DNA of 61,168 nucleotides, counting the filler. It is 8 parts of 8 records of this genome, joined end to end, with 100 filler letters (N's around TTAATTAATTAA, not from the genome) between each part and the next. Parts side by side here need not be neighbours in the genome. Positions count along the whole stretch, not along the records: positions 36,122 to 42,941 come from SRR31156797_45874; 7 more parts are not named here. The stretch is one strand, 5' to 3'. Below, piece after piece: positions 1 to 61,168 of the stretch. Position 1 is the stretch's first letter; every line of letters begins with the position of its first letter. Below the pieces are notes generated by a model. The model saw only the letters and a list, made by a program, of their open reading frames with translations, was not told where the DNA came from and made no database searches. A program made the position numbers and the translations under genes.

Positions 1-539
1 CAGGTTCGCTTATGGGCGGGCGTCGTTCGCAAAATGGCGTCGATATCTTCCTGAAAACCCATGTTGAGCATTTCGTCCGCCTCATCCAATACGGCGTAGA
101 GCAGGGTCGTTAAACGGACGGCCTTTCGGTTGACCAGGTCCAGTAGCCTCCCGGGAGTTGCCACGATGATCTGAGCACCATTTTTAACTTGATTGATCTG
201 TTTTCCCATATCCGAACCGCCATAAACGGCAGCGATGCGCGCATTTTGGATGTGCCGTGAAAACCGTTTCAGGTCCCCGGTGATCTGGAGACAGAGTTCC
301 CGTGTAGGGCAGAGGACCAGCCCCTGGGTTTTTCGTGATTTGAAGTCAATCAGCTGGAGCAAGGGCAGTCCGTAGGCCGCGGTTTTTCCGGTGCCTGTTT
401 GGGCCAGGCCGATGATATCGGTGTCGTTTGTCAGCATCCTGGGAATGGCGATTTCCTGGATCCGTGTGGCCTGTTCAAATCCGAGTTGCTTAACCGCCTG
501 GAGAATTTCTTGTTTTAAACCAAAAGTTGAAAAATTCAT
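1..539 (-). CDS. deaD: DEAD-box RNA helicase (DeaD/CsdA-like), 3' end beyond the window edge
   Basis: Not in the ORF track. Minus-strand translation from ATG 539: MNFSTFGLKQEILQAV..GFEQATRIQ (Q motif), AQTGTGKT (motif I), PTREL (Ia), TPGRL (Ib), DEAD (II). Confidence 0.9.
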   Translation of the reverse strand, partial: MNFSTFGLKQEILQAVKQLGFEQATRIQEIAIPRMLTNDTDIIGLAQTGTGKTAAYGLPLLQLIDFKSRKTQGLVLCPTRELCLQITGDLKRFSRHIQNARIAAVYGGSDMGKQINQVKNGAQIIVATPGRLLDLVNRKAVRLTTLLYAVLDEADEMLNMGFQEDIDAILRTTPAHKRT

Positions 540-604
540 AATTCCTATCCTGATGGTGGTCGGGTGAAATTTCGCCACAACCAGTTCTATTGCTTTAAAT
601 ATAC

Positions 605-641
605 AAAAGCCGTTCAGGCGTCTTTGCCGAACGGCTTTTTT
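605..641 (-). terminator. Hairpin with A/T runs on both sides (bidirectional terminator or attenuator in the deaD leader)
   Basis: Perfect 11-bp stem AAAAGCCGTTC (605-615) / GAACGGCTTTT (629-639). Confidence 0.6.
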
Positions 642-762
642 CATATTCGAAGTAAATCCTATGATATCGTGAACAACATCAAGATATCAGTCGGAACCTA
701 TTTGACAATCCAATATCAATTACAGCTTGTTTTTAAAATAAGCAATCTTTTTATTTTAAAAG

Positions 763-3633
763 TTACCCGGTGCACTGATCAACCAAAGCCATGATAGATC
801 GATAAGGGATGCCGCTGTGCCGGGACAATCCAATTTCACAGGTACGGCTGTTGGAGTAGCCTGCTTTGCAGCCCGCAACGGCTTGTTCCAAACCGCACAG
901 CGCCGAGGCGTTGAGTTCCGGCACAGTGAAGCCTCGATCTCCGGCAAATCCACAGCATTCGATACCGTAGGGAATGACAACGTTTTCGGCACAGGCGTTG
1001 GCAACGCTTATGAATGCCGCTTCCAACCCCATTTTGCGTGCACTACACGTGATGTGCACCGCAATCGGATCCTGGGTTTGATTGATGTTCAATCGCTCCA
1101 GAAGATGATCGGCGATGAATTGTACGGGTTCGTATAGGACGAGAGACGAAGTAAAAGCTCTGCGCATGCGTTCCAAGCAAGGACTGGTGTCGCACAAAAC
1201 GGGCAAGCACCCGTTATTTGAAGCAGCCCGTAGCGTTTTCTCCAACTCTGTGGATTTTTGATCCGCCTGGGTCATGTATCCTTTACTTTCGAAGGGAAGT
1301 CCGCAACAGAGCCGATCCCGCCCCTCCGGATAAATAACCCGATAACCCGCGCGCTTTAGTACCCGCTCCGTTACCACGTGCAACGCTTCCGTTGAGGGAT
1401 CATCGGTGCCAGGCCCCATGGTTCTGCTGACGCAGGCAGGGAAATAGACCACTGTGTGATCCCCATTCGCTGCGGCTATGGATGATAGGGGCGAAGACGC
1501 TGTGGGCATAGAGGGTGACCACTCCGGAATGCGGTTGCCTGAAATCTTTCTCAGCCCCTGAGTCAGACGCTTCATTCCATCCGTGCCCAGGCTGTCGTGG
1601 GCCACTTGTGCGGCTTTGAGCCCGAAGCGGATTCCTTTCGTCAATAGGCTGAAATGGTCGGCTGCCCGGTCAGCAACCCATTGGCCGTAGCTGTTGTTGG
1701 CCTGTCGAGACCGGAACTGCTTTGTAAATTTTCCCGTATCCACGTCAACCGGGCAGGCAGTGCCGCACAAACCATCCGCTGCACAGGTGGTGTTTCCCTG
1801 CCACCCGTATTCTTTTTCTAGTTCAACCAAACGTTTTGGATCTTCACATGTTGCCTTGAGTCGGGAAATTTCCCGTTGGATCACAATCCGTTGACGAGGT
1901 GTCAACGATAGATTGCGAGATGGGCAGTGAGATTCGCAAAAACCGCACTCCATACAGGTATCGATCAACGGGTCGGCCGGAGGCAGGGGTTTCAGATTCT
2001 CCAGGTGAATCTTCGGATTGGGATTGAGAATGACACCGGGGTTGAGAAGCCCCTCCGGATCAAAGATCCGTTTAATCTCCTGCATGATTTCGTAGGCATC
2101 ACTACCCCACTCCTTCTCCACAAAAGGGGCCATGTTTCGACCTGTGCCGTGCTCGGCCTTGAGGGAACCATCGTAATCGTCCACGACCATGCGTGTGATA
2201 TCGTCCATGAACCGGGCATACCGGTCGACCTCTGCAGTCTCCCCGAAATTGGGCGAAAAGACAAAGTGCAGGTTCCCTGCAAGGGCGTGGCCGAAAATGA
2301 TGGCCTCCCGGTATTGATACTTATCGAAAAGTTTTTGAAGGTCCAGTGTTGCCGGAGCCAGGCTTTCGATGGGAAAAGCCACATCTTCGATCAAAACAGT
2401 GGTGCCCCGTTTTCGTACGGCACCCACGGAAGGAAACAGGCCTTTGCGCACGTTCCACAAAATGTCGCTTACAACAGGGTCATTCGTAAAAACTGCCGGC
2501 AAGGAAAATGGGTCACCTTCCATGCGCCATCCATGGGTCCCGTTTCCCATTGGTTCAAGGGTTACCCTGGCCTTCAGGGCATCTCCGATTACCTGAATGT
2601 TTTCAGACAAGGTTTCAAAATCGTTCGCCTGGCTTTCCACGAGCAAAGCGGTCGTTCCCGGAGCGACATTTTTAATCATGGACGGCATCCCGGTCTTTTT
2701 TTCCACACTGCGCAGAGACGCCCGGTCCATGAGTTCGGCCGCCGCGACAGGCAGATGCTGCATATGCCGGGCTGTTTGACAGGCGCCCTCAGTTTGAGGA
2801 AAGAGGATCAGGGCAGTGGATTTGAAGGCCGGAGAAATTACAGTCCGATAAACAATTTGCGAGATGAAGGCAAGGGTCCCTTCGGACCCGATCATCAAAT
2901 GAGTAATGATATCGAAAGGATCGGTGAAATCCACCAGGGCGTTGAGGCTGTAACCGGTGGTGTTTTTGATCTTGAACTTGCGTTGGATCCGGTCTGCCAA
3001 AGATGTGTTGGAGCGGACCCGACCGGCCAGTTCTATTAAGCGGGAGAGCATTTCGGCGTGGGTTGCCTGAAAATGTTGTCTACTTTGACGATCGCCCGTA
3101 TCCAACACGGTTCCATCGGCCAGAACAATGCGAATGCTGTCCACGGTTTGATAACTATTCTGGGCCGTCCCGCAGCACATTCCCGAGGCATTGTTCGCGG
3201 CAATGCCCCCGATCATGGCGGCATTGATGGATGCAGGGTCCGGTCCGATTTTGCGGCCGTAAGGTGCGAGGATCTGGTTTGCTCTTGCGCCGATGATGCC
3301 CGGCTGGAGTCTTATTTTTTCTCCCTTGTCAAGGATTTCGGATCTCTGCCACGATTCTCCGGCTACGAGGAGTATGCCGTCGCTGATGGCCTGGCCTGAA
3401 AGGCTGGTACCGGCTGCCCGAAATGTGACGGGCAATTTTCTCTTTCCGGCTATCCGGAGGATTTTCGACACCTCGGTTTCGGTATTCGCACGAGCGACAA
3501 CGTTGGGAATCAACCGGTAAAAGCTGGCATCGGTGCCATAGGCCAAGGTGCGTAAGGGATCAGTAGCGATTCGGGAGGCGGGGATAACTGAAGAAATTTC
3601 TTCGACAAACTGACGATAGGCAATTTTCGTCAT
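763..3633 (-). CDS. FAD-binding, Fe-S-containing oxidoreductase (Dld-II-type D-lactate dehydrogenase family)
   Basis: FAD_binding_4 motifs FRAAGTSLSGQ, GPDPAS, GSEGTL, GHAL.GNLH, LKAEHGTG; 4Fe-4S motifs CMECGFCESHCP and CAADGLCGTACP; two C-terminal CCG domains. Confidence 0.88.
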   Translation of the reverse strand: MTKIAYRQFVEEISSVIPASRIATDPLRTLAYGTDASFYRLIPNVVARANTETEVSKILRIAGKRKLPVTFRAAGTSLSGQAISDGILLVAGESWQRSEILDKGEKIRLQPGIIGARANQILAPYGRKIGPDPASINAAMIGGIAANNASGMCCGTAQNSYQTVDSIRIVLADGTVLDTGDRQSRQHFQATHAEMLSRLIELAGRVRSNTSLADRIQRKFKIKNTTGYSLNALVDFTDPFDIITHLMIGSEGTLAFISQIVYRTVISPAFKSTALILFPQTEGACQTARHMQHLPVAAAELMDRASLRSVEKKTGMPSMIKNVAPGTTALLVESQANDFETLSENIQVIGDALKARVTLEPMGNGTHGWRMEGDPFSLPAVFTNDPVVSDILWNVRKGLFPSVGAVRKRGTTVLIEDVAFPIESLAPATLDLQKLFDKYQYREAIIFGHALAGNLHFVFSPNFGETAEVDRYARFMDDITRMVVDDYDGSLKAEHGTGRNMAPFVEKEWGSDAYEIMQEIKRIFDPEGLLNPGVILNPNPKIHLENLKPLPPADPLIDTCMECGFCESHCPSRNLSLTPRQRIVIQREISRLKATCEDPKRLVELEKEYGWQGNTTCAADGLCGTACPVDVDTGKFTKQFRSRQANNSYGQWVADRAADHFSLLTKGIRFGLKAAQVAHDSLGTDGMKRLTQGLRKISGNRIPEWSPSMPTASSPLSSIAAANGDHTVVYFPACVSRTMGPGTDDPSTEALHVVTERVLKRAGYRVIYPEGRDRLCCGLPFESKGYMTQADQKSTELEKTLRAASNNGCLPVLCDTSPCLERMRRAFTSSLVLYEPVQFIADHLLERLNINQTQDPIAVHITCSARKMGLEAAFISVANACAENVVIPYGIECCGFAGDRGFTVPELNASALCGLEQAVAGCKAGYSNSRTCEIGLSRHSGIPYRSIMALVDQCTG

Positions 3634-3658
3634 GGTCTTTTCCTATGCTTTTTTCCTT

Positions 3659-6139
3659 CTAAACTTTTCGAAAAGCATTCCTATTGGCCTGCACAATTTT
3701 GATCTCTCCATAGGAAAAATCTTTGCCAAGCGCCTGTTTGACTTTAGTCAGGTTTTCGCCTTTCATCTTCAACAGCGTCTGTTCGATAATTTTTTGTTTT
3801 TCGGTGGGAACCAGCCGGTCGATCTTTACTGCATCCTCTTGGACCCAATGGACCATATGCCCCTCGATGGTGGAGAGAACCAAGCCCCGGGCTTCAGCAA
3901 TTTGCTGAAGCGTCATTCCTTTTTCGAACAAGTCGAGGCTGGCCTGTTTGGTATCGACTTTAGGTTTTCCATCTTTCCCCGTCGTGCTGGCTTTGGAAAG
4001 GGTGGGCTGGATTTTAGTCGGCACGGGCAGGACTACCGATTCGATGCCTTGCTTCTTTCGATAATCGCTGACCATGGCCACCAATTCGTCCCCATATCTT
4101 TTTGCCAGCTGTTTTCCGATCCCTTTGACCTTTGTTAATTCGTCCAGGGTATCCGGAAGACAAACAACGATCTGGATTAAGGTCTTTTGGTGAAGTACCT
4201 GGTAATGGGCGATACCCTCCGCTTTGGCTTTTTTGCTCCGCCAGGCCTTGAGCATCTCATACAGATCTGAATGGATAATGTCGGACTCGTCATAGCTGGG
4301 AGCGGCAGACGTCTCTTTCTTTTTCCCGGCGTAAACCGCCGCAGCAGAAAGGGCCCGGAAGTACCCGGAGGGAGAAAAGCCATCTTTGCAGCTTCTTACG
4401 GCAGCCAGTTTGACGGCCACTTCCTCCCGGAGCAGTTGTAAAAAAAAATCTGCTTTCTTTTTCAGGGCTTTGTTATCTGATTCCAACTGCAAATGGGAAA
4501 TGGTTGTGCCTATGCCTGCGGTCAGTTTTTCTTGAAAATAGACGGACGCTTTTTTGACGCGGTTTAAAACAGCAGGGTTGTCCGACGGTAAAACGTCGGG
4601 TGAAAAAAGGCCTTTGAGTTGCCGGATAAATTTGTCTCCGATGGTAAATATCTCGTCTTCACAGGATTTTTCTAGGGTCGGCAGATCAGCAGCGCCCTTT
4701 ACATGAATCAGGCTTGCGCTGCCCCCTGTTGTTCTTAAAAAGTTGCGCAGATGGTTTCGGAGTCTCTGATAATCGAAACACTCTATCAGCAACGACTCCT
4801 GGTAGTTGCTCTTTTCCGCAATCAGCTGCGTTTCCATCGGTTGATTGCGTCTTGCCTTCTGGCTGAACCGGAGAATCGCCGGATCAACTTTCATGGCACT
4901 TTGCGCCAACGGTGCAGAGAGCAGCATCCCTTCCAGCGTTCTGCAGCGACTCAGGGCCACATAAACCTGACCGGGGGCGAAGGCTGCCCGGGCATCAATG
5001 ATCGCCTTGTCGAACGTAAGGCCTTGACTTTTGTGAATGGTAACAGCCCAGGCAAGTCGAAGGGGGTATTGGATGAACCCGCCGATTAATTTTTCTTCGA
5101 TTTCCATGGTTGCCTTGTCAAGGGTATACTCGATGTTTTCCCAGGTGTCCGGCTCTACAACGATCGCTTCGGGCTCCCCCGGACATTGAATCCGGATTGT
5201 CTCATTGTCAATCTCAGAGATCTGCCCGATTTTTCCGTTGAAATACCTTTTTTCCGGTGAGTTGTCGTTGCGAACGAACATCACCTGGGCGCCTCTCTTC
5301 AGTTTTAGGACAGAGGTCGTTGGATAGGCCTGAACAGGAAATTCCCCTTCGATTTTGGCACTGAAGATGTGCAGCTTCCCCTTCAGTGCTTTCAACCTGG
5401 AGGCGTTGATCTGATCAACGTTTCGGTTGTGGGTGCTCAAGGTTATGGCACCTTCACTCTCCCGGGATGAAATGTCGGGAACATATTGACGGTTGAGTCT
5501 TTCAATGGATTCGGAATCCATCTGCCCGGTACGGACACGGTTAAGAAGGTCGATGAAACGATTGTCCGATTGCCGGTAGATGTGTGTAAGCTCGATCGTC
5601 ACCATTTCGGTCTTCGCCAAAGCGTTGCTGCTGAAAAAGAAAGGTGAGGCATAGTAGGGGCTCAGGATCGCCCAATCCTCATCTTTTACCACTGGCGGAA
5701 GCTGAAAAAGGTCTCCGATCATCAGCAGTTGTACACCGCCGAAAGGCTGTTCGTTGCGGCGGTGGCGCCGCAATGCGCTGTCCACACCATCGAGGAGGTC
5801 GGCCCTTACCATGCTGATTTCGTCAATGATGAGAAGATCGAGGCTTTTGATCATATCGATTTTCGCCCTGCTGAATCGATACTGGGAACGCGTGGTTTTG
5901 CTGCCCGGAACAAAGGGACCGAAGGGGAGTTGAAAAAAAGAGTGCAGGGTGACACCGCCTGCATTAATCGCAGCTACACCGGTGGGAGCTGTGATCACCA
6001 TTCGTTTTGACGTCCACGTTTTCAGTTCTCGTAAAAAAGTCGTCTTTCCGGTACCGGCTCTACCGGTGAGAAATAGATTGCATCCGGTATCGGCGACGAA
6101 GGCCGCGGCAAGGTCACGCTCGGGATTATTGGTTTTCAT
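3659..6139 (-). CDS. Pif1/RecD-family 5'-3' DNA helicase with C-terminal HRDC and HTH domains
   Basis: TGRAGTGKT, APTGVAA, IDEISMV, GDLFQLPPV, TIHKSQGLT, YVALSR; HRDC-like LYEMLKAWRSKKAK..VKGIG; ATG 6139 lies 2 nt after the upstream stop. Confidence 0.88.
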   Translation of the reverse strand: MKTNNPERDLAAAFVADTGCNLFLTGRAGTGKTTFLRELKTWTSKRMVITAPTGVAAINAGGVTLHSFFQLPFGPFVPGSKTTRSQYRFSRAKIDMIKSLDLLIIDEISMVRADLLDGVDSALRRHRRNEQPFGGVQLLMIGDLFQLPPVVKDEDWAILSPYYASPFFFSSNALAKTEMVTIELTHIYRQSDNRFIDLLNRVRTGQMDSESIERLNRQYVPDISSRESEGAITLSTHNRNVDQINASRLKALKGKLHIFSAKIEGEFPVQAYPTTSVLKLKRGAQVMFVRNDNSPEKRYFNGKIGQISEIDNETIRIQCPGEPEAIVVEPDTWENIEYTLDKATMEIEEKLIGGFIQYPLRLAWAVTIHKSQGLTFDKAIIDARAAFAPGQVYVALSRCRTLEGMLLSAPLAQSAMKVDPAILRFSQKARRNQPMETQLIAEKSNYQESLLIECFDYQRLRNHLRNFLRTTGGSASLIHVKGAADLPTLEKSCEDEIFTIGDKFIRQLKGLFSPDVLPSDNPAVLNRVKKASVYFQEKLTAGIGTTISHLQLESDNKALKKKADFFLQLLREEVAVKLAAVRSCKDGFSPSGYFRALSAAAVYAGKKKETSAAPSYDESDIIHSDLYEMLKAWRSKKAKAEGIAHYQVLHQKTLIQIVVCLPDTLDELTKVKGIGKQLAKRYGDELVAMVSDYRKKQGIESVVLPVPTKIQPTLSKASTTGKDGKPKVDTKQASLDLFEKGMTLQQIAEARGLVLSTIEGHMVHWVQEDAVKIDRLVPTEKQKIIEQTLLKMKGENLTKVKQALGKDFSYGEIKIVQANRNAFRKV

Positions 6140-6141
6140 TT

Positions 6142-6325
6142 TTACAAAGCCGCCATCCACAGAATCGTTATTACGCCGGACAATAGAAACAGGCTTTCTA
6201 TCCAAAATTCCAGGCGCAGTCCCGGTTGCAGCCGATCCCCTTCATAGGCAAAAATAAACATCAGCATCGTCGCAGGGCAAATGGGCAAGAAAAATCCGAG
6301 GGCCGGAACCCGTCCAAATGCGGCA
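6142..6325 (-). CDS. C-terminal fragment of a membrane protein (possibly UbiA-like)
   Basis: Open frame from the contig end: ..GFFLPICPATMLMFYFAYEGDRLQPGLRLEFWIESLFLLSGVITILWMAAL*; hydrophobic; stops just before the helicase ATG. Confidence 0.45.
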
Positions 6326-6425
6326 NNNNNNNNNNNNNNNNNNNNNNNNNNNNNNNNNNNNNNNNNNNNTTAATTAATTAANNNNNNNNNNNNNNNNNNN
6401 NNNNNNNNNNNNNNNNNNNNNNNNN
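6326..6425. other. Artificial contig linker (N run-TTAATTAATTAA-N run)
   Basis: All-frame stop linker; base composition shifts abruptly across it. Confidence 0.98.
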
Positions 6426-7933
6426 TTAAGAAACTACACAAATGGCCGGCAATAATAATTGCTTTTTTTGCCATCCTTTTTGCCATATCAGGAATAGTAA
6501 TGAACCACCGGGGAACATTTTCTGCGCTTGATGTTTCACGAAAAGTATTACCAAAAAATTATTCGTATAATAATTGGAACCTGGCAGCAGTTAGAGGCGC
6601 TGAACAAATAAACGAAAATACCTATCTAACATACGGAAATATTGGTATCTGGAAAACTACAGATTTCGAGACTTTTGAAAATTTCAACAAGGGTTTTCCC
6701 AAAGGCATTGATAACAGAAAAATATATTCCGTAAAGAAATTTGACAATCAGATTTTTGCAGGCACACATCTTGGTTTATATAAAAAACATTCTGAAAATA
6801 AAGATTGGGTAAAAGCAGACCTTCCTGTTAAAGAAAATCGCATTGCAGATTTGGGAATAAAGAACGACACGTTACTGGTTTTAACTCGTCATTATTTATT
6901 AAAATCTGTTGATGGAATTCATTTTGAAACTATTCAACTGCCCGCACCTGAAAATTATGAACACAAAACAGGTTTGTTCAATACTTTCTGGGAACTACAC
7001 AGCGGAGAGTTACTTGGAGTAACCGGAAAATTAATTGTTGATTTATTGGGAATTGTTACTATTCTGCTAGCAATAACCGGTCTTTTGCATTTCTTTTTTC
7101 CAAAATTCATAAAAAAGAAAAAAGAGAAATCTGCCGATTCTTTGAGACTGGTTTCAATAAAGAAGAAAAACCTGCAATGGCACAATGTAGTTGGGTATAT
7201 TTTTGTGTTTTTCCTGATTATCAATACTTTCTCAGGAATGCATTTACGCCCGCCACTATTAATTGCAATTGCCAATAAACAAGTAGGAATAATTCCCGGA
7301 ACACACATGGACAGTCCAAACCCGTGGTTTGATAAATTGCGCCGGGTAGAATGGGATGAAAATACTAAAATGTATATTTTTTCTACTTCAGAAGGATTTT
7401 ATTTTGCCGATGAATCTTTAACAAAAACATTACAACCTCCACTTTCTCAGCCGCCGGTTAGTATTATGGGCTGCAATGTATTAAAACACATCGGACACTC
7501 AAATTACCTGGTTGGTTCGTTTAGTGGCATGTTTTTATGGAATACCCAAACCGGGGCAATTGCCGATTTTTTCACACAAACCCCTTATGTGGAACCGGAA
7601 GGAATACAGAGCCCGGTTGCCGCAAACATGGTTGCCGGAATGGTGGAAGGAACAGAAACTTCATTTTGGTTCGATTATAATTCAGGAGCACAAAGGATGG
7701 CATCCCTCGGAGGGATGCCATCTTTCTACTTTCGCGAAATGCCGGATGAAATAAAAAAAGCATCGCCAATGTCGTTGTGGAATGTAGCACTGGAAGTTCA
7801 CACCGGGCGAATTTTTGAAAATATACTGGGCCCATTTTATATTTTGTATGTTCCCCTAGCCGGAATTTGTATTTTATTAGTATTAATTAGTGGTTCTTTA
7901 ATTTGGTGGAAAATATTTCGTAAAAAAGGGTAA
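6426..7933 (+). CDS. PepSY-associated TM helix domain protein (iron-regulated membrane protein type), 5'-truncated
   Basis: Frame is open from the contig start (KKLHKWPAIIIAFFAILFAISG); PepSY-TM His motifs LHKW, ELHSG, WHNVVG, EVHTGR. Confidence 0.8.
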
Positions 7934-7955
7934 TGCGAATTCCAGTTCGCATTTT
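7932..7955 (+). terminator. Short hairpin after the PepSY gene
   Basis: AATGCGAA / TTCGCATT stem followed by T residues. Confidence 0.4.
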
Positions 7956-8069
7956 ACATTAACAGCAGTTTATAATCAGCGAATCGGAATCTGTTGTACC
8001 CGGGCAATTTTATCCTCAGCGGATGGGAATCTGCTACTTCCAAGAAACAGGAAATGTGGTTTTTAACCC

Positions 8070-8098
8070 AAAAAAATCCGGCGATTAAAAATCGCCGG
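8070..8098 (-). terminator. Rho-independent terminator of the LRR gene
   Basis: CCGGCGATT-AAA-AATCGCCGG stem; A run at 8070-8076 is a U tract on the minus strand. Confidence 0.65.
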
Positions 8099-8112
8099 TC
8101 CCGGAAAATTTT

Positions 8113-11100
8113 TTATTTATTCAAAATCGATTTTACCGTAAATGATTCCCGGTTATTTACAAATTTTATCAGGTAAATACCATTTGGAATTTCATGATAA
8201 TTAAAATCTAATTGGTGAAAACCAGCCGATTGAAAGCCAGCAAATGGATGCGCAATTCTTCTTCCGCTAATATCGTATATCATAATTTCGCATTTCGAAG
8301 GCTCGGCAATAAAGTACCGAATTGTGCAACTTCCGTTTGTTGGATTTGGATAAACCATTAATTTTTGAGAAGGTTCGTCTATCTCATTTCTATTATTAAC
8401 TGCAGTTAGTAGACCTGGCAAAGTTGCCGGGCATCCAATCTTCCATTCCTGATTGTATGATTCAATTTTCGGATATTTACTTTCAAAGTTTTCAATAAAA
8501 AGTGAAACATTTTCAACCTCACTGTCTAAAATTGCATAAACTGAATCTTCTCCCGAAACATCAGCAATTGATAAAATATATCCGTCAATGTCAGGAGACG
8601 TACTTTGATCCCAGCTGAAATCGAATATTCCACTTTGTTCGTTGTATTCAAATGTAAAGTTTTCAGGTGGAGCCAAAGTCGATAAATAATTTTCAATCTT
8701 TTCATCGGCATAAACTTCTGTCACTTTTAAATCATCATATAATTGGGCATACAAATAATAACTGCAATTTGGGTAATTTTCATCCAATGTAATACTTGTT
8801 GTACCTAAAGTTGCATCTATACTATTTACCCGAAAGCCATCAAAATCTTCATTATCATTGTCAAACATAAAATTCAAAACCTGCCCTGAATCTACCTGAG
8901 CCACATCCCATTCAAGGTTAATATTATTTCCGATTTGATTCATTGAAAATTCAAACCCCCTAGGTTTCAACTGAAAATGACTGATAATAGAATCGTTATT
9001 CTCCGGGTTCTCAAGTGTTATTTGCCATTCACCTTCCTCGGGTGCCAGCAGTGACCAGAAAGATGTTTTTTTATCTTCTGTTTCAGAATATATAATCCGA
9101 TCCTCAATTGAAGTTTCTGAAAATATATCACCTGAAGGAGATGTAATACTTGAAACCGGAGCCTCTGTTATACTTTTAATTTCGATAACACCAAATTCAC
9201 TGTTTTCAGGAACGGTAAAAGTTTCAGTGACTAAATTATCTTCTGTTCCGCTTTTTACTTCAAAACTAATTCCAATGTCAACTCTGCTGTCTTCCGGAAA
9301 ACGAATATAACCACTTTCATAAAAGCCTTTTTCAGTATTGATTATAAAAGCCAATTTAACCAACATTGCATCACTCGTTTCAGTTGGAATTGGATAATAA
9401 AACAAAAGTCCATGTACCATTTTCAGATTTTCATTAAAAGCCTGCATATACGTACCGAAAGTTTTTGAATTAAACCAGTTAAAAGGCCAGTAACCGCTAA
9501 TTTCAGGAAGCGTAATGTCTCCTCTAAAATACCCCTCCACTTCTGTTTCCGATTTGCTGTGATTTACGGTATAGCCACCTCTTCCTTCTGCCAGCCAATA
9601 TTGTTCATCCATAGAAAGAAAATTGCCTGTATAATCTATATTCAGCACTTTATTTGGAACATCATAGGAAGCTATTATATCTCCCTGAATCTGATAAGGC
9701 AACTCATCTATGGGTTTTAACAATTTCCCTGAACCGGAAAATTCGAAAAGTTTGGGCCAGATTGTTCTTCCGTCGGCGGTAATTCTGTACCATTTATCGG
9801 AAGTTACATCTGAAAAAATACCGCCAAATTTGACATCCATATTTACAGGACTAAATTCGCCGGGCTGATTTAACCCTGAAATATGACCGTAAAATCCACT
9901 TACTCCTAAAGTTCCAACACCAATGGGAGTAGTTGGCAGCATGTCACCACCTTCCAGGCTCCAGGCTACACTATCGATTTTGCCATTTTCCAGTTTATAA
10001 CCTCCGCTAATATCAGCAAAAAAAGGAAGTGAGATATCTCCTCCGGCTATAATAATATCGTTTTTCCAATCGTGTTCGTAGGTAATTCTATTCAAACAAT
10101 AACCTGCTTTAAATAGACCTATATTTTCAATCTCAAAACCTGCCGACATTATTCCTTTATTGGTAATCTCAAGGTTTTTTATTGTCAAATCAGTTCCCGG
10201 AGTATAAATACCCGGTGTTCCACACGATTCAGAAACCCAGGGAATATGAGCAGAACAACCTACTTTCATTCCAACAGTATCTTGTCGGTTAAAAAACCGT
10301 AGATCGTCGATACTTAGACTGGCTCCAAACAGAGAAGCAGTTTTTGATAAACCTGAATTCAGGAAATCCATTATTTTTCCTTCACTGCCAATCAATGTTA
10401 AGTTTTGTTCCCCTTCCAGCAAAACATATTTTCCAAAACTTCCCCCAGGTAGAGGAATATTATCGACAAAAAATTCTCCGTTTGCTGAAACTCCAAGAGC
10501 TAATGTATCAATGGTCATGGTTCCATTGAAATAAAGAAAATCGTTGATGGAAATTAAACTGGTTGAGGTAATATGATTTGGTTCCTCGCCTTCGTTCCAG
10601 GTCCCGGAATTCAAACAAAATTTTAGCTGCCCAACTTCCCAGCATTTCTTAGCAGGCGCAAAAAACTCCCCGTACAAAGTAAGATCCGGTAAAAGACCAT
10701 TACTTGCTTCATAATGATAATTCCCAATATCATTTTGTGGTAAAACTGTACATTTGTTGTTTATTTCACCCGGAATTTCCGCCCCATTATAATACCACTG
10801 GTAAGTTGTTTGAGTACCACCGGCATCCATGCTTAATTCGATAGTATTATTAACGGTACTCTTTTTAAGTATAACTGTATCTTGAGGAGCATAAATAAAG
10901 AAATTCAAATTTTGAGCGGCAAATTGTTCAAGTCCACTAAAAAGAAATTGATTGCCTTTTAAATCGAGCCAATAAAGTTTTGGTAAATCTTTGATAGCCG
11001 TGGGAATACTTTCTGTTAAATTATTATTGCTTAGTAAAAGTGTCTGTAACTCAGACATATTTCCAATTGCAGATGGAATTTCTCCTGTTAAATTATTTTC

Positions 11101-11973
11101 AAAAAGATACAAATCTCGTAAAGCGATTAGATTTCCAATTGCATCTGGAATTGTTCCCGTTAAATAATTGCCTCCTAAATCTAAATTTGTTAGCGACGTT
11201 AAGTTACCAATTTCAATGGGTACATTACCTGTTAATTCATTGTGCTGAAGGTTCAAATTTTCTAAGGCCGACAGGTTTCCAATTTCGACCGGAATATTAC
11301 CAGATAAATTGTTTGAAAAAATTATTAAAGAAGTTAATGACGCTAAATTCCCAATTTCTATAGGTAAACTTCCTGACAAATTATTTTCGGCCAGATATAG
11401 TTTTTCCAGATTTGACAAATTGCCGATAGTTACTGGTATTGAGCCAGTTAAATTATTATATCCAAGATTTAATTCATTTATAGCCGTCAAATTCCCAATG
11501 GTGTCAGGGATTTCACCTGATAAATCATTGTTATAAATATTTAAGTCAGTTAATGCGGTTAAGTTTCCAATAGAAGCTGGTATTTCGCCCGAAAAGTTAT
11601 TGTTATAAAAGTTTATATCAGTTAAAGCGGATAAGTTGCCTATGTTTTGCGGTATATTTCCGGTTAAATTATTACTGGTAAAATAAAGCCTGGTCAATGC
11701 TGTTAATTCACAAAATGCAGCAGGAAGAGTTCCTGTTAAATTATTCGATTGCAGATATAACCAAATTACACGATTCCCTGAAACTGTTACTCCATACCAA
11801 TCTTTAAGCTTTGCGGAAGTTAACCAATTTGTATTTGTTGTCCAGTTTGCTCCTCCGGTACTGTTGTACAGCTCAACCAAAGCAAGTGAATCTTGCTGAT
11901 TTACCTGTGCTGATAATGGTTGTGGAAATAAATATGAAAAACAAAGAAATGTTAGAAAGATAATTCTTTTCAT
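8113..11973 (-). CDS. Leucine-rich repeat surface protein with T9SS (Por) C-terminal sorting domain
   Basis: Signal peptide; N-cap DSLALVELYNSTGGANW; about 11 24-aa LRRs (LxxLxLxxNxLxGxIPxxIG); Ig-like YQWYYNG; C-terminal VYPNPT..IYDISGR..GIYLIK..K. Confidence 0.88.
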   Translation of the reverse strand: MKRIIFLTFLCFSYLFPQPLSAQVNQQDSLALVELYNSTGGANWTTNTNWLTSAKLKDWYGVTVSGNRVIWLYLQSNNLTGTLPAAFCELTALTRLYFTSNNLTGNIPQNIGNLSALTDINFYNNNFSGEIPASIGNLTALTDLNIYNNDLSGEIPDTIGNLTAINELNLGYNNLTGSIPVTIGNLSNLEKLYLAENNLSGSLPIEIGNLASLTSLIIFSNNLSGNIPVEIGNLSALENLNLQHNELTGNVPIEIGNLTSLTNLDLGGNYLTGTIPDAIGNLIALRDLYLFENNLTGEIPSAIGNMSELQTLLLSNNNLTESIPTAIKDLPKLYWLDLKGNQFLFSGLEQFAAQNLNFFIYAPQDTVILKKSTVNNTIELSMDAGGTQTTYQWYYNGAEIPGEINNKCTVLPQNDIGNYHYEASNGLLPDLTLYGEFFAPAKKCWEVGQLKFCLNSGTWNEGEEPNHITSTSLISINDFLYFNGTMTIDTLALGVSANGEFFVDNIPLPGGSFGKYVLLEGEQNLTLIGSEGKIMDFLNSGLSKTASLFGASLSIDDLRFFNRQDTVGMKVGCSAHIPWVSESCGTPGIYTPGTDLTIKNLEITNKGIMSAGFEIENIGLFKAGYCLNRITYEHDWKNDIIIAGGDISLPFFADISGGYKLENGKIDSVAWSLEGGDMLPTTPIGVGTLGVSGFYGHISGLNQPGEFSPVNMDVKFGGIFSDVTSDKWYRITADGRTIWPKLFEFSGSGKLLKPIDELPYQIQGDIIASYDVPNKVLNIDYTGNFLSMDEQYWLAEGRGGYTVNHSKSETEVEGYFRGDITLPEISGYWPFNWFNSKTFGTYMQAFNENLKMVHGLLFYYPIPTETSDAMLVKLAFIINTEKGFYESGYIRFPEDSRVDIGISFEVKSGTEDNLVTETFTVPENSEFGVIEIKSITEAPVSSITSPSGDIFSETSIEDRIIYSETEDKKTSFWSLLAPEEGEWQITLENPENNDSIISHFQLKPRGFEFSMNQIGNNINLEWDVAQVDSGQVLNFMFDNDNEDFDGFRVNSIDATLGTTSITLDENYPNCSYYLYAQLYDDLKVTEVYADEKIENYLSTLAPPENFTFEYNEQSGIFDFSWDQSTSPDIDGYILSIADVSGEDSVYAILDSEVENVSLFIENFESKYPKIESYNQEWKIGCPATLPGLLTAVNNRNEIDEPSQKLMVYPNPTNGSCTIRYFIAEPSKCEIMIYDISGRRIAHPFAGFQSAGFHQLDFNYHEIPNGIYLIKFVNNRESFTVKSILNK
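10960..11780 (-). repeat. 72-nt-period coding repeats (LRR array)
   Basis: Tandem 24-aa units in the translation; limits approximate. Confidence 0.8.
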
Positions 11974-12168
11974 AATACAAAAGATTAGTCTGATTAAAAG
12001 AAATTTGGTTTCTTACAAATGTTAAATCAGAAAACAGATAAGCACAAAAAGTTACAAAATTATGTTGAATGCGACAAGATTAAAGCTGCATTTAATTAAT
12101 TCATTTGTGCCATATTAGGCATTTACTTCTGCAACTCAAGCATTTAACAAAATGAATATTTGTTCAGT

Positions 12169-12915
12169 TTAATTTTTATACCCGGAAGCAACCAGAGGTA
12201 AATGGTTACCTCCAAATTTCTCTTGCTTAAAATTAGAAAACAAGTTAATATCATCAAATCCGGAATTCTGAAGTAATTGAACCAAATCGTTACTTGGAAG
12301 TGCCAAAAGCCGGGATTCATTTGAAATGGTTATGCTTTCATTTTTCAATATCAATTCTGTTTGAAATGAAATAACCGGACTTCCTTTTTCAAACTTATAT
12401 TTCCTGATAAATTTCACGCTGTTCGTTTCAATCAATGGAAGTTCTGAAATCTGTTCATTCAAAATATAATCGTAATTAAGAATTTGTATTAGAAATTTTC
12501 CGCCCGGTTTTAAAACCTTATAAACGCCTTCCAGCATTTTCAGAACCAATTCTTTGTTTTCCAAATGCACCAGTGTATTACCAAAACAAAGCACAGTATC
12601 AAAATTCTCGTTTTGAAAATCGTTTTTCAGCTCCAACATATTTCCAACCTGAAACTGAATATTTTCGTGTTTTTTATTTGATTTTGCCTGGTTCAGCAAA
12701 TCTTCATTCAAATCGATTCCGGTTACCTTTGCTCCGTTTTCTGCCAATCGAAAAGCCAGTTCTCCGGTTGCACATCCAATATCCAAAATTTGTTTTCCGG
12801 GCAACTCCCCTGCCCTTTTTTTTACGAACTCCAGCTGCATTGCATTGAAAGGAAATATTTCAGAATAATATTTTGAAATGGAGGTATAGAATTTATTTTG
12901 ATTATCTTTTTTCAT
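12169..12915 (-). CDS. Class I SAM-dependent methyltransferase (glycine/sarcosine N-MTase-like)
   Basis: ILDIGCATG, GIDLN, FDTVLCFGNTLVH, VLKPGG motifs. Confidence 0.85.
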   Translation of the reverse strand: MKKDNQNKFYTSISKYYSEIFPFNAMQLEFVKKRAGELPGKQILDIGCATGELAFRLAENGAKVTGIDLNEDLLNQAKSNKKHENIQFQVGNMLELKNDFQNENFDTVLCFGNTLVHLENKELVLKMLEGVYKVLKPGGKFLIQILNYDYILNEQISELPLIETNSVKFIRKYKFEKGSPVISFQTELILKNESITISNESRLLALPSNDLVQLLQNSGFDDINLFSNFKQEKFGGNHLPLVASGYKN

Positions 12916-12939
12916 AGTTACAAATTATTTCTTGGTAGA

Positions 12940-12979
12940 TTAAGGATGGTATCCGTCAGCTGACGGATGCCATCCTTAA
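12940..12979. repeat. 40-bp near-perfect loopless palindrome (REP-like)
   Basis: TTAAGGATGGTATCCGTCAG|CTGACGGATGCCATCCTTAA, one mismatch. Confidence 0.8.
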
Positions 12980-12981
12980 AA

Positions 12982-15039
12982 TCACTTCTCAATTCTAATT
13001 CGTGCATCTACAGCCAGAATTTCTTTTTCATTTCCTAAAAGCGGATTAATATCGAGTTCTTTTATTTCTGTGGCAAAACGAAGTAAACTGGAAAGTCTGA
13101 CAATTATTTCGGCAAATTGTTTAATGTTTACTCCCGGTTGTTTTCTGTATCCTTTTAATATTTTGTATGATTTCAGGCTTTTAATCATCGAAATGGCTTC
13201 GTGAATTGAAAGTGGCGCCAAACCTGAAGATACATCTTTTAATACTTCAACAAAAATCCCACCCATTCCGCATAATACAATATGGCCAAAGTCCTGTTCG
13301 TAAGTAGCTCCTAAAAAGAGTTCAGTCCCAGAAGCCATTTGTGCCAATAAAACTCCTTCGGCACCTTGTATTCCATTTAAATGATGAAACTCTTTCCTCA
13401 CTTCGCCCACATTTCTGATATTCAGAATCACCCCCCCAACGTCAGTTTTATGAACGGGCCCAACTACTTTCATAACTAATGGAAAACCAATGTTTAAAGC
13501 AGCTAAAACAGCTTCTGTTTCATTGTTTACTACAATTTCTTTTACCCTTGGAATACCGGCGGCATCGAATAACTGATGGATTAATTTTGGTTTCTGATAA
13601 CCATTATTCGCATTATCAATTAATTTTCTTATTTCATCTTTATTTATCCCTTTCAGATATATTTCATTTTTAGCAGGAAGAGGAGTATTCATTACTTTAG
13701 TTAGTGCCCGCCCCAGTAAAACTTCATCGGGAAAATTTACATTTCCCTGGGATAAAAAATGAGAAACATCGTCTTTTACATTAATAATTGAAGGAAGAAT
13801 GGGATAAATTGGTTTTTCACAGATTTTCATCTTTTCAGAAAGTAAGTCGTATACATCGCCAATGGGGAAAAGCCCCGGGCTACCAAAAATAACAGCCATT
13901 CCATCTACATTAAACTCTTTTTCGCAAGTATTAATAATTTCGCCCAACTGTTCGGCAGTTCCTGTTGCCAAAAAATCGATTGGGTTCTCGACCGAAGAAC
14001 CGGGGAATAATTTTTCTTTAAGAGCAGTTTTCGAAGGAGAATCTTGAATTTTAGGAATTTTTAATCCCCCGTTTTCCAATGCATCGGTGAGCATAACTCC
14101 CGGTCCGCCGGCATGCGTAATAATAGCCAGATTTTTCCCTTTCAACTCATTGCACATAAAAACGCAGGCTACCGTTGTTAACTCTTCTCTCCCGTAACAA
14201 CGCACAATTCCGGCTTTTCGAAACAAGGCTTCAACAGCAGCGTCGGAACTGGTTAACGCCCCGGTATGAGAAGAAGCAGCCCGGCTTCCAGCTGAAGAGC
14301 TTCCAGCTTTTATAGCCGCTATTTTACACCCTTTCCGAATCAACGAAGATGCATGAAATAATAATTTATCGGGATTATCGATATTCTCTATATAAAGTAA
14401 TTTTACTTTTGAACTTATTCCCTCTTTATAATTTACATCGAGGTATTCCAATACATCTTCCACTCCGGTTTGTGCACTGTTTCCTACTGAAAATACATTG
14501 GCAAACTGCAAACCTTTGGGAATTCCCGATTCAATAATAAAAACAGCAGTTGCTCCTGAACCGGAAATAAAATCGCACCCGTCGGCAGTAAGTTTTGGAA
14601 TTGGTGTGGTAAAAACACTGGCGTGCGAAGGTGTCATTACTCCAATACAATTTGGACCAATTAAACAACCTTCATTTTTATTTACAATATCTGCAATTTC
14701 TTTTTCCAGTTTTTTACCCTCTTCATTCATTTCGCCAAAACCGGCAGAAATTATAATAAAAGCTTTTGTCTCATTTTGTTCCGCTAAAACACTGACAGCC
14801 TCCAGACAAAACTTTGCAGGAATTGCCAGAACCGCCAAATCAACCGGTGGAAGTTTCTCAACCGAAGAAAAAGATGGAATACCTTGTACTTCCGATTCTT
14901 TAGGATTAACTGCAAATAATTCTCCGGAAAAATGATTATCAAGAAGATTTTTAACGATTTTTCCTCCAGGTTTCGAAATGTTGTTTGAAGCTCCAACAAT
15001 TGCAATACTTTTCGGATGAAGCAGTTTTTCGTTTATCAT
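12982..15039 (-). CDS. Acetate-CoA ligase (ADP-forming) family, fused alpha/beta subunits
   Basis: PKSIAIVGAS, IGPNCIG, SHTGALT (phospho-His), ENPIDF, C-terminal ATP-grasp HKTDVGGV..ELDINPL. Confidence 0.88.
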   Translation of the reverse strand: MINEKLLHPKSIAIVGASNNISKPGGKIVKNLLDNHFSGELFAVNPKESEVQGIPSFSSVEKLPPVDLAVLAIPAKFCLEAVSVLAEQNETKAFIIISAGFGEMNEEGKKLEKEIADIVNKNEGCLIGPNCIGVMTPSHASVFTTPIPKLTADGCDFISGSGATAVFIIESGIPKGLQFANVFSVGNSAQTGVEDVLEYLDVNYKEGISSKVKLLYIENIDNPDKLLFHASSLIRKGCKIAAIKAGSSSAGSRAASSHTGALTSSDAAVEALFRKAGIVRCYGREELTTVACVFMCNELKGKNLAIITHAGGPGVMLTDALENGGLKIPKIQDSPSKTALKEKLFPGSSVENPIDFLATGTAEQLGEIINTCEKEFNVDGMAVIFGSPGLFPIGDVYDLLSEKMKICEKPIYPILPSIINVKDDVSHFLSQGNVNFPDEVLLGRALTKVMNTPLPAKNEIYLKGINKDEIRKLIDNANNGYQKPKLIHQLFDAAGIPRVKEIVVNNETEAVLAALNIGFPLVMKVVGPVHKTDVGGVILNIRNVGEVRKEFHHLNGIQGAEGVLLAQMASGTELFLGATYEQDFGHIVLCGMGGIFVEVLKDVSSGLAPLSIHEAISMIKSLKSYKILKGYRKQPGVNIKQFAEIIVRLSSLLRFATEIKELDINPLLGNEKEILAVDARIRIEK

Positions 15040-15055
15040 TTAACAAAAGTTTGTG

Positions 15056-15155
15056 NNNNNNNNNNNNNNNNNNNNNNNNNNNNNNNNNNNNNNNNNNNNT
15101 TAATTAATTAANNNNNNNNNNNNNNNNNNNNNNNNNNNNNNNNNNNNNNNNNNNN
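15056..15155. other. Artificial contig linker
   Basis: N run-TTAATTAATTAA-N run. Confidence 0.98.
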
Positions 15156-15973
15156 AACGGAATGCCCCTGAATTCATTGCCAAACTTGAACAAACGATCG
15201 CAAAATATCCCGATTATCCCATGAAAGGCCTTTTGCTTTATTATCTCGGTCTGAATGCCCGCACTCATGGTGACTATTCAAAAGCGGTAAATGCATTTGA
15301 AGAAGCGCTCAAGGCTAAACCTGACATTGCCTATAAAACACCGATTGTCTCGTATCTCAAAGCAGCAAAAAACCGCGCGCTGCTGCGAATGATAAATATC
15401 ATTTGTTCTGTATTGCTGTTGATGGCCCTTATACCGTCGCTCATCGGCTTGACACAAAAAAACGCGGCAGAACTGCCGTGGCGCCGGATTGTAACCGTCT
15501 ATGGCGTGACAATCGCACTCTGGGCAGCCATTGCGTTTTTACTGCCGCGACTATACGGATCCCTTGCAATCGAGCCCGGCCTTTATCCCAACCCCACCCT
15601 GTCAAATGTTTCCATTGGTCAGATCGGTGATGCCTCATTGCGGGCTCTGCTGGGATACGGTCTGTTCGCAATTCTGGCGACCCTCCCCATTATCATCGCC
15701 ACCACTCGGATCCAAAAGCAAACCCTCAAAACGATCGTAAGTGTCATTGGCGTGATGGTAGTGATTGGCTCATCAATGGGGTTATACAGTACCCGGCACA
15801 TTTATACGGATTCCCGGTATGACTCAGAATCCAACCGCCTGGTGTTCTTTATTAAAAGCATCACCAATCCCGACGAAATACCGGACGTCATGTTTCCTAT
15901 GTATGATGAAAAGAGACGGGCACATTTTCTCAAAAATCGTGAGCTAAAGGCAGGGGAGAAGGATTTAAAATGA
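15156..15973 (+). CDS. TPR-containing multi-pass membrane protein, 5'-truncated
   Basis: Frame is open upstream of ATG 15221; TPR-like YYLGLNA..GDYSKAVNAFEEALKAKPD, then about 4 TM helices; stop overlaps the next start. Confidence 0.6.
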
Positions 15974-17130
15974 TGCAGTATCGTTATGAATCATTCGGCG
16001 GCATTATCGCCTCTGATGAGCCCCCGTTTCTCGCGTTTGTCGATAGACAGTATATGCGGGAAAGAGGGTTGACCGACGAAACACTCTGGCAGGACGAAGA
16101 CCCGTCCATCTCTTTGCTCAGCGCACCGGTCGAAGTCCATTTTGCCTGCACCAACAAATGCAGTCTGGGCTGTTCACACTGCTACATGGACTCCGGCAAG
16201 GAAAACCCCGAAACCTTGAATACCGAGAAGTTCAAGCAAACGCTCAGAACTATGGCGGACATGGGGGTCTTTCATGTCGCCATGGGCGGCGGAGAAGCAC
16301 TGGAACGAGGGGACCTTTTTGAATTGGCGGCGTATGCCCGTTCCTGCGGCCTGGTTCCCAATCTGACGACCAATGGTAAATACATCGATCAAAAAACCGC
16401 AGAAAAAATGCGTGTGTTTGGCCAGATCAACCTCTCCCTTGATGGTGTAGGTGCCTATGCCCAAACGTATCGTGACGGAATTGAATTTGAGGAAATTGAC
16501 AGGGCATTTTCTATTCTGCTTGATGCCGGTATTGAAGCCGGGATTAACTGTGTGGTCGGACGCAATAATTTAGACGGGCTTGATGACCTGTTTTTGTATG
16601 CGGCACAAAAAGGGGTTTCTGAAATCGAACTGCTTCGATTCAAACCAAGCGGCCGCGGATTTTCTCTCTACAAGAACCATCGCCCGACATACGAACAGAA
16701 TCAAATCATCTATCCGTTGTTTCAGAAGCTTGCCGATCGGTCACAGGTTAAAACAAAAATCGATTGTTCGTTTGTCCCGATGTTCTGTTATCATCGCCCG
16801 CCAATCGAACAAATGGAGGCCAACTATGTGTGCGGGTGTGAAGCGGGCAACTTTCTTCTTGGTGCCAGGAGTGACGGCCGTATCGCCGGTTGTTCATTTT
16901 TGCCGGTTCTCGACATCACCCTTTCACAATTACCCGAAAATTGGCGTCACGAACCGCATCTTGATCAGTATCGCAAATGGGCATCAATGAAGGTCGAACC
17001 CTGTGCCTCCTGCGACTATTTGCGAATCTGTAAAGGTGGCTGTCATGCGGTTTCATATTACCTGTCCGGGGATATTGATGCACCCGATCCGGACTGTCCG
17101 TGGGTGGTTGAATTTCGGGAAACTAATTAA
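15970..17130 (+). CDS. Radical SAM enzyme with SPASM domain (PqqE/MftC-like)
   Basis: CSLGCSHC (CxxxCxxC), GGGE, LTTNG; SPASM CEAG..GC..CASCDYLRICKGGC..PDPDC. Confidence 0.9.
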   Translation: MMQYRYESFGGIIASDEPPFLAFVDRQYMRERGLTDETLWQDEDPSISLLSAPVEVHFACTNKCSLGCSHCYMDSGKENPETLNTEKFKQTLRTMADMGVFHVAMGGGEALERGDLFELAAYARSCGLVPNLTTNGKYIDQKTAEKMRVFGQINLSLDGVGAYAQTYRDGIEFEEIDRAFSILLDAGIEAGINCVVGRNNLDGLDDLFLYAAQKGVSEIELLRFKPSGRGFSLYKNHRPTYEQNQIIYPLFQKLADRSQVKTKIDCSFVPMFCYHRPPIEQMEANYVCGCEAGNFLLGARSDGRIAGCSFLPVLDITLSQLPENWRHEPHLDQYRKWASMKVEPCASCDYLRICKGGCHAVSYYLSGDIDAPDPDCPWVVEFRETN

Positions 17131-17854
17131 TCATTACTTTACGTTTTCCTGATGGAGAATCAATAATCTTATATTTCTTTCCGCTGGGCGTAATAAATAG
17201 CTCTTCCTTTTCCTTCAACTCCATATAAGCCTCGTCCTCATCAAAATGGACAGGCTTATTCTCCATCTTTGTCTTGTCTTTATCAAATGCCCTTTGCTGT
17301 GTATCATTTTTTTGAGACTTGATGTCATTTTGTGTATACAAAAAAATGGGGTACCGATTGATGCCCTTTTTCAAATATATTTTGTCCGCTCTGATCTCAT
17401 CAATGACATATTCAGATACTTTTTCCCCCTTAGTAACCCATCTGAGAGGCTTCTCATCCTTAGATTCAGGGGGGGATTGCACCAATGCCGTCTCCTTATC
17501 TCCGTAAATTACAACGCCGTAAAGATGAATTTTGTTTTTGATGTCCATTGGAACTGTTGCTGCCTCGACAAAGACTATTGATGCCTGCTTCGAGGCGGTT
17601 CGTTCCGGGTTAAAAAGATTTTTCCGGGAAATTATGTCGTATTCGTGCTTCTTTTTTACACGCCGAAATGATGGTAACGTGGGACCGGCATCTATAGTTT
17701 CTCCACTGACGTTTATGGCCTTTTCAGAAATTGGTTTTACACGGCTGGGTATTTCTTCTAAATGCCTGATTTCAAAACATTTATACAAAAACCAAAAGCA
17801 CAGTAAAAAAAGGAATAAATTAGCCGTCCATATTTTCAGATTATATGATTTCAA
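17123..17854 (-). CDS. Orphan type II secretion GspC/PilP-like protein
   Basis: N-terminal TM anchor, KNLFNPER, LYGVVIYG..ALV, GEKV..YVIDEIRADKIYLKK (HR-domain-like). Confidence 0.55.
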   Translation of the reverse strand: MKSYNLKIWTANLFLFLLCFWFLYKCFEIRHLEEIPSRVKPISEKAINVSGETIDAGPTLPSFRRVKKKHEYDIISRKNLFNPERTASKQASIVFVEAATVPMDIKNKIHLYGVVIYGDKETALVQSPPESKDEKPLRWVTKGEKVSEYVIDEIRADKIYLKKGINRYPIFLYTQNDIKSQKNDTQQRAFDKDKTKMENKPVHFDEDEAYMELKEKEELFITPSGKKYKIIDSPSGKRKVMIN

Positions 17855-18543
17855 CTCCTATGAAATGCCTTTAAACTGGACGTTGTTTCGATTTTTCCTT
17901 CCCTTAAATGCATGATCTTTGTTGCGTATTCGGTACCCGTTGTGTCGTGTGTGACGACAACAACCGCTGTTCCGTTTTCGGCAATTTGCGCCAGATGCCC
18001 GAAAACCTGATCCGTGTTTTCCTGATCCAGGTTTCCTGTCGGCTCATCCGCCAGAATAAGACAAGGATCATTGATTAAGGCCCGGGCAAGGGCTGTTCGT
18101 TGTTGTTCACCGGTACTCAATTGAGACGGTTTGTGGTGTACGCGGGCTTCAATGCCAAACTGACGGACGAGATCATGTGCCTTATCAAAGGCCTTTTCTT
18201 TCCGAGCATTGTGATTGGCGGCAATAATAATGTTGTCCAAAACAGATAGATAGGGGATCAAATGGAACTGCTGAAAGATAAAACCGATTTTTTCCGATCG
18301 AAGTTCTGATCGTTTTGACGGAGACAGTGAATAGGGGTCAATTTCATCAATGGTGACCTTTCCGGAAAGGGGTTTGAGCATGGCCCCGGCAATTAACAGC
18401 AGCGTGGTCTTTCCGGTTCCGCTGGGACCTTGAACAATTACAAAATCATGGGATTGCACCTCAAATGATGTATCCCGCAAAGGATGAACCGTCGTCCCGT
18501 TGGGACCTTTGAAAGTCCTTGAAACTGAATCTAAACGCAGCAT
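17851..18543 (-). CDS. ABC transporter ATP-binding protein (LolD/MacB family)
   Basis: [41 protein letters not shown]. Confidence 0.93.
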
Positions 18544-19841
18544 TAAAAAGCCTCCTGTTGTAAAATTTGCGCCGGATCTTTTTTCGAAGCAATGACGGCC
18601 GGAATCCAGCTCGCCAGGATTGTCATCACGGGGCCGGTGAGAATGACCAAGACAATCAACGTGGGATCGATCAATCCTAAAAGGTTAGCGGCCCCAGACA
18701 GCCCTTCCTCCAGGTACGTTGCGGCCATCTTGCCTGAGAAGAGGCCGAAAACGAGGCCCAGCAACGACCCAATTATTGCGATAACCAATGAGCGAAGGAG
18801 AAACAACGAGAGAATACTTCCCGATTGATAACCGAGGGCGCACAACGTTCCGATTTCTTTCATCCGGTCTTTGACGTTTCCTAGAACCAGAAAAGCAATC
18901 CAGACCAAAGAGGCCAAAAGAACCGTCAAAACAAGATAGGCGGCAAAACGTTCCCTTTCCTGCCCCAAAGCTTGGCGGGATGACTTTTCTTTTTCAAGAG
19001 AGGCCTTGGCCTGGGTACCAACAGCCATGCGCGCTTCAAGGCGCGCCAATCTTCGTTCCGTGCCCAACTCCAGCACCTGTGTGCTGGGGAGCACCTTGGC
19101 AATGTCACCTCGGACTTTGGATAAGCTTGTACTTTTGCAGGTACACTGCAAGGCAAGTATGGCGTTAATAAGCCCGGGTTTGCCAAGCATTTCCTGCGCA
19201 TCCTTTAAAGGGATCCAAGCGGTCACATCGTCTTTGTTGCCTCTTTCTTCATGGCATCGGTTGATAATGTATTTTTTACCCAAAAGGGTCACCTGGTCCC
19301 CTTCTTTCACCCCAATGGATTGATGCAATTCCCATCCCAAAACAACAGTGCCGTCCGGAACAGGTTGAACGATTGGACGCTTAGGGCTTTTATGCAAGTT
19401 CGGGACTTCACCTTTGGTTCCGGTCAAAATGATCCGCCGATTCTGTTCCCGCCATTTTACCTTTTGAGAAAGAGTAGGAAGAAAATGCCGTACCGTAATG
19501 ACGCCGGAATTTGCCAGTTTACCGACATATTCTTCGGGCATATAGTGTTCTGAACTATCCTTCATATACCAATCGCCGGCATTTTGGGCCTTGGGCAGAA
19601 TCACCAGATTCAAGCCCAATTTAAGCATGGCCACCCGCATCTCATCTTTTAATTGGTCCATGATGCGCGCTGTCTCAGATTCCTTGACCGCCAGGATCTG
19701 CGTTGTACGAATATCGTGTATTTTAAGCAACGTGTATGCACCGGTTAGGGTGGATACGGCAATCGTTACGGAAAGAAGGGCCACCGAAAAACTAAATTTC
19801 CTGAAAAAAATCTCCTTTTGGACAAGATTAATGATACCCAT
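18543..19841 (-). CDS. FtsX/MacB-like ABC transporter permease
   Basis: One N-terminal TM, large periplasmic domain, three C-terminal TMs; DRMKEIGTLCALGY and WIPA..DPAQIL motifs. Confidence 0.88.
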   Translation of the reverse strand: MGIINLVQKEIFFRKFSFSVALLSVTIAVSTLTGAYTLLKIHDIRTTQILAVKESETARIMDQLKDEMRVAMLKLGLNLVILPKAQNAGDWYMKDSSEHYMPEEYVGKLANSGVITVRHFLPTLSQKVKWREQNRRIILTGTKGEVPNLHKSPKRPIVQPVPDGTVVLGWELHQSIGVKEGDQVTLLGKKYIINRCHEERGNKDDVTAWIPLKDAQEMLGKPGLINAILALQCTCKSTSLSKVRGDIAKVLPSTQVLELGTERRLARLEARMAVGTQAKASLEKEKSSRQALGQERERFAAYLVLTVLLASLVWIAFLVLGNVKDRMKEIGTLCALGYQSGSILSLFLLRSLVIAIIGSLLGLVFGLFSGKMAATYLEEGLSGAANLLGLIDPTLIVLVILTGPVMTILASWIPAVIASKKDPAQILQQEAF

Positions 19842-20659
19842 GTTTTTCTACCTTTTTCACGTTCTAGTTACATTGAACATATCGTTATCTTCATGCAGTT
19901 AAATCCAATTTACTTTTCAATACATCTGGAACCGGTTTCTATATGAAGTGCTTGAGGGTCCGCATGAAGGTAAATAGCTAATCTCAATCACTAAGAGAGT
20001 CAAGTTAAGAATCTGTTAGAAGCTTCCTTTAAAAATTCGAACACAATGTTAGCAAAAAAAAACATAAATCGAACTTGACTTTTTTTTCGCGCTTTCAATG
20101 ATAGGCTATGGATCAGGTGCTGATAAACGGGGCTGGGAATGGAGATGAAATTTAGTTTAAAGAGAAGATTAACAATTTCAGATCTCCTAACTTTTTAGCA
20201 GTTTTCAGCCGCTCTTTTTGGTCATCCGGTAACGCAAAAGTATAAAATATCCCCTCGAACATGACGCAACATTCTGAAATTTAAGCATATAAATAATCAC
20301 GGATATCCAATCTGTATAAAACCCCCTTATTTCATGTCTTAACCAATTGTATTTTAATGAAATACTTAAATCTACCCACTTTTACCTGTAGGAGGTCTGA
20401 ACTTTTAATTTAATTCTAATTCAATATGAATATGAATCTGCAAAAAGATTGCTCGGATGTACCGGATTGAATCGGATATCCCGATACAATGCAATTTTTT
20501 GATTGGTACTCCCTATTATAGCACGACCTCAAGCAATATGGGTGAAATCTGAATCTTCAAAAAGCACCCTTTTGTATATTTTACCGGTGGCTTAAATGGT
20601 TAACCCACTGAAGCAGCAATACACTTTAAAGGAGAAAGACGTATGAAGAAGGAGGGAGT

Positions 20660-23600
20660 ATGTCGGTAAAAAAAGTGGTTAAACAAACCCTATGGCTCGC
20701 TATGGCATGGACAATGGTTCTGCCGTGCGCGAATGCCGAGGATTGGCCCATGTGGCGGCATGATTCAAGCCGCACTGCCATCACCGGCGAACAATTGGAT
20801 GATACAAACCTGAAGCTTCACTGGAAGCGGCAATATGCAGCCCCCCAACCCGCCTGGGACAATCAGCAGGAAGAAAGCTGTTATGGCGGTCCAGGCCAGT
20901 CCGTGCTTCAGAAACTGTCCTTTGACACGTCCTATCAGCCGGTAGTGATGGGCGATGTGATGTATGTCGGCTCCATGAACAACGACAGCCTGACAGCCAT
21001 CAATCTTAACACGGGTGAGGAACTCTGGAAGTTTTTCACCAATGGTCCCATCCGGTTTGCGCCAGTTGCCATGGATGGAAAAATTTATGTGGGCTCGGAT
21101 GACGGATATCTCTACTGCCTGAATGAGAGCGGAAAGTTGCTCTGGAAAAAGCAGGGGGGGCCCACCAGTCGTAAGGTGCTGGGAAATGACCGGATGATCT
21201 CCGCCTGGCCGGTTCGCGGCGCTGCAGTTGTCCCCACCAATATTGAAAATTTTCCTAATCCTTCGTACGTTGAATGGCTGAACGGCAAATACGAACCCGG
21301 AGTGGAAAATTATCGCATTGCGGATGGGAGCAATGACTCGGAAGAGGAGATCAGTAACGGCTCCATCGACTTGGGAAGTTCAGACCTGGAGATCGGACGG
21401 GAGCACAATGACCAGAACGATTACCAAACCATTGGCTTGCGGTTCAGCAATGACTACTATGCTCTGAAAAATGGGACCCCGGTCACGAGTGCGAATATTC
21501 AGTTTACGGTGGATGAAACCGATGAAAAAAAGGGCGGAACCCAGCCTCTGAGAGTTCGTATTTATGGTGAAAAGACGGGTAGCTCCCAGGAATTTACATC
21601 AAGTTCCAAAGATATTACCGGCCGCGACAAGACTACAGCATATGTAGATTGGATAATTCCCTCATGGACTGAAGAAGGCGCAGCCGGAGAGGATCAAAAG
21701 ACCCCAAATCTGAGTGCCATCATTAATGAAATTATGACAAGCAGCGACTGGGTCCAGGGCAGCCCCATCACCTTTATCATCGAACGGGTTGAAGGGGATG
21801 GAATCCGTTGCGCGGAATCCTTTGACGGTGATGACAATGGTGCGGTTTTGACCATTGACTCAGAGGCTTTGGTTGCCAGCAACCATGCCCGTCCCGAGCA
21901 GTTCAGTGATATTAACCCCGCCTATACTGCATGGCAGGAAGCCCTGTCCTCTCCGGAAGCCGAGGCGTATAAAATCAACAGCACCATGGATGACCAGGAA
22001 GAAAATCCTAGCGGTGGACTCTACAACGACAGTTCAGATCTTGAACTCTGCCACGATGGGGATGTTCAGGTCATTGGGATGCGCTTTACTAATGATTTCT
22101 ACGCACTCGCACAGAATGGAACGGTTTCAAACGCCTACGTTCAGTTCACCGTTGACGAGACTAAAGGTGGGACCGAAGATTTACAGGTCAAAATCACGGG
22201 AGACCTGTCCGGTGATTCAGCCTCCATTGAAGGGACCTATGGCATCTCCGGCCGTACCCGTACCACGGCGGAAGTCATCTGGGACATTCCTTCATGGGAA
22301 AAGGTGGGCGACGCAGGATCAGCGCAGCAAACTCCCGATTTAAGTGCCATCATCAATGAGATTGTTGCATGCGAAGGTTGGGGTGAAGGCAGTGCCATTA
22401 CCCTGATCGTAGAATACGTCGAAGGTTCCGGCATCCGGTGCGCGGAATCAAAAGACGGCAATGGTGTGGGACCTCAACTTGTCATGGCAACCACTACTGA
22501 ATTAGTGGCCCGTACCGACAACGCCCCCGAGCAGTACATCAGCTATGAATTCGCTGACCTGAACACCATGTATTTCGGGGCCGGCATCTATCCTTTCGAG
22601 GGAACGTTCACCTATGCCCTGGATAAAGATACGGGCGATGTAAAATGGCTCAATGACAAGGATTACATGTATTTTGCGAATAATCCCCACGGCGGTTCCG
22701 AAGGCTATAACGGTAACGGCCCCCAAGGTTACTTGACTACGGCCAAAGACGGCAAGCTGCTGGTTCCCAATGGTCGTAATCGCCCTGCCTGCCTAAGCCG
22801 GGATGACGGCAGTCTGCTGTTTCATATGCTGCCCAGAAGCAATGGCGTCAGCAAAGGGGATGGCGGTTATTTTGTATCTTCCCTAGGTGACTACTTTTAC
22901 ACCAATCGTAACTCAGGTCTCAAGGCCTATAATCTATCCAATGGAAGTGGTGCCGGATCCACTGAGAATGATCTGATGGACGAGGATCACCTGCTGATCG
23001 TGGCCGGGGATACGGAATTTTCCGCAGGATATGTTTTCGGATACATTGAATCCCTGCACTCGGGTTATGATGATTCGGTTTTCAAGGTTTCGGGCGGTGA
23101 GTTTTCCTATGATGGACTCGAGGCCAGACCCACTGGACTGTTGGCCGCCAACGGGCACCTGATCGTTACCACCCGGGATGGCTCCATTTATTGTTTTGGT
23201 GAAGGGGAGCCCAAACACGGTGTGAAGACCTATGACTATATTCCCGAAAAAGAATACAACTGTAAAAACAAATACAACCGTAAAAACAAATGGCTACAGG
23301 TTCTTGATAAACAGAATAAAGCCCAGGCTGAAAAAATTATCGCGGCCGCAGGCTACCAGGAAGGTCAAAAAGGAATTTGTATCGTAGACGGTCTTTCCAA
23401 TGGAAAATTGACCGAGGCCCTGGCGGTGGTTAGTGATTTGACCGTGGTGGCCTTTGAGACAAACGCCAGGAAAGTGGACCGCATTCGAAGAAATTTGGAT
23501 GCCAAGGGACTTTATGGAAGAAAAGTCCACATCATAGAAGAGGATTTCACAGCTGCTGACGTTCCCTCCTACTGTGCTCACATCCTCACCAGTGAAAGAA

Positions 23601-25867
23601 CCTTGCACGGCCTGAATGTTCCGAAAAACATGAAGGAAGCGTATCGCGTATTGCGACCTTATGGTGGCGCAGTGGTTGCAAAAAGTGTTGTATCGACCAG
23701 AGTTATCAAAAAAATTGCCGGCAAAACGCTTGATGAAAACGATAATTACGAGGTGAGCAGATCCGGACAGTATAAAAAACTTACCAAGGTCGGAAAACTG
23801 CCGGGTGCTGATGATTGGACCCATCAACACGCCAATGCCCAGCAGACGACCTTTTCCAAAGACGATCTGGTGAAACTGCCCATGGGCATTCTCTGGTATG
23901 GCGGCAGCGCCGACAATACCAATGACAAGATTCTGCCCCGGCACGGACACGGACCTTCACCCCAGGTCGTAGGCGGTCGCTATTTTATTGAAGGGCTCGA
24001 TATTTTGCGCTGTGTAGATGTTTACACAGGCCGGGTTCTCTGGGAAAAAGAGATCACCAACCTGGGTCAGTTTTCCAACTATACGGACCACCAGGCCGGT
24101 CAACTGTCATTGGGTGACAATTATATTACAACGGAAGACAAGGTATATGTACTTGGAACCCACGAGGATAATGATTGGCCCACCGAGCTGCTGGTCTTGA
24201 ATGCCGCTACCGGTGAGACAGAGAAAACCGTTACCCTTCCCGCAAACGAAGGTTTTGGCAGCATCGCGGTCTATGATGATTACCTGATCGCCACGGGCAC
24301 CCCCTTAATTCAGGATGACCACGGCTACGCCAACGACGGCACACCTTTTCCGGAAGGCAGCGGATGGATCTATCAGGACTCCGATCCCAAACTAGGTGTA
24401 GGCGGCATGGGGACGTGGAATGGATCCACCAGTAGGACCATCCATGTGCTGGACCGCAACACCGGCGAACATAAGTGGACCACGACCGCAGCTTACGGTT
24501 TTCACAATTGTTCAATCGTTGCCGGAAACGGCAAATTATTCGCTCTTGACCGGATCAACTGGGATGACACATCCATTGAAGAACGGCTGAAAATGGGCGA
24601 TGATGGAAAACCTCATAAAAGCAGCGGCAGTGCACCGAAAACCGGCTATGATCGCAGTCTGAAAGAGGCCAAGCTGACGGCGTTCAATATCGGCAATGGA
24701 ACAGAGATCTGGTCTAAGACCCAAGGGGAAGACGGGGCGGAATTGTTTGGCTCCTGGCTAGCCTATTCCGAAGAGTATGACACATTGGTGGAATGCGAGC
24801 GCAGCTCCCGCGACTATTACTATACCGATGGCGGCAGGAACATGACCGCCTGGCAGGGAGCGAACGGCACCGAGCTCTGGAGCAACATGGATAAGAATTA
24901 CCTGGGTGGCCCGGTCGTATTGAACGGAGACATGATCATCACCCAATCCGGCAATGACATGGGGGCCATCAATCTGACGACCGGTGAGGATTATAAGGTA
25001 CCCAGCGGACTGACCGGAGAACAGGTTGATTTCGCCGGATTCAAGCGCTACGGGTGCGGTACCATGGTCGCCTCTAAGAATGTCATGTTCTTTCGCAGCG
25101 GGAATGCCGGCTACTATGATCTGAATACCTTTTCCGGCACCGGCAATTTTGGCGGTTTCAAGTCAGGTTGTACCATCAATCTGATGCCTGCCAACGGACT
25201 GATGGTGGCCCCGGAATATTCGCGTACCTGCGGTTGCAGCTACCAACTCCAGACATCCTGTGCATTGATTCACCGGGAAGACGTGGAACAATGGAGCTGT
25301 AACAAAAATCTTGGCGAACAATATGACGGCGGTCGTCTGGCCAATGTGGGGTTGAACTTCGGTGCCATCGGCGACCGGGTCGACGCGGAAAATGTTCTCT
25401 GGATGGAATACCCCTTTGGAGAGCAGGCAATGGGTTATGACTACCAGATCCCGGTAAATGTTGCGGTAACCGGGGCTGATGTGTCCTATTTCCGTCATCA
25501 CAGCCTGACTGTTCAAGGGGATCTTAACTGGGTTGCAGCCTCCGGTGTTATGGGCGCAACCGCCATCACCCTTGACGTGGGCGGCGATGGAGAAGACAAG
25601 GCCTATGATGTTACGCTTTATTTTGTGGAACAGGAAACGGGCGTTCAAGCCGGTGATCGTGTATTCAGTGTAACTGTAAACGGCAACGATACCGGAGACA
25701 TTGATGTGGCTGCAGAAGCAGGGTACATGACCACCATGACCCGCACGATTGAAAATGTACTCGTTGGTGAACAGCTGCAGATCACCCTGAATCCCGTGGC
25801 CGGACAACCTATTTTATCCGGAGTTTCCCTTAAGTTGAAATCCGATATCCAGGTTGCAAGCAATTAG
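20660..25867 (+). CDS. Giant secreted PQQ-type beta-propeller protein with inserted tandem beta-sandwich domains, MTase-like domain and C-terminal malectin-like domain
   Basis: RBS GGAGGGA; signal peptide ..CANA|EDWPMWRHD; TGEELW/TGRVLW blades; YRVLRPYGG; DWTHQHAN; RYGC, SGC, CGCSY; YDVTLYF..GDRVFSVTVNG..PILSGV. Confidence 0.8.
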   Translation: MSVKKVVKQTLWLAMAWTMVLPCANAEDWPMWRHDSSRTAITGEQLDDTNLKLHWKRQYAAPQPAWDNQQEESCYGGPGQSVLQKLSFDTSYQPVVMGDVMYVGSMNNDSLTAINLNTGEELWKFFTNGPIRFAPVAMDGKIYVGSDDGYLYCLNESGKLLWKKQGGPTSRKVLGNDRMISAWPVRGAAVVPTNIENFPNPSYVEWLNGKYEPGVENYRIADGSNDSEEEISNGSIDLGSSDLEIGREHNDQNDYQTIGLRFSNDYYALKNGTPVTSANIQFTVDETDEKKGGTQPLRVRIYGEKTGSSQEFTSSSKDITGRDKTTAYVDWIIPSWTEEGAAGEDQKTPNLSAIINEIMTSSDWVQGSPITFIIERVEGDGIRCAESFDGDDNGAVLTIDSEALVASNHARPEQFSDINPAYTAWQEALSSPEAEAYKINSTMDDQEENPSGGLYNDSSDLELCHDGDVQVIGMRFTNDFYALAQNGTVSNAYVQFTVDETKGGTEDLQVKITGDLSGDSASIEGTYGISGRTRTTAEVIWDIPSWEKVGDAGSAQQTPDLSAIINEIVACEGWGEGSAITLIVEYVEGSGIRCAESKDGNGVGPQLVMATTTELVARTDNAPEQYISYEFADLNTMYFGAGIYPFEGTFTYALDKDTGDVKWLNDKDYMYFANNPHGGSEGYNGNGPQGYLTTAKDGKLLVPNGRNRPACLSRDDGSLLFHMLPRSNGVSKGDGGYFVSSLGDYFYTNRNSGLKAYNLSNGSGAGSTENDLMDEDHLLIVAGDTEFSAGYVFGYIESLHSGYDDSVFKVSGGEFSYDGLEARPTGLLAANGHLIVTTRDGSIYCFGEGEPKHGVKTYDYIPEKEYNCKNKYNRKNKWLQVLDKQNKAQAEKIIAAAGYQEGQKGICIVDGLSNGKLTEALAVVSDLTVVAFETNARKVDRIRRNLDAKGLYGRKVHIIEEDFTAADVPSYCAHILTSERTLHGLNVPKNMKEAYRVLRPYGGAVVAKSVVSTRVIKKIAGKTLDENDNYEVSRSGQYKKLTKVGKLPGADDWTHQHANAQQTTFSKDDLVKLPMGILWYGGSADNTNDKILPRHGHGPSPQVVGGRYFIEGLDILRCVDVYTGRVLWEKEITNLGQFSNYTDHQAGQLSLGDNYITTEDKVYVLGTHEDNDWPTELLVLNAATGETEKTVTLPANEGFGSIAVYDDYLIATGTPLIQDDHGYANDGTPFPEGSGWIYQDSDPKLGVGGMGTWNGSTSRTIHVLDRNTGEHKWTTTAAYGFHNCSIVAGNGKLFALDRINWDDTSIEERLKMGDDGKPHKSSGSAPKTGYDRSLKEAKLTAFNIGNGTEIWSKTQGEDGAELFGSWLAYSEEYDTLVECERSSRDYYYTDGGRNMTAWQGANGTELWSNMDKNYLGGPVVLNGDMIITQSGNDMGAINLTTGEDYKVPSGLTGEQVDFAGFKRYGCGTMVASKNVMFFRSGNAGYYDLNTFSGTGNFGGFKSGCTINLMPANGLMVAPEYSRTCGCSYQLQTSCALIHREDVEQWSCNKNLGEQYDGGRLANVGLNFGAIGDRVDAENVLWMEYPFGEQAMGYDYQIPVNVAVTGADVSYFRHHSLTVQGDLNWVAASGVMGATAITLDVGGDGEDKAYDVTLYFVEQETGVQAGDRVFSVTVNGNDTGDIDVAAEAGYMTTMTRTIENVLVGEQLQITLNPVAGQPILSGVSLKLKSDIQVASN
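21250..22545 (+). repeat. Two tandem ~210-aa internal domain copies
   Basis: Both copies carry SSDLE..G[LM]RF.ND.YAL..NG..QFTVDET..W.IPSW..TP.LSAIINEI..GIRCAES.DG; limits approximate. Confidence 0.85.
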
Positions 25868-25906
25868 CACGACAGTAGATTTATTTTAAATCTATTATAC
25901 ATTTAC

Positions 25907-25941
25907 TCCGGGAGAAGGGTAAAATCTTCTCCCGGATTTTT
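25907..25941 (+). terminator. Rho-independent terminator
   Basis: TCCGGGAGAAG / CTTCTCCCGGA stem followed by TTTTT. Confidence 0.8.
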
Positions 25942-26037
25942 ATAGTGGCCTTTCGGTCTACGCTTGAGGGCTTCAAGAATTAAAGAGGAACATTTATGAT
26001 TGGCGTTAATCAAATCCGAATCTATTCAATACTATTG

Positions 26038-26137
26038 NNNNNNNNNNNNNNNNNNNNNNNNNNNNNNNNNNNNNNNNNNNNTTAATTAATTAANNNNNNN
26101 NNNNNNNNNNNNNNNNNNNNNNNNNNNNNNNNNNNNN
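26038..26137. other. Artificial contig linker
   Basis: N run-TTAATTAATTAA-N run. Confidence 0.98.
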
Positions 26138-26967
26138 ATACCCATACACCCGTGGAAGCCGCACGGCAGATCGCCCAAAGTCCCGTGGCGGACCTCCGGG
26201 AAATCCATCTCGTGGGGGGATGCCATCCCCATCTCGGGCTTGATTACTACACGGACATGCTGAAGGCCCTGACCCAAGCCAAATCGGGTCTGAAGCTCAA
26301 AGCCTTTACCGCGGTAGAAATTGATAATATGGCCTCACGGGCCGGTCTTTCATCTTTGGACTGCCTGAAGCAACTCAAAACTGCCGGTTTGTCGGCCATG
26401 CCGGGCGGGGGCGCCGAAGTCTTCTCGGAACGGGTCAGGAAAGCACTTTTCCCCAATAAGATTTCCGCGGACCGTTGGCTGGAGATTCATGGGGAGGCCC
26501 ATGGTTTGGGCATCGGCACCAATTCAACACTCCTCTTCGGCCATATGGAATCATTGGAAGAGCGGGTGATGCACCTGTTCCGATTGCGGGAACAGCAGGA
26601 TATTTCGAAAGGTTTCAAAGCCTTTATCGCCCTTCCCTTTCACCCGAAAAACACGCCTCTCGATCATCTGCCCGGACCTACCGGCGTGGACATTTTAAAG
26701 ACCATCGCCACGGCCCGGCTGATTCTGGATAACATCGATCATATGAAAGCCTACTGGGTAATGCTCGGTCCCAAGCTGACTCAGACGGCCCTTCACTTCG
26801 GCGCCGATGATCTGGAAGGGACCATTGTAAAAGAACGCATCGCCCACCAGGCAGGCGCCGCAACCGCCACAGGATTAACCCGGAAACGGCTGGTTGAACT
26901 TATCGAAGAGGCGGGGTTGGTGCCTGAACAGAGGGATACTTTCCATAAACCGATTCAAGAACCTTAA
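26138..26967 (+). CDS. mqnE: Aminofutalosine synthase (CofH/MqnE radical SAM family), 5'-truncated
   Basis: EIHLVGGCHP, KAFTAVEI, MPGGGAE, HMKAYWVM, GADDLEGT; directly upstream of mqnC. Confidence 0.85.
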
Positions 26968-26970
26968 AAA

Positions 26971-28056
26971 ATGACCTCATCCTTGCTGAAAGAAACCATT
27001 GAAAAAGCGTCACAGGGGCACCGGTTGGACACGGATCAGGCCCTGAGGTTGTACGAACAGGCGGATCTGCTCACCCTGGCTCGACTGGCCCAAAATGCCC
27101 GGTTCAGACACAACCCTGGCCTGACGGTCACCTACGCCGTGGACCGCAACATCAATTATACCGATATCTGTGTGTCCGGATGCGCTTTCTGCGCCTTCTA
27201 CAAAGAAAAGGACGACCCTGACGCCTATGTCATGGACCGGGAAACCCTCAACCGGAAATGCAACGAAACCCTTTCGCTGGGCGGTACCCAGATACTGTAT
27301 CAGGGTGGACTCAACCCAGGCCTGGACATGGCTTGGCATGAACAACAGGTGGCCTTCATGAAAAGCAAAGGCCTTCATGTGCACGGCTATTCCCCTCCGG
27401 AAATCGTGTTTATGGCCCAAAGGGAAGGCATCCCAATCCATGTGGTCATAGAACGGCTCAAGGAAGCGGGCTTGGGCTCAATACCGGGAGGGGGCGCCGA
27501 GATCCTTGTGGATCGGGTGCGACAAAAGATATCCCCCAACAAGGCATCCACATCCCAGTGGCTTGCGGTCATGGGCAGTGCTCACAACTTGGGTCTCAAG
27601 ACCACCGCCACCATGATGTTCGGGCATGTTGAAACCCTGGAAGAAAGAATTCTGCACCTTTCGGCCATTCGGGAACTTCAGGATGAAACCGGCGGGTTTA
27701 CCGCCTTTATCCCCTGGCCCTACCAGCCGGGAAAAAACACCCTATCCGGCCGGGCCCTGGGCGGCACCCCCTATTTACGAACCCTGGCCATATCCCGGAT
27801 CTTCCTGGACAATGTGCCCCATGTACAGGCATCCTGGGTTACCCAAGGGCATCATATCGGCCAGATCGCCCTTCATTTCGGCGCCGACGATATGGGCTCC
27901 ACCATGATTGAGGAAAACGTGGTGGCGTCAGCCGGGGTCAGAAACGCCATGACCCAATGGGACATTAAAAGGCTCATTGAGACCGCGGGCTTTGGGGCTG
28001 TTCAGCGGAACACCCTGTATGAGCCCGTGGAAAAGGGAAAAGAGGCTGCCCCATGA
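26971..28056 (+). CDS. mqnC: Cyclic dehypoxanthine futalosine synthase
   Basis: DRNINYTDICVSGCAFCAF, IPGGGAEIL, QASWVTQG, STMIEENVV. Confidence 0.9.
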   Translation: MTSSLLKETIEKASQGHRLDTDQALRLYEQADLLTLARLAQNARFRHNPGLTVTYAVDRNINYTDICVSGCAFCAFYKEKDDPDAYVMDRETLNRKCNETLSLGGTQILYQGGLNPGLDMAWHEQQVAFMKSKGLHVHGYSPPEIVFMAQREGIPIHVVIERLKEAGLGSIPGGGAEILVDRVRQKISPNKASTSQWLAVMGSAHNLGLKTTATMMFGHVETLEERILHLSAIRELQDETGGFTAFIPWPYQPGKNTLSGRALGGTPYLRTLAISRIFLDNVPHVQASWVTQGHHIGQIALHFGADDMGSTMIEENVVASAGVRNAMTQWDIKRLIETAGFGAVQRNTLYEPVEKGKEAAP

Positions 28057-29222
28057 TTCCCGTCATACACAGGGCCCGCTGGATCATGACCGAACCGGGC
28101 CGGTGGCTTGAAAACGGCTGGGTGGTGGTCAATGGCAACCGGATTTCTGAAGTAAGCCGGGGCAGCGTCTCACCCCCTGCCCATGTCCGGATCATAGACC
28201 ATGGAGACGGGATTCTCATGCCGGCCCTGGTAAATGCCCACACCCATATCTGCCTTTCCGGACGTGCCAGGCACCATGTATCCAAAGGGTTTACAAAATG
28301 GGTTGAGGCCGTGATCACGGCGCGCAACCGCCAAAGCCCTGAAGACGCAGCCCGGACCGTTCTGGACGGGGCAAAGGCCTTGAAGAACACGGGAACGGGC
28401 CTGGTGGGCGAATTCGGCCCCCATGTTCCGGTGGCCATGGCCTTGAAAATGTTACGCCTTCACGCAACGGTATGGCTCGAATGCCTTGGCAATGACCGTG
28501 ACCTGCCGTCGCTTCCCGAGAACACCCCGACCATCCGCCACGCCCACGGGGGACACGCGCCCCACACCACCAGCCCCACCCTGCTCAAGCGGGTCCAGAC
28601 GGCGGACGCCCGTCTGGGACAGCGGTTCTGTTTTCACCTGGCCGAATCCCGGGCCGAAGTGGAATTCCTTCAAACCGGAAAAGGGGAGTGGGCGGATTTC
28701 ATGACCCGAATGGGCATCGATTTTTCCCAATGGGGCTGTTTTGGAAAACGGCCCCTTGAGATGGCCCTTGAAAAAGGATTATTGGATCACAATACCCTGG
28801 CCGTTCATCTGCTGGAGATCACATTACGGGAAATGGAGAGATTTGCCCAAACGGGCGCCCGGGTCTGCCTCTGCCCCCGATCCAATTGGACGCTGCACAA
28901 GAAACTACCCAACATTGACGCATTCCTGAAGGCGGGTATTCAACCGGCCTTGGGCACCGACTCGCTGGCCTCCACTTCCACCCTCAGCCTCTTTGATGAA
29001 ATGCGGTTTATGGGCAAGCGCTATCCGGGTCTCAACCCCGACACCATACTGGGGTTCGGCACGGCAAACGGCGCAGTAGCCCTGGGTTGCCCGGAACTGG
29101 GGTCTCTTCGACCGGGAAACCAAAACCGCATGATTTACGTGGATCTGGACGTCATAAGCCCGAAACAGGCGGCGGAGGCGTTGGTCTTCACAAAAGACCT
29201 TGGCGTGCACCCTATTTTCTGA
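28053..29222 (+). CDS. Amidohydrolase family protein, probable aminofutalosine deaminase
   Basis: NAHTH, HAPH, HLAES, LAVH, GTDS metal ligands; overlaps mqnC inside the mqn operon. Confidence 0.7.
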   Translation: MIPVIHRARWIMTEPGRWLENGWVVVNGNRISEVSRGSVSPPAHVRIIDHGDGILMPALVNAHTHICLSGRARHHVSKGFTKWVEAVITARNRQSPEDAARTVLDGAKALKNTGTGLVGEFGPHVPVAMALKMLRLHATVWLECLGNDRDLPSLPENTPTIRHAHGGHAPHTTSPTLLKRVQTADARLGQRFCFHLAESRAEVEFLQTGKGEWADFMTRMGIDFSQWGCFGKRPLEMALEKGLLDHNTLAVHLLEITLREMERFAQTGARVCLCPRSNWTLHKKLPNIDAFLKAGIQPALGTDSLASTSTLSLFDEMRFMGKRYPGLNPDTILGFGTANGAVALGCPELGSLRPGNQNRMIYVDLDVISPKQAAEALVFTKDLGVHPIF

Positions 29223-29245
29223 TCACACAACATCACGAGGACATC

Positions 29246-30685
29246 ATGCCCTTTAAAAATCTTCAGGACCTGGTCAAGCACCTGGAAACCGAAAAACAGC
29301 TGGTTCCAATAAAAGAATCTGTGAGTCCCCACCTTGAGATTTCCGAAATCACGGACCGGGTGGTGAAAAAGAAGGGCCCCGCCCTCTTCTTTCAAAACCC
29401 GAAGGGTTACAACTTCCCGGTGCTGACCAACCTGTACGGCAGCTTGGAGAGGATCCGAACCATCTTCAATATCCAAGAACTGGATGACCTGGGCCTGGGC
29501 TTTGCCCGTTTTCTGGAGATCGCTCCGCCCAAAGGTTGGGTGGAAAAGCTGAAACTGCTGCCCAAGCTCAAGGAAGCGGCCAACATATTCCCCAAAACCG
29601 TGAAACGGGCACCTTGCCAGGAGATCATCAACACGGAAAGTCCGGACCTGACCCAACTGCCCGTGCTCACCTGCTGGCCCCATGACGGAGGCCCTTTTAT
29701 CACCCTCCCCGTGGTCATCACCCGTCATCCAAGAACGGGAAAACGAAATCTGGGCATGTACCGCATGCAGGTCTACGATAAAACCACCGCCGGTCTTCAC
29801 TGGCATGTACATAAGGACGGGGCCGACCATTACCGGGAGAGCTCTCCCGCGGAACCCCTTCCCGTGGCCGTGTCCCTGGGCCCGGACCCCGTCACCACCT
29901 ATTGCGCCACGGCGCCCCTGCCGGACGGAGTGGACGAACTGTTCCTTTCCGGTTTTCTGAGGCAGAAGCCGGTGGAAATGGTCAAATGCGTCACCTGCAA
30001 CCTGGAGGTCCCCGCCGAAAGCCAGTTTGTGCTGGAAGGGTACGTCACCCGGGGCGAACTTAAGACCGAAGGCCCCTTCGGAGACCACACGGGGTACTAC
30101 TCGCCGGCGGACGCATACCCGGTCTTTCACCTCACCGCCATGACGCACCGGCAGAACCCCATCTATCCCGCCACGCTGGTGGGATACCCGCCCATGGAGG
30201 ACCAGTGGCTGGGCAAGGTGACCGAACGGCTCTTCCTCCCCCTGATCAAACAGCAGATGCCCGAAATCGTGGACATGAACCTGCCGGTGGAAGGGTGCTT
30301 TCACAACTTGTGTTTTGTAAGTATCAACAAGCGGTATCCGGGTCACGCCCATAAGGTGATGCAGGCCATATGGGGCCTGGGGCAGATGATGTTCAGCAAG
30401 ATGATTTTCGTTTTTGACAAAGACGTGGATGTTCAGGATCTCTCCCAGGTGCTGTTTCACCTGGGCGGCAATGTGGATCCGGGCCGCGACATCACCATGG
30501 TCAAGGGACCGGTGGATGCCCTGGATCACGCCTCCACCCTCCCCCATGTGGGGAGCAAGATGGGCGTGGACTGTACCGCCAAATGGCCCACCGAAGGATA
30601 TGACCGGGGGTGGCCGGAATTGCTTCAAATGTCCCCTGATATCGTTGGTAAAATTGATAAAATCTGGAATAGGCTGGGGCTGTAA
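29246..30685 (+). CDS. mqnL: UbiD-family menaquinone biosynthesis decarboxylase
   Basis: RBS GAGG then ATG 29246; NLGMYRMQ, EGPFGDHTGYY, SKMGVD motifs. Confidence 0.88.
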   Translation: MPFKNLQDLVKHLETEKQLVPIKESVSPHLEISEITDRVVKKKGPALFFQNPKGYNFPVLTNLYGSLERIRTIFNIQELDDLGLGFARFLEIAPPKGWVEKLKLLPKLKEAANIFPKTVKRAPCQEIINTESPDLTQLPVLTCWPHDGGPFITLPVVITRHPRTGKRNLGMYRMQVYDKTTAGLHWHVHKDGADHYRESSPAEPLPVAVSLGPDPVTTYCATAPLPDGVDELFLSGFLRQKPVEMVKCVTCNLEVPAESQFVLEGYVTRGELKTEGPFGDHTGYYSPADAYPVFHLTAMTHRQNPIYPATLVGYPPMEDQWLGKVTERLFLPLIKQQMPEIVDMNLPVEGCFHNLCFVSINKRYPGHAHKVMQAIWGLGQMMFSKMIFVFDKDVDVQDLSQVLFHLGGNVDPGRDITMVKGPVDALDHASTLPHVGSKMGVDCTAKWPTEGYDRGWPELLQMSPDIVGKIDKIWNRLGL

Positions 30686-30687
30686 TC

Positions 30688-31524
30688 TTGAAAACCCTTT
30701 TTTCCCTCATCAAAATCGAACACACCCTCTTTGCACTGCCCCTTGCTTTTACCGGCGCGGTTTTAGGGTCCCGCGGACTGCCGCCGATCTTCGTGTTGCT
30801 CCTCATGGCGGTGGCATTCACCGCGGCCCGGGCCTCGGCCATGGCCTTCAACCGCATCGCCGACCGTCATCTGGACGCACAAAACCCGCGCACGGCCGAC
30901 CGGGAGATTCCGTCCGGGGCCTTATCCGTTTCCAGAGTCTGGGTGCTCATTATGGTGTCAATTGTGGTTTTCCTGGCGATATCATGGAGTATCAATCCCC
31001 TGTGCGGAAAACTGGCACCTTTCGCCCTTGCGGTGCTCCTGGGGTATTCCTACACCAAACGATTCACACACCTCTGCCACTACCTGCTCGGCCTGGCCCT
31101 GGGAATGGCCCCCGTGGCCGGTTGGATCGCCGTAACGGGCACATTCGCTCCGGCACCCATGGTTCTGGGTCTGGGCGTCATCTTCTGGACCGCGGGCTTT
31201 GATACCCTTTACGCCTGTCAGGACGTTGAATTTGATCGCACCATGGGGCTCCATTCCATCCCAGCCCGTTTCGGGACGAAAAAAGCGCTTAAAATAGCGG
31301 CCATAAGCCACGTGGCGGCGTTTTTATTCTTTATCATATCGGGCGCACTGGCATCTTTGGGGGTGGGGTTTTATCTCTTTTCATTCATCACGGGAGGTCT
31401 TTTGATCTGGGAACACCGGCTCATCACGCCCGATGATCTGACCCGCCTGGACATGGCCTTTTTCAAGGTCAACTCCATGGTTTCGGCAAGTCTTCTTCTG
31501 GCGGTCATTGCGGGTTTGTTTTAA
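30688..31524 (+). CDS. mqnP: UbiA-family prenyltransferase (menaquinone)
   Basis: IKIEHTLFALP, FNRIADRHLDAQNPRT, GFDTLYACQDVEFD. Confidence 0.88.
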   Translation: MKTLFSLIKIEHTLFALPLAFTGAVLGSRGLPPIFVLLLMAVAFTAARASAMAFNRIADRHLDAQNPRTADREIPSGALSVSRVWVLIMVSIVVFLAISWSINPLCGKLAPFALAVLLGYSYTKRFTHLCHYLLGLALGMAPVAGWIAVTGTFAPAPMVLGLGVIFWTAGFDTLYACQDVEFDRTMGLHSIPARFGTKKALKIAAISHVAAFLFFIISGALASLGVGFYLFSFITGGLLIWEHRLITPDDLTRLDMAFFKVNSMVSASLLLAVIAGLF

Positions 31525-31556
31525 TCAACGGGGTTTGCGCGGCACACCCCCATTCA

Positions 31557-31904
31557 TCAGGTCAAAGCCAAACTGATCTTCAGGGCAGCGTCAATATCTC
31601 TCATGACATCTCCGGAAAAACGGCCTCTTTTCTTCACAATCCTGGATTTATCCAGACTTTTTATTTGATCGCACTGGACCACGCTTTTCTTGCTCAAGCC
31701 TCCGGCGCCCTTTTCAACAGATACAATAACGGGGTAGAACCGTTTAATATGTTCTGCACCCCTTATGGGCGAAACGATCACCAGAGGACTATAGGCATTC
31801 CCGATATCATTTTGCACAACAACCGCCGGACGCGTCTTCCGAATTTCGTGTCCGCGAGCCGGGTTAAAAACGATATCGATGACGTCCCCTCTTTTTATCT
31901 CCAT
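31557..31904 (-). CDS. mazF: MazF/PemK-family endoribonuclease toxin
   Basis: RGDV..FNPARGHEIRKTRPAVVVQNDIGN..DQIKSLDKSR. Confidence 0.92.
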   Translation of the reverse strand: MEIKRGDVIDIVFNPARGHEIRKTRPAVVVQNDIGNAYSPLVIVSPIRGAEHIKRFYPVIVSVEKGAGGLSKKSVVQCDQIKSLDKSRIVKKRGRFSGDVMRDIDAALKISLALT

Positions 31905-32162
31905 CTAAATGCCGTCTCCGGAGGTAATATCCCACTCCTTGCTGCTCTCTTTGATAAACCCGTAATTGGCCACATACCCTTCCTTCATTGCCAATTCCAT
32001 TGCCTCCCGCTCTTTTACAGCCAGACCCTCGGCAATGAGCCTGCGAATCAATTCGCTCCTGCTGAAATTAACCTTGCGAGCCAATCTGTCCAACTTTTCA
32101 ATGATAATTCCGGACAATTCAATATTGATTCTCTTTTTTGTTTGAGTCAATGCCGTTGCCAT
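31905..32162 (-). CDS. Ribbon-helix-helix antitoxin (EndoAI/CopG-like)
   Basis: KRINIEL..LDRLA..SRSELIR, MKEGY; ATG 32162 after a G-rich RBS; abuts the toxin gene. Confidence 0.85.
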   Translation of the reverse strand: MATALTQTKKRINIELSGIIIEKLDRLARKVNFSRSELIRRLIAEGLAVKEREAMELAMKEGYVANYGFIKESSKEWDITSGDGI

Positions 32163-32285
32163 AACGCGCCCCCCTGCCCAAGCATGCATTTTTGATATAA
32201 GAAAAAGATACCAATAAAAGGTACCATTATCAAGCATAAAATCTCCAATGGGATTTCCATCATTTGGGCATTTTTTTATTATCCA

Positions 32286-33488
32286 TCAACGATGGGTCTC
32301 GGATACGAGACCTGCAAGCCTTCGAACACCTTCCTCAATTTGCGCGTCAGGCACATAACTGTAACTCAACCGCATGTGTTCGTTTCCGGTGCGATTGTGG
32401 TAAAATGCCGGCCCCGCGCCATACGCAACCGAGGCATCCTTGATGGATCTCGTCAAAAGTGCTTCAGCGTCCATCTCCTTCGGGAAGGTAACCCACGTAT
32501 AAAAACCGCCCCGGGGTTTTGTCCAGCGTGCGCTCCTCGGGAAATGTTTGCCCAGGGCGGCCAACATGACGTCCCTTTTCCGGCGGTAAATTTCAACGGC
32601 CCCGGCCGTCTGCCGTTCAATCAACCCTTTCCGGGCAAATGCCAAGGCCGCATATTGACCGATGGTGGAAGCACACTGGTCCTGCCCCTGCTTGGCCAAT
32701 GTCAGCGTCTCGATCAAGGGCCGGGGCGCCGTAACCCAGCCCATGCGCACGCCCGGGTTGAAAACCTTGGAAAAAGTGTTGATAAATATAACGTTTTCCG
32801 GGTCCAAAGATGCCAAAGTCGGCGGCGCCCTCCCCTCGAACCGTAGATCCCGGTATGCGGCATCTTCCACGATGGGCACGCCATATTCATCCGCCATTTC
32901 AACAATTTGTTTTCGGCGCTCTTCCGGTAGGGTAACGCCGGAGGGATTTTGAAATGAAGGCACCAGATAGATAAATTTGGGACGTAACCATCGGCCCTTT
33001 AGATGTTCCAGCATCGTTTTCAGGGCATCCGGCCGCATGCCGTCATCATCTAAAGGGACACCGGCAAAGCGGCCCTGATAGGTTCTGACCACATGCAGGG
33101 CGGCCAGGTATGAGGGCTCTCCCACAATGACCGTATCACCGGGATCCAGCAGAACTTTACAGATCAGGTCCAAAGCCGCAATGCCGCCCGTTGTGACCAG
33201 GCATTCCTCAAGGCCCGATGGCCTGCCCGCCGCCGTCATATGTTCCGCCAGCCACTCCCTGAAAGGGGCGATGCCGGCCACAGGGCCATAGCCCAAGGCG
33301 GCTTGTCCCCTTTTGGCGAGAACTTCTCCAAAGGTTTCCCTGATTTCCGCCATGAGAAAGACCGCCGGATCGGGAAGACCGCCGGCAAAGGAGATGACTT
33401 CGGGCCGTTCCGCCAGTTTCAACATACCGGCCACATCCGAATGTTCCATGGATTGAATGCGGCCGGAATAGATGCTTTTCCACTTCAT
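32286..33488 (-). CDS. PLP-dependent class I aminotransferase (LysN/Aro8-like)
   Basis: ISFAGGLPD, FQNPSG, EDAAY, TFSKVFNPGVRMGW. Confidence 0.9.
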   Translation of the reverse strand: MKWKSIYSGRIQSMEHSDVAGMLKLAERPEVISFAGGLPDPAVFLMAEIRETFGEVLAKRGQAALGYGPVAGIAPFREWLAEHMTAAGRPSGLEECLVTTGGIAALDLICKVLLDPGDTVIVGEPSYLAALHVVRTYQGRFAGVPLDDDGMRPDALKTMLEHLKGRWLRPKFIYLVPSFQNPSGVTLPEERRKQIVEMADEYGVPIVEDAAYRDLRFEGRAPPTLASLDPENVIFINTFSKVFNPGVRMGWVTAPRPLIETLTLAKQGQDQCASTIGQYAALAFARKGLIERQTAGAVEIYRRKRDVMLAALGKHFPRSARWTKPRGGFYTWVTFPKEMDAEALLTRSIKDASVAYGAGPAFYHNRTGNEHMRLSYSYVPDAQIEEGVRRLAGLVSETHR

Positions 33489-33549
33489 TTGATCCGTTCC
33501 TCAAGCTTGATATGGGCCACATGAACCTCCGCATTGGCGCATTTGATGA

Positions 33550-33951
33550 TCACCGGGCCCCGCTGTTGATCATTGAAACCTGATCATTAAGGGTCCACAG
33601 GTCATATAGATATCCGAGACCGAAAACGCCGCCTGTCAGCAGGTACACAATCCCGGACAACCATTTCCCCATATAAAAACGATGGATACCGAACAATCCG
33701 AGAAAGGTGAGGAGAATCCATGCAACGGTGTAATCGAGATCCCCTTCCTGGTATCTGAAATCCGCCTCTCGGTCCATTGACGGAATGAGAAAAAGATCGA
33801 TGATCCAGCCGATGAAAAAAAGCCCCAGGGTAAAAAACCAGATGGTCCCTGAAACCGGTTTGCCGTAATAGAACCGATGGGAGCCGGTGAAACCGAAGAT
33901 CCAGAGGATGTAGCCGATTGACTTGAGATGGGTATCGTTTGTGTGGTCCAT
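33550..33951 (-). CDS. TM2/NINE domain membrane protein (two TM2 repeats)
   Basis: GSHRFYYGK..WIIDLFLIP and GIHRFYMGK..LYDLWTL. Confidence 0.85.
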   Translation of the reverse strand: MDHTNDTHLKSIGYILWIFGFTGSHRFYYGKPVSGTIWFFTLGLFFIGWIIDLFLIPSMDREADFRYQEGDLDYTVAWILLTFLGLFGIHRFYMGKWLSGIVYLLTGGVFGLGYLYDLWTLNDQVSMINSGAR

Positions 33952-34030
33952 GAGTAGTGTTTCTCCCAAATCACTTGGATGTTTTCTATTGAACAGTGCT
34001 CATTTTTTCGCCATGTCCCGATGATACCGC

Positions 34031-34774
34031 TCAGTCCCGCCCCCCCGATCCAGGCTCATTTTCAAAGATATAGCCAACGGATCGAAGGCTTTTGAAATAG
34101 ACGGGTTTTTTGGGGTTTTCCTCAAAATACTTTCGAAACCGCACGATGAAATTATCCACGGTACGGGTGGTGGTTCCCTTTTCGTATCCCCAGCCGATCT
34201 TCAGAAGTTCGCTTCTTGAAAGGGGCTTTCCCCGATGGGCGATGAAAATATTTAAAAGTCTGGCCTCCTGATCGGTCAGGTTGATCCGACCGGATGGGCC
34301 ATGGGCCATCAAGGTTTCAAAATCAATGCGGTTAAGGCCGAATTTGTAAACCCGACGGCCCGGTGGGAAGCCATCCCCATTCAAATTCGGCTCCCCACGG
34401 GACCAGGTTCCCCGGGTCAACAGTCGCTCCACCCGAAGTAAGAACTCCTCCAGGTTAAATGGCTTGGCAAGGTAATCGTCCACACCGCATGAAAAACCTT
34501 TTATCTTGTCATCGGAATCTCCTTTGGCCGACAGAATCAAAACCGGAACCCGTTCGTCTTCTTGCCGGATATGCCGCAGTACCGACAGCCCGTCAAGCTC
34601 CGGGAGCATGATGTCCAGCACGATCAGTTCCGGCTGCCATTTTTTCCATTCTTGGAGGGCTGAAACACCGTCCGCCGCCACCCTCACATCATATCCCTTA
34701 AGGGTCAGGTTCAGCTTCAAACCTTCCGCCAGGTGGGCCTCGTCTTCCACCACCAGGATCCTTTTTTTGCCCAT
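34031..34774 (-). CDS. OmpR/PhoB-family response regulator
   Basis: VVEDE, LDIMLP, KPF, winged-helix TRTVDNFIVR..RSVGY. Confidence 0.93.
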   Translation of the reverse strand: MGKKRILVVEDEAHLAEGLKLNLTLKGYDVRVAADGVSALQEWKKWQPELIVLDIMLPELDGLSVLRHIRQEDERVPVLILSAKGDSDDKIKGFSCGVDDYLAKPFNLEEFLLRVERLLTRGTWSRGEPNLNGDGFPPGRRVYKFGLNRIDFETLMAHGPSGRINLTDQEARLLNIFIAHRGKPLSRSELLKIGWGYEKGTTTRTVDNFIVRFRKYFEENPKKPVYFKSLRSVGYIFENEPGSGGRD

Positions 34775-34782
34775 ATTCTCAC

Positions 34783-35802
34783 CTATACCAGTCGTTTAAA
34801 CCCCACCTTAGGCGGTTTTGAAGGCAACATCACCTTGAAAACGGATCCCTTACCGCCTTCCTTTGATTCGGCCGTCACTCTTCCCTTATGAATGCGGGCG
34901 ATGCTCTCAACCAGATACAGGCCGAGTCCGGTCCCTTTGGCCGACATGTCGTCGGACCGGCCGATCTGATAAAATTTCTTGAAAATCTTCTTGATTTCAT
35001 GCTTTGGAATGCCCATGCCGTTATCTTCAAAACGGATGCACAGTTCCCTGCCGGTTCGTTCAAAGTAAACATCCAATGTCGGAACCTCCGATTCATTATA
35101 TTTGACCGCATTGGTGAACAGATTCATCAAAAGCACCTCAAATAAAGAGCGATTGATGAGATATGAAAAAGAGTTGCCGGAAGAATGATGTATATGGATT
35201 TCACAATTCCCGAACAGGTGCCGGTTCTTTTCGTAAAAATGCGCAACCACTTCCACCAGATCTTCGGTAACGAATTTTCCGCCATAGGTCTTGCTCTCAA
35301 CTTTGGCCAGATTGAGGATCCGGTTGATATTGTTGGAGAGTCGGTCTGCATCCTGAACCATATAACCGATATACTTGAGCTGATCTTCCCGGGGAAATTC
35401 ATATTTATGAAATGTCTCCAGGTACAGTTTTAAAGAGGTGACCGGGGTCTTTAGTTCGTGGGTGAAATTGTTGATGAAGTTTCGCTGAAGCCGGTATAGC
35501 TGCAATGTCTTCTGGTTGTAGACGAAGATGATGAATAACCCCAACAGAATGATCCCCACAAGGATGGAAAGCACCAGAATCACCACCCAGGTCTGTGAAG
35601 CCAGCACTTGATCGGGATCCAGGTTGGCCTTTTCGATGACATTTTTCAGACCCGCGCTCACTTCCACATACCAGTAGATATACAATAAAAGGGACAAGAC
35701 CACGGCCCCGATAGAGAAGATAAATATGAGGATGGGGTGGAGAAACCACTTGGATTGTTTAATGGGTGAATCCATAAGGTTTGTAAAACTTTTGTAAAAC
35801 AT
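34783..35802 (-). CDS. Sensor histidine kinase (2 TM + HisKA + HATPase); start may be about 35775
   Basis: THELKTP, NAVKY, DNGMG, GTGLGL. Confidence 0.92.
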   Translation of the reverse strand: MFYKSFTNLMDSPIKQSKWFLHPILIFIFSIGAVVLSLLLYIYWYVEVSAGLKNVIEKANLDPDQVLASQTWVVILVLSILVGIILLGLFIIFVYNQKTLQLYRLQRNFINNFTHELKTPVTSLKLYLETFHKYEFPREDQLKYIGYMVQDADRLSNNINRILNLAKVESKTYGGKFVTEDLVEVVAHFYEKNRHLFGNCEIHIHHSSGNSFSYLINRSLFEVLLMNLFTNAVKYNESEVPTLDVYFERTGRELCIRFEDNGMGIPKHEIKKIFKKFYQIGRSDDMSAKGTGLGLYLVESIARIHKGRVTAESKEGGKGSVFKVMLPSKPPKVGFKRLV

Positions 35803-36021
35803 ATCCGGAGGTCTTTAACCTTTCTCTTCATTGTACTAGCGTAGTGAAATTACTTCAACCGACAAAAACCTAATCTACAAAGATGGAGATAAATGATGAT
35901 GCAAACACAGCCTGTTCACAGGCTTGGAAGCCGGGCAACGGTACTATTGTCAAGCGTTTTTGGGCCTTATGCCCAAAACGACGTCTACGGAAGCCGCAAG
36001 ATCAACCCCATGGAGCTTTAT

Positions 36022-36121
36022 NNNNNNNNNNNNNNNNNNNNNNNNNNNNNNNNNNNNNNNNNNNNTTAATTAATTAANNNNNNNNNNNNNNNNNNNNNNN
36101 NNNNNNNNNNNNNNNNNNNNN
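36022..36121. other. Artificial contig linker
   Basis: N run-TTAATTAATTAA-N run. Confidence 0.98.
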
Positions 36122-36380
36122 CTGCGCCCCATACGGGTGAACACCCGAATGCCCCCAGGGATATGCGGCGGCTGTTTTCGTCAGAATTTCAGAACCTGTG
36201 CTGGACAGGGATATGTACCTGGTTTCATGATTGGATCTTACCGGAAACCTGATGATGTCGGCCCTTGGATTGATCGATCAGGTATCTGGGATCAATATCA
36301 TTAAAGTCATCATGTTATCCGGCTATAAATCGGACGGGTTGGTCGGATATCATTACAAATGTGGAGATATCTGAATCCGT

Positions 36381-36431
36381 ATATCATGCATATCATGCGG
36401 CTAAACGGAACCATTCAACCACATGTTCGGC
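36381..36431 (+). mobile_element. attI-like integron recombination site
   Basis: ATTCAAC (RYYYAAC, 36413-36419), 5 bp, GTTCGGC (36425-36431); tandem ATATCATGC repeats at 36381-36398. No integrase is visible on the contig. Confidence 0.55.
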
Positions 36432-36479
36432 TACAAGAACAAACTGTATCGGAAAGCTCAATAGAAAGGGAAAAATAAG

Positions 36480-36941
36480 GTGATAGAATATATCACAGCC
36501 ATTTCATCTATGATAACTGCAGGGGTAGCCATTTGGCTTTTTTTTTATGGTCGACACCAGCGACGTTTCGATATTATGGAGCAGTCGTTCGATGTACTGC
36601 AACGGATAAACGAAAAAGCACTTGAAAATGATCAAAATGTCTTAGCTGCAGTTCTATCTGCTAATCCTGAAGATAAGATGAGCGCCGATGATGCAAGAAT
36701 AATTTATTTTCATTATATGAGGATAAACCGTATATTTAGAGCCTATGAATATCACCTTGGTGGATTCATTTCTTATAGGCAACGCGATCGTATTGCTCGA
36801 CCACAAATACGAACACTTGTTTCCGTTAAAGACAAGCTACCTGCAATAATACAAAGAGGATATCCAGAAGATTATTTACACTATTTAATGACTGAACTTG
36901 GTAAAGAGAAACTGCCTGATAAGATGAATCAGAGCGAATAA
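36480..36941 (+). CDS. Hypothetical cassette protein with N-terminal TM helix
   Basis: GTG start after AAGG; bounded by GTTCGGC and GCCGAAC; no family recognised. Confidence 0.7.
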   Translation: MIEYITAISSMITAGVAIWLFFYGRHQRRFDIMEQSFDVLQRINEKALENDQNVLAAVLSANPEDKMSADDARIIYFHYMRINRIFRAYEYHLGGFISYRQRDRIARPQIRTLVSVKDKLPAIIQRGYPEDYLHYLMTELGKEKLPDKMNQSE

Positions 36942-36945
36942 ATAA

Positions 36946-37007
36946 GCCGAACCTTTTGCTTTCACAGCGACGGCAAAAAACCGCCGCACGCGAAGCATAC
37001 TTTCACT
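36946..37007 (+). mobile_element. attC-like site (right core degenerate)
   Basis: GCCGAAC 4 nt after the stop is the exact reverse complement of GTTCGGC at the cassette start; imperfect arms GCTTTCAC..CGGC / GCCG..GCGAAGC; the expected GTT is missing. Confidence 0.7.
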
Positions 37008-37024
37008 AAAGCTTAGAGGGAAAA

Positions 37025-37573
37025 ATGAATCAAATTGATTTATTACAAAGACTTTATTTGAAATTGCCTGAAGTTCAAACTTGGATAGAGAAAACTATAG
37101 ATGCTAATGAACATCGAGCAATATCTGTAATAGACCTTTCATTTCCAAAATTAAATAAGGTGTTTCCAGAAGAGATACTTTCTCAATCGAAGGTGGTATT
37201 CACTAAAAGAAAAGTTCCTTTCCCTTCTCTTAGCAGTATGGGCATGCCCGAATTTTCTGCGACGGAAAATATGCAAATGGCGGGTATTACATATAAAGAT
37301 ACTTTTTTTGTAAAAGAAGAATATAAAAGTGAGAGCCTTTGTTTTCATGAGATGGTTCATATTGTTCAGTGGGAAAGGCTCGGAGTGAATAATTTTTTGT
37401 TGGCTTATGGGGTAGGATTGGTTCAATTTGGCTATGCAGGCAGCCCATTGGAAAAAATGGCTTATTCGTTACAAAAAGATTTTGAATGCTCAATAGTTTC
37501 CAATAATGTTATCAAGACAATACAAGAACAAACAGATGAGATTTGGAGTTCAGTTGCATCATTTTTCAGTTAA
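37025..37573 (+). CDS. HExxH zincin-like protein (DUF4157-like)
   Basis: AGITY..FF, FHEMVHIVQW, GY..SPLEKMAY; RBS GAGGG. Confidence 0.7.
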   Translation: MNQIDLLQRLYLKLPEVQTWIEKTIDANEHRAISVIDLSFPKLNKVFPEEILSQSKVVFTKRKVPFPSLSSMGMPEFSATENMQMAGITYKDTFFVKEEYKSESLCFHEMVHIVQWERLGVNNFLLAYGVGLVQFGYAGSPLEKMAYSLQKDFECSIVSNNVIKTIQEQTDEIWSSVASFFS

Positions 37574-37640
37574 GTTTGAGAGAGAATTCGTTAAGAGTAG
37601 GCAATCTTGAAGAAAAGACCACAGAGACTAAGGTGATAGG

Positions 37641-38513
37641 ATGAAAAATATTAATGGAAATTGGTCAGGGAGAATTACTGGTACTAATGCTGGTAATGTA
37701 TTTATTGAATTGCAACAAAACGATTCAAAACTTAATGGAATAGCAAGAATTAATGACACAACATTTGGAGTGGTTGTCTACAATTTTTCAGGAGAATTAA
37801 ACGATAATTCTATTTCTATTAATTTATTGCCGGATGGAAGCTCTTTGAATCAAACAGTGATGCAAGAAATTCTTGTAAATAACCAACCCGTCAAGATTCA
37901 AGCCCCAGTAATCAACTATGGGAATGTTAAACTCAATGGAAATCTTATAAATGAGAATACTATTGAAGGGACATGGCAATCAACAATAGGTACAGGCGGA
38001 AATATTTTTTTAACTCATCAGAGAACAAGTTCTTTAAATAAAAATCATGGAACAAATAAAGACAAAAAACAAAAAATGATTTTTATCAGTTACAGCCATG
38101 AAGATAAAGATCATTTAAAGAGATTACATGTCCATTTAAAACCACTACAAAAGAATGGATTGGTAAATGTGTGGGATGATACAAAAATTCAAGCAGGTCA
38201 AAAGTGGAAGGAAGAAATAGAGCTTGCATTATCTAAAGCTGCAATCGCAATTTTAATAATTAGTGCCGATTTTTTAGCATCAGATTTTATCATTGATAAT
38301 GAGCTTCCTCCAATATTACAGAAAGCTGAATTAGATGGGACGCGAATACTGCCTGTTATTCTTAAACCTTGCAGATTTTCGAGAGAAAAAAATTTGTCCC
38401 AGTTCCAAGCCTTGAATTCTCCAGATAAACCTATGCTTGCGATATCTGAGATAGAGCAAGAAGCAATCTGGGATAAATTATCGAATATAATTGAAACAGA
38501 GATAAATAGATAA
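37641..38513 (+). CDS. TIR-domain protein with N-terminal beta-rich domain
   Basis: C-terminal TIR: IFISYSHED, VWDDTKIQAGQKW, ISADFLASDFI..NEL (Glu at the catalytic position); N-terminal ~130 aa with GNWSG / GTWQS strands. Confidence 0.88.
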   Translation: MKNINGNWSGRITGTNAGNVFIELQQNDSKLNGIARINDTTFGVVVYNFSGELNDNSISINLLPDGSSLNQTVMQEILVNNQPVKIQAPVINYGNVKLNGNLINENTIEGTWQSTIGTGGNIFLTHQRTSSLNKNHGTNKDKKQKMIFISYSHEDKDHLKRLHVHLKPLQKNGLVNVWDDTKIQAGQKWKEEIELALSKAAIAILIISADFLASDFIIDNELPPILQKAELDGTRILPVILKPCRFSREKNLSQFQALNSPDKPMLAISEIEQEAIWDKLSNIIETEINR

Positions 38514-38572
38514 TGAACGGAGATTCTACCCAAAAAAAACTGGAGAGTAAATTAAGCCATTTTGGGACATAT

Positions 38573-38623
38573 TTCCAAGCCAGCAAAATGCACCGGACGA
38601 GCTGGTGATTTGCAGTGTTATAT
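38573..38623 (+). mobile_element. attC-like site
   Basis: GCAAAATGCACCGG / GCTGGTGATTTGC imperfect arms with an unpaired G, ending in GTTATAT (38617-38623); left core degenerate (TTCCAAG). Confidence 0.65.
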
Positions 38624-38642
38624 TCCGAAAAAAAGGATCTAT

Positions 38643-38758
38643 ATGACTAAAAACAATTTCAGACAATTCAACCCAATAGTCTGGAAACGGAAGAGCAAAA
38701 GCTTTTTATTAAAGTGTTGCTTAATATTCGAGGAGAAGTCAGGAATGACCAGTGGAAC
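38643..38758 (+). pseudogene. Possible frameshifted, truncated remnant of a cassette gene
   Basis: AAGGA RBS and ATG 19 nt after the attC; adding one A to the A run gives MTKKQFQTIQPNSLETEEQKLFIKVLLNIRGEVRNDQWN up to the inverted repeat. Confidence 0.3.
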
Positions 38759-38824
38759 TTGGTGTCAGGTCTTAAAATATATGCCTTTCAGTTTTATAGG
38801 TGATAGTTCAAGACCTGCCTCCAA
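38759..38824. repeat. Inverted-repeat pair of the GGGTCAGGTCTTG..CAAGACCTGACCC REP/REPIN-like class
   Basis: TTGGTGTCAGGTCTTAAA (38759-38776) versus TTCAAGACCTGCCTCCAA (38807-38824): 15/18 complementary, 30-bp spacer. Confidence 0.6.
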
Positions 38825-38850
38825 TTTTCCATACAAGGCCAATTAGAAAC

Positions 38851-40035
38851 ATGATTCTTAAATGCGAAAAATGTCAGACTTCTTTTTCTTTCGACAATAA
38901 CAAATTAGGTACAGTATCTATAAAAGTTCGGTGCTCAGTTTGTAGAACTATATATTATCTCGATCTCACCTCACTGAGGACCAAGGAAAAGAAAACAAAG
39001 GATTGCGCAACAGCAGTTATAGATAATAATCAATATTCGGGTGACTATGCTTACTATACCGAAACTGAAGAAGAGGTTCTCGGCCGGAGACAGTATTTTG
39101 AATTTCGTGATGATTCGATGTTTCGTTCTTCAAAACGAGTTGATCCTATCAGTGATGAACATCAGGATGTTGGGATTGATCAAGTTCAAGCAGAGTACGA
39201 TGGAAATGAGCAGCCATTCCTGAAAAAGAAGGCTGAGCAAGACTTCAAATCAAGAAAGGTTAATGACAAAGCTGACAGCGACGAATTTCTTTCTAATGAC
39301 AGTTTTTATCCCGTCCCAGAGTTTGAAGTTGATGATGATTTCTCTCTGTTCTATAGCGACCACAGTGATAATGTGGCGACGGATAAAGATCACTATAACC
39401 TTGGGAACGAGTCATATGAATGGTTTATAGATGGCTTAGATCCTTATCAGGAAGGGCTCTCAAATGAGGATGTCTGGGAGGTCGAAACTGATGCTGACGT
39501 TCCTGAGGAAGAAAGAGCTTATCAGATAGCGGAGTCGACGTGTCAACTTATGCATTGGACAGGGAAGAATAAAATTGACCTACTCGCTAAAATCTTTATT
39601 GAAAACGGGTGGTCTTTAAACAGAACCCGGCTACTTAAAGAGATCAAGGCAGGAATGACTTATGAAATGGTCAAACTCGCGGTAAAAATCAGGGCACTGT
39701 GGAATAAACATGCTGAATTCAAAACTGGCTATTATAAGGGTTGGATAAGTGACGTTCATACGAATGTTGAATGGCATTTTTGTCATACCCTTATTTCAAG
39801 TTATAGTTCGTTGCCCAGTGAAGATGAAATCGAATCCTACTTGTTAGATTTGTTTGATGGCTGGTATTGTTCAGATCTATTGCAAAAATTATTTCTGACA
39901 TTCTATGATTATATTAACTATAGGACCACAAGTGGCATCCCTTTCGATATGATTCCGGATATCCCGTTCGAGGAGAACCCAAGCAAAACGTTCCTTTATT
40001 ACACTAATCCCAATCACAGCTTTTTGGAGTTTTAG
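38851..40035 (+). CDS. Hypothetical protein: MJ0042-type zinc ribbon, acidic linker, uncharacterised Trp-rich helical domain
   Basis: MILKCEKCQTSF..KVRCSVC; D/E-rich middle; stop directly abuts the helicase ATG. Confidence 0.75.
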   Translation: MILKCEKCQTSFSFDNNKLGTVSIKVRCSVCRTIYYLDLTSLRTKEKKTKDCATAVIDNNQYSGDYAYYTETEEEVLGRRQYFEFRDDSMFRSSKRVDPISDEHQDVGIDQVQAEYDGNEQPFLKKKAEQDFKSRKVNDKADSDEFLSNDSFYPVPEFEVDDDFSLFYSDHSDNVATDKDHYNLGNESYEWFIDGLDPYQEGLSNEDVWEVETDADVPEEERAYQIAESTCQLMHWTGKNKIDLLAKIFIENGWSLNRTRLLKEIKAGMTYEMVKLAVKIRALWNKHAEFKTGYYKGWISDVHTNVEWHFCHTLISSYSSLPSEDEIESYLLDLFDGWYCSDLLQKLFLTFYDYINYRTTSGIPFDMIPDIPFEENPSKTFLYYTNPNHSFLEF

Positions 40036-42858
40036 ATGAATAAGAAAGAAATACAAGTCCGCAATGGTTGTTGTGTTCGAACTGATAAAACTGATTTCGG
40101 AATAGTTTCAGAAGTTGATCCTTCCAATGGTTACATATGGGTTAAATGGTTTAAAAAAGGAACAGTAACAAAAGAGAACGAGGCTACGCTATATTGTGGT
40201 TTTCAAATCGGGATGGAGGTCCAGGACGTTCCTTTATCCAGAACAAGAACAACGTTGGGTGAAGGGATTGTTATTGAGTGCAGAAGGATTGGAAATAGGG
40301 AGCAGGTCCTTGTTGATTTTTTAGAATCAGGTGAAAAACATTGGCTTCCGTTTCAAAATTTGAAATTAATCGAAGGCGTTCAACAAAGGTTTGTGTTGAA
40401 CAAAATCGGAGGTGAAGACAATGCAGAACGATTCCGGCTTAGGAGTCTCGCCTATGCAATAGAAATCTGGAATGAGAATACCGGATCCCTGTCAAATTTA
40501 CACATAGACCCCTTGCCTCACCAGATTATGTTAGTTCACCATATACTGAAATCGGGTAATTTGAATTGGTTGATTGCTGATGATGTCGGGCTCGGGAAAA
40601 CTATAGAGGCGGGTATGCTGCTGTCAGCATTAATGCATCGCAAGAATTTCCGACGAATATTGTTAATTACTCCTGCAGGGCTAACCCGACAATGGAAAGA
40701 CGAGCTTCATTATAAATTCGGAATGAATGATTTTCGAATATACGGAGACGATTTCGTTATAAACGAACCAAGGGAGTGGAAACTTTACGACAACGTCATC
40801 GGTTCTATAGACCGGTTTAAATCTGAGCAACACGTTGATCTTTTAATACAATCCGGGAAATGGGATATTGTTATTTTTGATGAAGCACATTCACTGAGCC
40901 GAATTCAATATGGGATGAAATTTGAAAGTACCGAAAGGTTCAGGTTAGCGGCAAGTCTTAGAGCTCAAACAGATAATATTATCCTTTTGACAGCAACCCC
41001 CCACCAGGGAAAACAGGATAAATTTCAGGCACTACTTGAACTGTTGAGACCGGAGTACAAGACTGAAATTCGTAATATTGGGAATGATCCTGAAATTATC
41101 GGGGAGATGGTATACCGGAACAACAAATCTACAGTCACGGATATAGACGGGCAATTGATATTCCGGGGGAAGCATTCCAATTCAATTCCAATTAACCTGA
41201 CTCCTGAAGAAATTGATTTTGAAAGGCAGCTTGTAAAATACATTAAACGGGGTTACGAAGCCGGAAGAAAGAAAGGGGGGATGACAGGACGTGCTATTGG
41301 TTTTGTCATGACTATATATAGAAAACTTGCCGCTTCAAGCATCTCGGCAATTAGCACCGCACTTATAAAAAGATATACCCGGCTTGAAAAAAAAAGTATT
41401 GATACAGCAATAAACTCATATTTTCTGAACCAGGCGGATACAAAATATTACGAAAGTGAATTTGAAGAAAGTTTGGATACATCCGGGGCCGAATTCTTTG
41501 TCGGTGAGAAGGTACAGTTGGCCGAGCTGATAAAATACACGGAAATCATTCTGGCAGCGGAGAATAAGATATCCTTATTCGTGGACAATATTATCAAAGC
41601 AATCAAGAGCAAAAACGAAAAAGAGAAGATCGTTATTTTCACAGAGTATCTCGCCACGCAAAATGCGCTTTCACATTTGTTAGCCGAGGGATACGGATCG
41701 GAGTCAGTCAGCCTGATTAACGGTAATATAAAGCATGAGGAAAAAAGAGATGCTATCGAAGCATTTGAAGACCACGGTGATTTTTTAATTTCAACTGAAG
41801 CTGGCGGAGAAGGTATTAACCTTCACAAAGAATGCCACATCCTGATTAATTTTGATCTACCTTGGAATCCCATGCGAATCGTCCAGCGCATAGGTCGTCT
41901 ATACAGATATGGCCAAAAGAAAAAAGTTGTTGTTTTCAATATGTTTTCGCCTCAATCCTTGGACGGAAGCATTATGAGGCTTCTTTATCAGAGAATAGAT
42001 AGTGTTGTTAGAGATATGGCAATATTAGGCGGAGAATTTAAACCCGGATTGGAATCTGAGATTTTAGGTGAGCTTGCTGAATTCATTGATATTGATGAAA
42101 TATTGGAAAATAGCCTACAGGAAAATTTGAAACAAACTGAAGAAAAGATAAAGAAGGCAATAGAAAAAGCAAAGATTGCAATAAAAAAACAAAGAGACTT
42201 ACTTGAATATGCCTCGGGTTTCGATCCCGAGTCTGCTGCTGATGAGTTGAGAATTACAATAGATCATCTTAAATCTTTTGTCCAAGGTATGCTGGCCTAT
42301 ACGGAATGCGAAGTTGTTGACCAAAAACATAAAGGCGAAGTTTGGAAAATTGAGCTATCCGATAAGGTCAGAGACGAACTGAAGATCAGAAAACAATACC
42401 TACGTGTTACTTTTAATAGAGATATAGCACTAAGAAGCCGGGATGTTTCAATGATGGATCTGGATAATTCTTTTCTCCAATATCTAATAAAGACGGCAAA
42501 AGCGTATTCCTTCGACGGTAGAGTTTGCAGCCTGAAGGGTATTGATAAAAACGCCGTGGTAACTACCATGTTAAGATGGCAAAACGACCAAGGCCTCAGA
42601 ATGCGACAGGAATTTTTTATTTCCCTTGTTGGCGCGGACAACTCTGTAGAAGCTAACGGCAAAGAAATTTCCGAATGGTTGTTAAAGTCGTCTGAAATAA
42701 ACAGTCATCAAATCAAGTACTCGAAAGAGTGGACTATGCGACATTTTAAGGCTGCGTTACATTCAATGGACTTAAGGCTTTCTGAAATATGCAATACTGA
42801 GCTTCATCCGGAAAACAGGCAAGTGGTTAGTGCCGCTTTCGTTTCTGAGTATGAATAA
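40036..42858 (+). CDS. SNF2/RapA-DrmD-like helicase/ATPase
   Basis: PLPHQ, LIADDVGLGKTIEAG, FDEAH, LTATPHQG, STEAGGEGINL, LPWNPMRIVQRIGRLYR; N-terminal SH3/Tudor-like strands. Confidence 0.9.
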   Translation: MNKKEIQVRNGCCVRTDKTDFGIVSEVDPSNGYIWVKWFKKGTVTKENEATLYCGFQIGMEVQDVPLSRTRTTLGEGIVIECRRIGNREQVLVDFLESGEKHWLPFQNLKLIEGVQQRFVLNKIGGEDNAERFRLRSLAYAIEIWNENTGSLSNLHIDPLPHQIMLVHHILKSGNLNWLIADDVGLGKTIEAGMLLSALMHRKNFRRILLITPAGLTRQWKDELHYKFGMNDFRIYGDDFVINEPREWKLYDNVIGSIDRFKSEQHVDLLIQSGKWDIVIFDEAHSLSRIQYGMKFESTERFRLAASLRAQTDNIILLTATPHQGKQDKFQALLELLRPEYKTEIRNIGNDPEIIGEMVYRNNKSTVTDIDGQLIFRGKHSNSIPINLTPEEIDFERQLVKYIKRGYEAGRKKGGMTGRAIGFVMTIYRKLAASSISAISTALIKRYTRLEKKSIDTAINSYFLNQADTKYYESEFEESLDTSGAEFFVGEKVQLAELIKYTEIILAAENKISLFVDNIIKAIKSKNEKEKIVIFTEYLATQNALSHLLAEGYGSESVSLINGNIKHEEKRDAIEAFEDHGDFLISTEAGGEGINLHKECHILINFDLPWNPMRIVQRIGRLYRYGQKKKVVVFNMFSPQSLDGSIMRLLYQRIDSVVRDMAILGGEFKPGLESEILGELAEFIDIDEILENSLQENLKQTEEKIKKAIEKAKIAIKKQRDLLEYASGFDPESAADELRITIDHLKSFVQGMLAYTECEVVDQKHKGEVWKIELSDKVRDELKIRKQYLRVTFNRDIALRSRDVSMMDLDNSFLQYLIKTAKAYSFDGRVCSLKGIDKNAVVTTMLRWQNDQGLRMRQEFFISLVGADNSVEANGKEISEWLLKSSEINSHQIKYSKEWTMRHFKAALHSMDLRLSEICNTELHPENRQVVSAAFVSEYE

Positions 42859-42909
42859 ATCAATAAGCCAAATGCACCGGACGAGCCGGTGCATTTGGAA
42901 ACGTTCTCG
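42858..42909 (+). mobile_element. attC-like site related to the copy at 38573
   Basis: CCAAATGCACCGG-ACGAG-CCGGTGCATTTGG then GTT at 42903; shares the 17 bp AAATGCACCGGACGAGC with 38586-38602. Confidence 0.65.
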
Positions 42910-42941
42910 GAGGCTGAACACCTTAGTGATAATTAAGGTAT

Positions 42942-43041
42942 NNNNNNNNNNNNNNNNNNNNNNNNNNNNNNNNNNNNNNNNNNNNTTAATTAATTAANNN
43001 NNNNNNNNNNNNNNNNNNNNNNNNNNNNNNNNNNNNNNNNN
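42942..43041. other. Artificial contig linker
   Basis: N run-TTAATTAATTAA-N run. Confidence 0.98.
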
Positions 43042-43086
43042 GCCATGGAATTATTAAGTTTTTAACCGTTGAGTTGCTTGGGACGC

Positions 43087-43734
43087 CTACCAGATAGGCG
43101 CGGCGTATTCATCTACAACCTTTAAAATCAGGTCGGCGATGATATCTTCCGCCTCCTTGAGGCTCACCCGGCTGGTGTTCAATACCAGGCTGTATATATC
43201 CGATGCGTCAGGATTTGTTTCGTCAAACAGTTTTAAAAAAGAACACCTGCGCTTTTCTTCCTTTCTGACCAACTGCTCCGCCTTGGACTTGGTCAGGTCG
43301 TAATGCTCCATCATGAATTTGATCCGGTCTTCAAGCTCGGCCACCAGAAGCACTTTTATAATCTGCTCGTTTTGCCCCAGGATAAACTGACTGCCCCGGC
43401 CCACAATCAGAACATTGCCCTCATCGGCAAGGTTGGAAATAATTTTCGTTATAAACTGAACGTATCTGTTCTGGTCGAAATCGGATCCCGAGTCGCCCAA
43501 AAGTCGTTCAATAAAGTCGCTGCTGACCAAACGATTGGTAATGCGCATAAGCAGGCCGCCGGCGTCCTGTTCAACGGCTTCAACCCAGCCGACCGAAACA
43601 TTGGCTTCCTTGGCCACCTGGGCGACGATATCCCTGTCCACCAATTGGTAGCCGAAGCGTTCGGCAATGATTTTCCCAAGGGTGTGTCCCCCGGCGCCGA
43701 ATTGACGGGAAATGGTCACTACAGGCATTTTCAT
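43087..43734 (-). CDS. Cytidylate kinase-like family protein
   Basis: VTISRQFGAGG, IVGRGSQFIL, YSLVLNTS. Confidence 0.85.
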   Translation of the reverse strand: MKMPVVTISRQFGAGGHTLGKIIAERFGYQLVDRDIVAQVAKEANVSVGWVEAVEQDAGGLLMRITNRLVSSDFIERLLGDSGSDFDQNRYVQFITKIISNLADEGNVLIVGRGSQFILGQNEQIIKVLLVAELEDRIKFMMEHYDLTKSKAEQLVRKEEKRRCSFLKLFDETNPDASDIYSLVLNTSRVSLKEAEDIIADLILKVVDEYAAPIW

Positions 43735-43810
43735 CCTCCTTCTGTGACATACGGGCTATCGTGATCCCAAATTATATATTCAACAATTTTTTATTTGTTT
43801 CCGCCAAATC

Positions 43811-44446
43811 TCATTCTTCGGGGACTTCAGCGCTTCGCCGTTTAATAAGATTGCAGACGATGTCTTCAACCCATTCGAGCCGTACAACGCTGGTGTTGAA
43901 AATCAGGTCGTAGATACTTGGGGCGTCCGGGTCTTTTTCGGTAAGCCTGGTTAGAAAATCAGTTCTGTTTCCTTCCCATTCATTGACCGCTTCCTCTGCT
44001 TCTTCCAAGGTCAAATTATGGTTCTCCATCATAAAGTTAACCCGGTGTTCCCTTGTGGCCACCAACAGGATCTTGAGCGTGTTTGGAGAATCAGGCAATA
44101 TGAACTGGCTGCCCCTGCCAAGAAAGATCACATTGTCCTGCTCCGCAAGCTCGGGAATGTATTTTCTAAACAGAGGCGTCAAGTCTCCGTCTTTTATGTC
44201 CGAACCTGATTCACCCATGAACTTTTCAAGAAACTGGGTGCTGAGAAGACTCGAAACCAGGCCTTTTTTTCCAGAGGCAGACTCCCTTTCGGTCACCTTA
44301 ACCCATTCATCGGCCACACAGGCGTCTTTAGCCACCAGGCAGACCAATTCTTCATCCAAAAATTTATAACCCAGACGCTGGGCAAGTCTTCCCGCTAATG
44401 TACTGCCCCCTGCGCCGAACTGCCGGGAAATGCTGATAACAGCCAT
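43811..44446 (-). CDS. Cytidylate kinase-like family protein (tandem paralogue)
   Basis: ISISRQFGAGG, LGRGSQFIL, YDLIFNTS. Confidence 0.85.
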   Translation of the reverse strand: MAVISISRQFGAGGSTLAGRLAQRLGYKFLDEELVCLVAKDACVADEWVKVTERESASGKKGLVSSLLSTQFLEKFMGESGSDIKDGDLTPLFRKYIPELAEQDNVIFLGRGSQFILPDSPNTLKILLVATREHRVNFMMENHNLTLEEAEEAVNEWEGNRTDFLTRLTEKDPDAPSIYDLIFNTSVVRLEWVEDIVCNLIKRRSAEVPEE

Positions 44447-44785
44447 GTGAAATCCCTCCTGGGTTTGCGAATCGTTCCTGTTGTGTATGAAAGCTTTTTT
44501 TTACCTGTACTAACTATAATAGAAGAAAAGTGTATGGTTTTGCAAGGTGTGAGTATGCATGTCCCGGTAATAAAATTTTCACAATATATTACTCAAAGGT
44601 AAATATACCCTTAAATAAAGGCTTTCCGGATAAATTCCGCGGGCGCCCCAATGCGGATTGTGATAACTTTTTAAGGACTTGTCGTTCTATCCCGGCCCCG
44701 CCCGTGAAGAGATTGAAATCGGTCGAATGATGTTCCACCGGAATCCGTAATTATTATTTCTCATGGAACAATAGATAATTTGGAG

Positions 44786-44814
44786 TTGCGTTGTCGGCAA
44801 ACGTGGTTCATAAT
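44786..44814 (+). promoter_or_regulatory. Putative sigma70 promoter of the mrp operon
   Basis: TTGCGT-17 bp-CATAAT. Confidence 0.45.
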
Positions 44815-44839
44815 TAATTTGAATCAGGATAATCACGTT

Positions 44840-44895
44840 GCGTTATTTGGACCGACCCTTAATAATCTAGGGTCAAGTTGAATGCCAAGCATCGT
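44840..44895 (+). ncRNA. Candidate cis-regulatory RNA, possibly a Na+-sensing (DUF1646-like) riboswitch
   Basis: P1 TTTGG/CCAAG (extendable) encloses P2 GACCCT/AGGGTC and junction AAGTTGAATG; lies in the leader of a Na+/H+ antiporter operon. Confidence 0.45.
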
Positions 44896-44930
44896 CTACA
44901 GATGGTGTGGAACGACGTAGGGGCTTAGGG

Positions 44931-45515
44931 TTGAAATACTACGATCTCAACCAATTCCCTTATGAAACGCCGCCTGTGGTTGAGCCGGAACAGTCGCCTG
45001 AAAGAGCGGCTCGGCTGTATCAGATCATCGCATTCCTGTTAACGTTTTTTTTGATGTTCGCAACCTGGATTCTGTTATCCGGCAGATTCGACCTCTTTCA
45101 CCTCGCACTTGGTGTATTTTCTTCCGCATTGGTGGCCTATTTCTCTAGGGACCTGTTATTTTCTTCCGGGATATTGCCCGATTTCAGGGGACTGTCCGTC
45201 AGGTTCGCTGTATATATCCCCTGGCTGATGTGGCAGATTCTCCTGGCCAACCTTCATGTGTTAAAACTGGCCTTGAGCCCGGGCGTTAAGGAAAACCTGG
45301 ATCCGCACATTATCAGGATCCGCAGCCGGCTCAAAACCGACCTGTCGCTTGTCACCTATGCAAATTCCATTACTCTGACCCCGGGGACCATTACCGTCTT
45401 TGCTTCTCAGGACGGCGAAGTCACCGTTCACGCCATTGACCGGCAGTCCGGGGATCCGGAATCTCTACGGATCATGGAAGAAAAAGTCGCCCGAACCTTC
45501 GGAGAAATGTCATGA
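44931..45515 (+). CDS. mnhE: Na+/H+ antiporter subunit E
   Basis: TWILLSG, QILLANLHV, YANSITLTPGT, VHAI. Confidence 0.9.
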   Translation: MKYYDLNQFPYETPPVVEPEQSPERAARLYQIIAFLLTFFLMFATWILLSGRFDLFHLALGVFSSALVAYFSRDLLFSSGILPDFRGLSVRFAVYIPWLMWQILLANLHVLKLALSPGVKENLDPHIIRIRSRLKTDLSLVTYANSITLTPGTITVFASQDGEVTVHAIDRQSGDPESLRIMEEKVARTFGEMS

Positions 45516-45820
45516 CGCAAATACTCCTGTATTCAGCCGTTTTTCTGTGCCTGCTCATGGCGCTGTCCCTTTACCGGGGTATTTTCGGCCCTACGGTTCT
45601 CGATCGCCTGATCGGCGCCAACGCCATTGGTTCAAAAACCACGGCCATGCTTATCCTCATCGGCATGTTGTTCGAGAGGGTAGACATGTTCGTCGACATA
45701 GCCCTGGCTTACGCAATGCTCAACTTTATCGCCGTTTTGGCGGCGTCAAGATATTTTCAGAAGAAAAAAGGGCTGGATATTATTCAACTTGTTGAAACCC
45801 CAAGATCGCACTGGGACTGA
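45512..45820 (+). CDS. mnhF: Na+/H+ antiporter subunit F
   Basis: GPTVLDRLIG, DIALAYAMLNF. Confidence 0.9.
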   Translation: MTQILLYSAVFLCLLMALSLYRGIFGPTVLDRLIGANAIGSKTTAMLILIGMLFERVDMFVDIALAYAMLNFIAVLAASRYFQKKKGLDIIQLVETPRSHWD

Positions 45821-45822
45821 TT

Positions 45823-46155
45823 ATGCTGAATATCATCGTAACATTTTTGCTGCTTCTCGGCCTACTGTTTTTCACTGGAGGATCAATAGGCATCATCCGT
45901 TTTCCGGATTTTTACACCAGGCTTCACGCCGCCGGAAAACTGGACACCCTTGGTCTGCTCATGATGATGATCGCCCTGGCCCTTTACAACCTCCATCACT
46001 TCACCCTGGGCGCCGTGCTGACCAGCCTCAAGATAATGCTAGTTGTCGTCTTTGTATTCATGGCCAGCCCCACGGCGACTCACGCCATTGTAGACGCCGG
46101 GGTGCGGGCCGGTCTCATGCCCTGGACCCGGGAGGCGGAAGGGGAAGAAGAATGA
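45823..46155 (+). CDS. mnhG: Na+/H+ antiporter subunit G
   Basis: RFPDFYTRLHAAGK.DTLG, SPTATHAI. Confidence 0.92.
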   Translation: MLNIIVTFLLLLGLLFFTGGSIGIIRFPDFYTRLHAAGKLDTLGLLMMMIALALYNLHHFTLGAVLTSLKIMLVVVFVFMASPTATHAIVDAGVRAGLMPWTREAEGEEE

Positions 46156-46397
46156 TCTGGCAAGTCGACCTCGCCGTGCTGACCCTGGTAATTATCTGCG
46201 CCCTGGGCGCGATAATGGTCCGCGATCTTTTGGGCGCCGCCATCCTTTTCGGGGCGTACAGCTTCATGATGTGCCTGCTCTGGTCGATAATGGGCGCCGT
46301 GGATGTGGCCTTTACCGAAGCATCCGTGGGAGCGGGCGTGAGCACTGTTTTTTTTGTGGCTGCTGTCTTTCGCACCACGAGGAGGACTAAAGATTAG
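46152..46397 (+). CDS. Mrp/Mnh DUF4040 (MbhD-like) subunit
   Basis: MIWQVD..AVDVAFTEASVGAGVST; ATGA overlap with mnhG. Confidence 0.88.
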   Translation: MIWQVDLAVLTLVIICALGAIMVRDLLGAAILFGAYSFMMCLLWSIMGAVDVAFTEASVGAGVSTVFFVAAVFRTTRRTKD

Positions 46398-47223
46398 GTA
46401 TCTGGCCGTCATACTGGTTGTTTGCTGCGGCGGCATGCTGATATACGCCGCGGCTGATTTTCCCGCGTGGGGCGACCCGGCGGCGCCGGCCAGCGGGCAC
46501 GTGTCACCGCATTACATTGAAAAATCAATGGAAGAAACTTCCGTACCCAATATCGTCACAGCCGTTCTGGCCGATTACCGGGGATTCGACACCCTGTTTG
46601 AAACAACCGTCATCCTGGCCGCGGGGCTGGCCTGTTTCCTGCTCTTGAGGGTGTATAGCACGCCGGCTCGCCATGAACGCTTATGCCGGCACACCGCCAC
46701 CGGCATCATAATACGCATCCGAAATCCGGATATAGACATCGGCGATTCTAAAACCCTGGAAACAATCGATCCCCTGTGGACGCCCCACGACCTTATCATC
46801 AGGACCATGTGCCGCTTGATGATCCCCTTTCTGCAATTGTTCGCCCTTTACGTTATCGCCCACGGACACCACAGCCCGGGCGGCGGTTTCCAGGGCGGCG
46901 TGATCCTGGGGTCAAGTTTCATCCTCCTGGCCATAGCCTACGACCTGCGTACGGCCATGGTCAAAGGCCCGGAAAAAGCTATCGGAATTCTCAGTTCGAC
47001 CGGCGTCTTCATATACGCGGGAGTGGGCGCTCTCTGCCTGGTTTTGGGCGGAAACTTCCTTGACTACAGCGCTTTGTCCGAGCTGCTGCCCGTGGATCCC
47101 GTGGCTGCGCGTTCCCTGGGGATACTTTTCGTCGAAATCGGAGTCGGACTGGCCGTCATGGCCACCATGTTTCTGCTTTACACCAATGTGTCTTCCGCGG
47201 GCCGGCACAAACAGGGGCTCTGA
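46393..47223 (+). CDS. mnhB: Na+/H+ antiporter subunit B (start uncertain)
   Basis: NIVTAVLADYRGFDTLFE, HGHHSPGGGFQGG, EIGVG. Confidence 0.88.
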   Translation: MRYLAVILVVCCGGMLIYAAADFPAWGDPAAPASGHVSPHYIEKSMEETSVPNIVTAVLADYRGFDTLFETTVILAAGLACFLLLRVYSTPARHERLCRHTATGIIIRIRNPDIDIGDSKTLETIDPLWTPHDLIIRTMCRLMIPFLQLFALYVIAHGHHSPGGGFQGGVILGSSFILLAIAYDLRTAMVKGPEKAIGILSSTGVFIYAGVGALCLVLGGNFLDYSALSELLPVDPVAARSLGILFVEIGVGLAVMATMFLLYTNVSSAGRHKQGL

Positions 47224-47224
47224 T

Positions 47225-47620
47225 ATGGGCGATATCATTCCCGTCATCATCGGAAAATACAATTACTGGGCGTATATTGTTCTGATGATGATCGGTCTGT
47301 ACGCCATGATCGCCAAAAACAACCTGGTAAAAAAGATAATCGGCATGAACGTCTTCCAGACGGCTATTATTCTTTTTTATATATCAATCAGCGCCAAGAA
47401 GGGGGCGACAATCCCCATAATTGAACACGGACACGATCACGGTTCAAATATTACCCGTGCAGTGGATTATATAAACCCGCTGCCGCATGTTCTGATGCTC
47501 ACGGCTATAGTTGTGGCCGTGGCCACGCTTGGCGTGGCCCTGGCCCTGGCCATCAGGGTATATGATCGTTACGGAACACTGGAAGAAGATGAAATCGCGT
47601 TGCAACTGGAAGAAGAATGA
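47225..47620 (+). CDS. mnhC: Na+/H+ antiporter subunit C
   Basis: NLVKKIIG, NPLPHVLMLTAIVV. Confidence 0.92.
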   Translation: MGDIIPVIIGKYNYWAYIVLMMIGLYAMIAKNNLVKKIIGMNVFQTAIILFYISISAKKGATIPIIEHGHDHGSNITRAVDYINPLPHVLMLTAIVVAVATLGVALALAIRVYDRYGTLEEDEIALQLEEE

Positions 47621-49113
47621 CGCAACAATTCCCAGCTCTACTGGTTGCGGCTCCGCTGATAGCCGCATGCTTGATCGTCATCGCCGGATGGGGATCCCGT
47701 AAGTGGTGTTTCCCCCTGGCCCTGGCGGCCCTGTTTATATCATTTGTTTCAGCGGTCGGAATATCAATCAATGTCCTGGCCGGAGGAGCCGTCAAATACA
47801 AACTCGGCGGATGGCCGCCTCCCTGGGGCATAGGCTATCACATCGACTATTTGAACGCCCTGGTGCTGATAGTTATTTCAGCAGCGTCCTGCCTTAACCT
47901 GGTTTCCTCAAAAAAATCAATAGAAGAAGAACAGGGCGAAAAGACTCCAACCTTTTACTCATTATACGTTCTGGCTGTCACCGGCCTTTTGGGCATGACC
48001 GTAACCGGCGACGCCTTTAATCTATACGTCCTGCTTGAAATATCCTCCCTGAGCGGGTATGCGCTGGTGGCCAGTGGAGAAGATCGAGCGCCCCTGGCCA
48101 CGCTTAACTATCTGTTTCTCGGGACCATGGGAGCATCATTTTACCTCCTCGGCGTCGGCTTTTTATACATGGTCACCGGCTCCCTCAACATGCAGGACAT
48201 TGCCGTCCGCCTGCCGGAACTTTACGGTTCCAGGGTCGTTTTGGCCGCGTTTATAATGATCATGGTCGGCCTGTGGCTGAAGGCCGCTTTTTTTCCGCTC
48301 CATGCCTGGCTGCCCGGTGCGTATACCTATGCCAATTCGGCGGCGTCGGCCCTTCTGGCCCCCCTCATGACCAAGGTCATGATCTACGTAATGGTCCGCA
48401 TGATGCTGGACGTATTCACCCCCGCCTTTGTTTTCGAAAATCTGAACCTGCACCTGAGCATTGTCTGGCTTGCCGTGACTGCCATTTTTATGGGCGCTCT
48501 CATGGCCCTGGCCCAGCGCAACCTGAAAAAAATGCTCACCTTTATTATCATTTCAGAAGTCGGGTACATGATTGGCGGGGCCTGGCTGGGCAACAAGGCC
48601 GGCATGACCGGCGCAGTTCTGCATATCATCAACGACGCCCTCATGACCCTGTGCGTGTTTATGGCCGTAAGCAACATCATCTACCAGGTTAAAAGCTACG
48701 AATTTAAAGACCTGCAAGGACTCTTCCACAAAATGCCCTTTACCATGGCGGGCTTTGTTGTTGCCGGACTTTCAATAATCGGCGTGCCGCCGACTTGCGG
48801 CTTTTTCAGTAAATGGTATCTGCTGACAGGCGCTGTGCAAGCCGGTCACTACGGTTTCATGGTTGCACTTTTGTTTTCAAGTCTTATCTCTGTCGTGTTG
48901 TTTTTCAGAGTCCTGGAAATTGCATATTTTGAACCGCTAAAGGAACACGGACACGGCCAAGGCCACGGCCACGGCGCCCGGATGCGCGAGGCGCCACTGA
49001 TCATGGTCGTTCCCTTGATGGTCGCGGCCGGAACCTTGATTTTGGTAGGGTTTTATACCGGTGAAATAGTTTCCGTTTTCATTGTCAAATCCATTCCGGC
49101 TGGTTTGAATTAA
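47617..49113 (+). CDS. mnhD: Na+/H+ antiporter subunit D
   Basis: DAFNLYVLLE, KAAFFPLHAWLP, GVPPTCGFFSKW. Confidence 0.9.
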   Translation: MTQQFPALLVAAPLIAACLIVIAGWGSRKWCFPLALAALFISFVSAVGISINVLAGGAVKYKLGGWPPPWGIGYHIDYLNALVLIVISAASCLNLVSSKKSIEEEQGEKTPTFYSLYVLAVTGLLGMTVTGDAFNLYVLLEISSLSGYALVASGEDRAPLATLNYLFLGTMGASFYLLGVGFLYMVTGSLNMQDIAVRLPELYGSRVVLAAFIMIMVGLWLKAAFFPLHAWLPGAYTYANSAASALLAPLMTKVMIYVMVRMMLDVFTPAFVFENLNLHLSIVWLAVTAIFMGALMALAQRNLKKMLTFIIISEVGYMIGGAWLGNKAGMTGAVLHIINDALMTLCVFMAVSNIIYQVKSYEFKDLQGLFHKMPFTMAGFVVAGLSIIGVPPTCGFFSKWYLLTGAVQAGHYGFMVALLFSSLISVVLFFRVLEIAYFEPLKEHGHGQGHGHGARMREAPLIMVVPLMVAAGTLILVGFYTGEIVSVFIVKSIPAGLN

Positions 49114-49129
49114 ACGAGGAACGCTCATA

Positions 49130-49820
49130 ATGGACCCTGTGTCATCCATAAAACCGGCGTTGGCCGTTTTAGTTTCCCTTCTGGCAGCGCCAATCCTGGT
49201 TTCAAGCCGTTCCCCCAATGTCAGGGAAGGATGGACCTTTGCCGCCGGCGCCGTGAAACTGCTCATTGTTCTGTCCCTCATCCCGACAGTAATGCAGGGC
49301 CGTGAAGTTGTATTCACTGCTTTCAAGGTTATACCCGGAATCAGCCTGGCCTTTCGCGTCGACGCCCTCGGTCTGCTATTCGCCCTGGTTTCTTCCAGCC
49401 TGTGGATCGTAACTTCCGCCTATTCCATCGGATACATGCGGGGATTGAGGGAACATTCCCAGACAAGGTACTATTGTTTCTTCGCTCTGGCTCTTTCCGC
49501 CACCCTGGGCGTGGCCTTTTCCGCCAACCTTTTGACCATGTACCTGTTTTACGAAATGCTTTCGTTTGCCACATATCCCCTGGTCACTCACCATCAGGAC
49601 GCGGAAGCCAGAAGTTCGGGGCGCAAATACCTGTTCTATATCGTGGGCGGCTCCATTGCCCTGGTTTTACCGGCCATGGTCATCTGTTATTTCAAAGCCG
49701 GAACCCTGGATTTCTCGAGCCAGGGTTTTCTGGCCGGTTCAGTCGACCGGTCAATGGCCGGGATTCTGCTCCTGATGTTCGTCTTCGGTTTGGCCAAGGT
49801 CGGTATTATGCCTTTTCATT
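49130..49820 (+). CDS. mnhD: Second MrpD-family antiporter subunit, 3'-truncated
   Basis: NVREGWT, FRVDALG, LFYEMLS..TYPLVTH, AKVGIMPFH. Confidence 0.85.
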
Positions 49821-49920
49821 NNNNNNNNNNNNNNNNNNNNNNNNNNNNNNNNNNNNNNNNNNNNTTAATTAATTAANNNNNNNNNNNNNNNNNNNNNNNN
49901 NNNNNNNNNNNNNNNNNNNN
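49821..49920. other. Artificial contig linker
   Basis: N run-TTAATTAATTAA-N run. Confidence 0.98.
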
Positions 49921-50288
49921 TTGCGGATGCGGCAGCACTCCTTGCGGTTCTCCAGGCTGTAATAGAAGGAGTTGGGCCCCTTGGCCTCCAGCAGCGCCTC
50001 CAAGGCCCGGGCGTCGGGACAGTAGACCCGAAAAGGAGCTTTCCACTTCAGCCGGGCCTGCTCCAACAGATCATAGCTCTCCTGAAAGAGACGGCCCGTG
50101 TCGAGGGTGAAGATCTCCACCCGGTCGCTTATCTTCCGGAGCATGTCGCTGATCACCATATCCTCCAGTCCCAGACTGGAGGACTGGACCAGCCTGTCCG
50201 CTCCATAGCTCCGGATGGCCCACCCAAGGATCTCCTGGGGGGTCATGTCAGCCGTTTCTTTGCGCAGAAGAGCCAGATCCGTCGTCAT
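49921..50288 (-). CDS. cysH: APS/PAPS reductase (Fe-S, APS-type), 3'-truncated
   Basis: SSLGLEDMV, FTLDTGRLFQESY, RKECCRIR (CC cluster ligands). Confidence 0.88.
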
Positions 50289-50292
50289 ACTG

Positions 50293-51579
50293 TCAGTCCT
50301 GAATATTCCTGTAGACCTTCTTGATCTTCTTGATGTCCTCTTCGGTCACAGAGTCCATCAGGTTCAGATCCTGCTTCATCTCCTTGAAGACCTCGATGGT
50401 CCTGCCGATCTCCGCATCCGTATGGGACGTGGTGGGGATCATGCGGAACATACAGAGGCCGGGGGGGATAACGGGATAAACGACGGCGGTCACGAATATG
50501 TTCTTGGTCCTCAGATACTTGACCATCTGCGCGCCCACGCCGTTCACATCGTCGCTTCCGGTGGGGGTGAACACGGAGCAGATGGGAGACTCGCCGGGTC
50601 CGATGTAGTAGCCCAGCTCTTTCAGGCCCTCCTTGAGTTTGCTGGAGTTGTCCCACATCTCCTTCCTTCTGTCATCCCCTTCGATGATAAAGTCCAGGGT
50701 TCTGTCCAGAGCCTTCACATAGACCATGGGGAGGCTCTTGGCGAAGACCTGGGTACGGGAGTTGAAGGCGATCCAGTCGATCACGTCCTTGTCGGCGGCC
50801 ACGAAACCGCCGATTGAGGCAAAGGCCTTGGCGAAGGTTCCGAAGTAGAGGTCGACCTTGTCCTGCACGCCGAAGAAATCGCCCGTTCCGCGGCCGGCCT
50901 CGCCCATAACGCCGACGCCGTGGGCATCGTCGATAAAGAGTCTGGCGTTGTACTTCTCCTTGAGCTCGCAGATGCCGGGCAGATCGGCCAGATCGCCGGT
51001 CATGCCGTAGACCCCTTCGATCAGGATCATGACCCCGCCCTCTCTCTTCTCGTTTACCTGCCTCAGAACGGACTCCAGATCCTTCATATTGTTATGCTTG
51101 AAGTAGCGGATGGTCGCGCCGGCGGCCTTGGCCATGGAGGCGGCATCCAGGATACAGGCATGGGCCAGACGGTCTACGATGACCGTGTCCTTGGGGCCGC
51201 AGAGGGAGGAAACGACTCCGAGAACCCCCATGTATCCGAAATTGAACAGATAGGCGGCCTCCTTCTGAGACCACTGGGCGAAGCGGGCTTCCAGGTCCTG
51301 GTGGAACTGGGTGTTTCCGCTCATCATCCTGGACCCCATGGGAGCGCTCGTACCGTACTCGCTGACAGCCTCTCCGGCAACGGCCTTGATCTCATCGTTC
51401 TCCGCCAGCCCTATATAGTTATTCACCGACCACATAACGACCTCGTTGCCGTTGTACTGCATGGTCTTGCCGGGGATCGGATCCATAGTGGGCCGGGTCA
51501 GGTCCTTCTCGCCCATCTTACGGAATTTTCCGAAGTAACCGGCATCGGTTTTGCATTTATCAAAGATATCAACACTCAT
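50293..51579 (-). CDS. Alpha-oxoamine synthase, CapB/SulA-like cysteate acyltransferase (SPT-related)
   Basis: WSVNNYIGL, PMGSRMMSG, NFGYMG, HACILD, DDAHG, GTFAK (PLP lysine), QVFAKSLPM; next to cysteate synthase. Confidence 0.75.
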   Translation of the reverse strand: MSVDIFDKCKTDAGYFGKFRKMGEKDLTRPTMDPIPGKTMQYNGNEVVMWSVNNYIGLAENDEIKAVAGEAVSEYGTSAPMGSRMMSGNTQFHQDLEARFAQWSQKEAAYLFNFGYMGVLGVVSSLCGPKDTVIVDRLAHACILDAASMAKAAGATIRYFKHNNMKDLESVLRQVNEKREGGVMILIEGVYGMTGDLADLPGICELKEKYNARLFIDDAHGVGVMGEAGRGTGDFFGVQDKVDLYFGTFAKAFASIGGFVAADKDVIDWIAFNSRTQVFAKSLPMVYVKALDRTLDFIIEGDDRRKEMWDNSSKLKEGLKELGYYIGPGESPICSVFTPTGSDDVNGVGAQMVKYLRTKNIFVTAVVYPVIPPGLCMFRMIPTTSHTDAEIGRTIEVFKEMKQDLNLMDSVTEEDIKKIKKVYRNIQD

Positions 51580-51679
51580 TTTTCAATCTCCTTGGATTTT
51601 TATATTCCTTTAATTCATAAAAAGCACGTTAAACAACAGAGCTGTCAAAAACCGAAAGATTTGAAACGACGGCGAGTCT

Positions 51680-52972
51680 TCAGCCCTGAAAAAGCTTTCT
51701 CACTTCCCTCACAACCGTTTCCGCGTCCGCATCCACAGGCAGGACAAGATCGGCCCGGGCGGCCGCCGTTTCGTGTTCTCTCCGGTACCGATCCATGCCG
51801 CCACCAGTGATATTAAGCATGACCGAAGCGTTTTTGTCCACCCGGCCCGATTCAACGGCCTTGACCAGAGAGGCGACCGCAACGGCTGCGGCGGGAGAGA
51901 TATCGATCCCCTCCTTTTCCAGAAAAAGAGCGCCCGCTTCCGAAGCTTCCCCGTTATCAGCCAGAAGGACATCTCCCCCCGTGGCTTCCAGGGCGTCGAA
52001 GAGCCCTCCCTTCAGGGAATAGGGGGGCTTGCGGTTGGTCAGAACCGAGGCGTTGACCGCATGGGCCTGGGCCCTGGCCTTTTCATCATCAAGGGGAACG
52101 AGGTCGCGGCTACCGGCCTTCCAGCTGTCATAGATCAACTGAAAGGGAGTGTTCTGGGAGACCATCAGCCTCATATTCGTCCCGCCGAATCGTCCGTCTT
52201 TCCGAAGCCTCATCGAGGCCTCCCAGGCGGCGATGGCGCCCGTGCCGCTGCCGACGGCCTGGAAGTAGTATTCGGGGATTTTCCCCATGGCGGTTGCGGC
52301 CGAGAGGACCGTCGTCCCCATGCCGTCCCGCCGGGCGGGATTCTTGGCCCCCCCTTCGGGATAAAAGCCCTCACCCCTGCAGAGCGTGCCTGACAGGGCG
52401 ATGGCGTCAAAGTAATCCGAACCGGCCTCGGCGGCGATGATCTTCACGCAATCCGCCCTCTCCCCATCGGACCAGAGGGCGTCAAGATTGTCCTCGGGGA
52501 CGCATACGACCAGAGGGATGCCGTTCTCGGAGCAGACCCGGACAAAGGCGCGGGCCGTATTCCCTGCGGAGGCGACAACGAGGACATCGTCCCTCTTCTC
52601 GGGGATCCGGGCGCACACCGCATAGGCCTCGCACTCCTTGAAGGTTCCCGTCCTCATAGCCGCACCCTTTTCGGGCCACCAGCCGTTGAAGGTGATCCAC
52701 AGGTCCCTCATCCCCAGCGCCGCGGCCAGTCCCTCGCTCTTATAGCTCACCGGCGAGGCGGATCCCTCAAGGGTGCGTCCTACGGGAAGCCAGTCGGAGA
52801 AACGGTACAGACCTTCCTCCGCCCCTCCCGCGTTCAGCTGGGAGGCCTCGTATTCGGCCCTGAGGAAATGGGGAGTCCCGCAATCGGGGCAGGAGAGGAT
52901 CCGTCCGTCGTCCTTCAATGATCTCCCGCAGCATCCGCCGCTCAGGGTATAGTGATTCAGGTTATTGCTCAT
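51680..52972 (-). CDS. Cysteate synthase (threonine synthase-like; CapA type)
   Basis: [64 protein letters not shown]. Confidence 0.85.
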
Positions 52973-54837
52973 TTTTCATCTCCAAAGACTTCCCAGTCTG
53001 CCATGATTCCATCGACCTCTTCCATATGGTCCGCCAGGTTTTCCGGCTTCCTTATATGCCAGTCCGGCTCAAGATCGGTGACGATGTCCTTTCCCACCCA
53101 GATGGTCCTGAGTCGGGAAGACCCTATGAGGAGCTGGATCCTGTCCCTCTCTTCCTCGGTCAGACTGTCGATCTTGACGATGAAGAACATCCCGGCGTCC
53201 AGCATGATGCGTGAGATCTCGGAGATCCTCCTGATGTGCTCCTCCCGGATAACCGGCCTCCGCCGGAGGGCCCCCCTGAGGTCCGCGTCCAGTCCGTATT
53301 GCAGGCTCTTGTATCCCAGATAGTAGACCGTTTTCCCCAGGCTGAAGAGTTTCTTCTCCAGCTGTTCGGCAAATTCCTTCTTGCCCCCGCCCAGTTCCCC
53401 TGAGACGAGGATCAGGGCCGGTCTCTGGCCATAGCGTTCCATCCGGTCCAGCTCTGTGATCACGCCGTTCTCCCACTCCAGGTTGCGGCGGACCATCTTC
53501 TCGCTGTCCTCGTACTGCCTCTGATCCTCCATCCCGCGGATGATCCCGCCTCCGGCGATCTCATATTCGTCCACAAGGACGAAACGGCTTGTCTGGGGCA
53601 GGTCCATAACCAGATCGAAGGCCACCGGCTTCTGAAGGGTCAGGACGCATTCGGCCACATCATGCCTTTCCACCTGCTCCTTGCGGTTATGCGCGTCCAG
53701 GGAAGAGGCGTCTATCACCTTCAGGATTTCGGTCAGCCGGCAGCGCAGCTTGGAGGTCCCTGTCTTCAGATAGTACTCCCTGCCGGGAACAAGAGGCTTC
53801 CGGCCCAGCCAGAAGAGGCTTACCTTCAGGCAGTTGCCCACCAGGGGAGCCCTCTCGTCAACCCGGCAGGCCAGGGCGCCCCGGCTGAGGTAGATCTGCT
53901 CTTCCATGGTGAATCCCGTGGCCGCTCCGGCGCGCACCTCTTTGACGGGGGGAGTGTTAAAGCTCTCAATGGTTTTGACCCGGCTCTTCTTCCCGGACGG
54001 GTAGAAGATGATCTCATCCCCTTCGCGAAAACTGCCGGTCTCCAGGGTACCGGCTACGATCCGCCGCTTATCGTCGAAGCCGGTGAACTTGTAGATATCC
54101 GTTACGGGCATCCGCATGGGCAGCTTATCCAGGGATTCCCCCTTTTCGAAGCGGTCCAGAAGCTCCAGAACGGTGGCGCCCTTCCACCAGGGCATCCTGT
54201 CCATCCGGGTGTGGACATTGTCTCCCTCCCTTCCGCTGACGGGAATAAACTCCACATCGGCGAGCCCGATAGAGCGGAGGAAGCGGCTGAAGCGCCGGAC
54301 GATTCTGTTATAGACCTGCTGGCTGTAATCCGCCAGGTCCATCTTATTGACGATGACGCAGACCTGTCGGACCCCCAGCATGGCCAGAAGGTAGCCGTGC
54401 CGCCGAGAGTTCTCCTGAATGCCTTCGTCCGCATCGATGACCAGGAACGCCGCCTCGGCGCGGGCGGCGCCTGTGATCATATTCTTGAGAAACTCGATAT
54501 GCCCGGGGGCGTCGATAATGATATAGTCCCTCTTGTCGGACTGGAAAAAAACACGGGCCGCGTCAATGGTGATGCCCTGGGACTGCTCGTCCTTGAGGGC
54601 ATCCAGAAGGAAGGCGTACTCGAAGGGCTTGGAGTTCCGCTCGCAATCCCGGCGGACCTGTTCCAGTTTCCCGTCGGGCAGGCTGCCCGTATCGGCCAGA
54701 AGCCGCCCCACCACCGTCGACTTCCCATGATCCACATGGCCGGTGAAAACGATGTTCATCTGCTGACGCCGATTGTCCTCTCGCCCGCCGTCCTGCTGCG
54801 CGCTATCCCGCAGCTCCCGCTTGTTCTGCATATTCAT
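52969..54837 (-). CDS. cysN: Sulfate adenylyltransferase subunit 1 fused to a degenerate APS-kinase domain
   Basis: [25 protein letters not shown]-terminal CysC-like domain with altered motifs. Confidence 0.88.
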
Positions 54838-55718
54838 CACATATACCCGTCCCGTCTCAGGGTTTCCAGACCGCCGCCGTCATCCTTGTCCTGAGCCCTG
54901 CCGGAACGCTCGGCGATGTTGGCGAATTTGCCGGTTTTCAACTCTTCTATGATCTCCCGGACATTCCCGGCATCCGACTGCACGGGAGTGGTGCAGGGGC
55001 CGCAGCCCAGGGAGCGGTAGCGCTCGCCCGAGCCCTGGTTGTAGTAGAGGGATACGGTGGGGATGCTCTCCCGTTCGATGTACTCCCATATATTCGTCTC
55101 CGTCCAGTCCAGAAGGGGATGGATCCTCACATGGCTTCCGGGTGCGAAATCGGTCTTGAACTGATTCCAGAACTCGGGAGGCTGGTCTCCCACATCCCAG
55201 ATATTCTCCTTGTCCCGGGGACTGAAATAGCGTTCTTTGGAACGGGAGCCCTCTTCGTCGGCCCGTACCCCGACGATGACGCCGGTGTACATCTCGCTGT
55301 CCCCATCCTCTTCATAGCGGTCGGTCTCATGGTTGAAGCGGTAGCGGGTCCAGCTGCCGTTGAGGGTGTTCTTCAGGGCCTCGGCCTTGAGAAGGCGGCA
55401 GCAGGTCAGACGATCGGCATTGCCGTCGGGGAATGTCTGTTTCGCTCCCAGGGCCTCCCTGTTCTGGCCATAGACCATGGGAAGCTTCCACTCCCTGGTC
55501 AGCCGGTCCCGGTACTCGATCATCTCGGGAATCTTATAGCTCGTGTCGATGTGTACAAGGGGAAAGGGGACATGGCCGTAAAAGGCTTTACGGGCAAGCC
55601 AGAGAAGTACGGTGCTGTCCTTGCCTATCGACCAGAGCATGCACAGGTTCTTGAAATTGGCGTAAGCTTCCCGGAGTATCCGGACGCCGATGGCTTCTAA
55701 TTGATCCAGTTGGTCCAT
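54837..55718 (-). CDS. cysD: Sulfate adenylyltransferase subunit 2
   Basis: [54 protein letters not shown]. Confidence 0.92.
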
Positions 55719-55787
55719 GCATAACAATAAATAGGAGTTCCTGATTCTGTCAAAACAAATGGGCTTATGTTAATAAATCTTAATCTG

Positions 55788-55887
55788 NNNNNNNNNNNNN
55801 NNNNNNNNNNNNNNNNNNNNNNNNNNNNNNNTTAATTAATTAANNNNNNNNNNNNNNNNNNNNNNNNNNNNNNNNNNNNNNNNNNNN
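55788..55887. other. Artificial contig linker
   Basis: N run-TTAATTAATTAA-N run. Confidence 0.98.
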
Positions 55888-56399
55888 GGGGGGGCCACGA
55901 TCATCAGGTTGAATGTCGCAAGGTGGAGGCGGTCCACCTCCTTTACCGGGTTGTCGCCCAGGAAATAACCGGCATCCTGGGTTTCGGATTTGATTTCCTG
56001 GAGAATGTCGCCTGACATGGCCTGGGTGATCTTGAACTGGATTCCGGGATATTGGGGGTGCATCCAGGCGAAGAATTCCCGGGTCCTGAGAAATTCAGGA
56101 TCGGAGTTCAGGCCGATGGTGAGATCGCCGGAAAGATCCTGTTTGAGTTCCTTGGCATGGTTCAAAAAACGGGTGCCGGCCTCCAGGATTCGCTGGCCGT
56201 CTTCCTTGAGGGCGAGGCCGTGGCGGGTCAGCTCCATGCCCTTGGGACTCCGGTTGAAAAGGGGGAGTTCCAGTTCCTCTTCCAGGGCCTTAATGTGGGC
56301 GCTCACGGCCGGCTGGCTGGTGTTCAGGCGCCTGGCCGCCCGGGTGAGGGTCTTTTCCTCGGCAACGGTGACAAAGGTCCGAAGCTGGTAGAATTCCAT
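55888..56399 (-). CDS. LysR-family transcriptional regulator, 3'-truncated
   Basis: MEFYQLRTF..TRAARRLNTSQPAVSAHIKALEEEL..LF.R. Confidence 0.93.
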
Positions 56400-56412
56400 G
56401 GGGGCTGTCTCC

Positions 56413-56449
56413 ATCAGAAATCGTGAACATGGATATCAGATCATACAAT
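56413..56449. promoter_or_regulatory. LysR-type T-N11-A boxes
   Basis: TCA-N7-TGA at 56414-56426 and a second T-N11-A at 56436-56448, in the divergent intergenic region. Confidence 0.45.
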
Positions 56450-56545
56450 TGGATCATTTTATAGCAAAAAGGGTAAAGAAAAGACAATCATTTGTTGGCA
56501 ACCCGCACCACCACCATCATCAACAGCCCGGGAAAGGGGGAGAAT

Positions 56546-56734
56546 ATGGAAACAAAATCGCGATCCATGGAGATGATTACCTATTTTTTTACGGCTGAGG
56601 ATACGGGCCCGGTTCCCGGTAAGGGCCAGGGCCATTGGATGCCGGGTGCCCTGCCCGGGTGGGCGGGCGTCATCAAGGTGTTGCTCTGGTACCTGGTTTC
56701 CCTGGGCACCGCCATTTGCCTGGCAGCCCTGTGA
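56546..56734 (+). CDS. Small (62 aa) protein with C-terminal TM helix
   Basis: RBS GGGGAG before ATG 56546; hydrophobic C-terminus VIKVLLWYLVSLGTAICLAAL; divergent from lysR. Confidence 0.55.
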   Translation: METKSRSMEMITYFFTAEDTGPVPGKGQGHWMPGALPGWAGVIKVLLWYLVSLGTAICLAAL

Positions 56735-56776
56735 CGCGAGGGATCTGCGAAATATTCGGCAGGGGCCTTTTTTTTC

Positions 56777-56830
56777 TTGACAGTGCCGGAATTGTCCTCT
56801 AATATCCACACAAAGTTAGCTAAGCCAAAC
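56777..56830 (+). promoter_or_regulatory. Sigma70 promoter with a downstream imperfect palindrome (DtxR/MntR-like operator)
   Basis: TTGACA-17 bp-TAATAT (56777-56805); GTTAGCTAAGCCAAAC at 56815-56830. Confidence 0.55.
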
Positions 56831-56888
56831 AAAATTAAATATTCCGAATCGGCAATGCCGGTCACGCAAGAAAAAGGAGGAAAGGCAA

Positions 56889-58052
56889 ATGGCATCCACG
56901 CAAAAAGAACAGAACCTGATCAACATTTGGGAGACCCACTCCTGCTTTATCTGCCCGGTGGCCGGGTTCTGCTTTTCGGATTTTGAGATTAAAAAGCTCC
57001 TGAAAACCCCCGGCAACCCAAAGCTTGCCTCAACGGATTCCTATGAACTCCACCAGGCGATCATGGCGAAACTGGGGGAGAAGAACAGGACCTCCGAAAA
57101 GGCGGATCGCTTTTTGCGAACCAAATATGCCAAGGCCGTTGACAGGTTCGCGACCATGGATGAGGCGGCGTTCCAGAAAGCCTGGGCCAAGGCTGTCCTC
57201 ACCGATGCCATGCCCGCCATGTTTTTTGTGGCTGCCGTACGGTCCGATCTTTCCGCCGATTTTCTGAGCCGGGTGTACGGCGATGTTCACATGACCGGGT
57301 ACGGGGCCATGGCCGCCATGGCGGCCAGTTTCCAGGAACGGGACGCTGCCGTTGAAAAAAACGAAGTCCTCAAGGCCCTCCTGTCGGAAGAGAAACACCG
57401 CAACGCGGAACTGGTGGATGAAAATATCCGCATCAAGGCTTCGGAGGCCAGGAAACCGGTTCCCGTGGTTCCTGAAACAAGTGCTGCGCCGGGACAGGTC
57501 CCTGCCGAGGACCGAATCCGGGCCCTGGAGGAACAACTCGCCTGCAAGGACAGGGAGAACCGGAGGCTGGAGCGGGAACGGAGAAAGGCGGAGATCCGGA
57601 TGTTTGAGGCCGTGGCCAACAATGAGCAGCTGGAGCAGGAACTCAATCAGCTCATTGCCGGTTTCTCCCAGGTCCAGGCGTCCTCCCGGTGCACCAAGGA
57701 GGACTGTCCCAACTTTGACGCCTGTTCCAAGCGGATTCTCATCGTAGGCGGGCTGACCAAGCTTAAGGAGATGTACCGGAAGATCGTGGAGTCCAAGGGC
57801 GGTATCTTTGATTACCACTCCGGGCGGATCCGGAACGGCAAGAACAACCTCGAGGCCCGGGTGAAGCGGTCGGACCTGGTGATCTGTCCGGTCAATCACA
57901 ACAGTCACAACGCCTGTCTCAAGGTCAAGCATTTTTGTAATAAACACAACAAGGACATACACATGATACCCGGGTCAAGCCTGACGGCCATCTCCACCGT
58001 GTTTGGGTCATCCGGTATTGAAGGGTCCCATGAACCATGCCCGTTAAATTAA
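56889..58052 (+). CDS. DUF2325 domain protein (Cys/His N-terminus, coiled coil, C-terminal DUF2325)
   Basis: IWE..CPVAGFC, YELH, YGDVHM; ILIVGG..DLVICPVNHNSHNAC..KHFCNK; RBS AGGAGG. Confidence 0.8.
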   Translation: MASTQKEQNLINIWETHSCFICPVAGFCFSDFEIKKLLKTPGNPKLASTDSYELHQAIMAKLGEKNRTSEKADRFLRTKYAKAVDRFATMDEAAFQKAWAKAVLTDAMPAMFFVAAVRSDLSADFLSRVYGDVHMTGYGAMAAMAASFQERDAAVEKNEVLKALLSEEKHRNAELVDENIRIKASEARKPVPVVPETSAAPGQVPAEDRIRALEEQLACKDRENRRLERERRKAEIRMFEAVANNEQLEQELNQLIAGFSQVQASSRCTKEDCPNFDACSKRILIVGGLTKLKEMYRKIVESKGGIFDYHSGRIRNGKNNLEARVKRSDLVICPVNHNSHNACLKVKHFCNKHNKDIHMIPGSSLTAISTVFGSSGIEGSHEPCPLN

Positions 58053-58069
58053 AATAAGGGGAGGCTCTT

Positions 58070-58420
58070 ATGAGTAAAGCGTTTTCAATGAAATCCCATG
58101 CCCTTGACAATGACCTTTTTATAAATCTATCCGGCGTGTTTGACGGCAGTTCCGCCTGGCAGCTCGCCAATACCATCCTGACCCGTTTCCACGGCCTGGG
58201 CAAGTTGTTCATCGACACCCGGGACCTGTCAACCGTCGTGCCCTTTGGGGCCGACATGATCGTCAACCTGGTCCCAAGGTCCCTGGTCAGGGAGAAAAAT
58301 GTGCTGATCCGGGACCGGCACGGCACCCACAGCGGCCTGGACCATTTTCAGACCCTGTCTGAAAAGTATATCCCTGGGGAACCTCCTCGCACCTGTTTTT
58401 CAGCGGCAAGCATCTGCTGA
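58070..58420 (+). CDS. Small STAS-like hypothetical protein
   Basis: LFINLSGVFDGSSAWQL..LFIDTRDL..PFG; RBS GGAGG. Confidence 0.6.
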   Translation: MSKAFSMKSHALDNDLFINLSGVFDGSSAWQLANTILTRFHGLGKLFIDTRDLSTVVPFGADMIVNLVPRSLVREKNVLIRDRHGTHSGLDHFQTLSEKYIPGEPPRTCFSAASIC

Positions 58421-58446
58421 TACCTCACTTGATTCCCCGAATCCCT

Positions 58447-58477
58447 GGGGCAGGCGACCCATACCGCCTGCCCCTTT
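58447..58477 (+). terminator. GC-rich hairpin, possible terminator
   Basis: GGGGCAGGCG / CGCCTGCCCC stem followed by TTT. Confidence 0.55.
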
Positions 58478-58552
58478 CCCTCACTTCCCGGCCTTGATCG
58501 TGCGGTCACGGCGGAATAGTGTTGACATGGATGAAAAAATGCTGTTTTAGAT

Positions 58553-59182
58553 GTGGCCATGCATTTTTTTATCAGATTCGTCATGACCATTATCGTTGCC
58601 CTTGCCGCCGGAGTCTTCTGGAATCCCGGCCCGGGGGCGTTCGCCCATCCCCATGTCTTCATCGAGGAGCGGGTCAAATTTGAGTTCGACGCCAAAGGCC
58701 TTGCCGGTATTCGAATGATCTGGACCTTTGACGACATGTTTTCCACCATGGTGGCCGGGGATTTCGACAAGAACAAGAACCAGGCCCTGGAACCGGAAGA
58801 GGTGGCGGATGTCAAGAAAGGCATGTTTGACAACCTTGTCAACTACGGCTATTACGCCTTTGTCAAGATCGACGCCGCTCCCTTTGAGGTCAAGTATGTG
58901 CGTGACTTTAAAGCACGACTGAACAAGAAGGGGATTCTCACCTATGAGTTCCTGATTCCCTGCCATGTGACGGCAACCTCCCAACCCAAGGTGGTCACCC
59001 TGACCTCCTATGATCCCGATTACTATTGCGCACTGTTTTTTGCCGAAGATACGCCGACCCTCATCAGCGGGGACGCCGCTGTCGACGTTTCCGCGTCCAT
59101 CCGGAAGGACATGGAAACCTCCTACTATTTCGGCATGGTCAATCCCTGGCAGCAGCGCGTCAGCTTCAGGTTAAAACAATGA
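58553..59182 (+). CDS. DUF1007-family periplasmic metal-binding protein
   Basis: Signal peptide then AHPHVFI, WTFDDMFS, YDPDYY. Confidence 0.82.
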   Translation: MAMHFFIRFVMTIIVALAAGVFWNPGPGAFAHPHVFIEERVKFEFDAKGLAGIRMIWTFDDMFSTMVAGDFDKNKNQALEPEEVADVKKGMFDNLVNYGYYAFVKIDAAPFEVKYVRDFKARLNKKGILTYEFLIPCHVTATSQPKVVTLTSYDPDYYCALFFAEDTPTLISGDAAVDVSASIRKDMETSYYFGMVNPWQQRVSFRLKQ

Positions 59183-60114
59183 ACCGATTGATCGCACTTT
59201 TAATTCTTTGTACCGTTCTTCTGGCCCCCGTGGCCACTTTTGCCAACAACCCGTTTGCCGCCCGGTCCGCCGGGTCCGACCGGCCCACTTCCCCCGTGGT
59301 GGAGAAGCGCCCGGCCTTTTCCAATCCGGTGATGGCCAAGATGATCATGCTCCAGCACACCCTGAAACAGAAGATCACCCGGCAGGTGCGACAGGCCAAG
59401 GCGGAGAAGAGCATCAAACCGCTCTTTACCCTTGTGCTGCTATCCTTTGCCTACGGGGTGCTCCATGCGGCGGGACCCGGCCATGGCAAGGCCGTTGCCA
59501 CCTCCTACCTGTTTTCCAGGGGCCGGCAGCTTGGCAACGGGCTGTTGCTGGGCAACCTCATTGCCCTGTTCCACGCCCTGTCGGCCGTGGTGCTGGTGGT
59601 GGTGCTCCGGGAGATCCTGGATGTGAGCATCACCGGCTCCCTGGATAAAACCACCCTGATGATGCAGAAGATCAGCTACGGCCTCATCGCCATGATGGGG
59701 ACGGGCCTCCTGATCCGGAACCTGATCAACTGGCGCCGGCGCAAGGAGAAGGAGCAGGAGACTTCGCCCCAGGCCGTGCCGGAGGGGCGCAATATCCTTG
59801 CCATGGCGTTTTTCACGGGCATGGTGCCCTGCCCGGGGGTGGTCCTGATCATGCTGTTTACCATGTCCCTGGATATGATGGGCCTTGGCATGGTTCTCTC
59901 TTTGGCCACGGCCGTGGGAATGGGCCTGACCATTTCGGCGGTGGTCACGGTGGTGCTCAAGGGCAAGACCCTTACCCTCGGGAGCCTGGACCAGCGGCCC
60001 GGCCTTGCCGAGACCGTGGAGCTCTGTTTTGAGCTGGCAGGCGCCCTCATGGTGACGCTGTTGGGGACGCTTCTGTTCGGGTCCCTGGCCTCCATGGGGT
60101 CATTTGGCGTTTAA
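59179..60114 (+). CDS. NicO/RcnA-like nickel/cobalt transporter
   Basis: YGVLHAAGPGHGKAV, GMVPCPG; ATGA overlap with the DUF1007 gene. Confidence 0.85.
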   Translation: MNRLIALLILCTVLLAPVATFANNPFAARSAGSDRPTSPVVEKRPAFSNPVMAKMIMLQHTLKQKITRQVRQAKAEKSIKPLFTLVLLSFAYGVLHAAGPGHGKAVATSYLFSRGRQLGNGLLLGNLIALFHALSAVVLVVVLREILDVSITGSLDKTTLMMQKISYGLIAMMGTGLLIRNLINWRRRKEKEQETSPQAVPEGRNILAMAFFTGMVPCPGVVLIMLFTMSLDMMGLGMVLSLATAVGMGLTISAVVTVVLKGKTLTLGSLDQRPGLAETVELCFELAGALMVTLLGTLLFGSLASMGSFGV

Positions 60115-60138
60115 AATTTTGATTGTTCGCGGGAGATC

Positions 60139-61083
60139 ATGATGTTGAATTCAACAACCGGCAATGTTTCCAGGCTGGGATATTTTTATGTGGTGATGGC
60201 CGCCATCCTGTGGGCGTCCGCAGGGTCGGCCTCAAAGTTTCTGTTCAATGCCGGGGTCTCTCCCAATCAGCTGGTGCAGATCCGGGTGACCCTGGCCGCC
60301 GTGGCGCTGCTGGTATGGATCGTGCCCTTTTCCCGGGAGCTGTCACGGATCGCCCTGAAGGATCTGCCCTATGTGGTGCTCCTGGGCACCTTTGGCATGG
60401 CCGCGGTTCAATACACCTATCTCCTTGCCATCAGCAAGATCAATGTGGCGTCGGCCATCCTGCTTCAATACCAGGCCCCGGTCCTGATCATTCTCTTTTC
60501 CGCCGTGGTCCTGAAGGAGAAGATCAGCCGGGTGACCCTGGCCGCCATTGTGATGTCAACCGCCGGGTGTTACCTGGTGGTGGGGGCCTATGACCTGGCC
60601 CTGTTCTCCATGAACCGGCTGGGCGCCCTGGCCGGCCTTTTGTCCGCATGTTCCTTTGCCTTTTATTCCATGTACGGAGAATATGGCATGCGCCAATACA
60701 GTCCCGTTACCATCACCTTCTATGCCATGCTGGTGGCGGCGGTGATCTGGAACCTCATCGAAACGCCGTTCAGCGCTTTTTTGCTGGACTATAGCGCAAC
60801 CCAGTGGGGATGGATCTTTTTTATCGGTATTTTCGGGACGGTGGTGCCCTTCACCCTCTATTTCAAGGGGATCAGCCTCATCCGTTCCGCCCGGGCCGGC
60901 ATCACCGCGACCCTGGAGCCCATTGCCGCCGGATTGATCGCCTACCTGTTCCTTGGCGAATCCATGGAGCCGCTGCAGATTGCGGGGGCTGTCCTTGTGA
61001 TCCTGGTGATTATCGTGTTGCAGTTGAACAAGGAGGAGGGCAAGCTCACACCGGAGCAGTTGCGACGGTCGGCGGCAGGGTAG
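60139..61083 (+). CDS. EamA/DMT family transporter
   Basis: About 10 TM helices; ILWASAG, LQYQAP, ATLEPI motifs. Confidence 0.88.
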   Translation: MMLNSTTGNVSRLGYFYVVMAAILWASAGSASKFLFNAGVSPNQLVQIRVTLAAVALLVWIVPFSRELSRIALKDLPYVVLLGTFGMAAVQYTYLLAISKINVASAILLQYQAPVLIILFSAVVLKEKISRVTLAAIVMSTAGCYLVVGAYDLALFSMNRLGALAGLLSACSFAFYSMYGEYGMRQYSPVTITFYAMLVAAVIWNLIETPFSAFLLDYSATQWGWIFFIGIFGTVVPFTLYFKGISLIRSARAGITATLEPIAAGLIAYLFLGESMEPLQIAGAVLVILVIIVLQLNKEEGKLTPEQLRRSAAG

Positions 61084-61116
61084 CGGGGGGAATTCCAACG
61101 GGCGTTTGCAGTAATG

Positions 61117-61161
61117 GGGGCAGTTCCCCTTGACACGGCTCAGTGTCAAGGGAACTGCCCC
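61117..61161. repeat. Long inverted repeat (19-bp arms), REP-like element or terminator
   Basis: GGGGCAGTTCCCCTTGACAC-GGCTCA-GTGTCAAGGGAACTGCCCC, one bulged C. Confidence 0.75.
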
Positions 61162-61168
61162 TTTGGGT

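Follow-up and report, generated by a model that had tools for sequence, protein, structure and literature searches.

DISARM, type 3 BREX, Hma/BR and ARMADA all have an SNF2 motor of the RapA-like type at their core. In Hma, a type 1 BREX-related (BR) system, HmaA is a helicase-nuclease, HmaB a DUF1156 methylase and HmaC a DUF499 ATPase. According to the available text of two reports, BrxHII and the BR-system helicases have the RapA plan, and ArmA is BrxHII-like with a RapA (Swi2/Snf2) domain (PMC12839542; PMC12458937). The available part of a third report describes ietHAS (Liu-DS4) as ietAS with a DrmD-like SNF2 helicase, an essential accessory in a system without a methylase (PMC13069673).

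Here, a gene pair encoding an acidic partner protein and a RapA-like SNF2 helicase was analysed in a window of 61,168 nucleotides, which is the whole stretch of DNA under study. An earlier note on this DNA had proposed the pair as a candidate undescribed two-component defence or transcription-remodelling system in an attC-bounded unit. No description of the pair was found in PADLOC v2.0.0, Pfam, NCBIfam, PHROGs or the literature searched.

Results

The pair and its contig

The window is made up of eight contigs joined by linkers of the form N44-TTAATTAATTAA-N44. The partner and the helicase are carried by the contig at positions 36122-42941 (6,820 nt), which stops 83 nt past the helicase stop codon. 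Its GC content is ~37% versus 50-60% for the other contigs and, since the contigs differ in composition, the host is uncertain. The features of the locus are listed in Table 1. The TIR-domain gene beside the pair is treated as context.

Table 1. Features of the partner-helicase locus, in positions of the whole window.
Feature	Position	Strand	Basis
TIR-domain gene, 290 aa, ThsB-like	37641..38513	+	PF13676 7.8e-16; PADLOC ThsB 4.5e-22
Upstream repeat copy, ~45-60-nt bulged hairpin, intergenic	38564..38627 (core 38582-38607)	+	Direct repeat; covariance model R1 61.8 bits
Partner gene (whole), 394 aa	38851..40035	+	ORF; homologues
Zinc ribbon, MJ0042-type, partner residues 1-36	38851..38958	+	PF13717 7.5e-09; TIGR02098
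Acidic, mostly disordered linker, partner residues 46-214	38986..39492	+	Residue counts; pLDDT
Trp-rich helical C-terminal domain, partner residues 215-365, conserved, family-defining	39493..39945	+	Conservation; pLDDT >90
SNF2 ATPase, RapA/DrmD-like, 940 aa	40036..42858	+	PF00176, PF00271, PF04851
Downstream repeat copy	42848..42911 (core 42866-42891)	+	Direct repeat; R1 59.9 bits

Domain organization of the partner protein

Homologues match the partner along its full length at 43-73% identity, and their N-termini agree with a start at the ATG at 38851 but not with the upstream GTG at 38800. Two CxxC motifs, a very acidic linker and a Trp-rich helical domain that could not be assigned had been read from the letters in the earlier note, and all three were borne out. 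The cysteine pairs (C5/C8 and C29/C32) lie in the zinc ribbon, which scored 33.4 bits against a TIGR02098 cut-off of 20.9; its top Foldseek match was the ZitP zinc finger, with a probability of 0.98 and an E value of only 0.21. The linker contains 45 D/E versus 17 K/R and has pLDDT <50 at residues 46-59, 92-118 and 135-182. Family-wide, a net-acidic stretch N-terminal to the C-terminal domain was observed in 103 of 104 relatives.

The C-terminal domain contains six Trp residues, and W284, W308 and W338 were invariant among 111 partner sequences. A profile of this domain retrieved 369 cluster representatives at E<=1e-3, which gives a family of at least 369 clusters with clustering at 50% identity. 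The domain belongs to no Pfam family and the partner family has no model in Pfam, NCBIfam or PADLOC; no convincing fold match was obtained either (best Z 6.2; no Foldseek match at E<=1e-3). Judging from the conserved residues, the invariant Trp together with R222, Q225 and E326 suggest no chemistry, and as far as domain searches go the partner appears non-enzymatic. The acidic disordered linker and the C-terminal domain are the only parts of the partner that are conserved. Its N-terminus is variable, with a zinc ribbon in the window, TPR in many relatives and a KOW or Ig-like domain in a few (KOW motif in 2 of 105).

The helicase has a RapA plan and groups with defence helicases

Two N-terminal beta-barrels (residues ~13-111), an SNF2 core (~150-730) and RapA-type C-terminal alpha+beta domains (~730-940) make up the helicase. 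The ATPase motifs GLGKT (185-189) and DEAH (282-285) were invariant or nearly so among 99 helicase sequences; the SNF2 ATPase is intact and, with these motifs kept, predicted to be active. The AF2 model (pLDDT 82.4) had RapA as its top fold match (6bog_A, Foldseek E 4e-30), with VIA Z scores of 22.1-23.2 over 688-693 aligned residues (model 75/114..940). The RapA architecture was found over the whole length of the helicase, and RapA was the only solved structure to match the model end to end, with the second N-terminal barrel and residues 730-940 covered. By sequence, too, RapA matched better than any other solved structure (8e-31).

Among defence profiles, the best matches were BrxHI|BrxHII (4.8e-94), DrmD (1.1e-88) and DrmD NF038317 (324.5 bits), and the HmaA model matched at 5.8e-86. 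The helicase falls in with DrmD, BrxHII and HmaA, all helicases of defence systems. The NF038317 score is below the cut-off of 610 for DISARM DrmD. The HmaA assignment was rejected as the helicase has no C-terminal PD-(D/E)XK nuclease and its C-terminus aligns with that of RapA itself. To Zorya ZorD only the C-terminal lobe matched (518-635, E 5.7e-28 and weaker), NF041790 gave 64.8 bits versus 1500, and no ZorAB accompanies the helicase. No nuclease family was found in the helicase by Pfam, and no D..(D/E)xK set was seen by eye among its conserved C-terminal residues; neither protein carries a recognisable nuclease or methylase, and the pair is devoid of an effector domain.

The earlier note had allowed that the helicase might be the orthologous housekeeping RapA, an identity that does not hold. 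The helicase scored 172.1 bits against the cut-off of 576 for the NF003426 equivalog, and separate true RapA genes are present away from the clade helicase in two genomes, G002 and G003 (1051 and 1021 bits). These are two of the five pair-carrying genomes; an over-cut-off gene was not seen in the other three. In a quick tree search that gave long-branch warnings, 17 helicases formed a clade apart from RapA (SH-aLRT 96).

Partner and helicase are linked and co-diverge

The partner stop codon abuts the helicase start codon (TTT TAG ATG), the zero-gap coupling that had been noted before. Of the helicase-found loci, 12 include DNA upstream of the helicase, and the partner adjoined the helicase in 11 of these. 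A partner-profile ORF (E 2e-55 to 3e-9) stood directly upstream in 10 of 13 helicase-found genome loci; the other three had a degraded partner remnant (E 4e-30), no upstream DNA and no partner, respectively. The partner was likewise upstream in both plasmid copies examined, and the helicase followed the partner in all three genomes found by the partner profile. Linkage of the two genes, whose absence would have refuted the earlier note's proposal, is strong. Seven of 12 loci had stop-to-start gaps of -4, -4, -1, 0, 5, 25 and 26 nt; the gaps of the others were larger or had an uncertain start.

Identity of the partner C-terminal domain tracked helicase identity (Mantel r 0.66, none of 5000 permutations as high, n=12), for which shared host ancestry could be a partial cause. 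L009, the sole copy without a partner, is also missing helicase residues 1-103, which is a hint on docking. The pair is sparse and patchy across several bacterial phyla, plasmids included; in a sample of 400 genomes of one class the partner was found in just three, and 50,697 phage records gave no match. The pair in the window is best read as a copy of a two-gene module that is conserved and has spread horizontally.

Defence genes surround many copies of the pair

Recognised defence neighbours were found at 9 of 16 partner-bearing loci, and none was recognised at the other seven, several of which are cut by contig ends. The neighbours were TIR (window, L001), PglZ and BrxL of type 1 BREX with the pair straight after brxL (L002), GajA (1.5e-222; L005), hsdR-hsdM-hsdS with PDC-S11 (G002/L010), PDC-S31 with PIN/IrrE (L011), AbiLi/RloB with NERD-UvrD (L012), and Dsr1, HNH and a restriction endonuclease (plasmid pNHAL01). 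G002 has all five genes on the same strand in the order hsdR-hsdM-hsdS-partner-helicase, and 5 nt separate hsdS from the partner. In G276, HEC-01A, HmaB (1541 bits) and HmaC (1170 bits) are followed by the partner and the helicase; no HmaA lies within 20 kb, and the pair occupies its place. The clade helicase of partner-less L009 is near DrmA (4e-225). Mobile marks (integrase, TraG, IS or plasmid) were seen at five loci, and the check for linkage with defence islands that the earlier note had called for showed defence islands or mobile elements around most loci.

The earlier note's statement that no methylase or ZorAB partner is present holds for the 6.8-kb contig. This contig has no DrmA or DrmB, and DrmA was found only at L009. 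PglZ, BrxC and a PglX-type methylase are absent from it as well, PglZ and BrxL being found only in L002. Of the 16 partner-bearing loci, the window included, only G276 has HmaB and HmaC. Methyltransferase, DrmA/B/C, PglZ/BrxC and YprA helicase are all missing from the window and from at least eight related loci. Within ~4-9 kb per side, methylase, DUF499, PglZ and DrmA/B/C were not found at L004, L005, L006, L008, L012, L014, L015 and L029. Because the pair sits within or at the end of described systems in some relatives and the window contig is short, further components are possible.

A bulged hairpin repeat flanks the pair

The flanking repeat is a lineage-specific bulged hairpin. Its two copies, with 26-nt cores 92% identical and spaced 4284 nt apart, were seen in the window versus none expected from 100 shuffles. 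The upstream copy lies 51 nt past the TIR stop and 224 nt ahead of the partner start, and its fold is weak (z = 0.28). In the downstream copy the core begins 8 nt past the helicase stop, and a 5-nt loop caps a perfect 13-bp stem (42866-42898) that has no extrahelical base; the DNA fold of this copy is -20.5 kcal/mol (z = -5.4). A bulged G is present in the upstream copy and in nine metagenome copies, whereas the downstream copy is bulge-free. The core occurs in nine metagenome contigs, co-oriented with genes. No such element is present in the two remaining intergenic gaps of the window contig, the covariance model detected none at 15 related helicase loci, and an Rfam search at E<=1 was negative as well.

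Discussion

The closest structural relative of the helicase is RapA (HepA, the E. coli RNA-polymerase-associated Swi2/Snf2 ATPase; PDB 6BOG, 8T0L, 8SPG), which has the same full-length plan but only ~16-19% identity. The helicase is an extra, sparse paralogue with a dedicated upstream partner, whereas RapA has none. With DrmD, BrxHII and ArmA, as the available text of the sources describes them, it shares the RapA-like plan and the defence-island setting (PMC12839542, PMC12458937). The partner family, however, is not among the DISARM, BREX or ARMADA components in PADLOC v2.0.0. Hma is approached through the HmaA profile match and the HmaA slot taken in G276, but the match spans part of the HmaA model only. 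From what the available part of its report describes, ietHAS is an earlier case of a DrmD-like SNF2 ATPase taken on as an essential accessory by a system without a methylase; its partners are a protease and an ATPase, in contrast to the acidic non-enzymatic protein here (PMC13069673).

The pair is a credible candidate immune module. We read it, at a probability of roughly 0.55, as a two-gene module that counters phages or other DNA invaders and in which the partner regulates a RapA-like motor, a previously undescribed variant among SNF2-based defence modules. The partner would dock on the helicase by its C-terminal domain, and its variable N-terminus may be the sensing or targeting end. Acting as a nucleic-acid mimic, the acidic linker would keep the DNA-binding groove of the motor shut until a trigger arrives. 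The freed motor would translocate along DNA and either strip polymerases and other proteins off invader DNA or feed DNA to adjacent restriction/modification machinery, as the Hma, BREX and type I R-M copies may indicate. A bolder version, in which the module is a stand-alone, nuclease-free immune motor whose RapA-like translocase is held off DNA by the acidic mimic tail of a dedicated sensor-adaptor, is released when an invader is sensed, then clears foreign DNA of polymerases or other proteins, and can be plugged onto BREX, Hma or type I R-M, is put forward as a speculative and rather doubtful model.

The earlier note's proposal of a candidate undescribed two-component defence system is partly supported, in that the helicase is not RapA, the genes are linked, defence islands or mobile elements surround most loci and no prior description was found in the sources searched; it has to be qualified for the copies inside described systems. 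These copies raise the alternative, which the note had itself foreseen, that the pair merely supplies the helicase part of some larger system already described (Hma/BR, BREX, DISARM-like or type I R-M), of which the window shows a fragment. The arrangements in G276, L002 and G002, the clade helicase near DrmA in L009 and the early end of the window contig all favour such a reading. It is nevertheless unlikely, as no methylase, DUF499, PglZ or DrmA/B/C was seen within ~4-9 kb per side at eight loci, and host systems that vary by locus suit a portable add-on, or a unit that stands alone, better than they suit a subunit fixed to one system. An integron-type cassette, with both genes mobilised by an integron integrase through attC-like flanks, appears improbable. 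Like attC sites, the repeats are short imperfect palindromes at gene ends and oriented with the genes, with a related hairpin on either side of the pair and a bulged base in the upstream copy. Three of the nine metagenome contigs (L019, L020, L024) have the element between toxin-antitoxin modules, and a manual alignment count found YYYAAC 5' and GTT 3' of the stem in most of 11 copies. In attC sites, R'' RYYYAAC and R' GTTRRRY core sites flank an imperfect stem, and known attC sites span 57-141 nt. Neither window copy has RYYYAAC or GTTRRRY at the right positions, the core-to-core length is ~48 nt, and the downstream hairpin is perfect. The short contig has no integrase, the three genes upstream have no such sites between them, housekeeping genes can precede the element as well (SdhB-like in L018, TrmO in L021), and the related helicase loci are devoid of it. 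What survives of the earlier note's attC-bounded unit is a real pair of related repeats, and the attC label is unsupported.

A physiological role, akin to the transcription-remodelling option of the earlier note, in which the helicase would bind RNA polymerase and recycle or remodel it under control of the partner, might be suggested by the end-to-end structural match to RapA and by the rare KOW motifs among partner relatives. It is hard to reconcile with the sub-cut-off RapA score, true RapA in the same genomes, a patchy spread across phyla that includes plasmids, and the defence-island surroundings, and the RapA plan is also that of the defence helicases BrxHII and BR in the available text of their reports (PMC12839542; PMC12458937); such a role seems quite unlikely. 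Plasmids and integrative elements might instead use the pair for anti-restriction or for their own maintenance, the acidic protein mimicking DNA to counter restriction by the host; this would fit the near-universal acidic stretch, the two plasmid-borne copies and those close to integrase or TraG genes. It is highly improbable given the absence of phage matches and the co-orientation of copies with, rather than against, host R-M, BREX and Hma operons; moreover, we know of no precedent for a conserved ATPase in DNA-mimic anti-restriction proteins.

For the biology of RapA-like defence motors, the clade presented here has a dedicated acidic partner and often no methylase or nuclease nearby, which makes it a minimal two-protein setting. 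The pair lets one ask what turns RapA-like motors on and how these act on the DNA of an invader, and a model of the partner family would better annotate many defence islands.

A conserved gene pair on a low-GC contig

Eight contigs joined artificially make up the window, so that gene neighbourhood across a linker is meaningless. GC content ranged from about 33% to 63% between the contigs, and the bin may mix organisms. The pair was found on a contig of 6,820 nt with a GC content of about 34-40% (neighbouring contigs, 44-60%), which carries five genes, all in the same orientation, and ends 83 nt past the helicase stop. Searches of Pfam, NCBIfam, PADLOC and PHROGs placed the 182-aa protein in no family, and a scan for promoters and terminators gave signal no higher than shuffled sequence. 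Among listed sequencing runs a single one, perhaps the source sample, contained the sequence, and no RNA run did. A 94-aa ORF running through the upstream repeat (38562-38846) was rejected as a gene because ORFs over the conserved element elsewhere yield the same peptide. A reading frame of 67 aa may be present (38643-38846) in the 243 nt that separate the repeat from the partner start; its ATG lies inside the 94-aa ORF. A second low-GC contig (6426-15055) encodes a 1,286-aa leucine-rich-repeat protein with a putative sorting domain for type IX secretion, of the Bacteroidota kind, at its C-terminus, which sets it apart from the surrounding contigs of 50-60% GC.

Features of the contig carrying the pair and linkers of the window
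Feature	Position	Strand	Basis or remark
Contig with the pair	36122-42941
153-aa protein, no family assigned	36480-36941	+	ORF
182-aa protein with HEMVH (HExxH) motif	37025-37573	+	ORF, between the 153-aa and TIR genes
TIR protein, 290 aa, ThsB-like	37641-38513	+	4.5e-22
Extended upstream repeat copy	38501-38627
Partner	38851-40035	+	ORF
Helicase	40036-42858	+	ORF
Seven linkers	6326-6425, 15056-15155, 26038-26137, 36022-36121, 42942-43041, 49821-49920, 55788-55887		N44-TTAATTAATTAA-N44

The partner family is defined by a tryptophan-rich C-terminal domain

The acidic linker and the Trp-rich helical domain that the earlier note could not assign were both recovered. Residues 1-36 of the partner form an MJ0042-type zinc ribbon, residues 46-214 are acidic (45 D/E against 17 K/R) and disordered for the most part, and residues 215-365 were predicted with confidence as a helical domain (pLDDT >90), the C-domain, which the databases leave unnamed. 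A word-based search with the partner returned five close relatives and no more, and the profile built from these reached 369 cluster representatives at E ≤ 1e-3, of which 265 stayed in at E ≤ 1e-10. Every profile match ran through the C-domain. Across 111 aligned members, W284, W308 and W338 were invariant and R222, A223, Q225, A227, F249, W254, G268, A277, P322, E326 and F351 nearly so, residues that do not suggest a catalytic site. In 103 of the 104 members with enough sequence, acidic residues outnumbered basic ones by 10 or more over the 120 residues preceding the C-domain (median 32% D/E and 5% K/R). The N-terminus was variable among 105 members, with TPR in up to 15, a zinc ribbon in eight, KOW in two and an Ig-like domain in one, and matched no family in the remainder.

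No Pfam, NCBIfam or PADLOC model covered the C-domain, nor did any PHROGs model at the default threshold, one marginal PHROGs match (E 0.0056) being seen, and no sequence relative was present in the PDB. A PDB profile search for the partner retrieved TPR proteins only, through the variable N-termini of the relatives. Foldseek gave no match at E ≤ 1e-3 in the PDB or in BFVD, the best Z in the wide VIA search was 6.2, under the stated noise level of that tool, and the protein Atlas gave no usable match. The C-domain thus lacks a convincing fold match. Enzymatic domains could not be recognised in the partner. A search for fused, longer forms of the domain returned none, but it was word-limited and for that reason is weak evidence. 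Scans of genome, metagenome and viral contigs with partner patterns gave no match because the patterns were too specific; the helicase- and profile-based routes succeeded.

The helicase has the RapA fold yet is not RapA

The helicase contains SNF2-rel_dom, Helicase_C and ResIII domains, and its GLGKT (185-189) and DEAH (282-285) motifs were invariant or nearly so among 99 full-length relatives; the motor is intact. More than 120 full-length homologues were found at 49% identity or above, the nearest named one from Desulfoluna sp. (63%). The AlphaFold2 model (pLDDT 82.4, pTM 0.79) predicts two N-terminal beta-barrels, the SNF2 core and C-terminal alpha+beta domains. In a Foldseek search of this model RapA ranked first (E 4e-30; next family, 6e-16), and past residue 734 it was the only structure aligned (Z 22.1-23.2 over 688-693 residues).

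With this fold, the helicase could have been the orthologous housekeeping RapA, as the earlier note had allowed. It scored under every curated cut-off, however, with 172.1 against 576 bits for RapA, 324.5 against 610 for DrmD, 199.9 against 500 for DpdE and 64.8 against 1500 for ZorD, and two of five helicase-carrying genomes have a genuine RapA (1051 and 1021 bits) at another position; the protein is thus a distinct one built on the RapA fold. Its top PADLOC models were BrxHI|BrxHII (4.8e-94), DrmD (1.1e-88) and HmaA (5.8e-86). The reading of a split RapA, in which the neighbour supplies a missing RapA part, was ruled out since the helicase alone aligns with RapA residues 49-967.

Partner and helicase are inherited together

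The linkage of the partner to this helicase clade, raised as a check in the earlier note, was borne out from both sides. In 10 of 13 genome loci collected by way of the helicase, an ORF matching the partner profile lay directly upstream on the same strand, and when the profile was run against 400 sampled genomes of one class, three were found, one of them already known, with the helicase following the partner in all three. At locus L001 a partner remnant was detected behind stop codons (E 4e-30 with a wider profile), L007 begins inside the helicase, and L009 lacks the partner. The pair is present on plasmid pNHAL01 of Nitrosococcus halophilus, and on a Deinococcus actinosclerus plasmid a 1,300-aa protein upstream of the helicase matched the C-domain over its last ~120 residues (E 4e-28). 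The genes meet at TTT TAG ATG in the window, and stop-to-start gaps at seven loci were -4, -4, -1, 0, 5, 25 and 26 nt.

Partner-domain identity correlated with helicase identity (Mantel r 0.66, reached by none of 5000 permutations, n = 12), a correlation that may owe something to shared host ancestry. In a quick tree with long-branch warnings, 17 helicases formed one clade apart from RapA (SH-aLRT 96), and the partner-less L009 was nested within it. The L009 helicase also lacks residues 1-103, a single case but one that points to the N-terminal barrels as a possible docking site of the partner. L006 and L007, from a Desulfobacteraceae and a Planctomycetota MAG, have helicases that the tree barely separates (branch lengths 0.027 and 0); either the transfer was very recent or a contig was mis-binned.

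The pair often lies near defence genes

Linkage to defence islands, another check named in the earlier note, was found: recognised defence genes lay within a few kb of the pair in nine of 16 partner-bearing loci, and integrase, TraG, IS or plasmid marks were present in five loci. The pair also stands alone, as L004, L005, L006, L008, L012, L014, L015 and L029 showed neither a methylase nor DUF499 or PglZ. Neither protein was matched among 50,697 phage records.

Defence-type neighbours of the pair
Locus	Neighbours
Window and L001	TIR
L002	PglZ and BrxL, directly upstream
L005	GajA (1.5e-222)
L010 (genome G002)	hsdR-hsdM-hsdS, directly upstream; PDC-S11, downstream
L011	PDC-S31 and PIN/IrrE
L012	AbiLi/RloB, NERD-UvrD and AddAB-like pair
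pNHAL01	Dsr1, HNH and restriction endonuclease
L030 (G276:C2:3203000-3222999)	HEC-01A, HmaB (1541 bits), HmaC (1170 bits), the pair, MazF, integrase

L030 is an Hma/BR-type locus with a HEPN-DUF499 HmaC in which the pair occupies the place of HmaA; no HmaA was found within 20 kb. The helicase of L009 (5974-13737), the only clade member with no partner, has two GmrSD_N genes on one side and a GajB-like UvrD helicase together with DrmA (4e-225) on the other.

The flanking repeat is not part of the module

The 26-nt repeat core is real, and the two window copies have only about 33 nt in common. A 22-nt core was present in nine metagenome contigs, where well under one match is expected by chance on a rough estimate, and in most of these the element runs the same way as the flanking genes. 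A bulged G is conserved. In the upstream copy of the window and in several from metagenomes (L016, L018, L021 and L022), ~70 conserved nt with a CCCCAAAA...TTTTGGGG stem precede the hairpin, and hairpin and extension may together be one structured unit of larger size, either REP-like or a small RNA. An Rfam search of the contig, repeat included, was negative.

The framing of the pair as an attC-bounded cassette proved unsupported. A covariance model of the repeat found no copy in L001-L015, and elsewhere the repeat flanks toxin-antitoxin modules (L019, L020 and L024), an IS91 transposase (L017) and housekeeping genes (SdhB-like in L018, TrmO in L021). To us the repeat looks like an intergenic element of the REP or terminator type that is specific to the lineage and does not belong to the two-gene module.

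A probable variant of SNF2-based defence modules

Related helicases are known from defence systems. The sections of PMC12839542 on these helicases describe a RapA-like plan shared by BrxHII and the 'BR' (Hma) helicases, whose systems centre on DUF499, and mention no upstream acidic or TPR partner. Passages of PMC12458937 describe ARMADA, in which ArmA, a BrxHII/RapA-like helicase, lies next to a methylase and a YprA helicase, and those of PMC13069673 describe ietHAS, which has a DrmD-like helicase. The pair is not mentioned in the available portions of the Hma-embedding preprint (10.1101/2024.01.29.577857) or of 10.1101/2025.09.30.679545 (term search, 0 matches), and literature searches, supplements aside, turned up no description of it. 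Of the undescribed two-component system proposed earlier, a real, linked and probably undescribed pair stands, and the attC cassette does not find support.

Partner and helicase are a conserved, co-inherited pair in a defence-type setting, in which the acidic linker is kept as a property and the N-terminus varies. We read the pair, real and probably undescribed, as a variant of SNF2-based defence modules; in the window it may have further components past the end of the short contig. The partner may dock by way of its C-domain, with the N-terminus sensing or targeting and the acidic linker gating the helicase motor, which would then attack the DNA of invaders either by itself or in the service of restriction systems nearby.

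Follow-up and report, generated by a model that had tools for sequence, protein, structure and literature searches.

Capnine-type sulfonolipids have so far been described mainly from Bacteroidota, and the locus considered here raises the question of whether a bacterium of another phylum carries an operon for making them. Within the window, the whole 61,168-nt stretch of DNA that was analysed, five minus-strand genes at 49921-55727 follow one another in the order cysD, cysN, cysteate synthase, a 428-aa alpha-oxoamine synthase (AOS) and cysH. The junctions in gene order are two 4-nt overlaps followed by gaps of 100 and 4 nt. These ORF coordinates agree with an earlier note on this DNA, which had described five co-oriented genes with overlaps or gaps of at most 100 bp. 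Its end coordinate, 55718, stands in part: an in-frame ATG of cysD lies there, but the cysD ORF reaches a TTG start at 55727. The same note read the genes as leading from sulfate to capnine, and family cutoffs, residues typical of cysteate C-fatty acyltransferase (CFAT) and a phylogenetic tree now lend that reading sequence-level support. We favor, with a probability of roughly 0.75, an operon of an Oceanispirochaeta-like spirochaete that would convert sulfate into the sulfonated long-chain base of capnine-type sulfonolipids.

Sequence reading and an N-run scan revealed that the window consists of eight contigs joined by N44-TTAATTAATTAA-N44 linkers. Window neighbours therefore give no context for the operon, and the MrpD and LysR fragments flanking it belong to other contigs. 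The operon region is one entire 5,867-bp contig (49921-55787, GC 0.587), separated from an unrelated preceding contig by the artificial N44-TTAATTAATTAA-N44 linker at 49821-49920 and from an unrelated following contig by a linker that the N-run scan placed at 55788-55887. Because the contig ends at 49921, cysH stops after 122 real codons, and the lack of a sulfite reductase or cysK among the five genes is uninformative by itself.

Such an artificial concatenation, with contig GC contents from 0.36 to 0.59, could suggest that assembly or concatenation created the gene order artificially, or that the contig came from a bacterium of the Bacteroidota in the same sample; at least one other window contig appears Bacteroidota-like, with a Por_Secre_tail sorting domain at 8113-11973 that we take as a sign of that phylum. 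However, all linkers lie outside the five genes, and the operon contig aligns end to end, over 5,873 columns and at 83.5% nucleotide identity, with L001, a 5.0-Mb Oceanispirochaeta contig. Two of the four related loci that we compared are embedded in contigs of 5.0 and 4.5 Mb, both titled Oceanispirochaeta sp. This embedding and the L001 alignment led us to reject the artefact and the Bacteroidota contig alike as hardly credible; judged by these comparisons, assembly did not create the five-gene arrangement. The contig's proteins are 81-95% identical to their counterparts in L001, and all eight organism-named matches among the best 120 AOS homologues are from Spirochaetota. The suspicion voiced in the earlier note, of a host outside Bacteroidota and possibly a spirochaete, was thus well placed, and sequence affinity identifies the contig as spirochaetal (Oceanispirochaeta-like, marine-type), not Bacteroidota.

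The five-gene unit recurs in the same order in 4/4 related genome loci (Oceanispirochaeta, Spirochaeta sp. UBA5339 and Spirochaetales), where cysH encodes a full-length APS reductase. In L002 the flanks are different, a 3-kb insertion lying upstream and a Glt symporter gene downstream, and the five-gene core is retained; a terminator-like site with a 13-bp stem follows the upstream leuB. Judged from the related loci, the operon comprises these five genes and no others. The sole sizeable intergenic gap of the operon (51580-51679, minus strand, 100 nt by ORF coordinates) corresponds to 73 nt in L001, and an Rfam scan of the four related loci returned no family at gathering score. Cysteate synthase adjoins the AOS gene in 5/5 loci (the window contig plus the four related), and the match lists of the two proteins share eight identical 'longest contig' lengths, reaching AOS relatives as distant as 69-73% identity, which is evidence of an indirect kind. 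Since the four loci are closely related (AOS 87-95% identical), conserved synteny among them does not count as independent evidence for a functional link. The earlier observation that sulfite reductase and cysK are missing from these genes extends to the relatives, with neither found in or beside the operon in 4/4 related loci.

Three of the genes belong to sulfate activation and reduction. CysD, the sulfate adenylyltransferase small subunit (54837-55727, minus strand; 296 aa from TTG 55727, or from the alternative ATG 55718), matches Pfam PAPS_reduct, passes the subfamily model NF003587 with 335.6 bits against a cutoff of 195, and is 95% identical to its L001 orthologue. CysN, the GTPase subunit of ATP sulfurylase (52969-54840, minus strand; 623 aa), passes TIGR02034 by only 3 bits (339.4 versus 336.1) and has a C-terminal APS-kinase-like domain at residues ~451-587 that matches the APS_kinase Pfam profile over positions 2-108 of 152 with 43.4 bits. 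APS kinases carry a P-loop, GxxGxGK[ST], and an LDGD motif. The CysN tail, both in the window and in L001, has GELGGGKK at what we take to be the P-loop and LGYK (GYK) in the presumed LDGD (DGD) region, and the domain looks catalytically degenerate. Annotation of CysN as a bifunctional CysNC was considered and rejected, as NF004035 (438.6 versus 715) and the apsK model (46.5 versus 138.7) stay below cutoff and the APS-kinase P-loop is not intact. CysD and CysN would together convert sulfate and ATP to APS; with a tail that lacks the P-loop Ser/Thr and the DGD motif, the likely product of CysN is APS and not PAPS.

The cysH gene (49921-50288, minus strand) is represented by its 5' part, 122 of ~235 codons, which covers positions 14-130 of 244 in the NF002537 profile and probably corresponds to an Fe-S type APS reductase. 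Cut by the contig end, the fragment scores 70.3 against the TIGR02055 cutoff of 235.3 and has the CC pair only, within its final residues ...ENRKECCRIR. The L001 orthologue (235 aa, 80% identical over the fragment) reaches 244.3 bits against the same APS_reductase cutoff and carries CC, CAPC and ECGLH, with the CC...CxxC cluster cysteines, in keeping with the CC type proposed for CysH in the earlier note. As an Fe-S (CC...CxxC), thioredoxin-dependent APS reductase, CysH would free sulfite.

The third gene (51680-52972, minus strand) encodes a 430-aa cysteate synthase that would join this sulfite to O-phospho-L-serine to give L-cysteate. Its family membership is at the equivalog level (TIGR03844 cysteate_syn, 480.5 bits versus a cutoff of 324.9), and it scores 511 bits against PDB 9k3c_A, 'Cysteate synthase', versus 49.6 for the best threonine synthase. 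Homologues named cysteate synthase at 60-61% identity come from Odoribacter, Porphyromonadaceae and Culturomica. Cysteate synthase was first linked to coenzyme M synthesis in methanogens, a route that continues with an aminotransferase and a decarboxylase. The methanogen enzyme falls into the same equivalog family, TIGR03844; in contrast, the downstream partner of the spirochaete enzyme is an acyltransferase, and the organism-named relatives closest to it come from Spirochaetales and Bacteroidales rather than from archaea. The accessible part of PMC12019592 mentions the cysteate synthase of methanogen coenzyme M synthesis.

On the evidence of PDB searches with phmmer, residues and a tree, the 428-aa PLP-dependent AOS (50293-51579, minus strand; Pfam Aminotran_1_2, 148 bits) was assigned as a homologue of CFAT of the CapB/SulA type. 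Two solved cysteate acyltransferases gave 339.6 bits (28eh_A) and 312.4 bits (7u7h_A), compared with 223.8 for SPT (3a2b_A), 215 for Kbl (3tqx_A) and 157.1 for BioF (8dle_A and 1bs0_A), a margin of ~90-115 bits over the best SPT and a larger one over Kbl and BioF.

The available text of PMC13692747 and PMC9304779 assigns the Schiff-base lysine to Lys250 in COCFAT and Lys251 in SulA; AOS K251 is aligned to the catalytic lysines of 28eh_A and 7u7h_A and is invariant in 58/58 alignment rows. Radka et al. single out Lys281, in the available text, as the one clear active-site difference of SulA from SPT, which has Ala (PMC9304779). At this position (Lys280 in COCFAT) the AOS has K281, and Lys occupies 23/23 spirochaete and 8/8 Bacteroidota CFAT rows, against Ala in 9/9 SPT-like, Thr in 5/5 BioF and Ser/Thr in 3/3 Kbl rows. 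Pang et al., again in the available text, delineate the cysteate pocket on the basis of a crystal structure with PLP-cysteate; in COCFAT it includes Phe113-Gly114-Tyr115, Cys141, Glu187, Phe245, Ala249, Gly81-Ala82 and Met277-Phe278 (PMC13692747). The AOS possesses the CFAT-type residues N53, G82, F114-G115-Y116, H140, C142, E188, D217, H220, F246, T248, A250, K251, F279 and K281, and the spirochaete rows share [F/Y]GY (23/23), Cys142 (20/23), Glu188 (23/23), Phe246 (22/23) and Ala250 (23/23). Its two departures from the cysteate pocket of COCFAT, S83 for Ala and V278 for Met, are conservative; position 83 is Ser in the AOS as in SPT and Ala in Bacteroidota CFATs. Bacterial SPT (Sphingobacterium multivorum, PDB 3A2B) shares the AOS fold and chemistry as well as N53, H140, D217, H220, T248 and K251, but SPT-like rows differ from the AOS in having Ala281, TG[F/Y/M] (SGY in one row) for [F/Y]GY, Ser142, Asp188 and Ser250.

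Phylogenetic relationships were evaluated with a careful ML tree of 58 rows, in which Bacteroidota CFATs are represented by the proxy P0245 (541 bits to SulA, 519 to CapB), the characterised enzymes themselves being absent, and SPT-like rows are labelled by their best NCBIfam match, all below cutoff. The 23 spirochaete rows form a clade with support of 100/99, whose union with the Bacteroidota CFAT clade is supported at 98/88 and 100/97; a CFAT-like superclade of 41 rows stands apart from the SPT-like, Kbl and BioF sequences at 100/99. A single clade of spirochaete and SPT-like rows, a group chosen after the tree was seen, was rejected by the AU test (delta lnL 118, p 1.4e-8). The spirochaete AOS is 42% identical to P0245 and occupies its own branch. 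The earlier note had proposed a tree with CapB/SulA, SPT, BioF and Kbl, and in ours the AOS falls on the CapB/SulA side. Those of its suggested checks that sequence allowed (taxonomy, this tree and extension of the contig through relatives) turned out as it had expected. Taken together, these comparisons identify the AOS as a relative of the cysteate fatty acyltransferases CapB and SulA.

These results also bear on whether the locus encodes ordinary assimilatory sulfate reduction, in which cysteate would be an intermediate or by-product, destined for instance for taurine, coenzyme M or an osmolyte, and the AOS would have an unrelated function such as that of an SPT, BioF or Kbl. The genes cysD, cysN and cysH are standard assimilation genes, of the same three families as in assimilatory cysDN-cysH of bacteria with Fe-S APS reductases, the first link of cysteate synthase was to coenzyme M, and pipelines annotate the AOS as 'glycine C-acetyltransferase'. 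Nonetheless, the AOS stays under the curated NCBIfam cutoffs for Kbl (300.6 versus 460), BioF (295.4 versus 426.45), BioF/Kbl-related proteins (299.8 versus 535.4), SPT-CFB (297.6 versus 640), SPT-beta (286.9 versus 500) and SPT-alpha (208.4 versus 670), its discriminating residue is Lys and not Ala, Thr or Ser, and it is excluded from the SPT-like clade. The constant adjacency of cysteate synthase and AOS, and the absence of sulfite reductase and cysK at the four related loci, likewise argue against this explanation, which we regard as very unlikely. Unlike assimilatory clusters, the spirochaete operon couples cysDN-cysH to cysteate synthase instead of sulfite reductase plus cysK, and its CysN has an APS-kinase-like tail that is apparently inactive by the motifs given above.

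In the sulfonolipid pathway that we prefer, the AOS would condense cysteate with a fatty acyl-ACP or acyl-CoA, presumably of long chain, to yield 3-ketocapnine and CO2. Reduction to capnine and then N-acylation would follow, directed by unlinked genes as in Bacteroidota. No short-chain dehydrogenase/reductase or N-acyltransferase candidate was found within 10 kb on either side in L001, L003 and L004, nor was a 3-ketocapnine reductase or N-acyltransferase found on the other contigs of the window; the earlier remark that the reductase CapC is not visible therefore applies to the relatives as well. An unlinked reductase is normal: in Alistipes finegoldii, according to the available text of PMC11211663, the KCR genes lie scattered and form no cluster with cfat and Cys. 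The spirochaete proteins resemble CapA-CapB of Capnocytophaga ochracea and the SulA/CFAT of Alistipes finegoldii in pairing cysteate synthase with a CFAT and in the PLP fold, Schiff-base lysine, SulA-Lys281 signature and pocket residues, and capA and capB have consecutive accession numbers and so are adjacent (PMC12927429). The spirochaete system differs in host phylum, Spirochaetota, in Ser83 and Val278 for Ala and Met, and, relative to the capA-capB pair in particular, in also including cysD, cysN and an APS reductase. With sulfate activation and APS reduction encoded in one unit, the cell would have a private source of sulfite, which would fit an anaerobe able to take cysteine sulfur as sulfide. 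Sulfate activation may be dedicated to the sulfonolipid, which would be a membrane lipid; the search for sulfite reductase and cysK covered the loci themselves.

The closest non-spirochaete relative of the AOS is the C-terminal domain of fatty-acyl-AMP-ligase-ACP-CFAT (FAAL-ACP-CFAT) fusions of ~1,050-1,130 aa (the P0242 cluster, including a Rhodothermaceae MAG protein), at 50% identity and 465 bits. The fusions have the same CFAT signature residues and group with the spirochaete clade at 88/68. In contrast to these proteins, which carry their own acyl-activating and carrier domains, the spirochaete AOS stands alone and must obtain the acyl chain from either ACP or CoA. Unusual sulfonolipids are reported for Salinibacter in the accessible part of PMC2329653; taken with the fusions, one of which is from Rhodothermaceae, this suggests long-chain acyl donors.

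Sequence does not reveal acyl-chain specificity, and the operon could instead yield cysteate and a cysteate-derived amino-ketone other than a membrane sulfonolipid, such as a sulfonated short- or odd-chain signal or natural product. Production of such an amino-ketone could be slight, or confined to certain conditions. Other AOS enzymes, for example CqsA, make signals (a CAI-1 synthase is among the PDB matches, at ~100 bits), and the locus without reductase or N-acyltransferase and the separate, 42%-identical branch of the spirochaete clade are compatible with this proposal. Cardiolipins and glycolipids are reported as intact polar lipids of Oceanispirochaeta piezotolerans M1T/M2, the one Oceanispirochaeta species studied in this way, which may or may not carry the operon. 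The word 'capnine' is absent from the supplementary tables of that paper, although, according to the available text, the same laboratory detects capnines in Bacteroidota; this result speaks for the alternative and against a ready confirmation of the sulfonolipid reading. Against a non-membrane product, all first-shell CFAT residues are retained, the fusion proteins are the nearest relatives outside spirochaetes, and unlinked reductases are the rule in known producers as far as the available sources describe them. Overall, we judge this alternative unlikely and retain the membrane sulfonolipid as the expected product.

The wider proposal, for and against which we see the balance as even, is that capnine-type sulfonolipids are not a Bacteroidota/Rhodothermota speciality and that a large free-living clade of Spirochaetota makes them through a private, operon-encoded line from sulfate to sulfite to cysteate that bypasses sulfide assimilation. 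Spirochaetes may form these lipids only under culture conditions not yet used, for example with sulfate present or phosphate scarce, which, if true, would account for why the only published lipidome of Oceanispirochaeta lacks them. At least 120 protein clusters are 58% or more identical to the AOS, and every organism-named one is from a spirochaete.

The alpha-oxoamine synthase of 428 residues has an aminotransferase fold (50293-51579, minus strand) and lies in a row of five minus-strand ORFs with cysD (54837-55727), cysN (52969-54840), a gene for a 430-residue PLP enzyme assigned as cysteate synthase (51680-52972) and a cysH-like ORF (49921-50288, with its start at 50288). From the ORF coordinates, the first two junctions are overlaps of 4 nt each, and the next two are gaps of 100 nt and 4 nt. 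The operon contig spans 49921-55787 in its entirety (5,867 bp, GC 0.587), and an N-run scan placed the seven artificial linkers, each N44-TTAATTAATTAA-N44, at 6326-6425, 15056-15155, 26038-26137, 36022-36121, 42942-43041, 49821-49920 and 55788-55887. ORFs touching a linker are therefore truncated, and genes on either side of one are not neighbours; MrpD (49130-49820) and LysR (55888-56414), both truncated and on other contigs, were rejected as operon context. The earlier note ended the operon at 49921, a coordinate that marks the end of the contig and not of the gene. Because of this boundary the window cysH is incomplete, running for 122 codons to the contig end with the last residues ...ENRKECCRIR, in which the Cys-Cys pair of the proposed CC-type CysH is confirmed. 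The remark that no sulfite reductase or cysK lies among these genes carries no weight by itself, since the operon fills one whole contig.

The eight contigs of the window range in GC from 0.36 to 0.59. The contig at 6426-15055 (GC 0.36) encodes a 1,286-residue leucine-rich-repeat protein (8113-11973, minus strand) whose C terminus is a Por_Secre_tail domain for type IX secretion sorting, a feature that points to Bacteroidota. This suggests that the contig comes from a Bacteroidota organism and that the window mixes organisms, so that taxonomy must rest on the operon contig alone. On that contig, the proposal of a host outside Bacteroidota, possibly a spirochaete, held: among the best 120 homologues of the 428-residue enzyme (58-92% identity), all eight entries with an organism name are Spirochaetota, and the contig aligns end to end, at 83.5% nucleotide identity, with a locus from Oceanispirochaeta sp. 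(L001). A genome scan gave five loci, four of them with close relatives: L001 (5.0-Mb contig, 95% identity), L002 (Spirochaetales), L003 (Oceanispirochaeta sp., 4.5-Mb contig) and L004 (Spirochaeta sp. UBA5339). The fifth, L005, a Campylobacterota MAG with a 28% match, was excluded from the comparison. The order cysD, cysN, cysteate synthase, acyltransferase, cysH is kept in 4/4 related loci, which shows that the operon is real; a chimeric contig was rejected on the full-length alignment to L001 and the presence of the operon in the genome-scan loci. As the four loci are close relatives, their shared synteny is not an independent sign of selection. The homologue lists of the 428-residue synthase and of cysteate synthase have eight 'longest contig' lengths in common, reaching down to synthases of 69-73% identity, which faintly hints that the pairing extends beyond these loci.

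The two genes for sulfate activation and the 430-residue enzyme were assigned by family models. CysD scored 335.6 against NF003587 (cutoff 195) and CysN 339.4 against TIGR02034 (cutoff 336.1); as a bifunctional CysNC, CysN reached 438.6 against NF004035, below the cutoff of 715. The 430-residue enzyme scored 480.5 against the cysteate synthase model TIGR03844 (cutoff 324.9) and 511 bits against the solved cysteate synthase 9k3c_A, with 49.6 for the best threonine synthase. The C-terminal third of CysN (52969-53500 in the window; 8100-8638 in L001) resembles APS kinase, and both copies carry GELGGGKK and LGYK at the positions of the P-loop and LDGD of APS kinases. With its degenerate P-loop and no DGD motif, this domain may be a remnant with a regulatory or structural role and not a kinase. 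Because the stretch lacks an intact P-loop and the LDGD motif, the predicted product of CysDN is APS rather than PAPS. The complete CysH of L001 (235 residues) scored 244.3 against the model for thioredoxin-dependent APS reductase (cutoff 235.3) and contains the motifs CC, CAPC and ECGLH.

Assignment of the 428-residue enzyme required other evidence. It falls below all NCBIfam cutoffs for Kbl, BioF and three SPT models, and no NCBIfam model was passed either by it or by P0245, our Bacteroidota proxy for cysteate C-fatty acyltransferase (CFAT); membership in the CFAT group was thus judged from solved structures, from signature residues and from a tree. Among all PDB sequences, the enzyme matched the cysteate-C-fatty acyltransferase of Capnocytophaga ochracea (28eh_A) at 339.6 bits and SulA of Alistipes finegoldii (7u7h_A) at 312.4 bits, versus 223.8 bits for SPT (3a2b_A), 215 bits for Kbl (3tqx_A) and 157.1 bits for BioF (8dle_A and 1bs0_A). 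CFAT and SPT structures are reported to superpose so closely (RMSD 1.56 Å; PMC13692747) that the fold does not discriminate between them. Two papers provide residues that discriminate. Radka et al. single out Lys281 as the only clear difference from SPT in the active site (PMC9304779). For the Capnocytophaga enzyme, Pang et al. solved the PLP-cysteate aldimine and listed the residues of the pocket (PMC13692747). We mapped these positions through the PDB-match alignment and a 58-row alignment. In the 428-residue enzyme, the corresponding residues are N53, G82-S83, F114-G115-Y116, H140, C142, E188, D217, H220, F246, T248, A250, K251, V278, F279 and K281, CFAT-type at all positions but two, where conservative substitutions put Ser83 in place of Ala and Val278 in place of Met. 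In the 58-row alignment, Lys281 is present in 23/23 spirochaete and 8/8 Bacteroidota CFAT-group sequences; the position is Ala in 9/9 SPT-like rows, Thr in 5/5 BioF rows and Ser or Thr in 3/3 Kbl rows.

The phylogenetic position of the enzyme was evaluated in a careful maximum-likelihood tree of 58 rows and 429 columns, with rows picked from 150 representatives and the homologue lists and the remaining representatives and matches omitted. The characterised CFATs are themselves absent from the tree, and the SulA/CapB group is represented by P0245, which reaches 541 bits with the SulA structure and 519 with that of CapB and has near relatives named Tannerella, Petrimonas, Paludibacteraceae and Porphyromonadaceae. 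Five BioF and three Kbl rows were labelled by passing NCBIfam cutoffs, and the nine rows called SPT-like have SPT-CFB as best match yet stay below its cutoff (highest 625 bits versus 640). The 23 spirochaete rows form a clade (support 100/99) that joins P0242, a Rhodothermaceae FAAL-ACP-synthase fusion (88/68), and P0246 (93/91), then the Bacteroidota CFAT clade (98/88) and two further fusions (100/97). The resulting CFAT-like superclade of 41 rows is separated from SPT-like, Kbl and BioF sequences at 100/99. Forcing the spirochaete and SPT-like rows together, a grouping named after the tree was seen, cost 118 log-likelihood units (AU p 1.4e-8). The comparison with SPT, BioF and Kbl that the earlier note had called for therefore places the enzyme inside the CFAT-like superclade, and identity as SPT, Kbl or BioF is rejected by cutoffs, signature residues and tree, with the AU test also speaking against union with the SPT-like rows.

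The nearest non-spirochaete acyltransferase relatives, P0242, P0243 and P0244, are fusion proteins of 1,049-1,127 residues. In them an AMP-binding domain resembling fatty acyl-AMP ligase and a carrier domain are combined with a CFAT-type domain that has the Lys281 signature; one such FAAL-ACP-CFAT cluster includes a Rhodothermaceae MAG protein. Unusual sulfonolipids have been reported from Salinibacter (PMC2329653).

Overall, these assignments would support a route in which CysDN converts sulfate to APS, an Fe-S APS reductase releases sulfite, cysteate synthase joins sulfite to phosphoserine to give cysteate, and the CFAT homologue condenses cysteate with a fatty acyl thioester to 3-ketocapnine; reduction and N-acylation would be encoded elsewhere. 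Family membership of the pathway enzymes is established from sequence, and we infer the flux, acyl donor and chain length. For an anaerobe surrounded by sulfide, a private sulfite source adjoining a sulfite consumer would be an appealing arrangement, and the supply may be a dedicated one. When the contig was extended through its relatives in search of an SDR reductase, as advised earlier, the 10 kb on either side of the operon in L001, L003 and L004 contained no gene for a short-chain dehydrogenase. A reductase and N-acyltransferase away from the operon would be normal, because pathway genes of known producers are also unlinked: the reductases of Alistipes finegoldii are described as scattered and unclustered (PMC11211663), and capA, capB and capC of Labilibaculum as megabases apart (PMC12927429).

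Upstream of the operon lie leuA and leuB, and a strong hairpin resembling a terminator comes after leuB; downstream in L001, L003 and L004 lies a gene for an E1alpha-E1beta-lipoyl-FabH fusion (1,123 residues in L001). L002 has other flanks, in that 3 kb of DNA is inserted on the upstream side and a Glt symporter gene lies downstream; its five-gene core is unchanged. A consensus scan of L001 5400-12800 gave 7 promoter-like sites (4.4 expected) and 11 terminator-like sites (7.0 expected), including the hairpin after leuB (5616-5644) and TTGACA-18-TATTGT (5860-5889), both of which are consensus matches only. Across the 76,766 bases of the four related loci, Rfam gave 0 matches at the gathering score, and thus no riboswitch or leader for the operon.

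Chains like iso-C13:0 and iso-C15:0 are found in capnines. Both are among the major fatty acids reported for Oceanispirochaeta piezotolerans, the only species of its genus for which we found a lipidome and whose strains M1T and M2 (G+C 42.8%) are described as having cardiolipins and glycolipids in a paper that also reports capnines in Bacteroidota (PMC11129491). Capnine is named in none of that paper's supplementary tables (PMC11129491), a result that cuts against the sulfonolipid reading if the species carries the operon. P0005 is a spirochaete relative of the enzyme whose protein, WP_114629604.1, occurs in RefSeq genomes of unclassified Oceanispirochaeta; its RefSeq/GenBank accessions and sulfate adenylyltransferase have 0 occurrences in the same supplement (PMC11129491). 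In passages of four sources (PMC11129491, PMC11052126, PMC12019592, PMC2329653), we found no sulfonolipid, capnine or cysteate synthase tied to spirochaetes; an earlier mention may exist elsewhere. Two human-microbiome surveys place loose homologues in 13 and in 21 phyla, with prioritised enzymes primarily from Bacteroidota (PMC11211663, PMC11525784).

By every available sequence test, the spirochaete enzyme pair belongs with CapA/CapB (Cys/CFAT). Compared with the Bacteroidota systems, the host phylum differs, and the acyltransferase occupies its own branch, with 42% identity to P0245 and 50% to the fusion from Rhodothermaceae; the joint presence of cysD, cysN and cysH in the operon would be a further difference. 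Sulfonolipids are regarded as a marker of Bacteroidota and have been tied to gliding motility, to the development of choanoflagellates and to immune signalling in hosts (PMC11211663, PMC13692747). If the sulfonolipid reading is true, more organisms would have sulfonates among their membrane, biomarker and signalling lipids, and anoxic marine and sediment habitats would hold an extra organosulfur sink from sulfate to C-SO3 lipid. The operon would offer a clean genetic handle, as its five genes should suffice to take sulfate and phosphoserine to 3-ketocapnine in a heterologous host, and the divergent CFAT set (42-50% identity with P0245 and the FAAL-ACP-CFAT fusions) provides material for testing the structural rules lately proposed for cysteate recognition.

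Several further observations concern neighbouring genes. The fusion polypeptide (L001 12624-15995, plus strand; L003 12322-15588; L004 12262-15765) is encoded in 3/4 loci, at a distance of some 600 bp downstream of cysH, and joins 2-oxoacid dehydrogenase E1 alpha, E1 beta, lipoyl and FabH (KAS III) domains without an E2 catalytic domain, an architecture that may supply branched-chain primers straight to fatty-acid synthesis. The Atlas has an E1beta-lipoyl-FabH cluster of 130 members whose commonest phylum is Spirochaetota; for a lipoyl-FabH cluster it is Planctomycetota. The insertion between leuB and cysD (L002 3072-5654), seen in L002 alone, encodes an AAA_14/DUF4143 ATPase and a 428-residue protein without a family match. 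Elsewhere in the window, a run of genes at 26152-31524 (plus strand; contig 26138-36021) encodes CofH/MqnC-like radical SAM proteins, an amidohydrolase, UbiD and UbiA, and looks like a cluster for futalosine-route menaquinone or a related prenyl-quinone. On the contig at 36122-42941 (GC 0.38), a 290-residue TIR-domain protein (37641-38513, plus strand) lies near a zinc-ribbon protein and a 940-residue SNF2-family helicase (40036-42858, plus strand), a group that could be a defence-type cluster.
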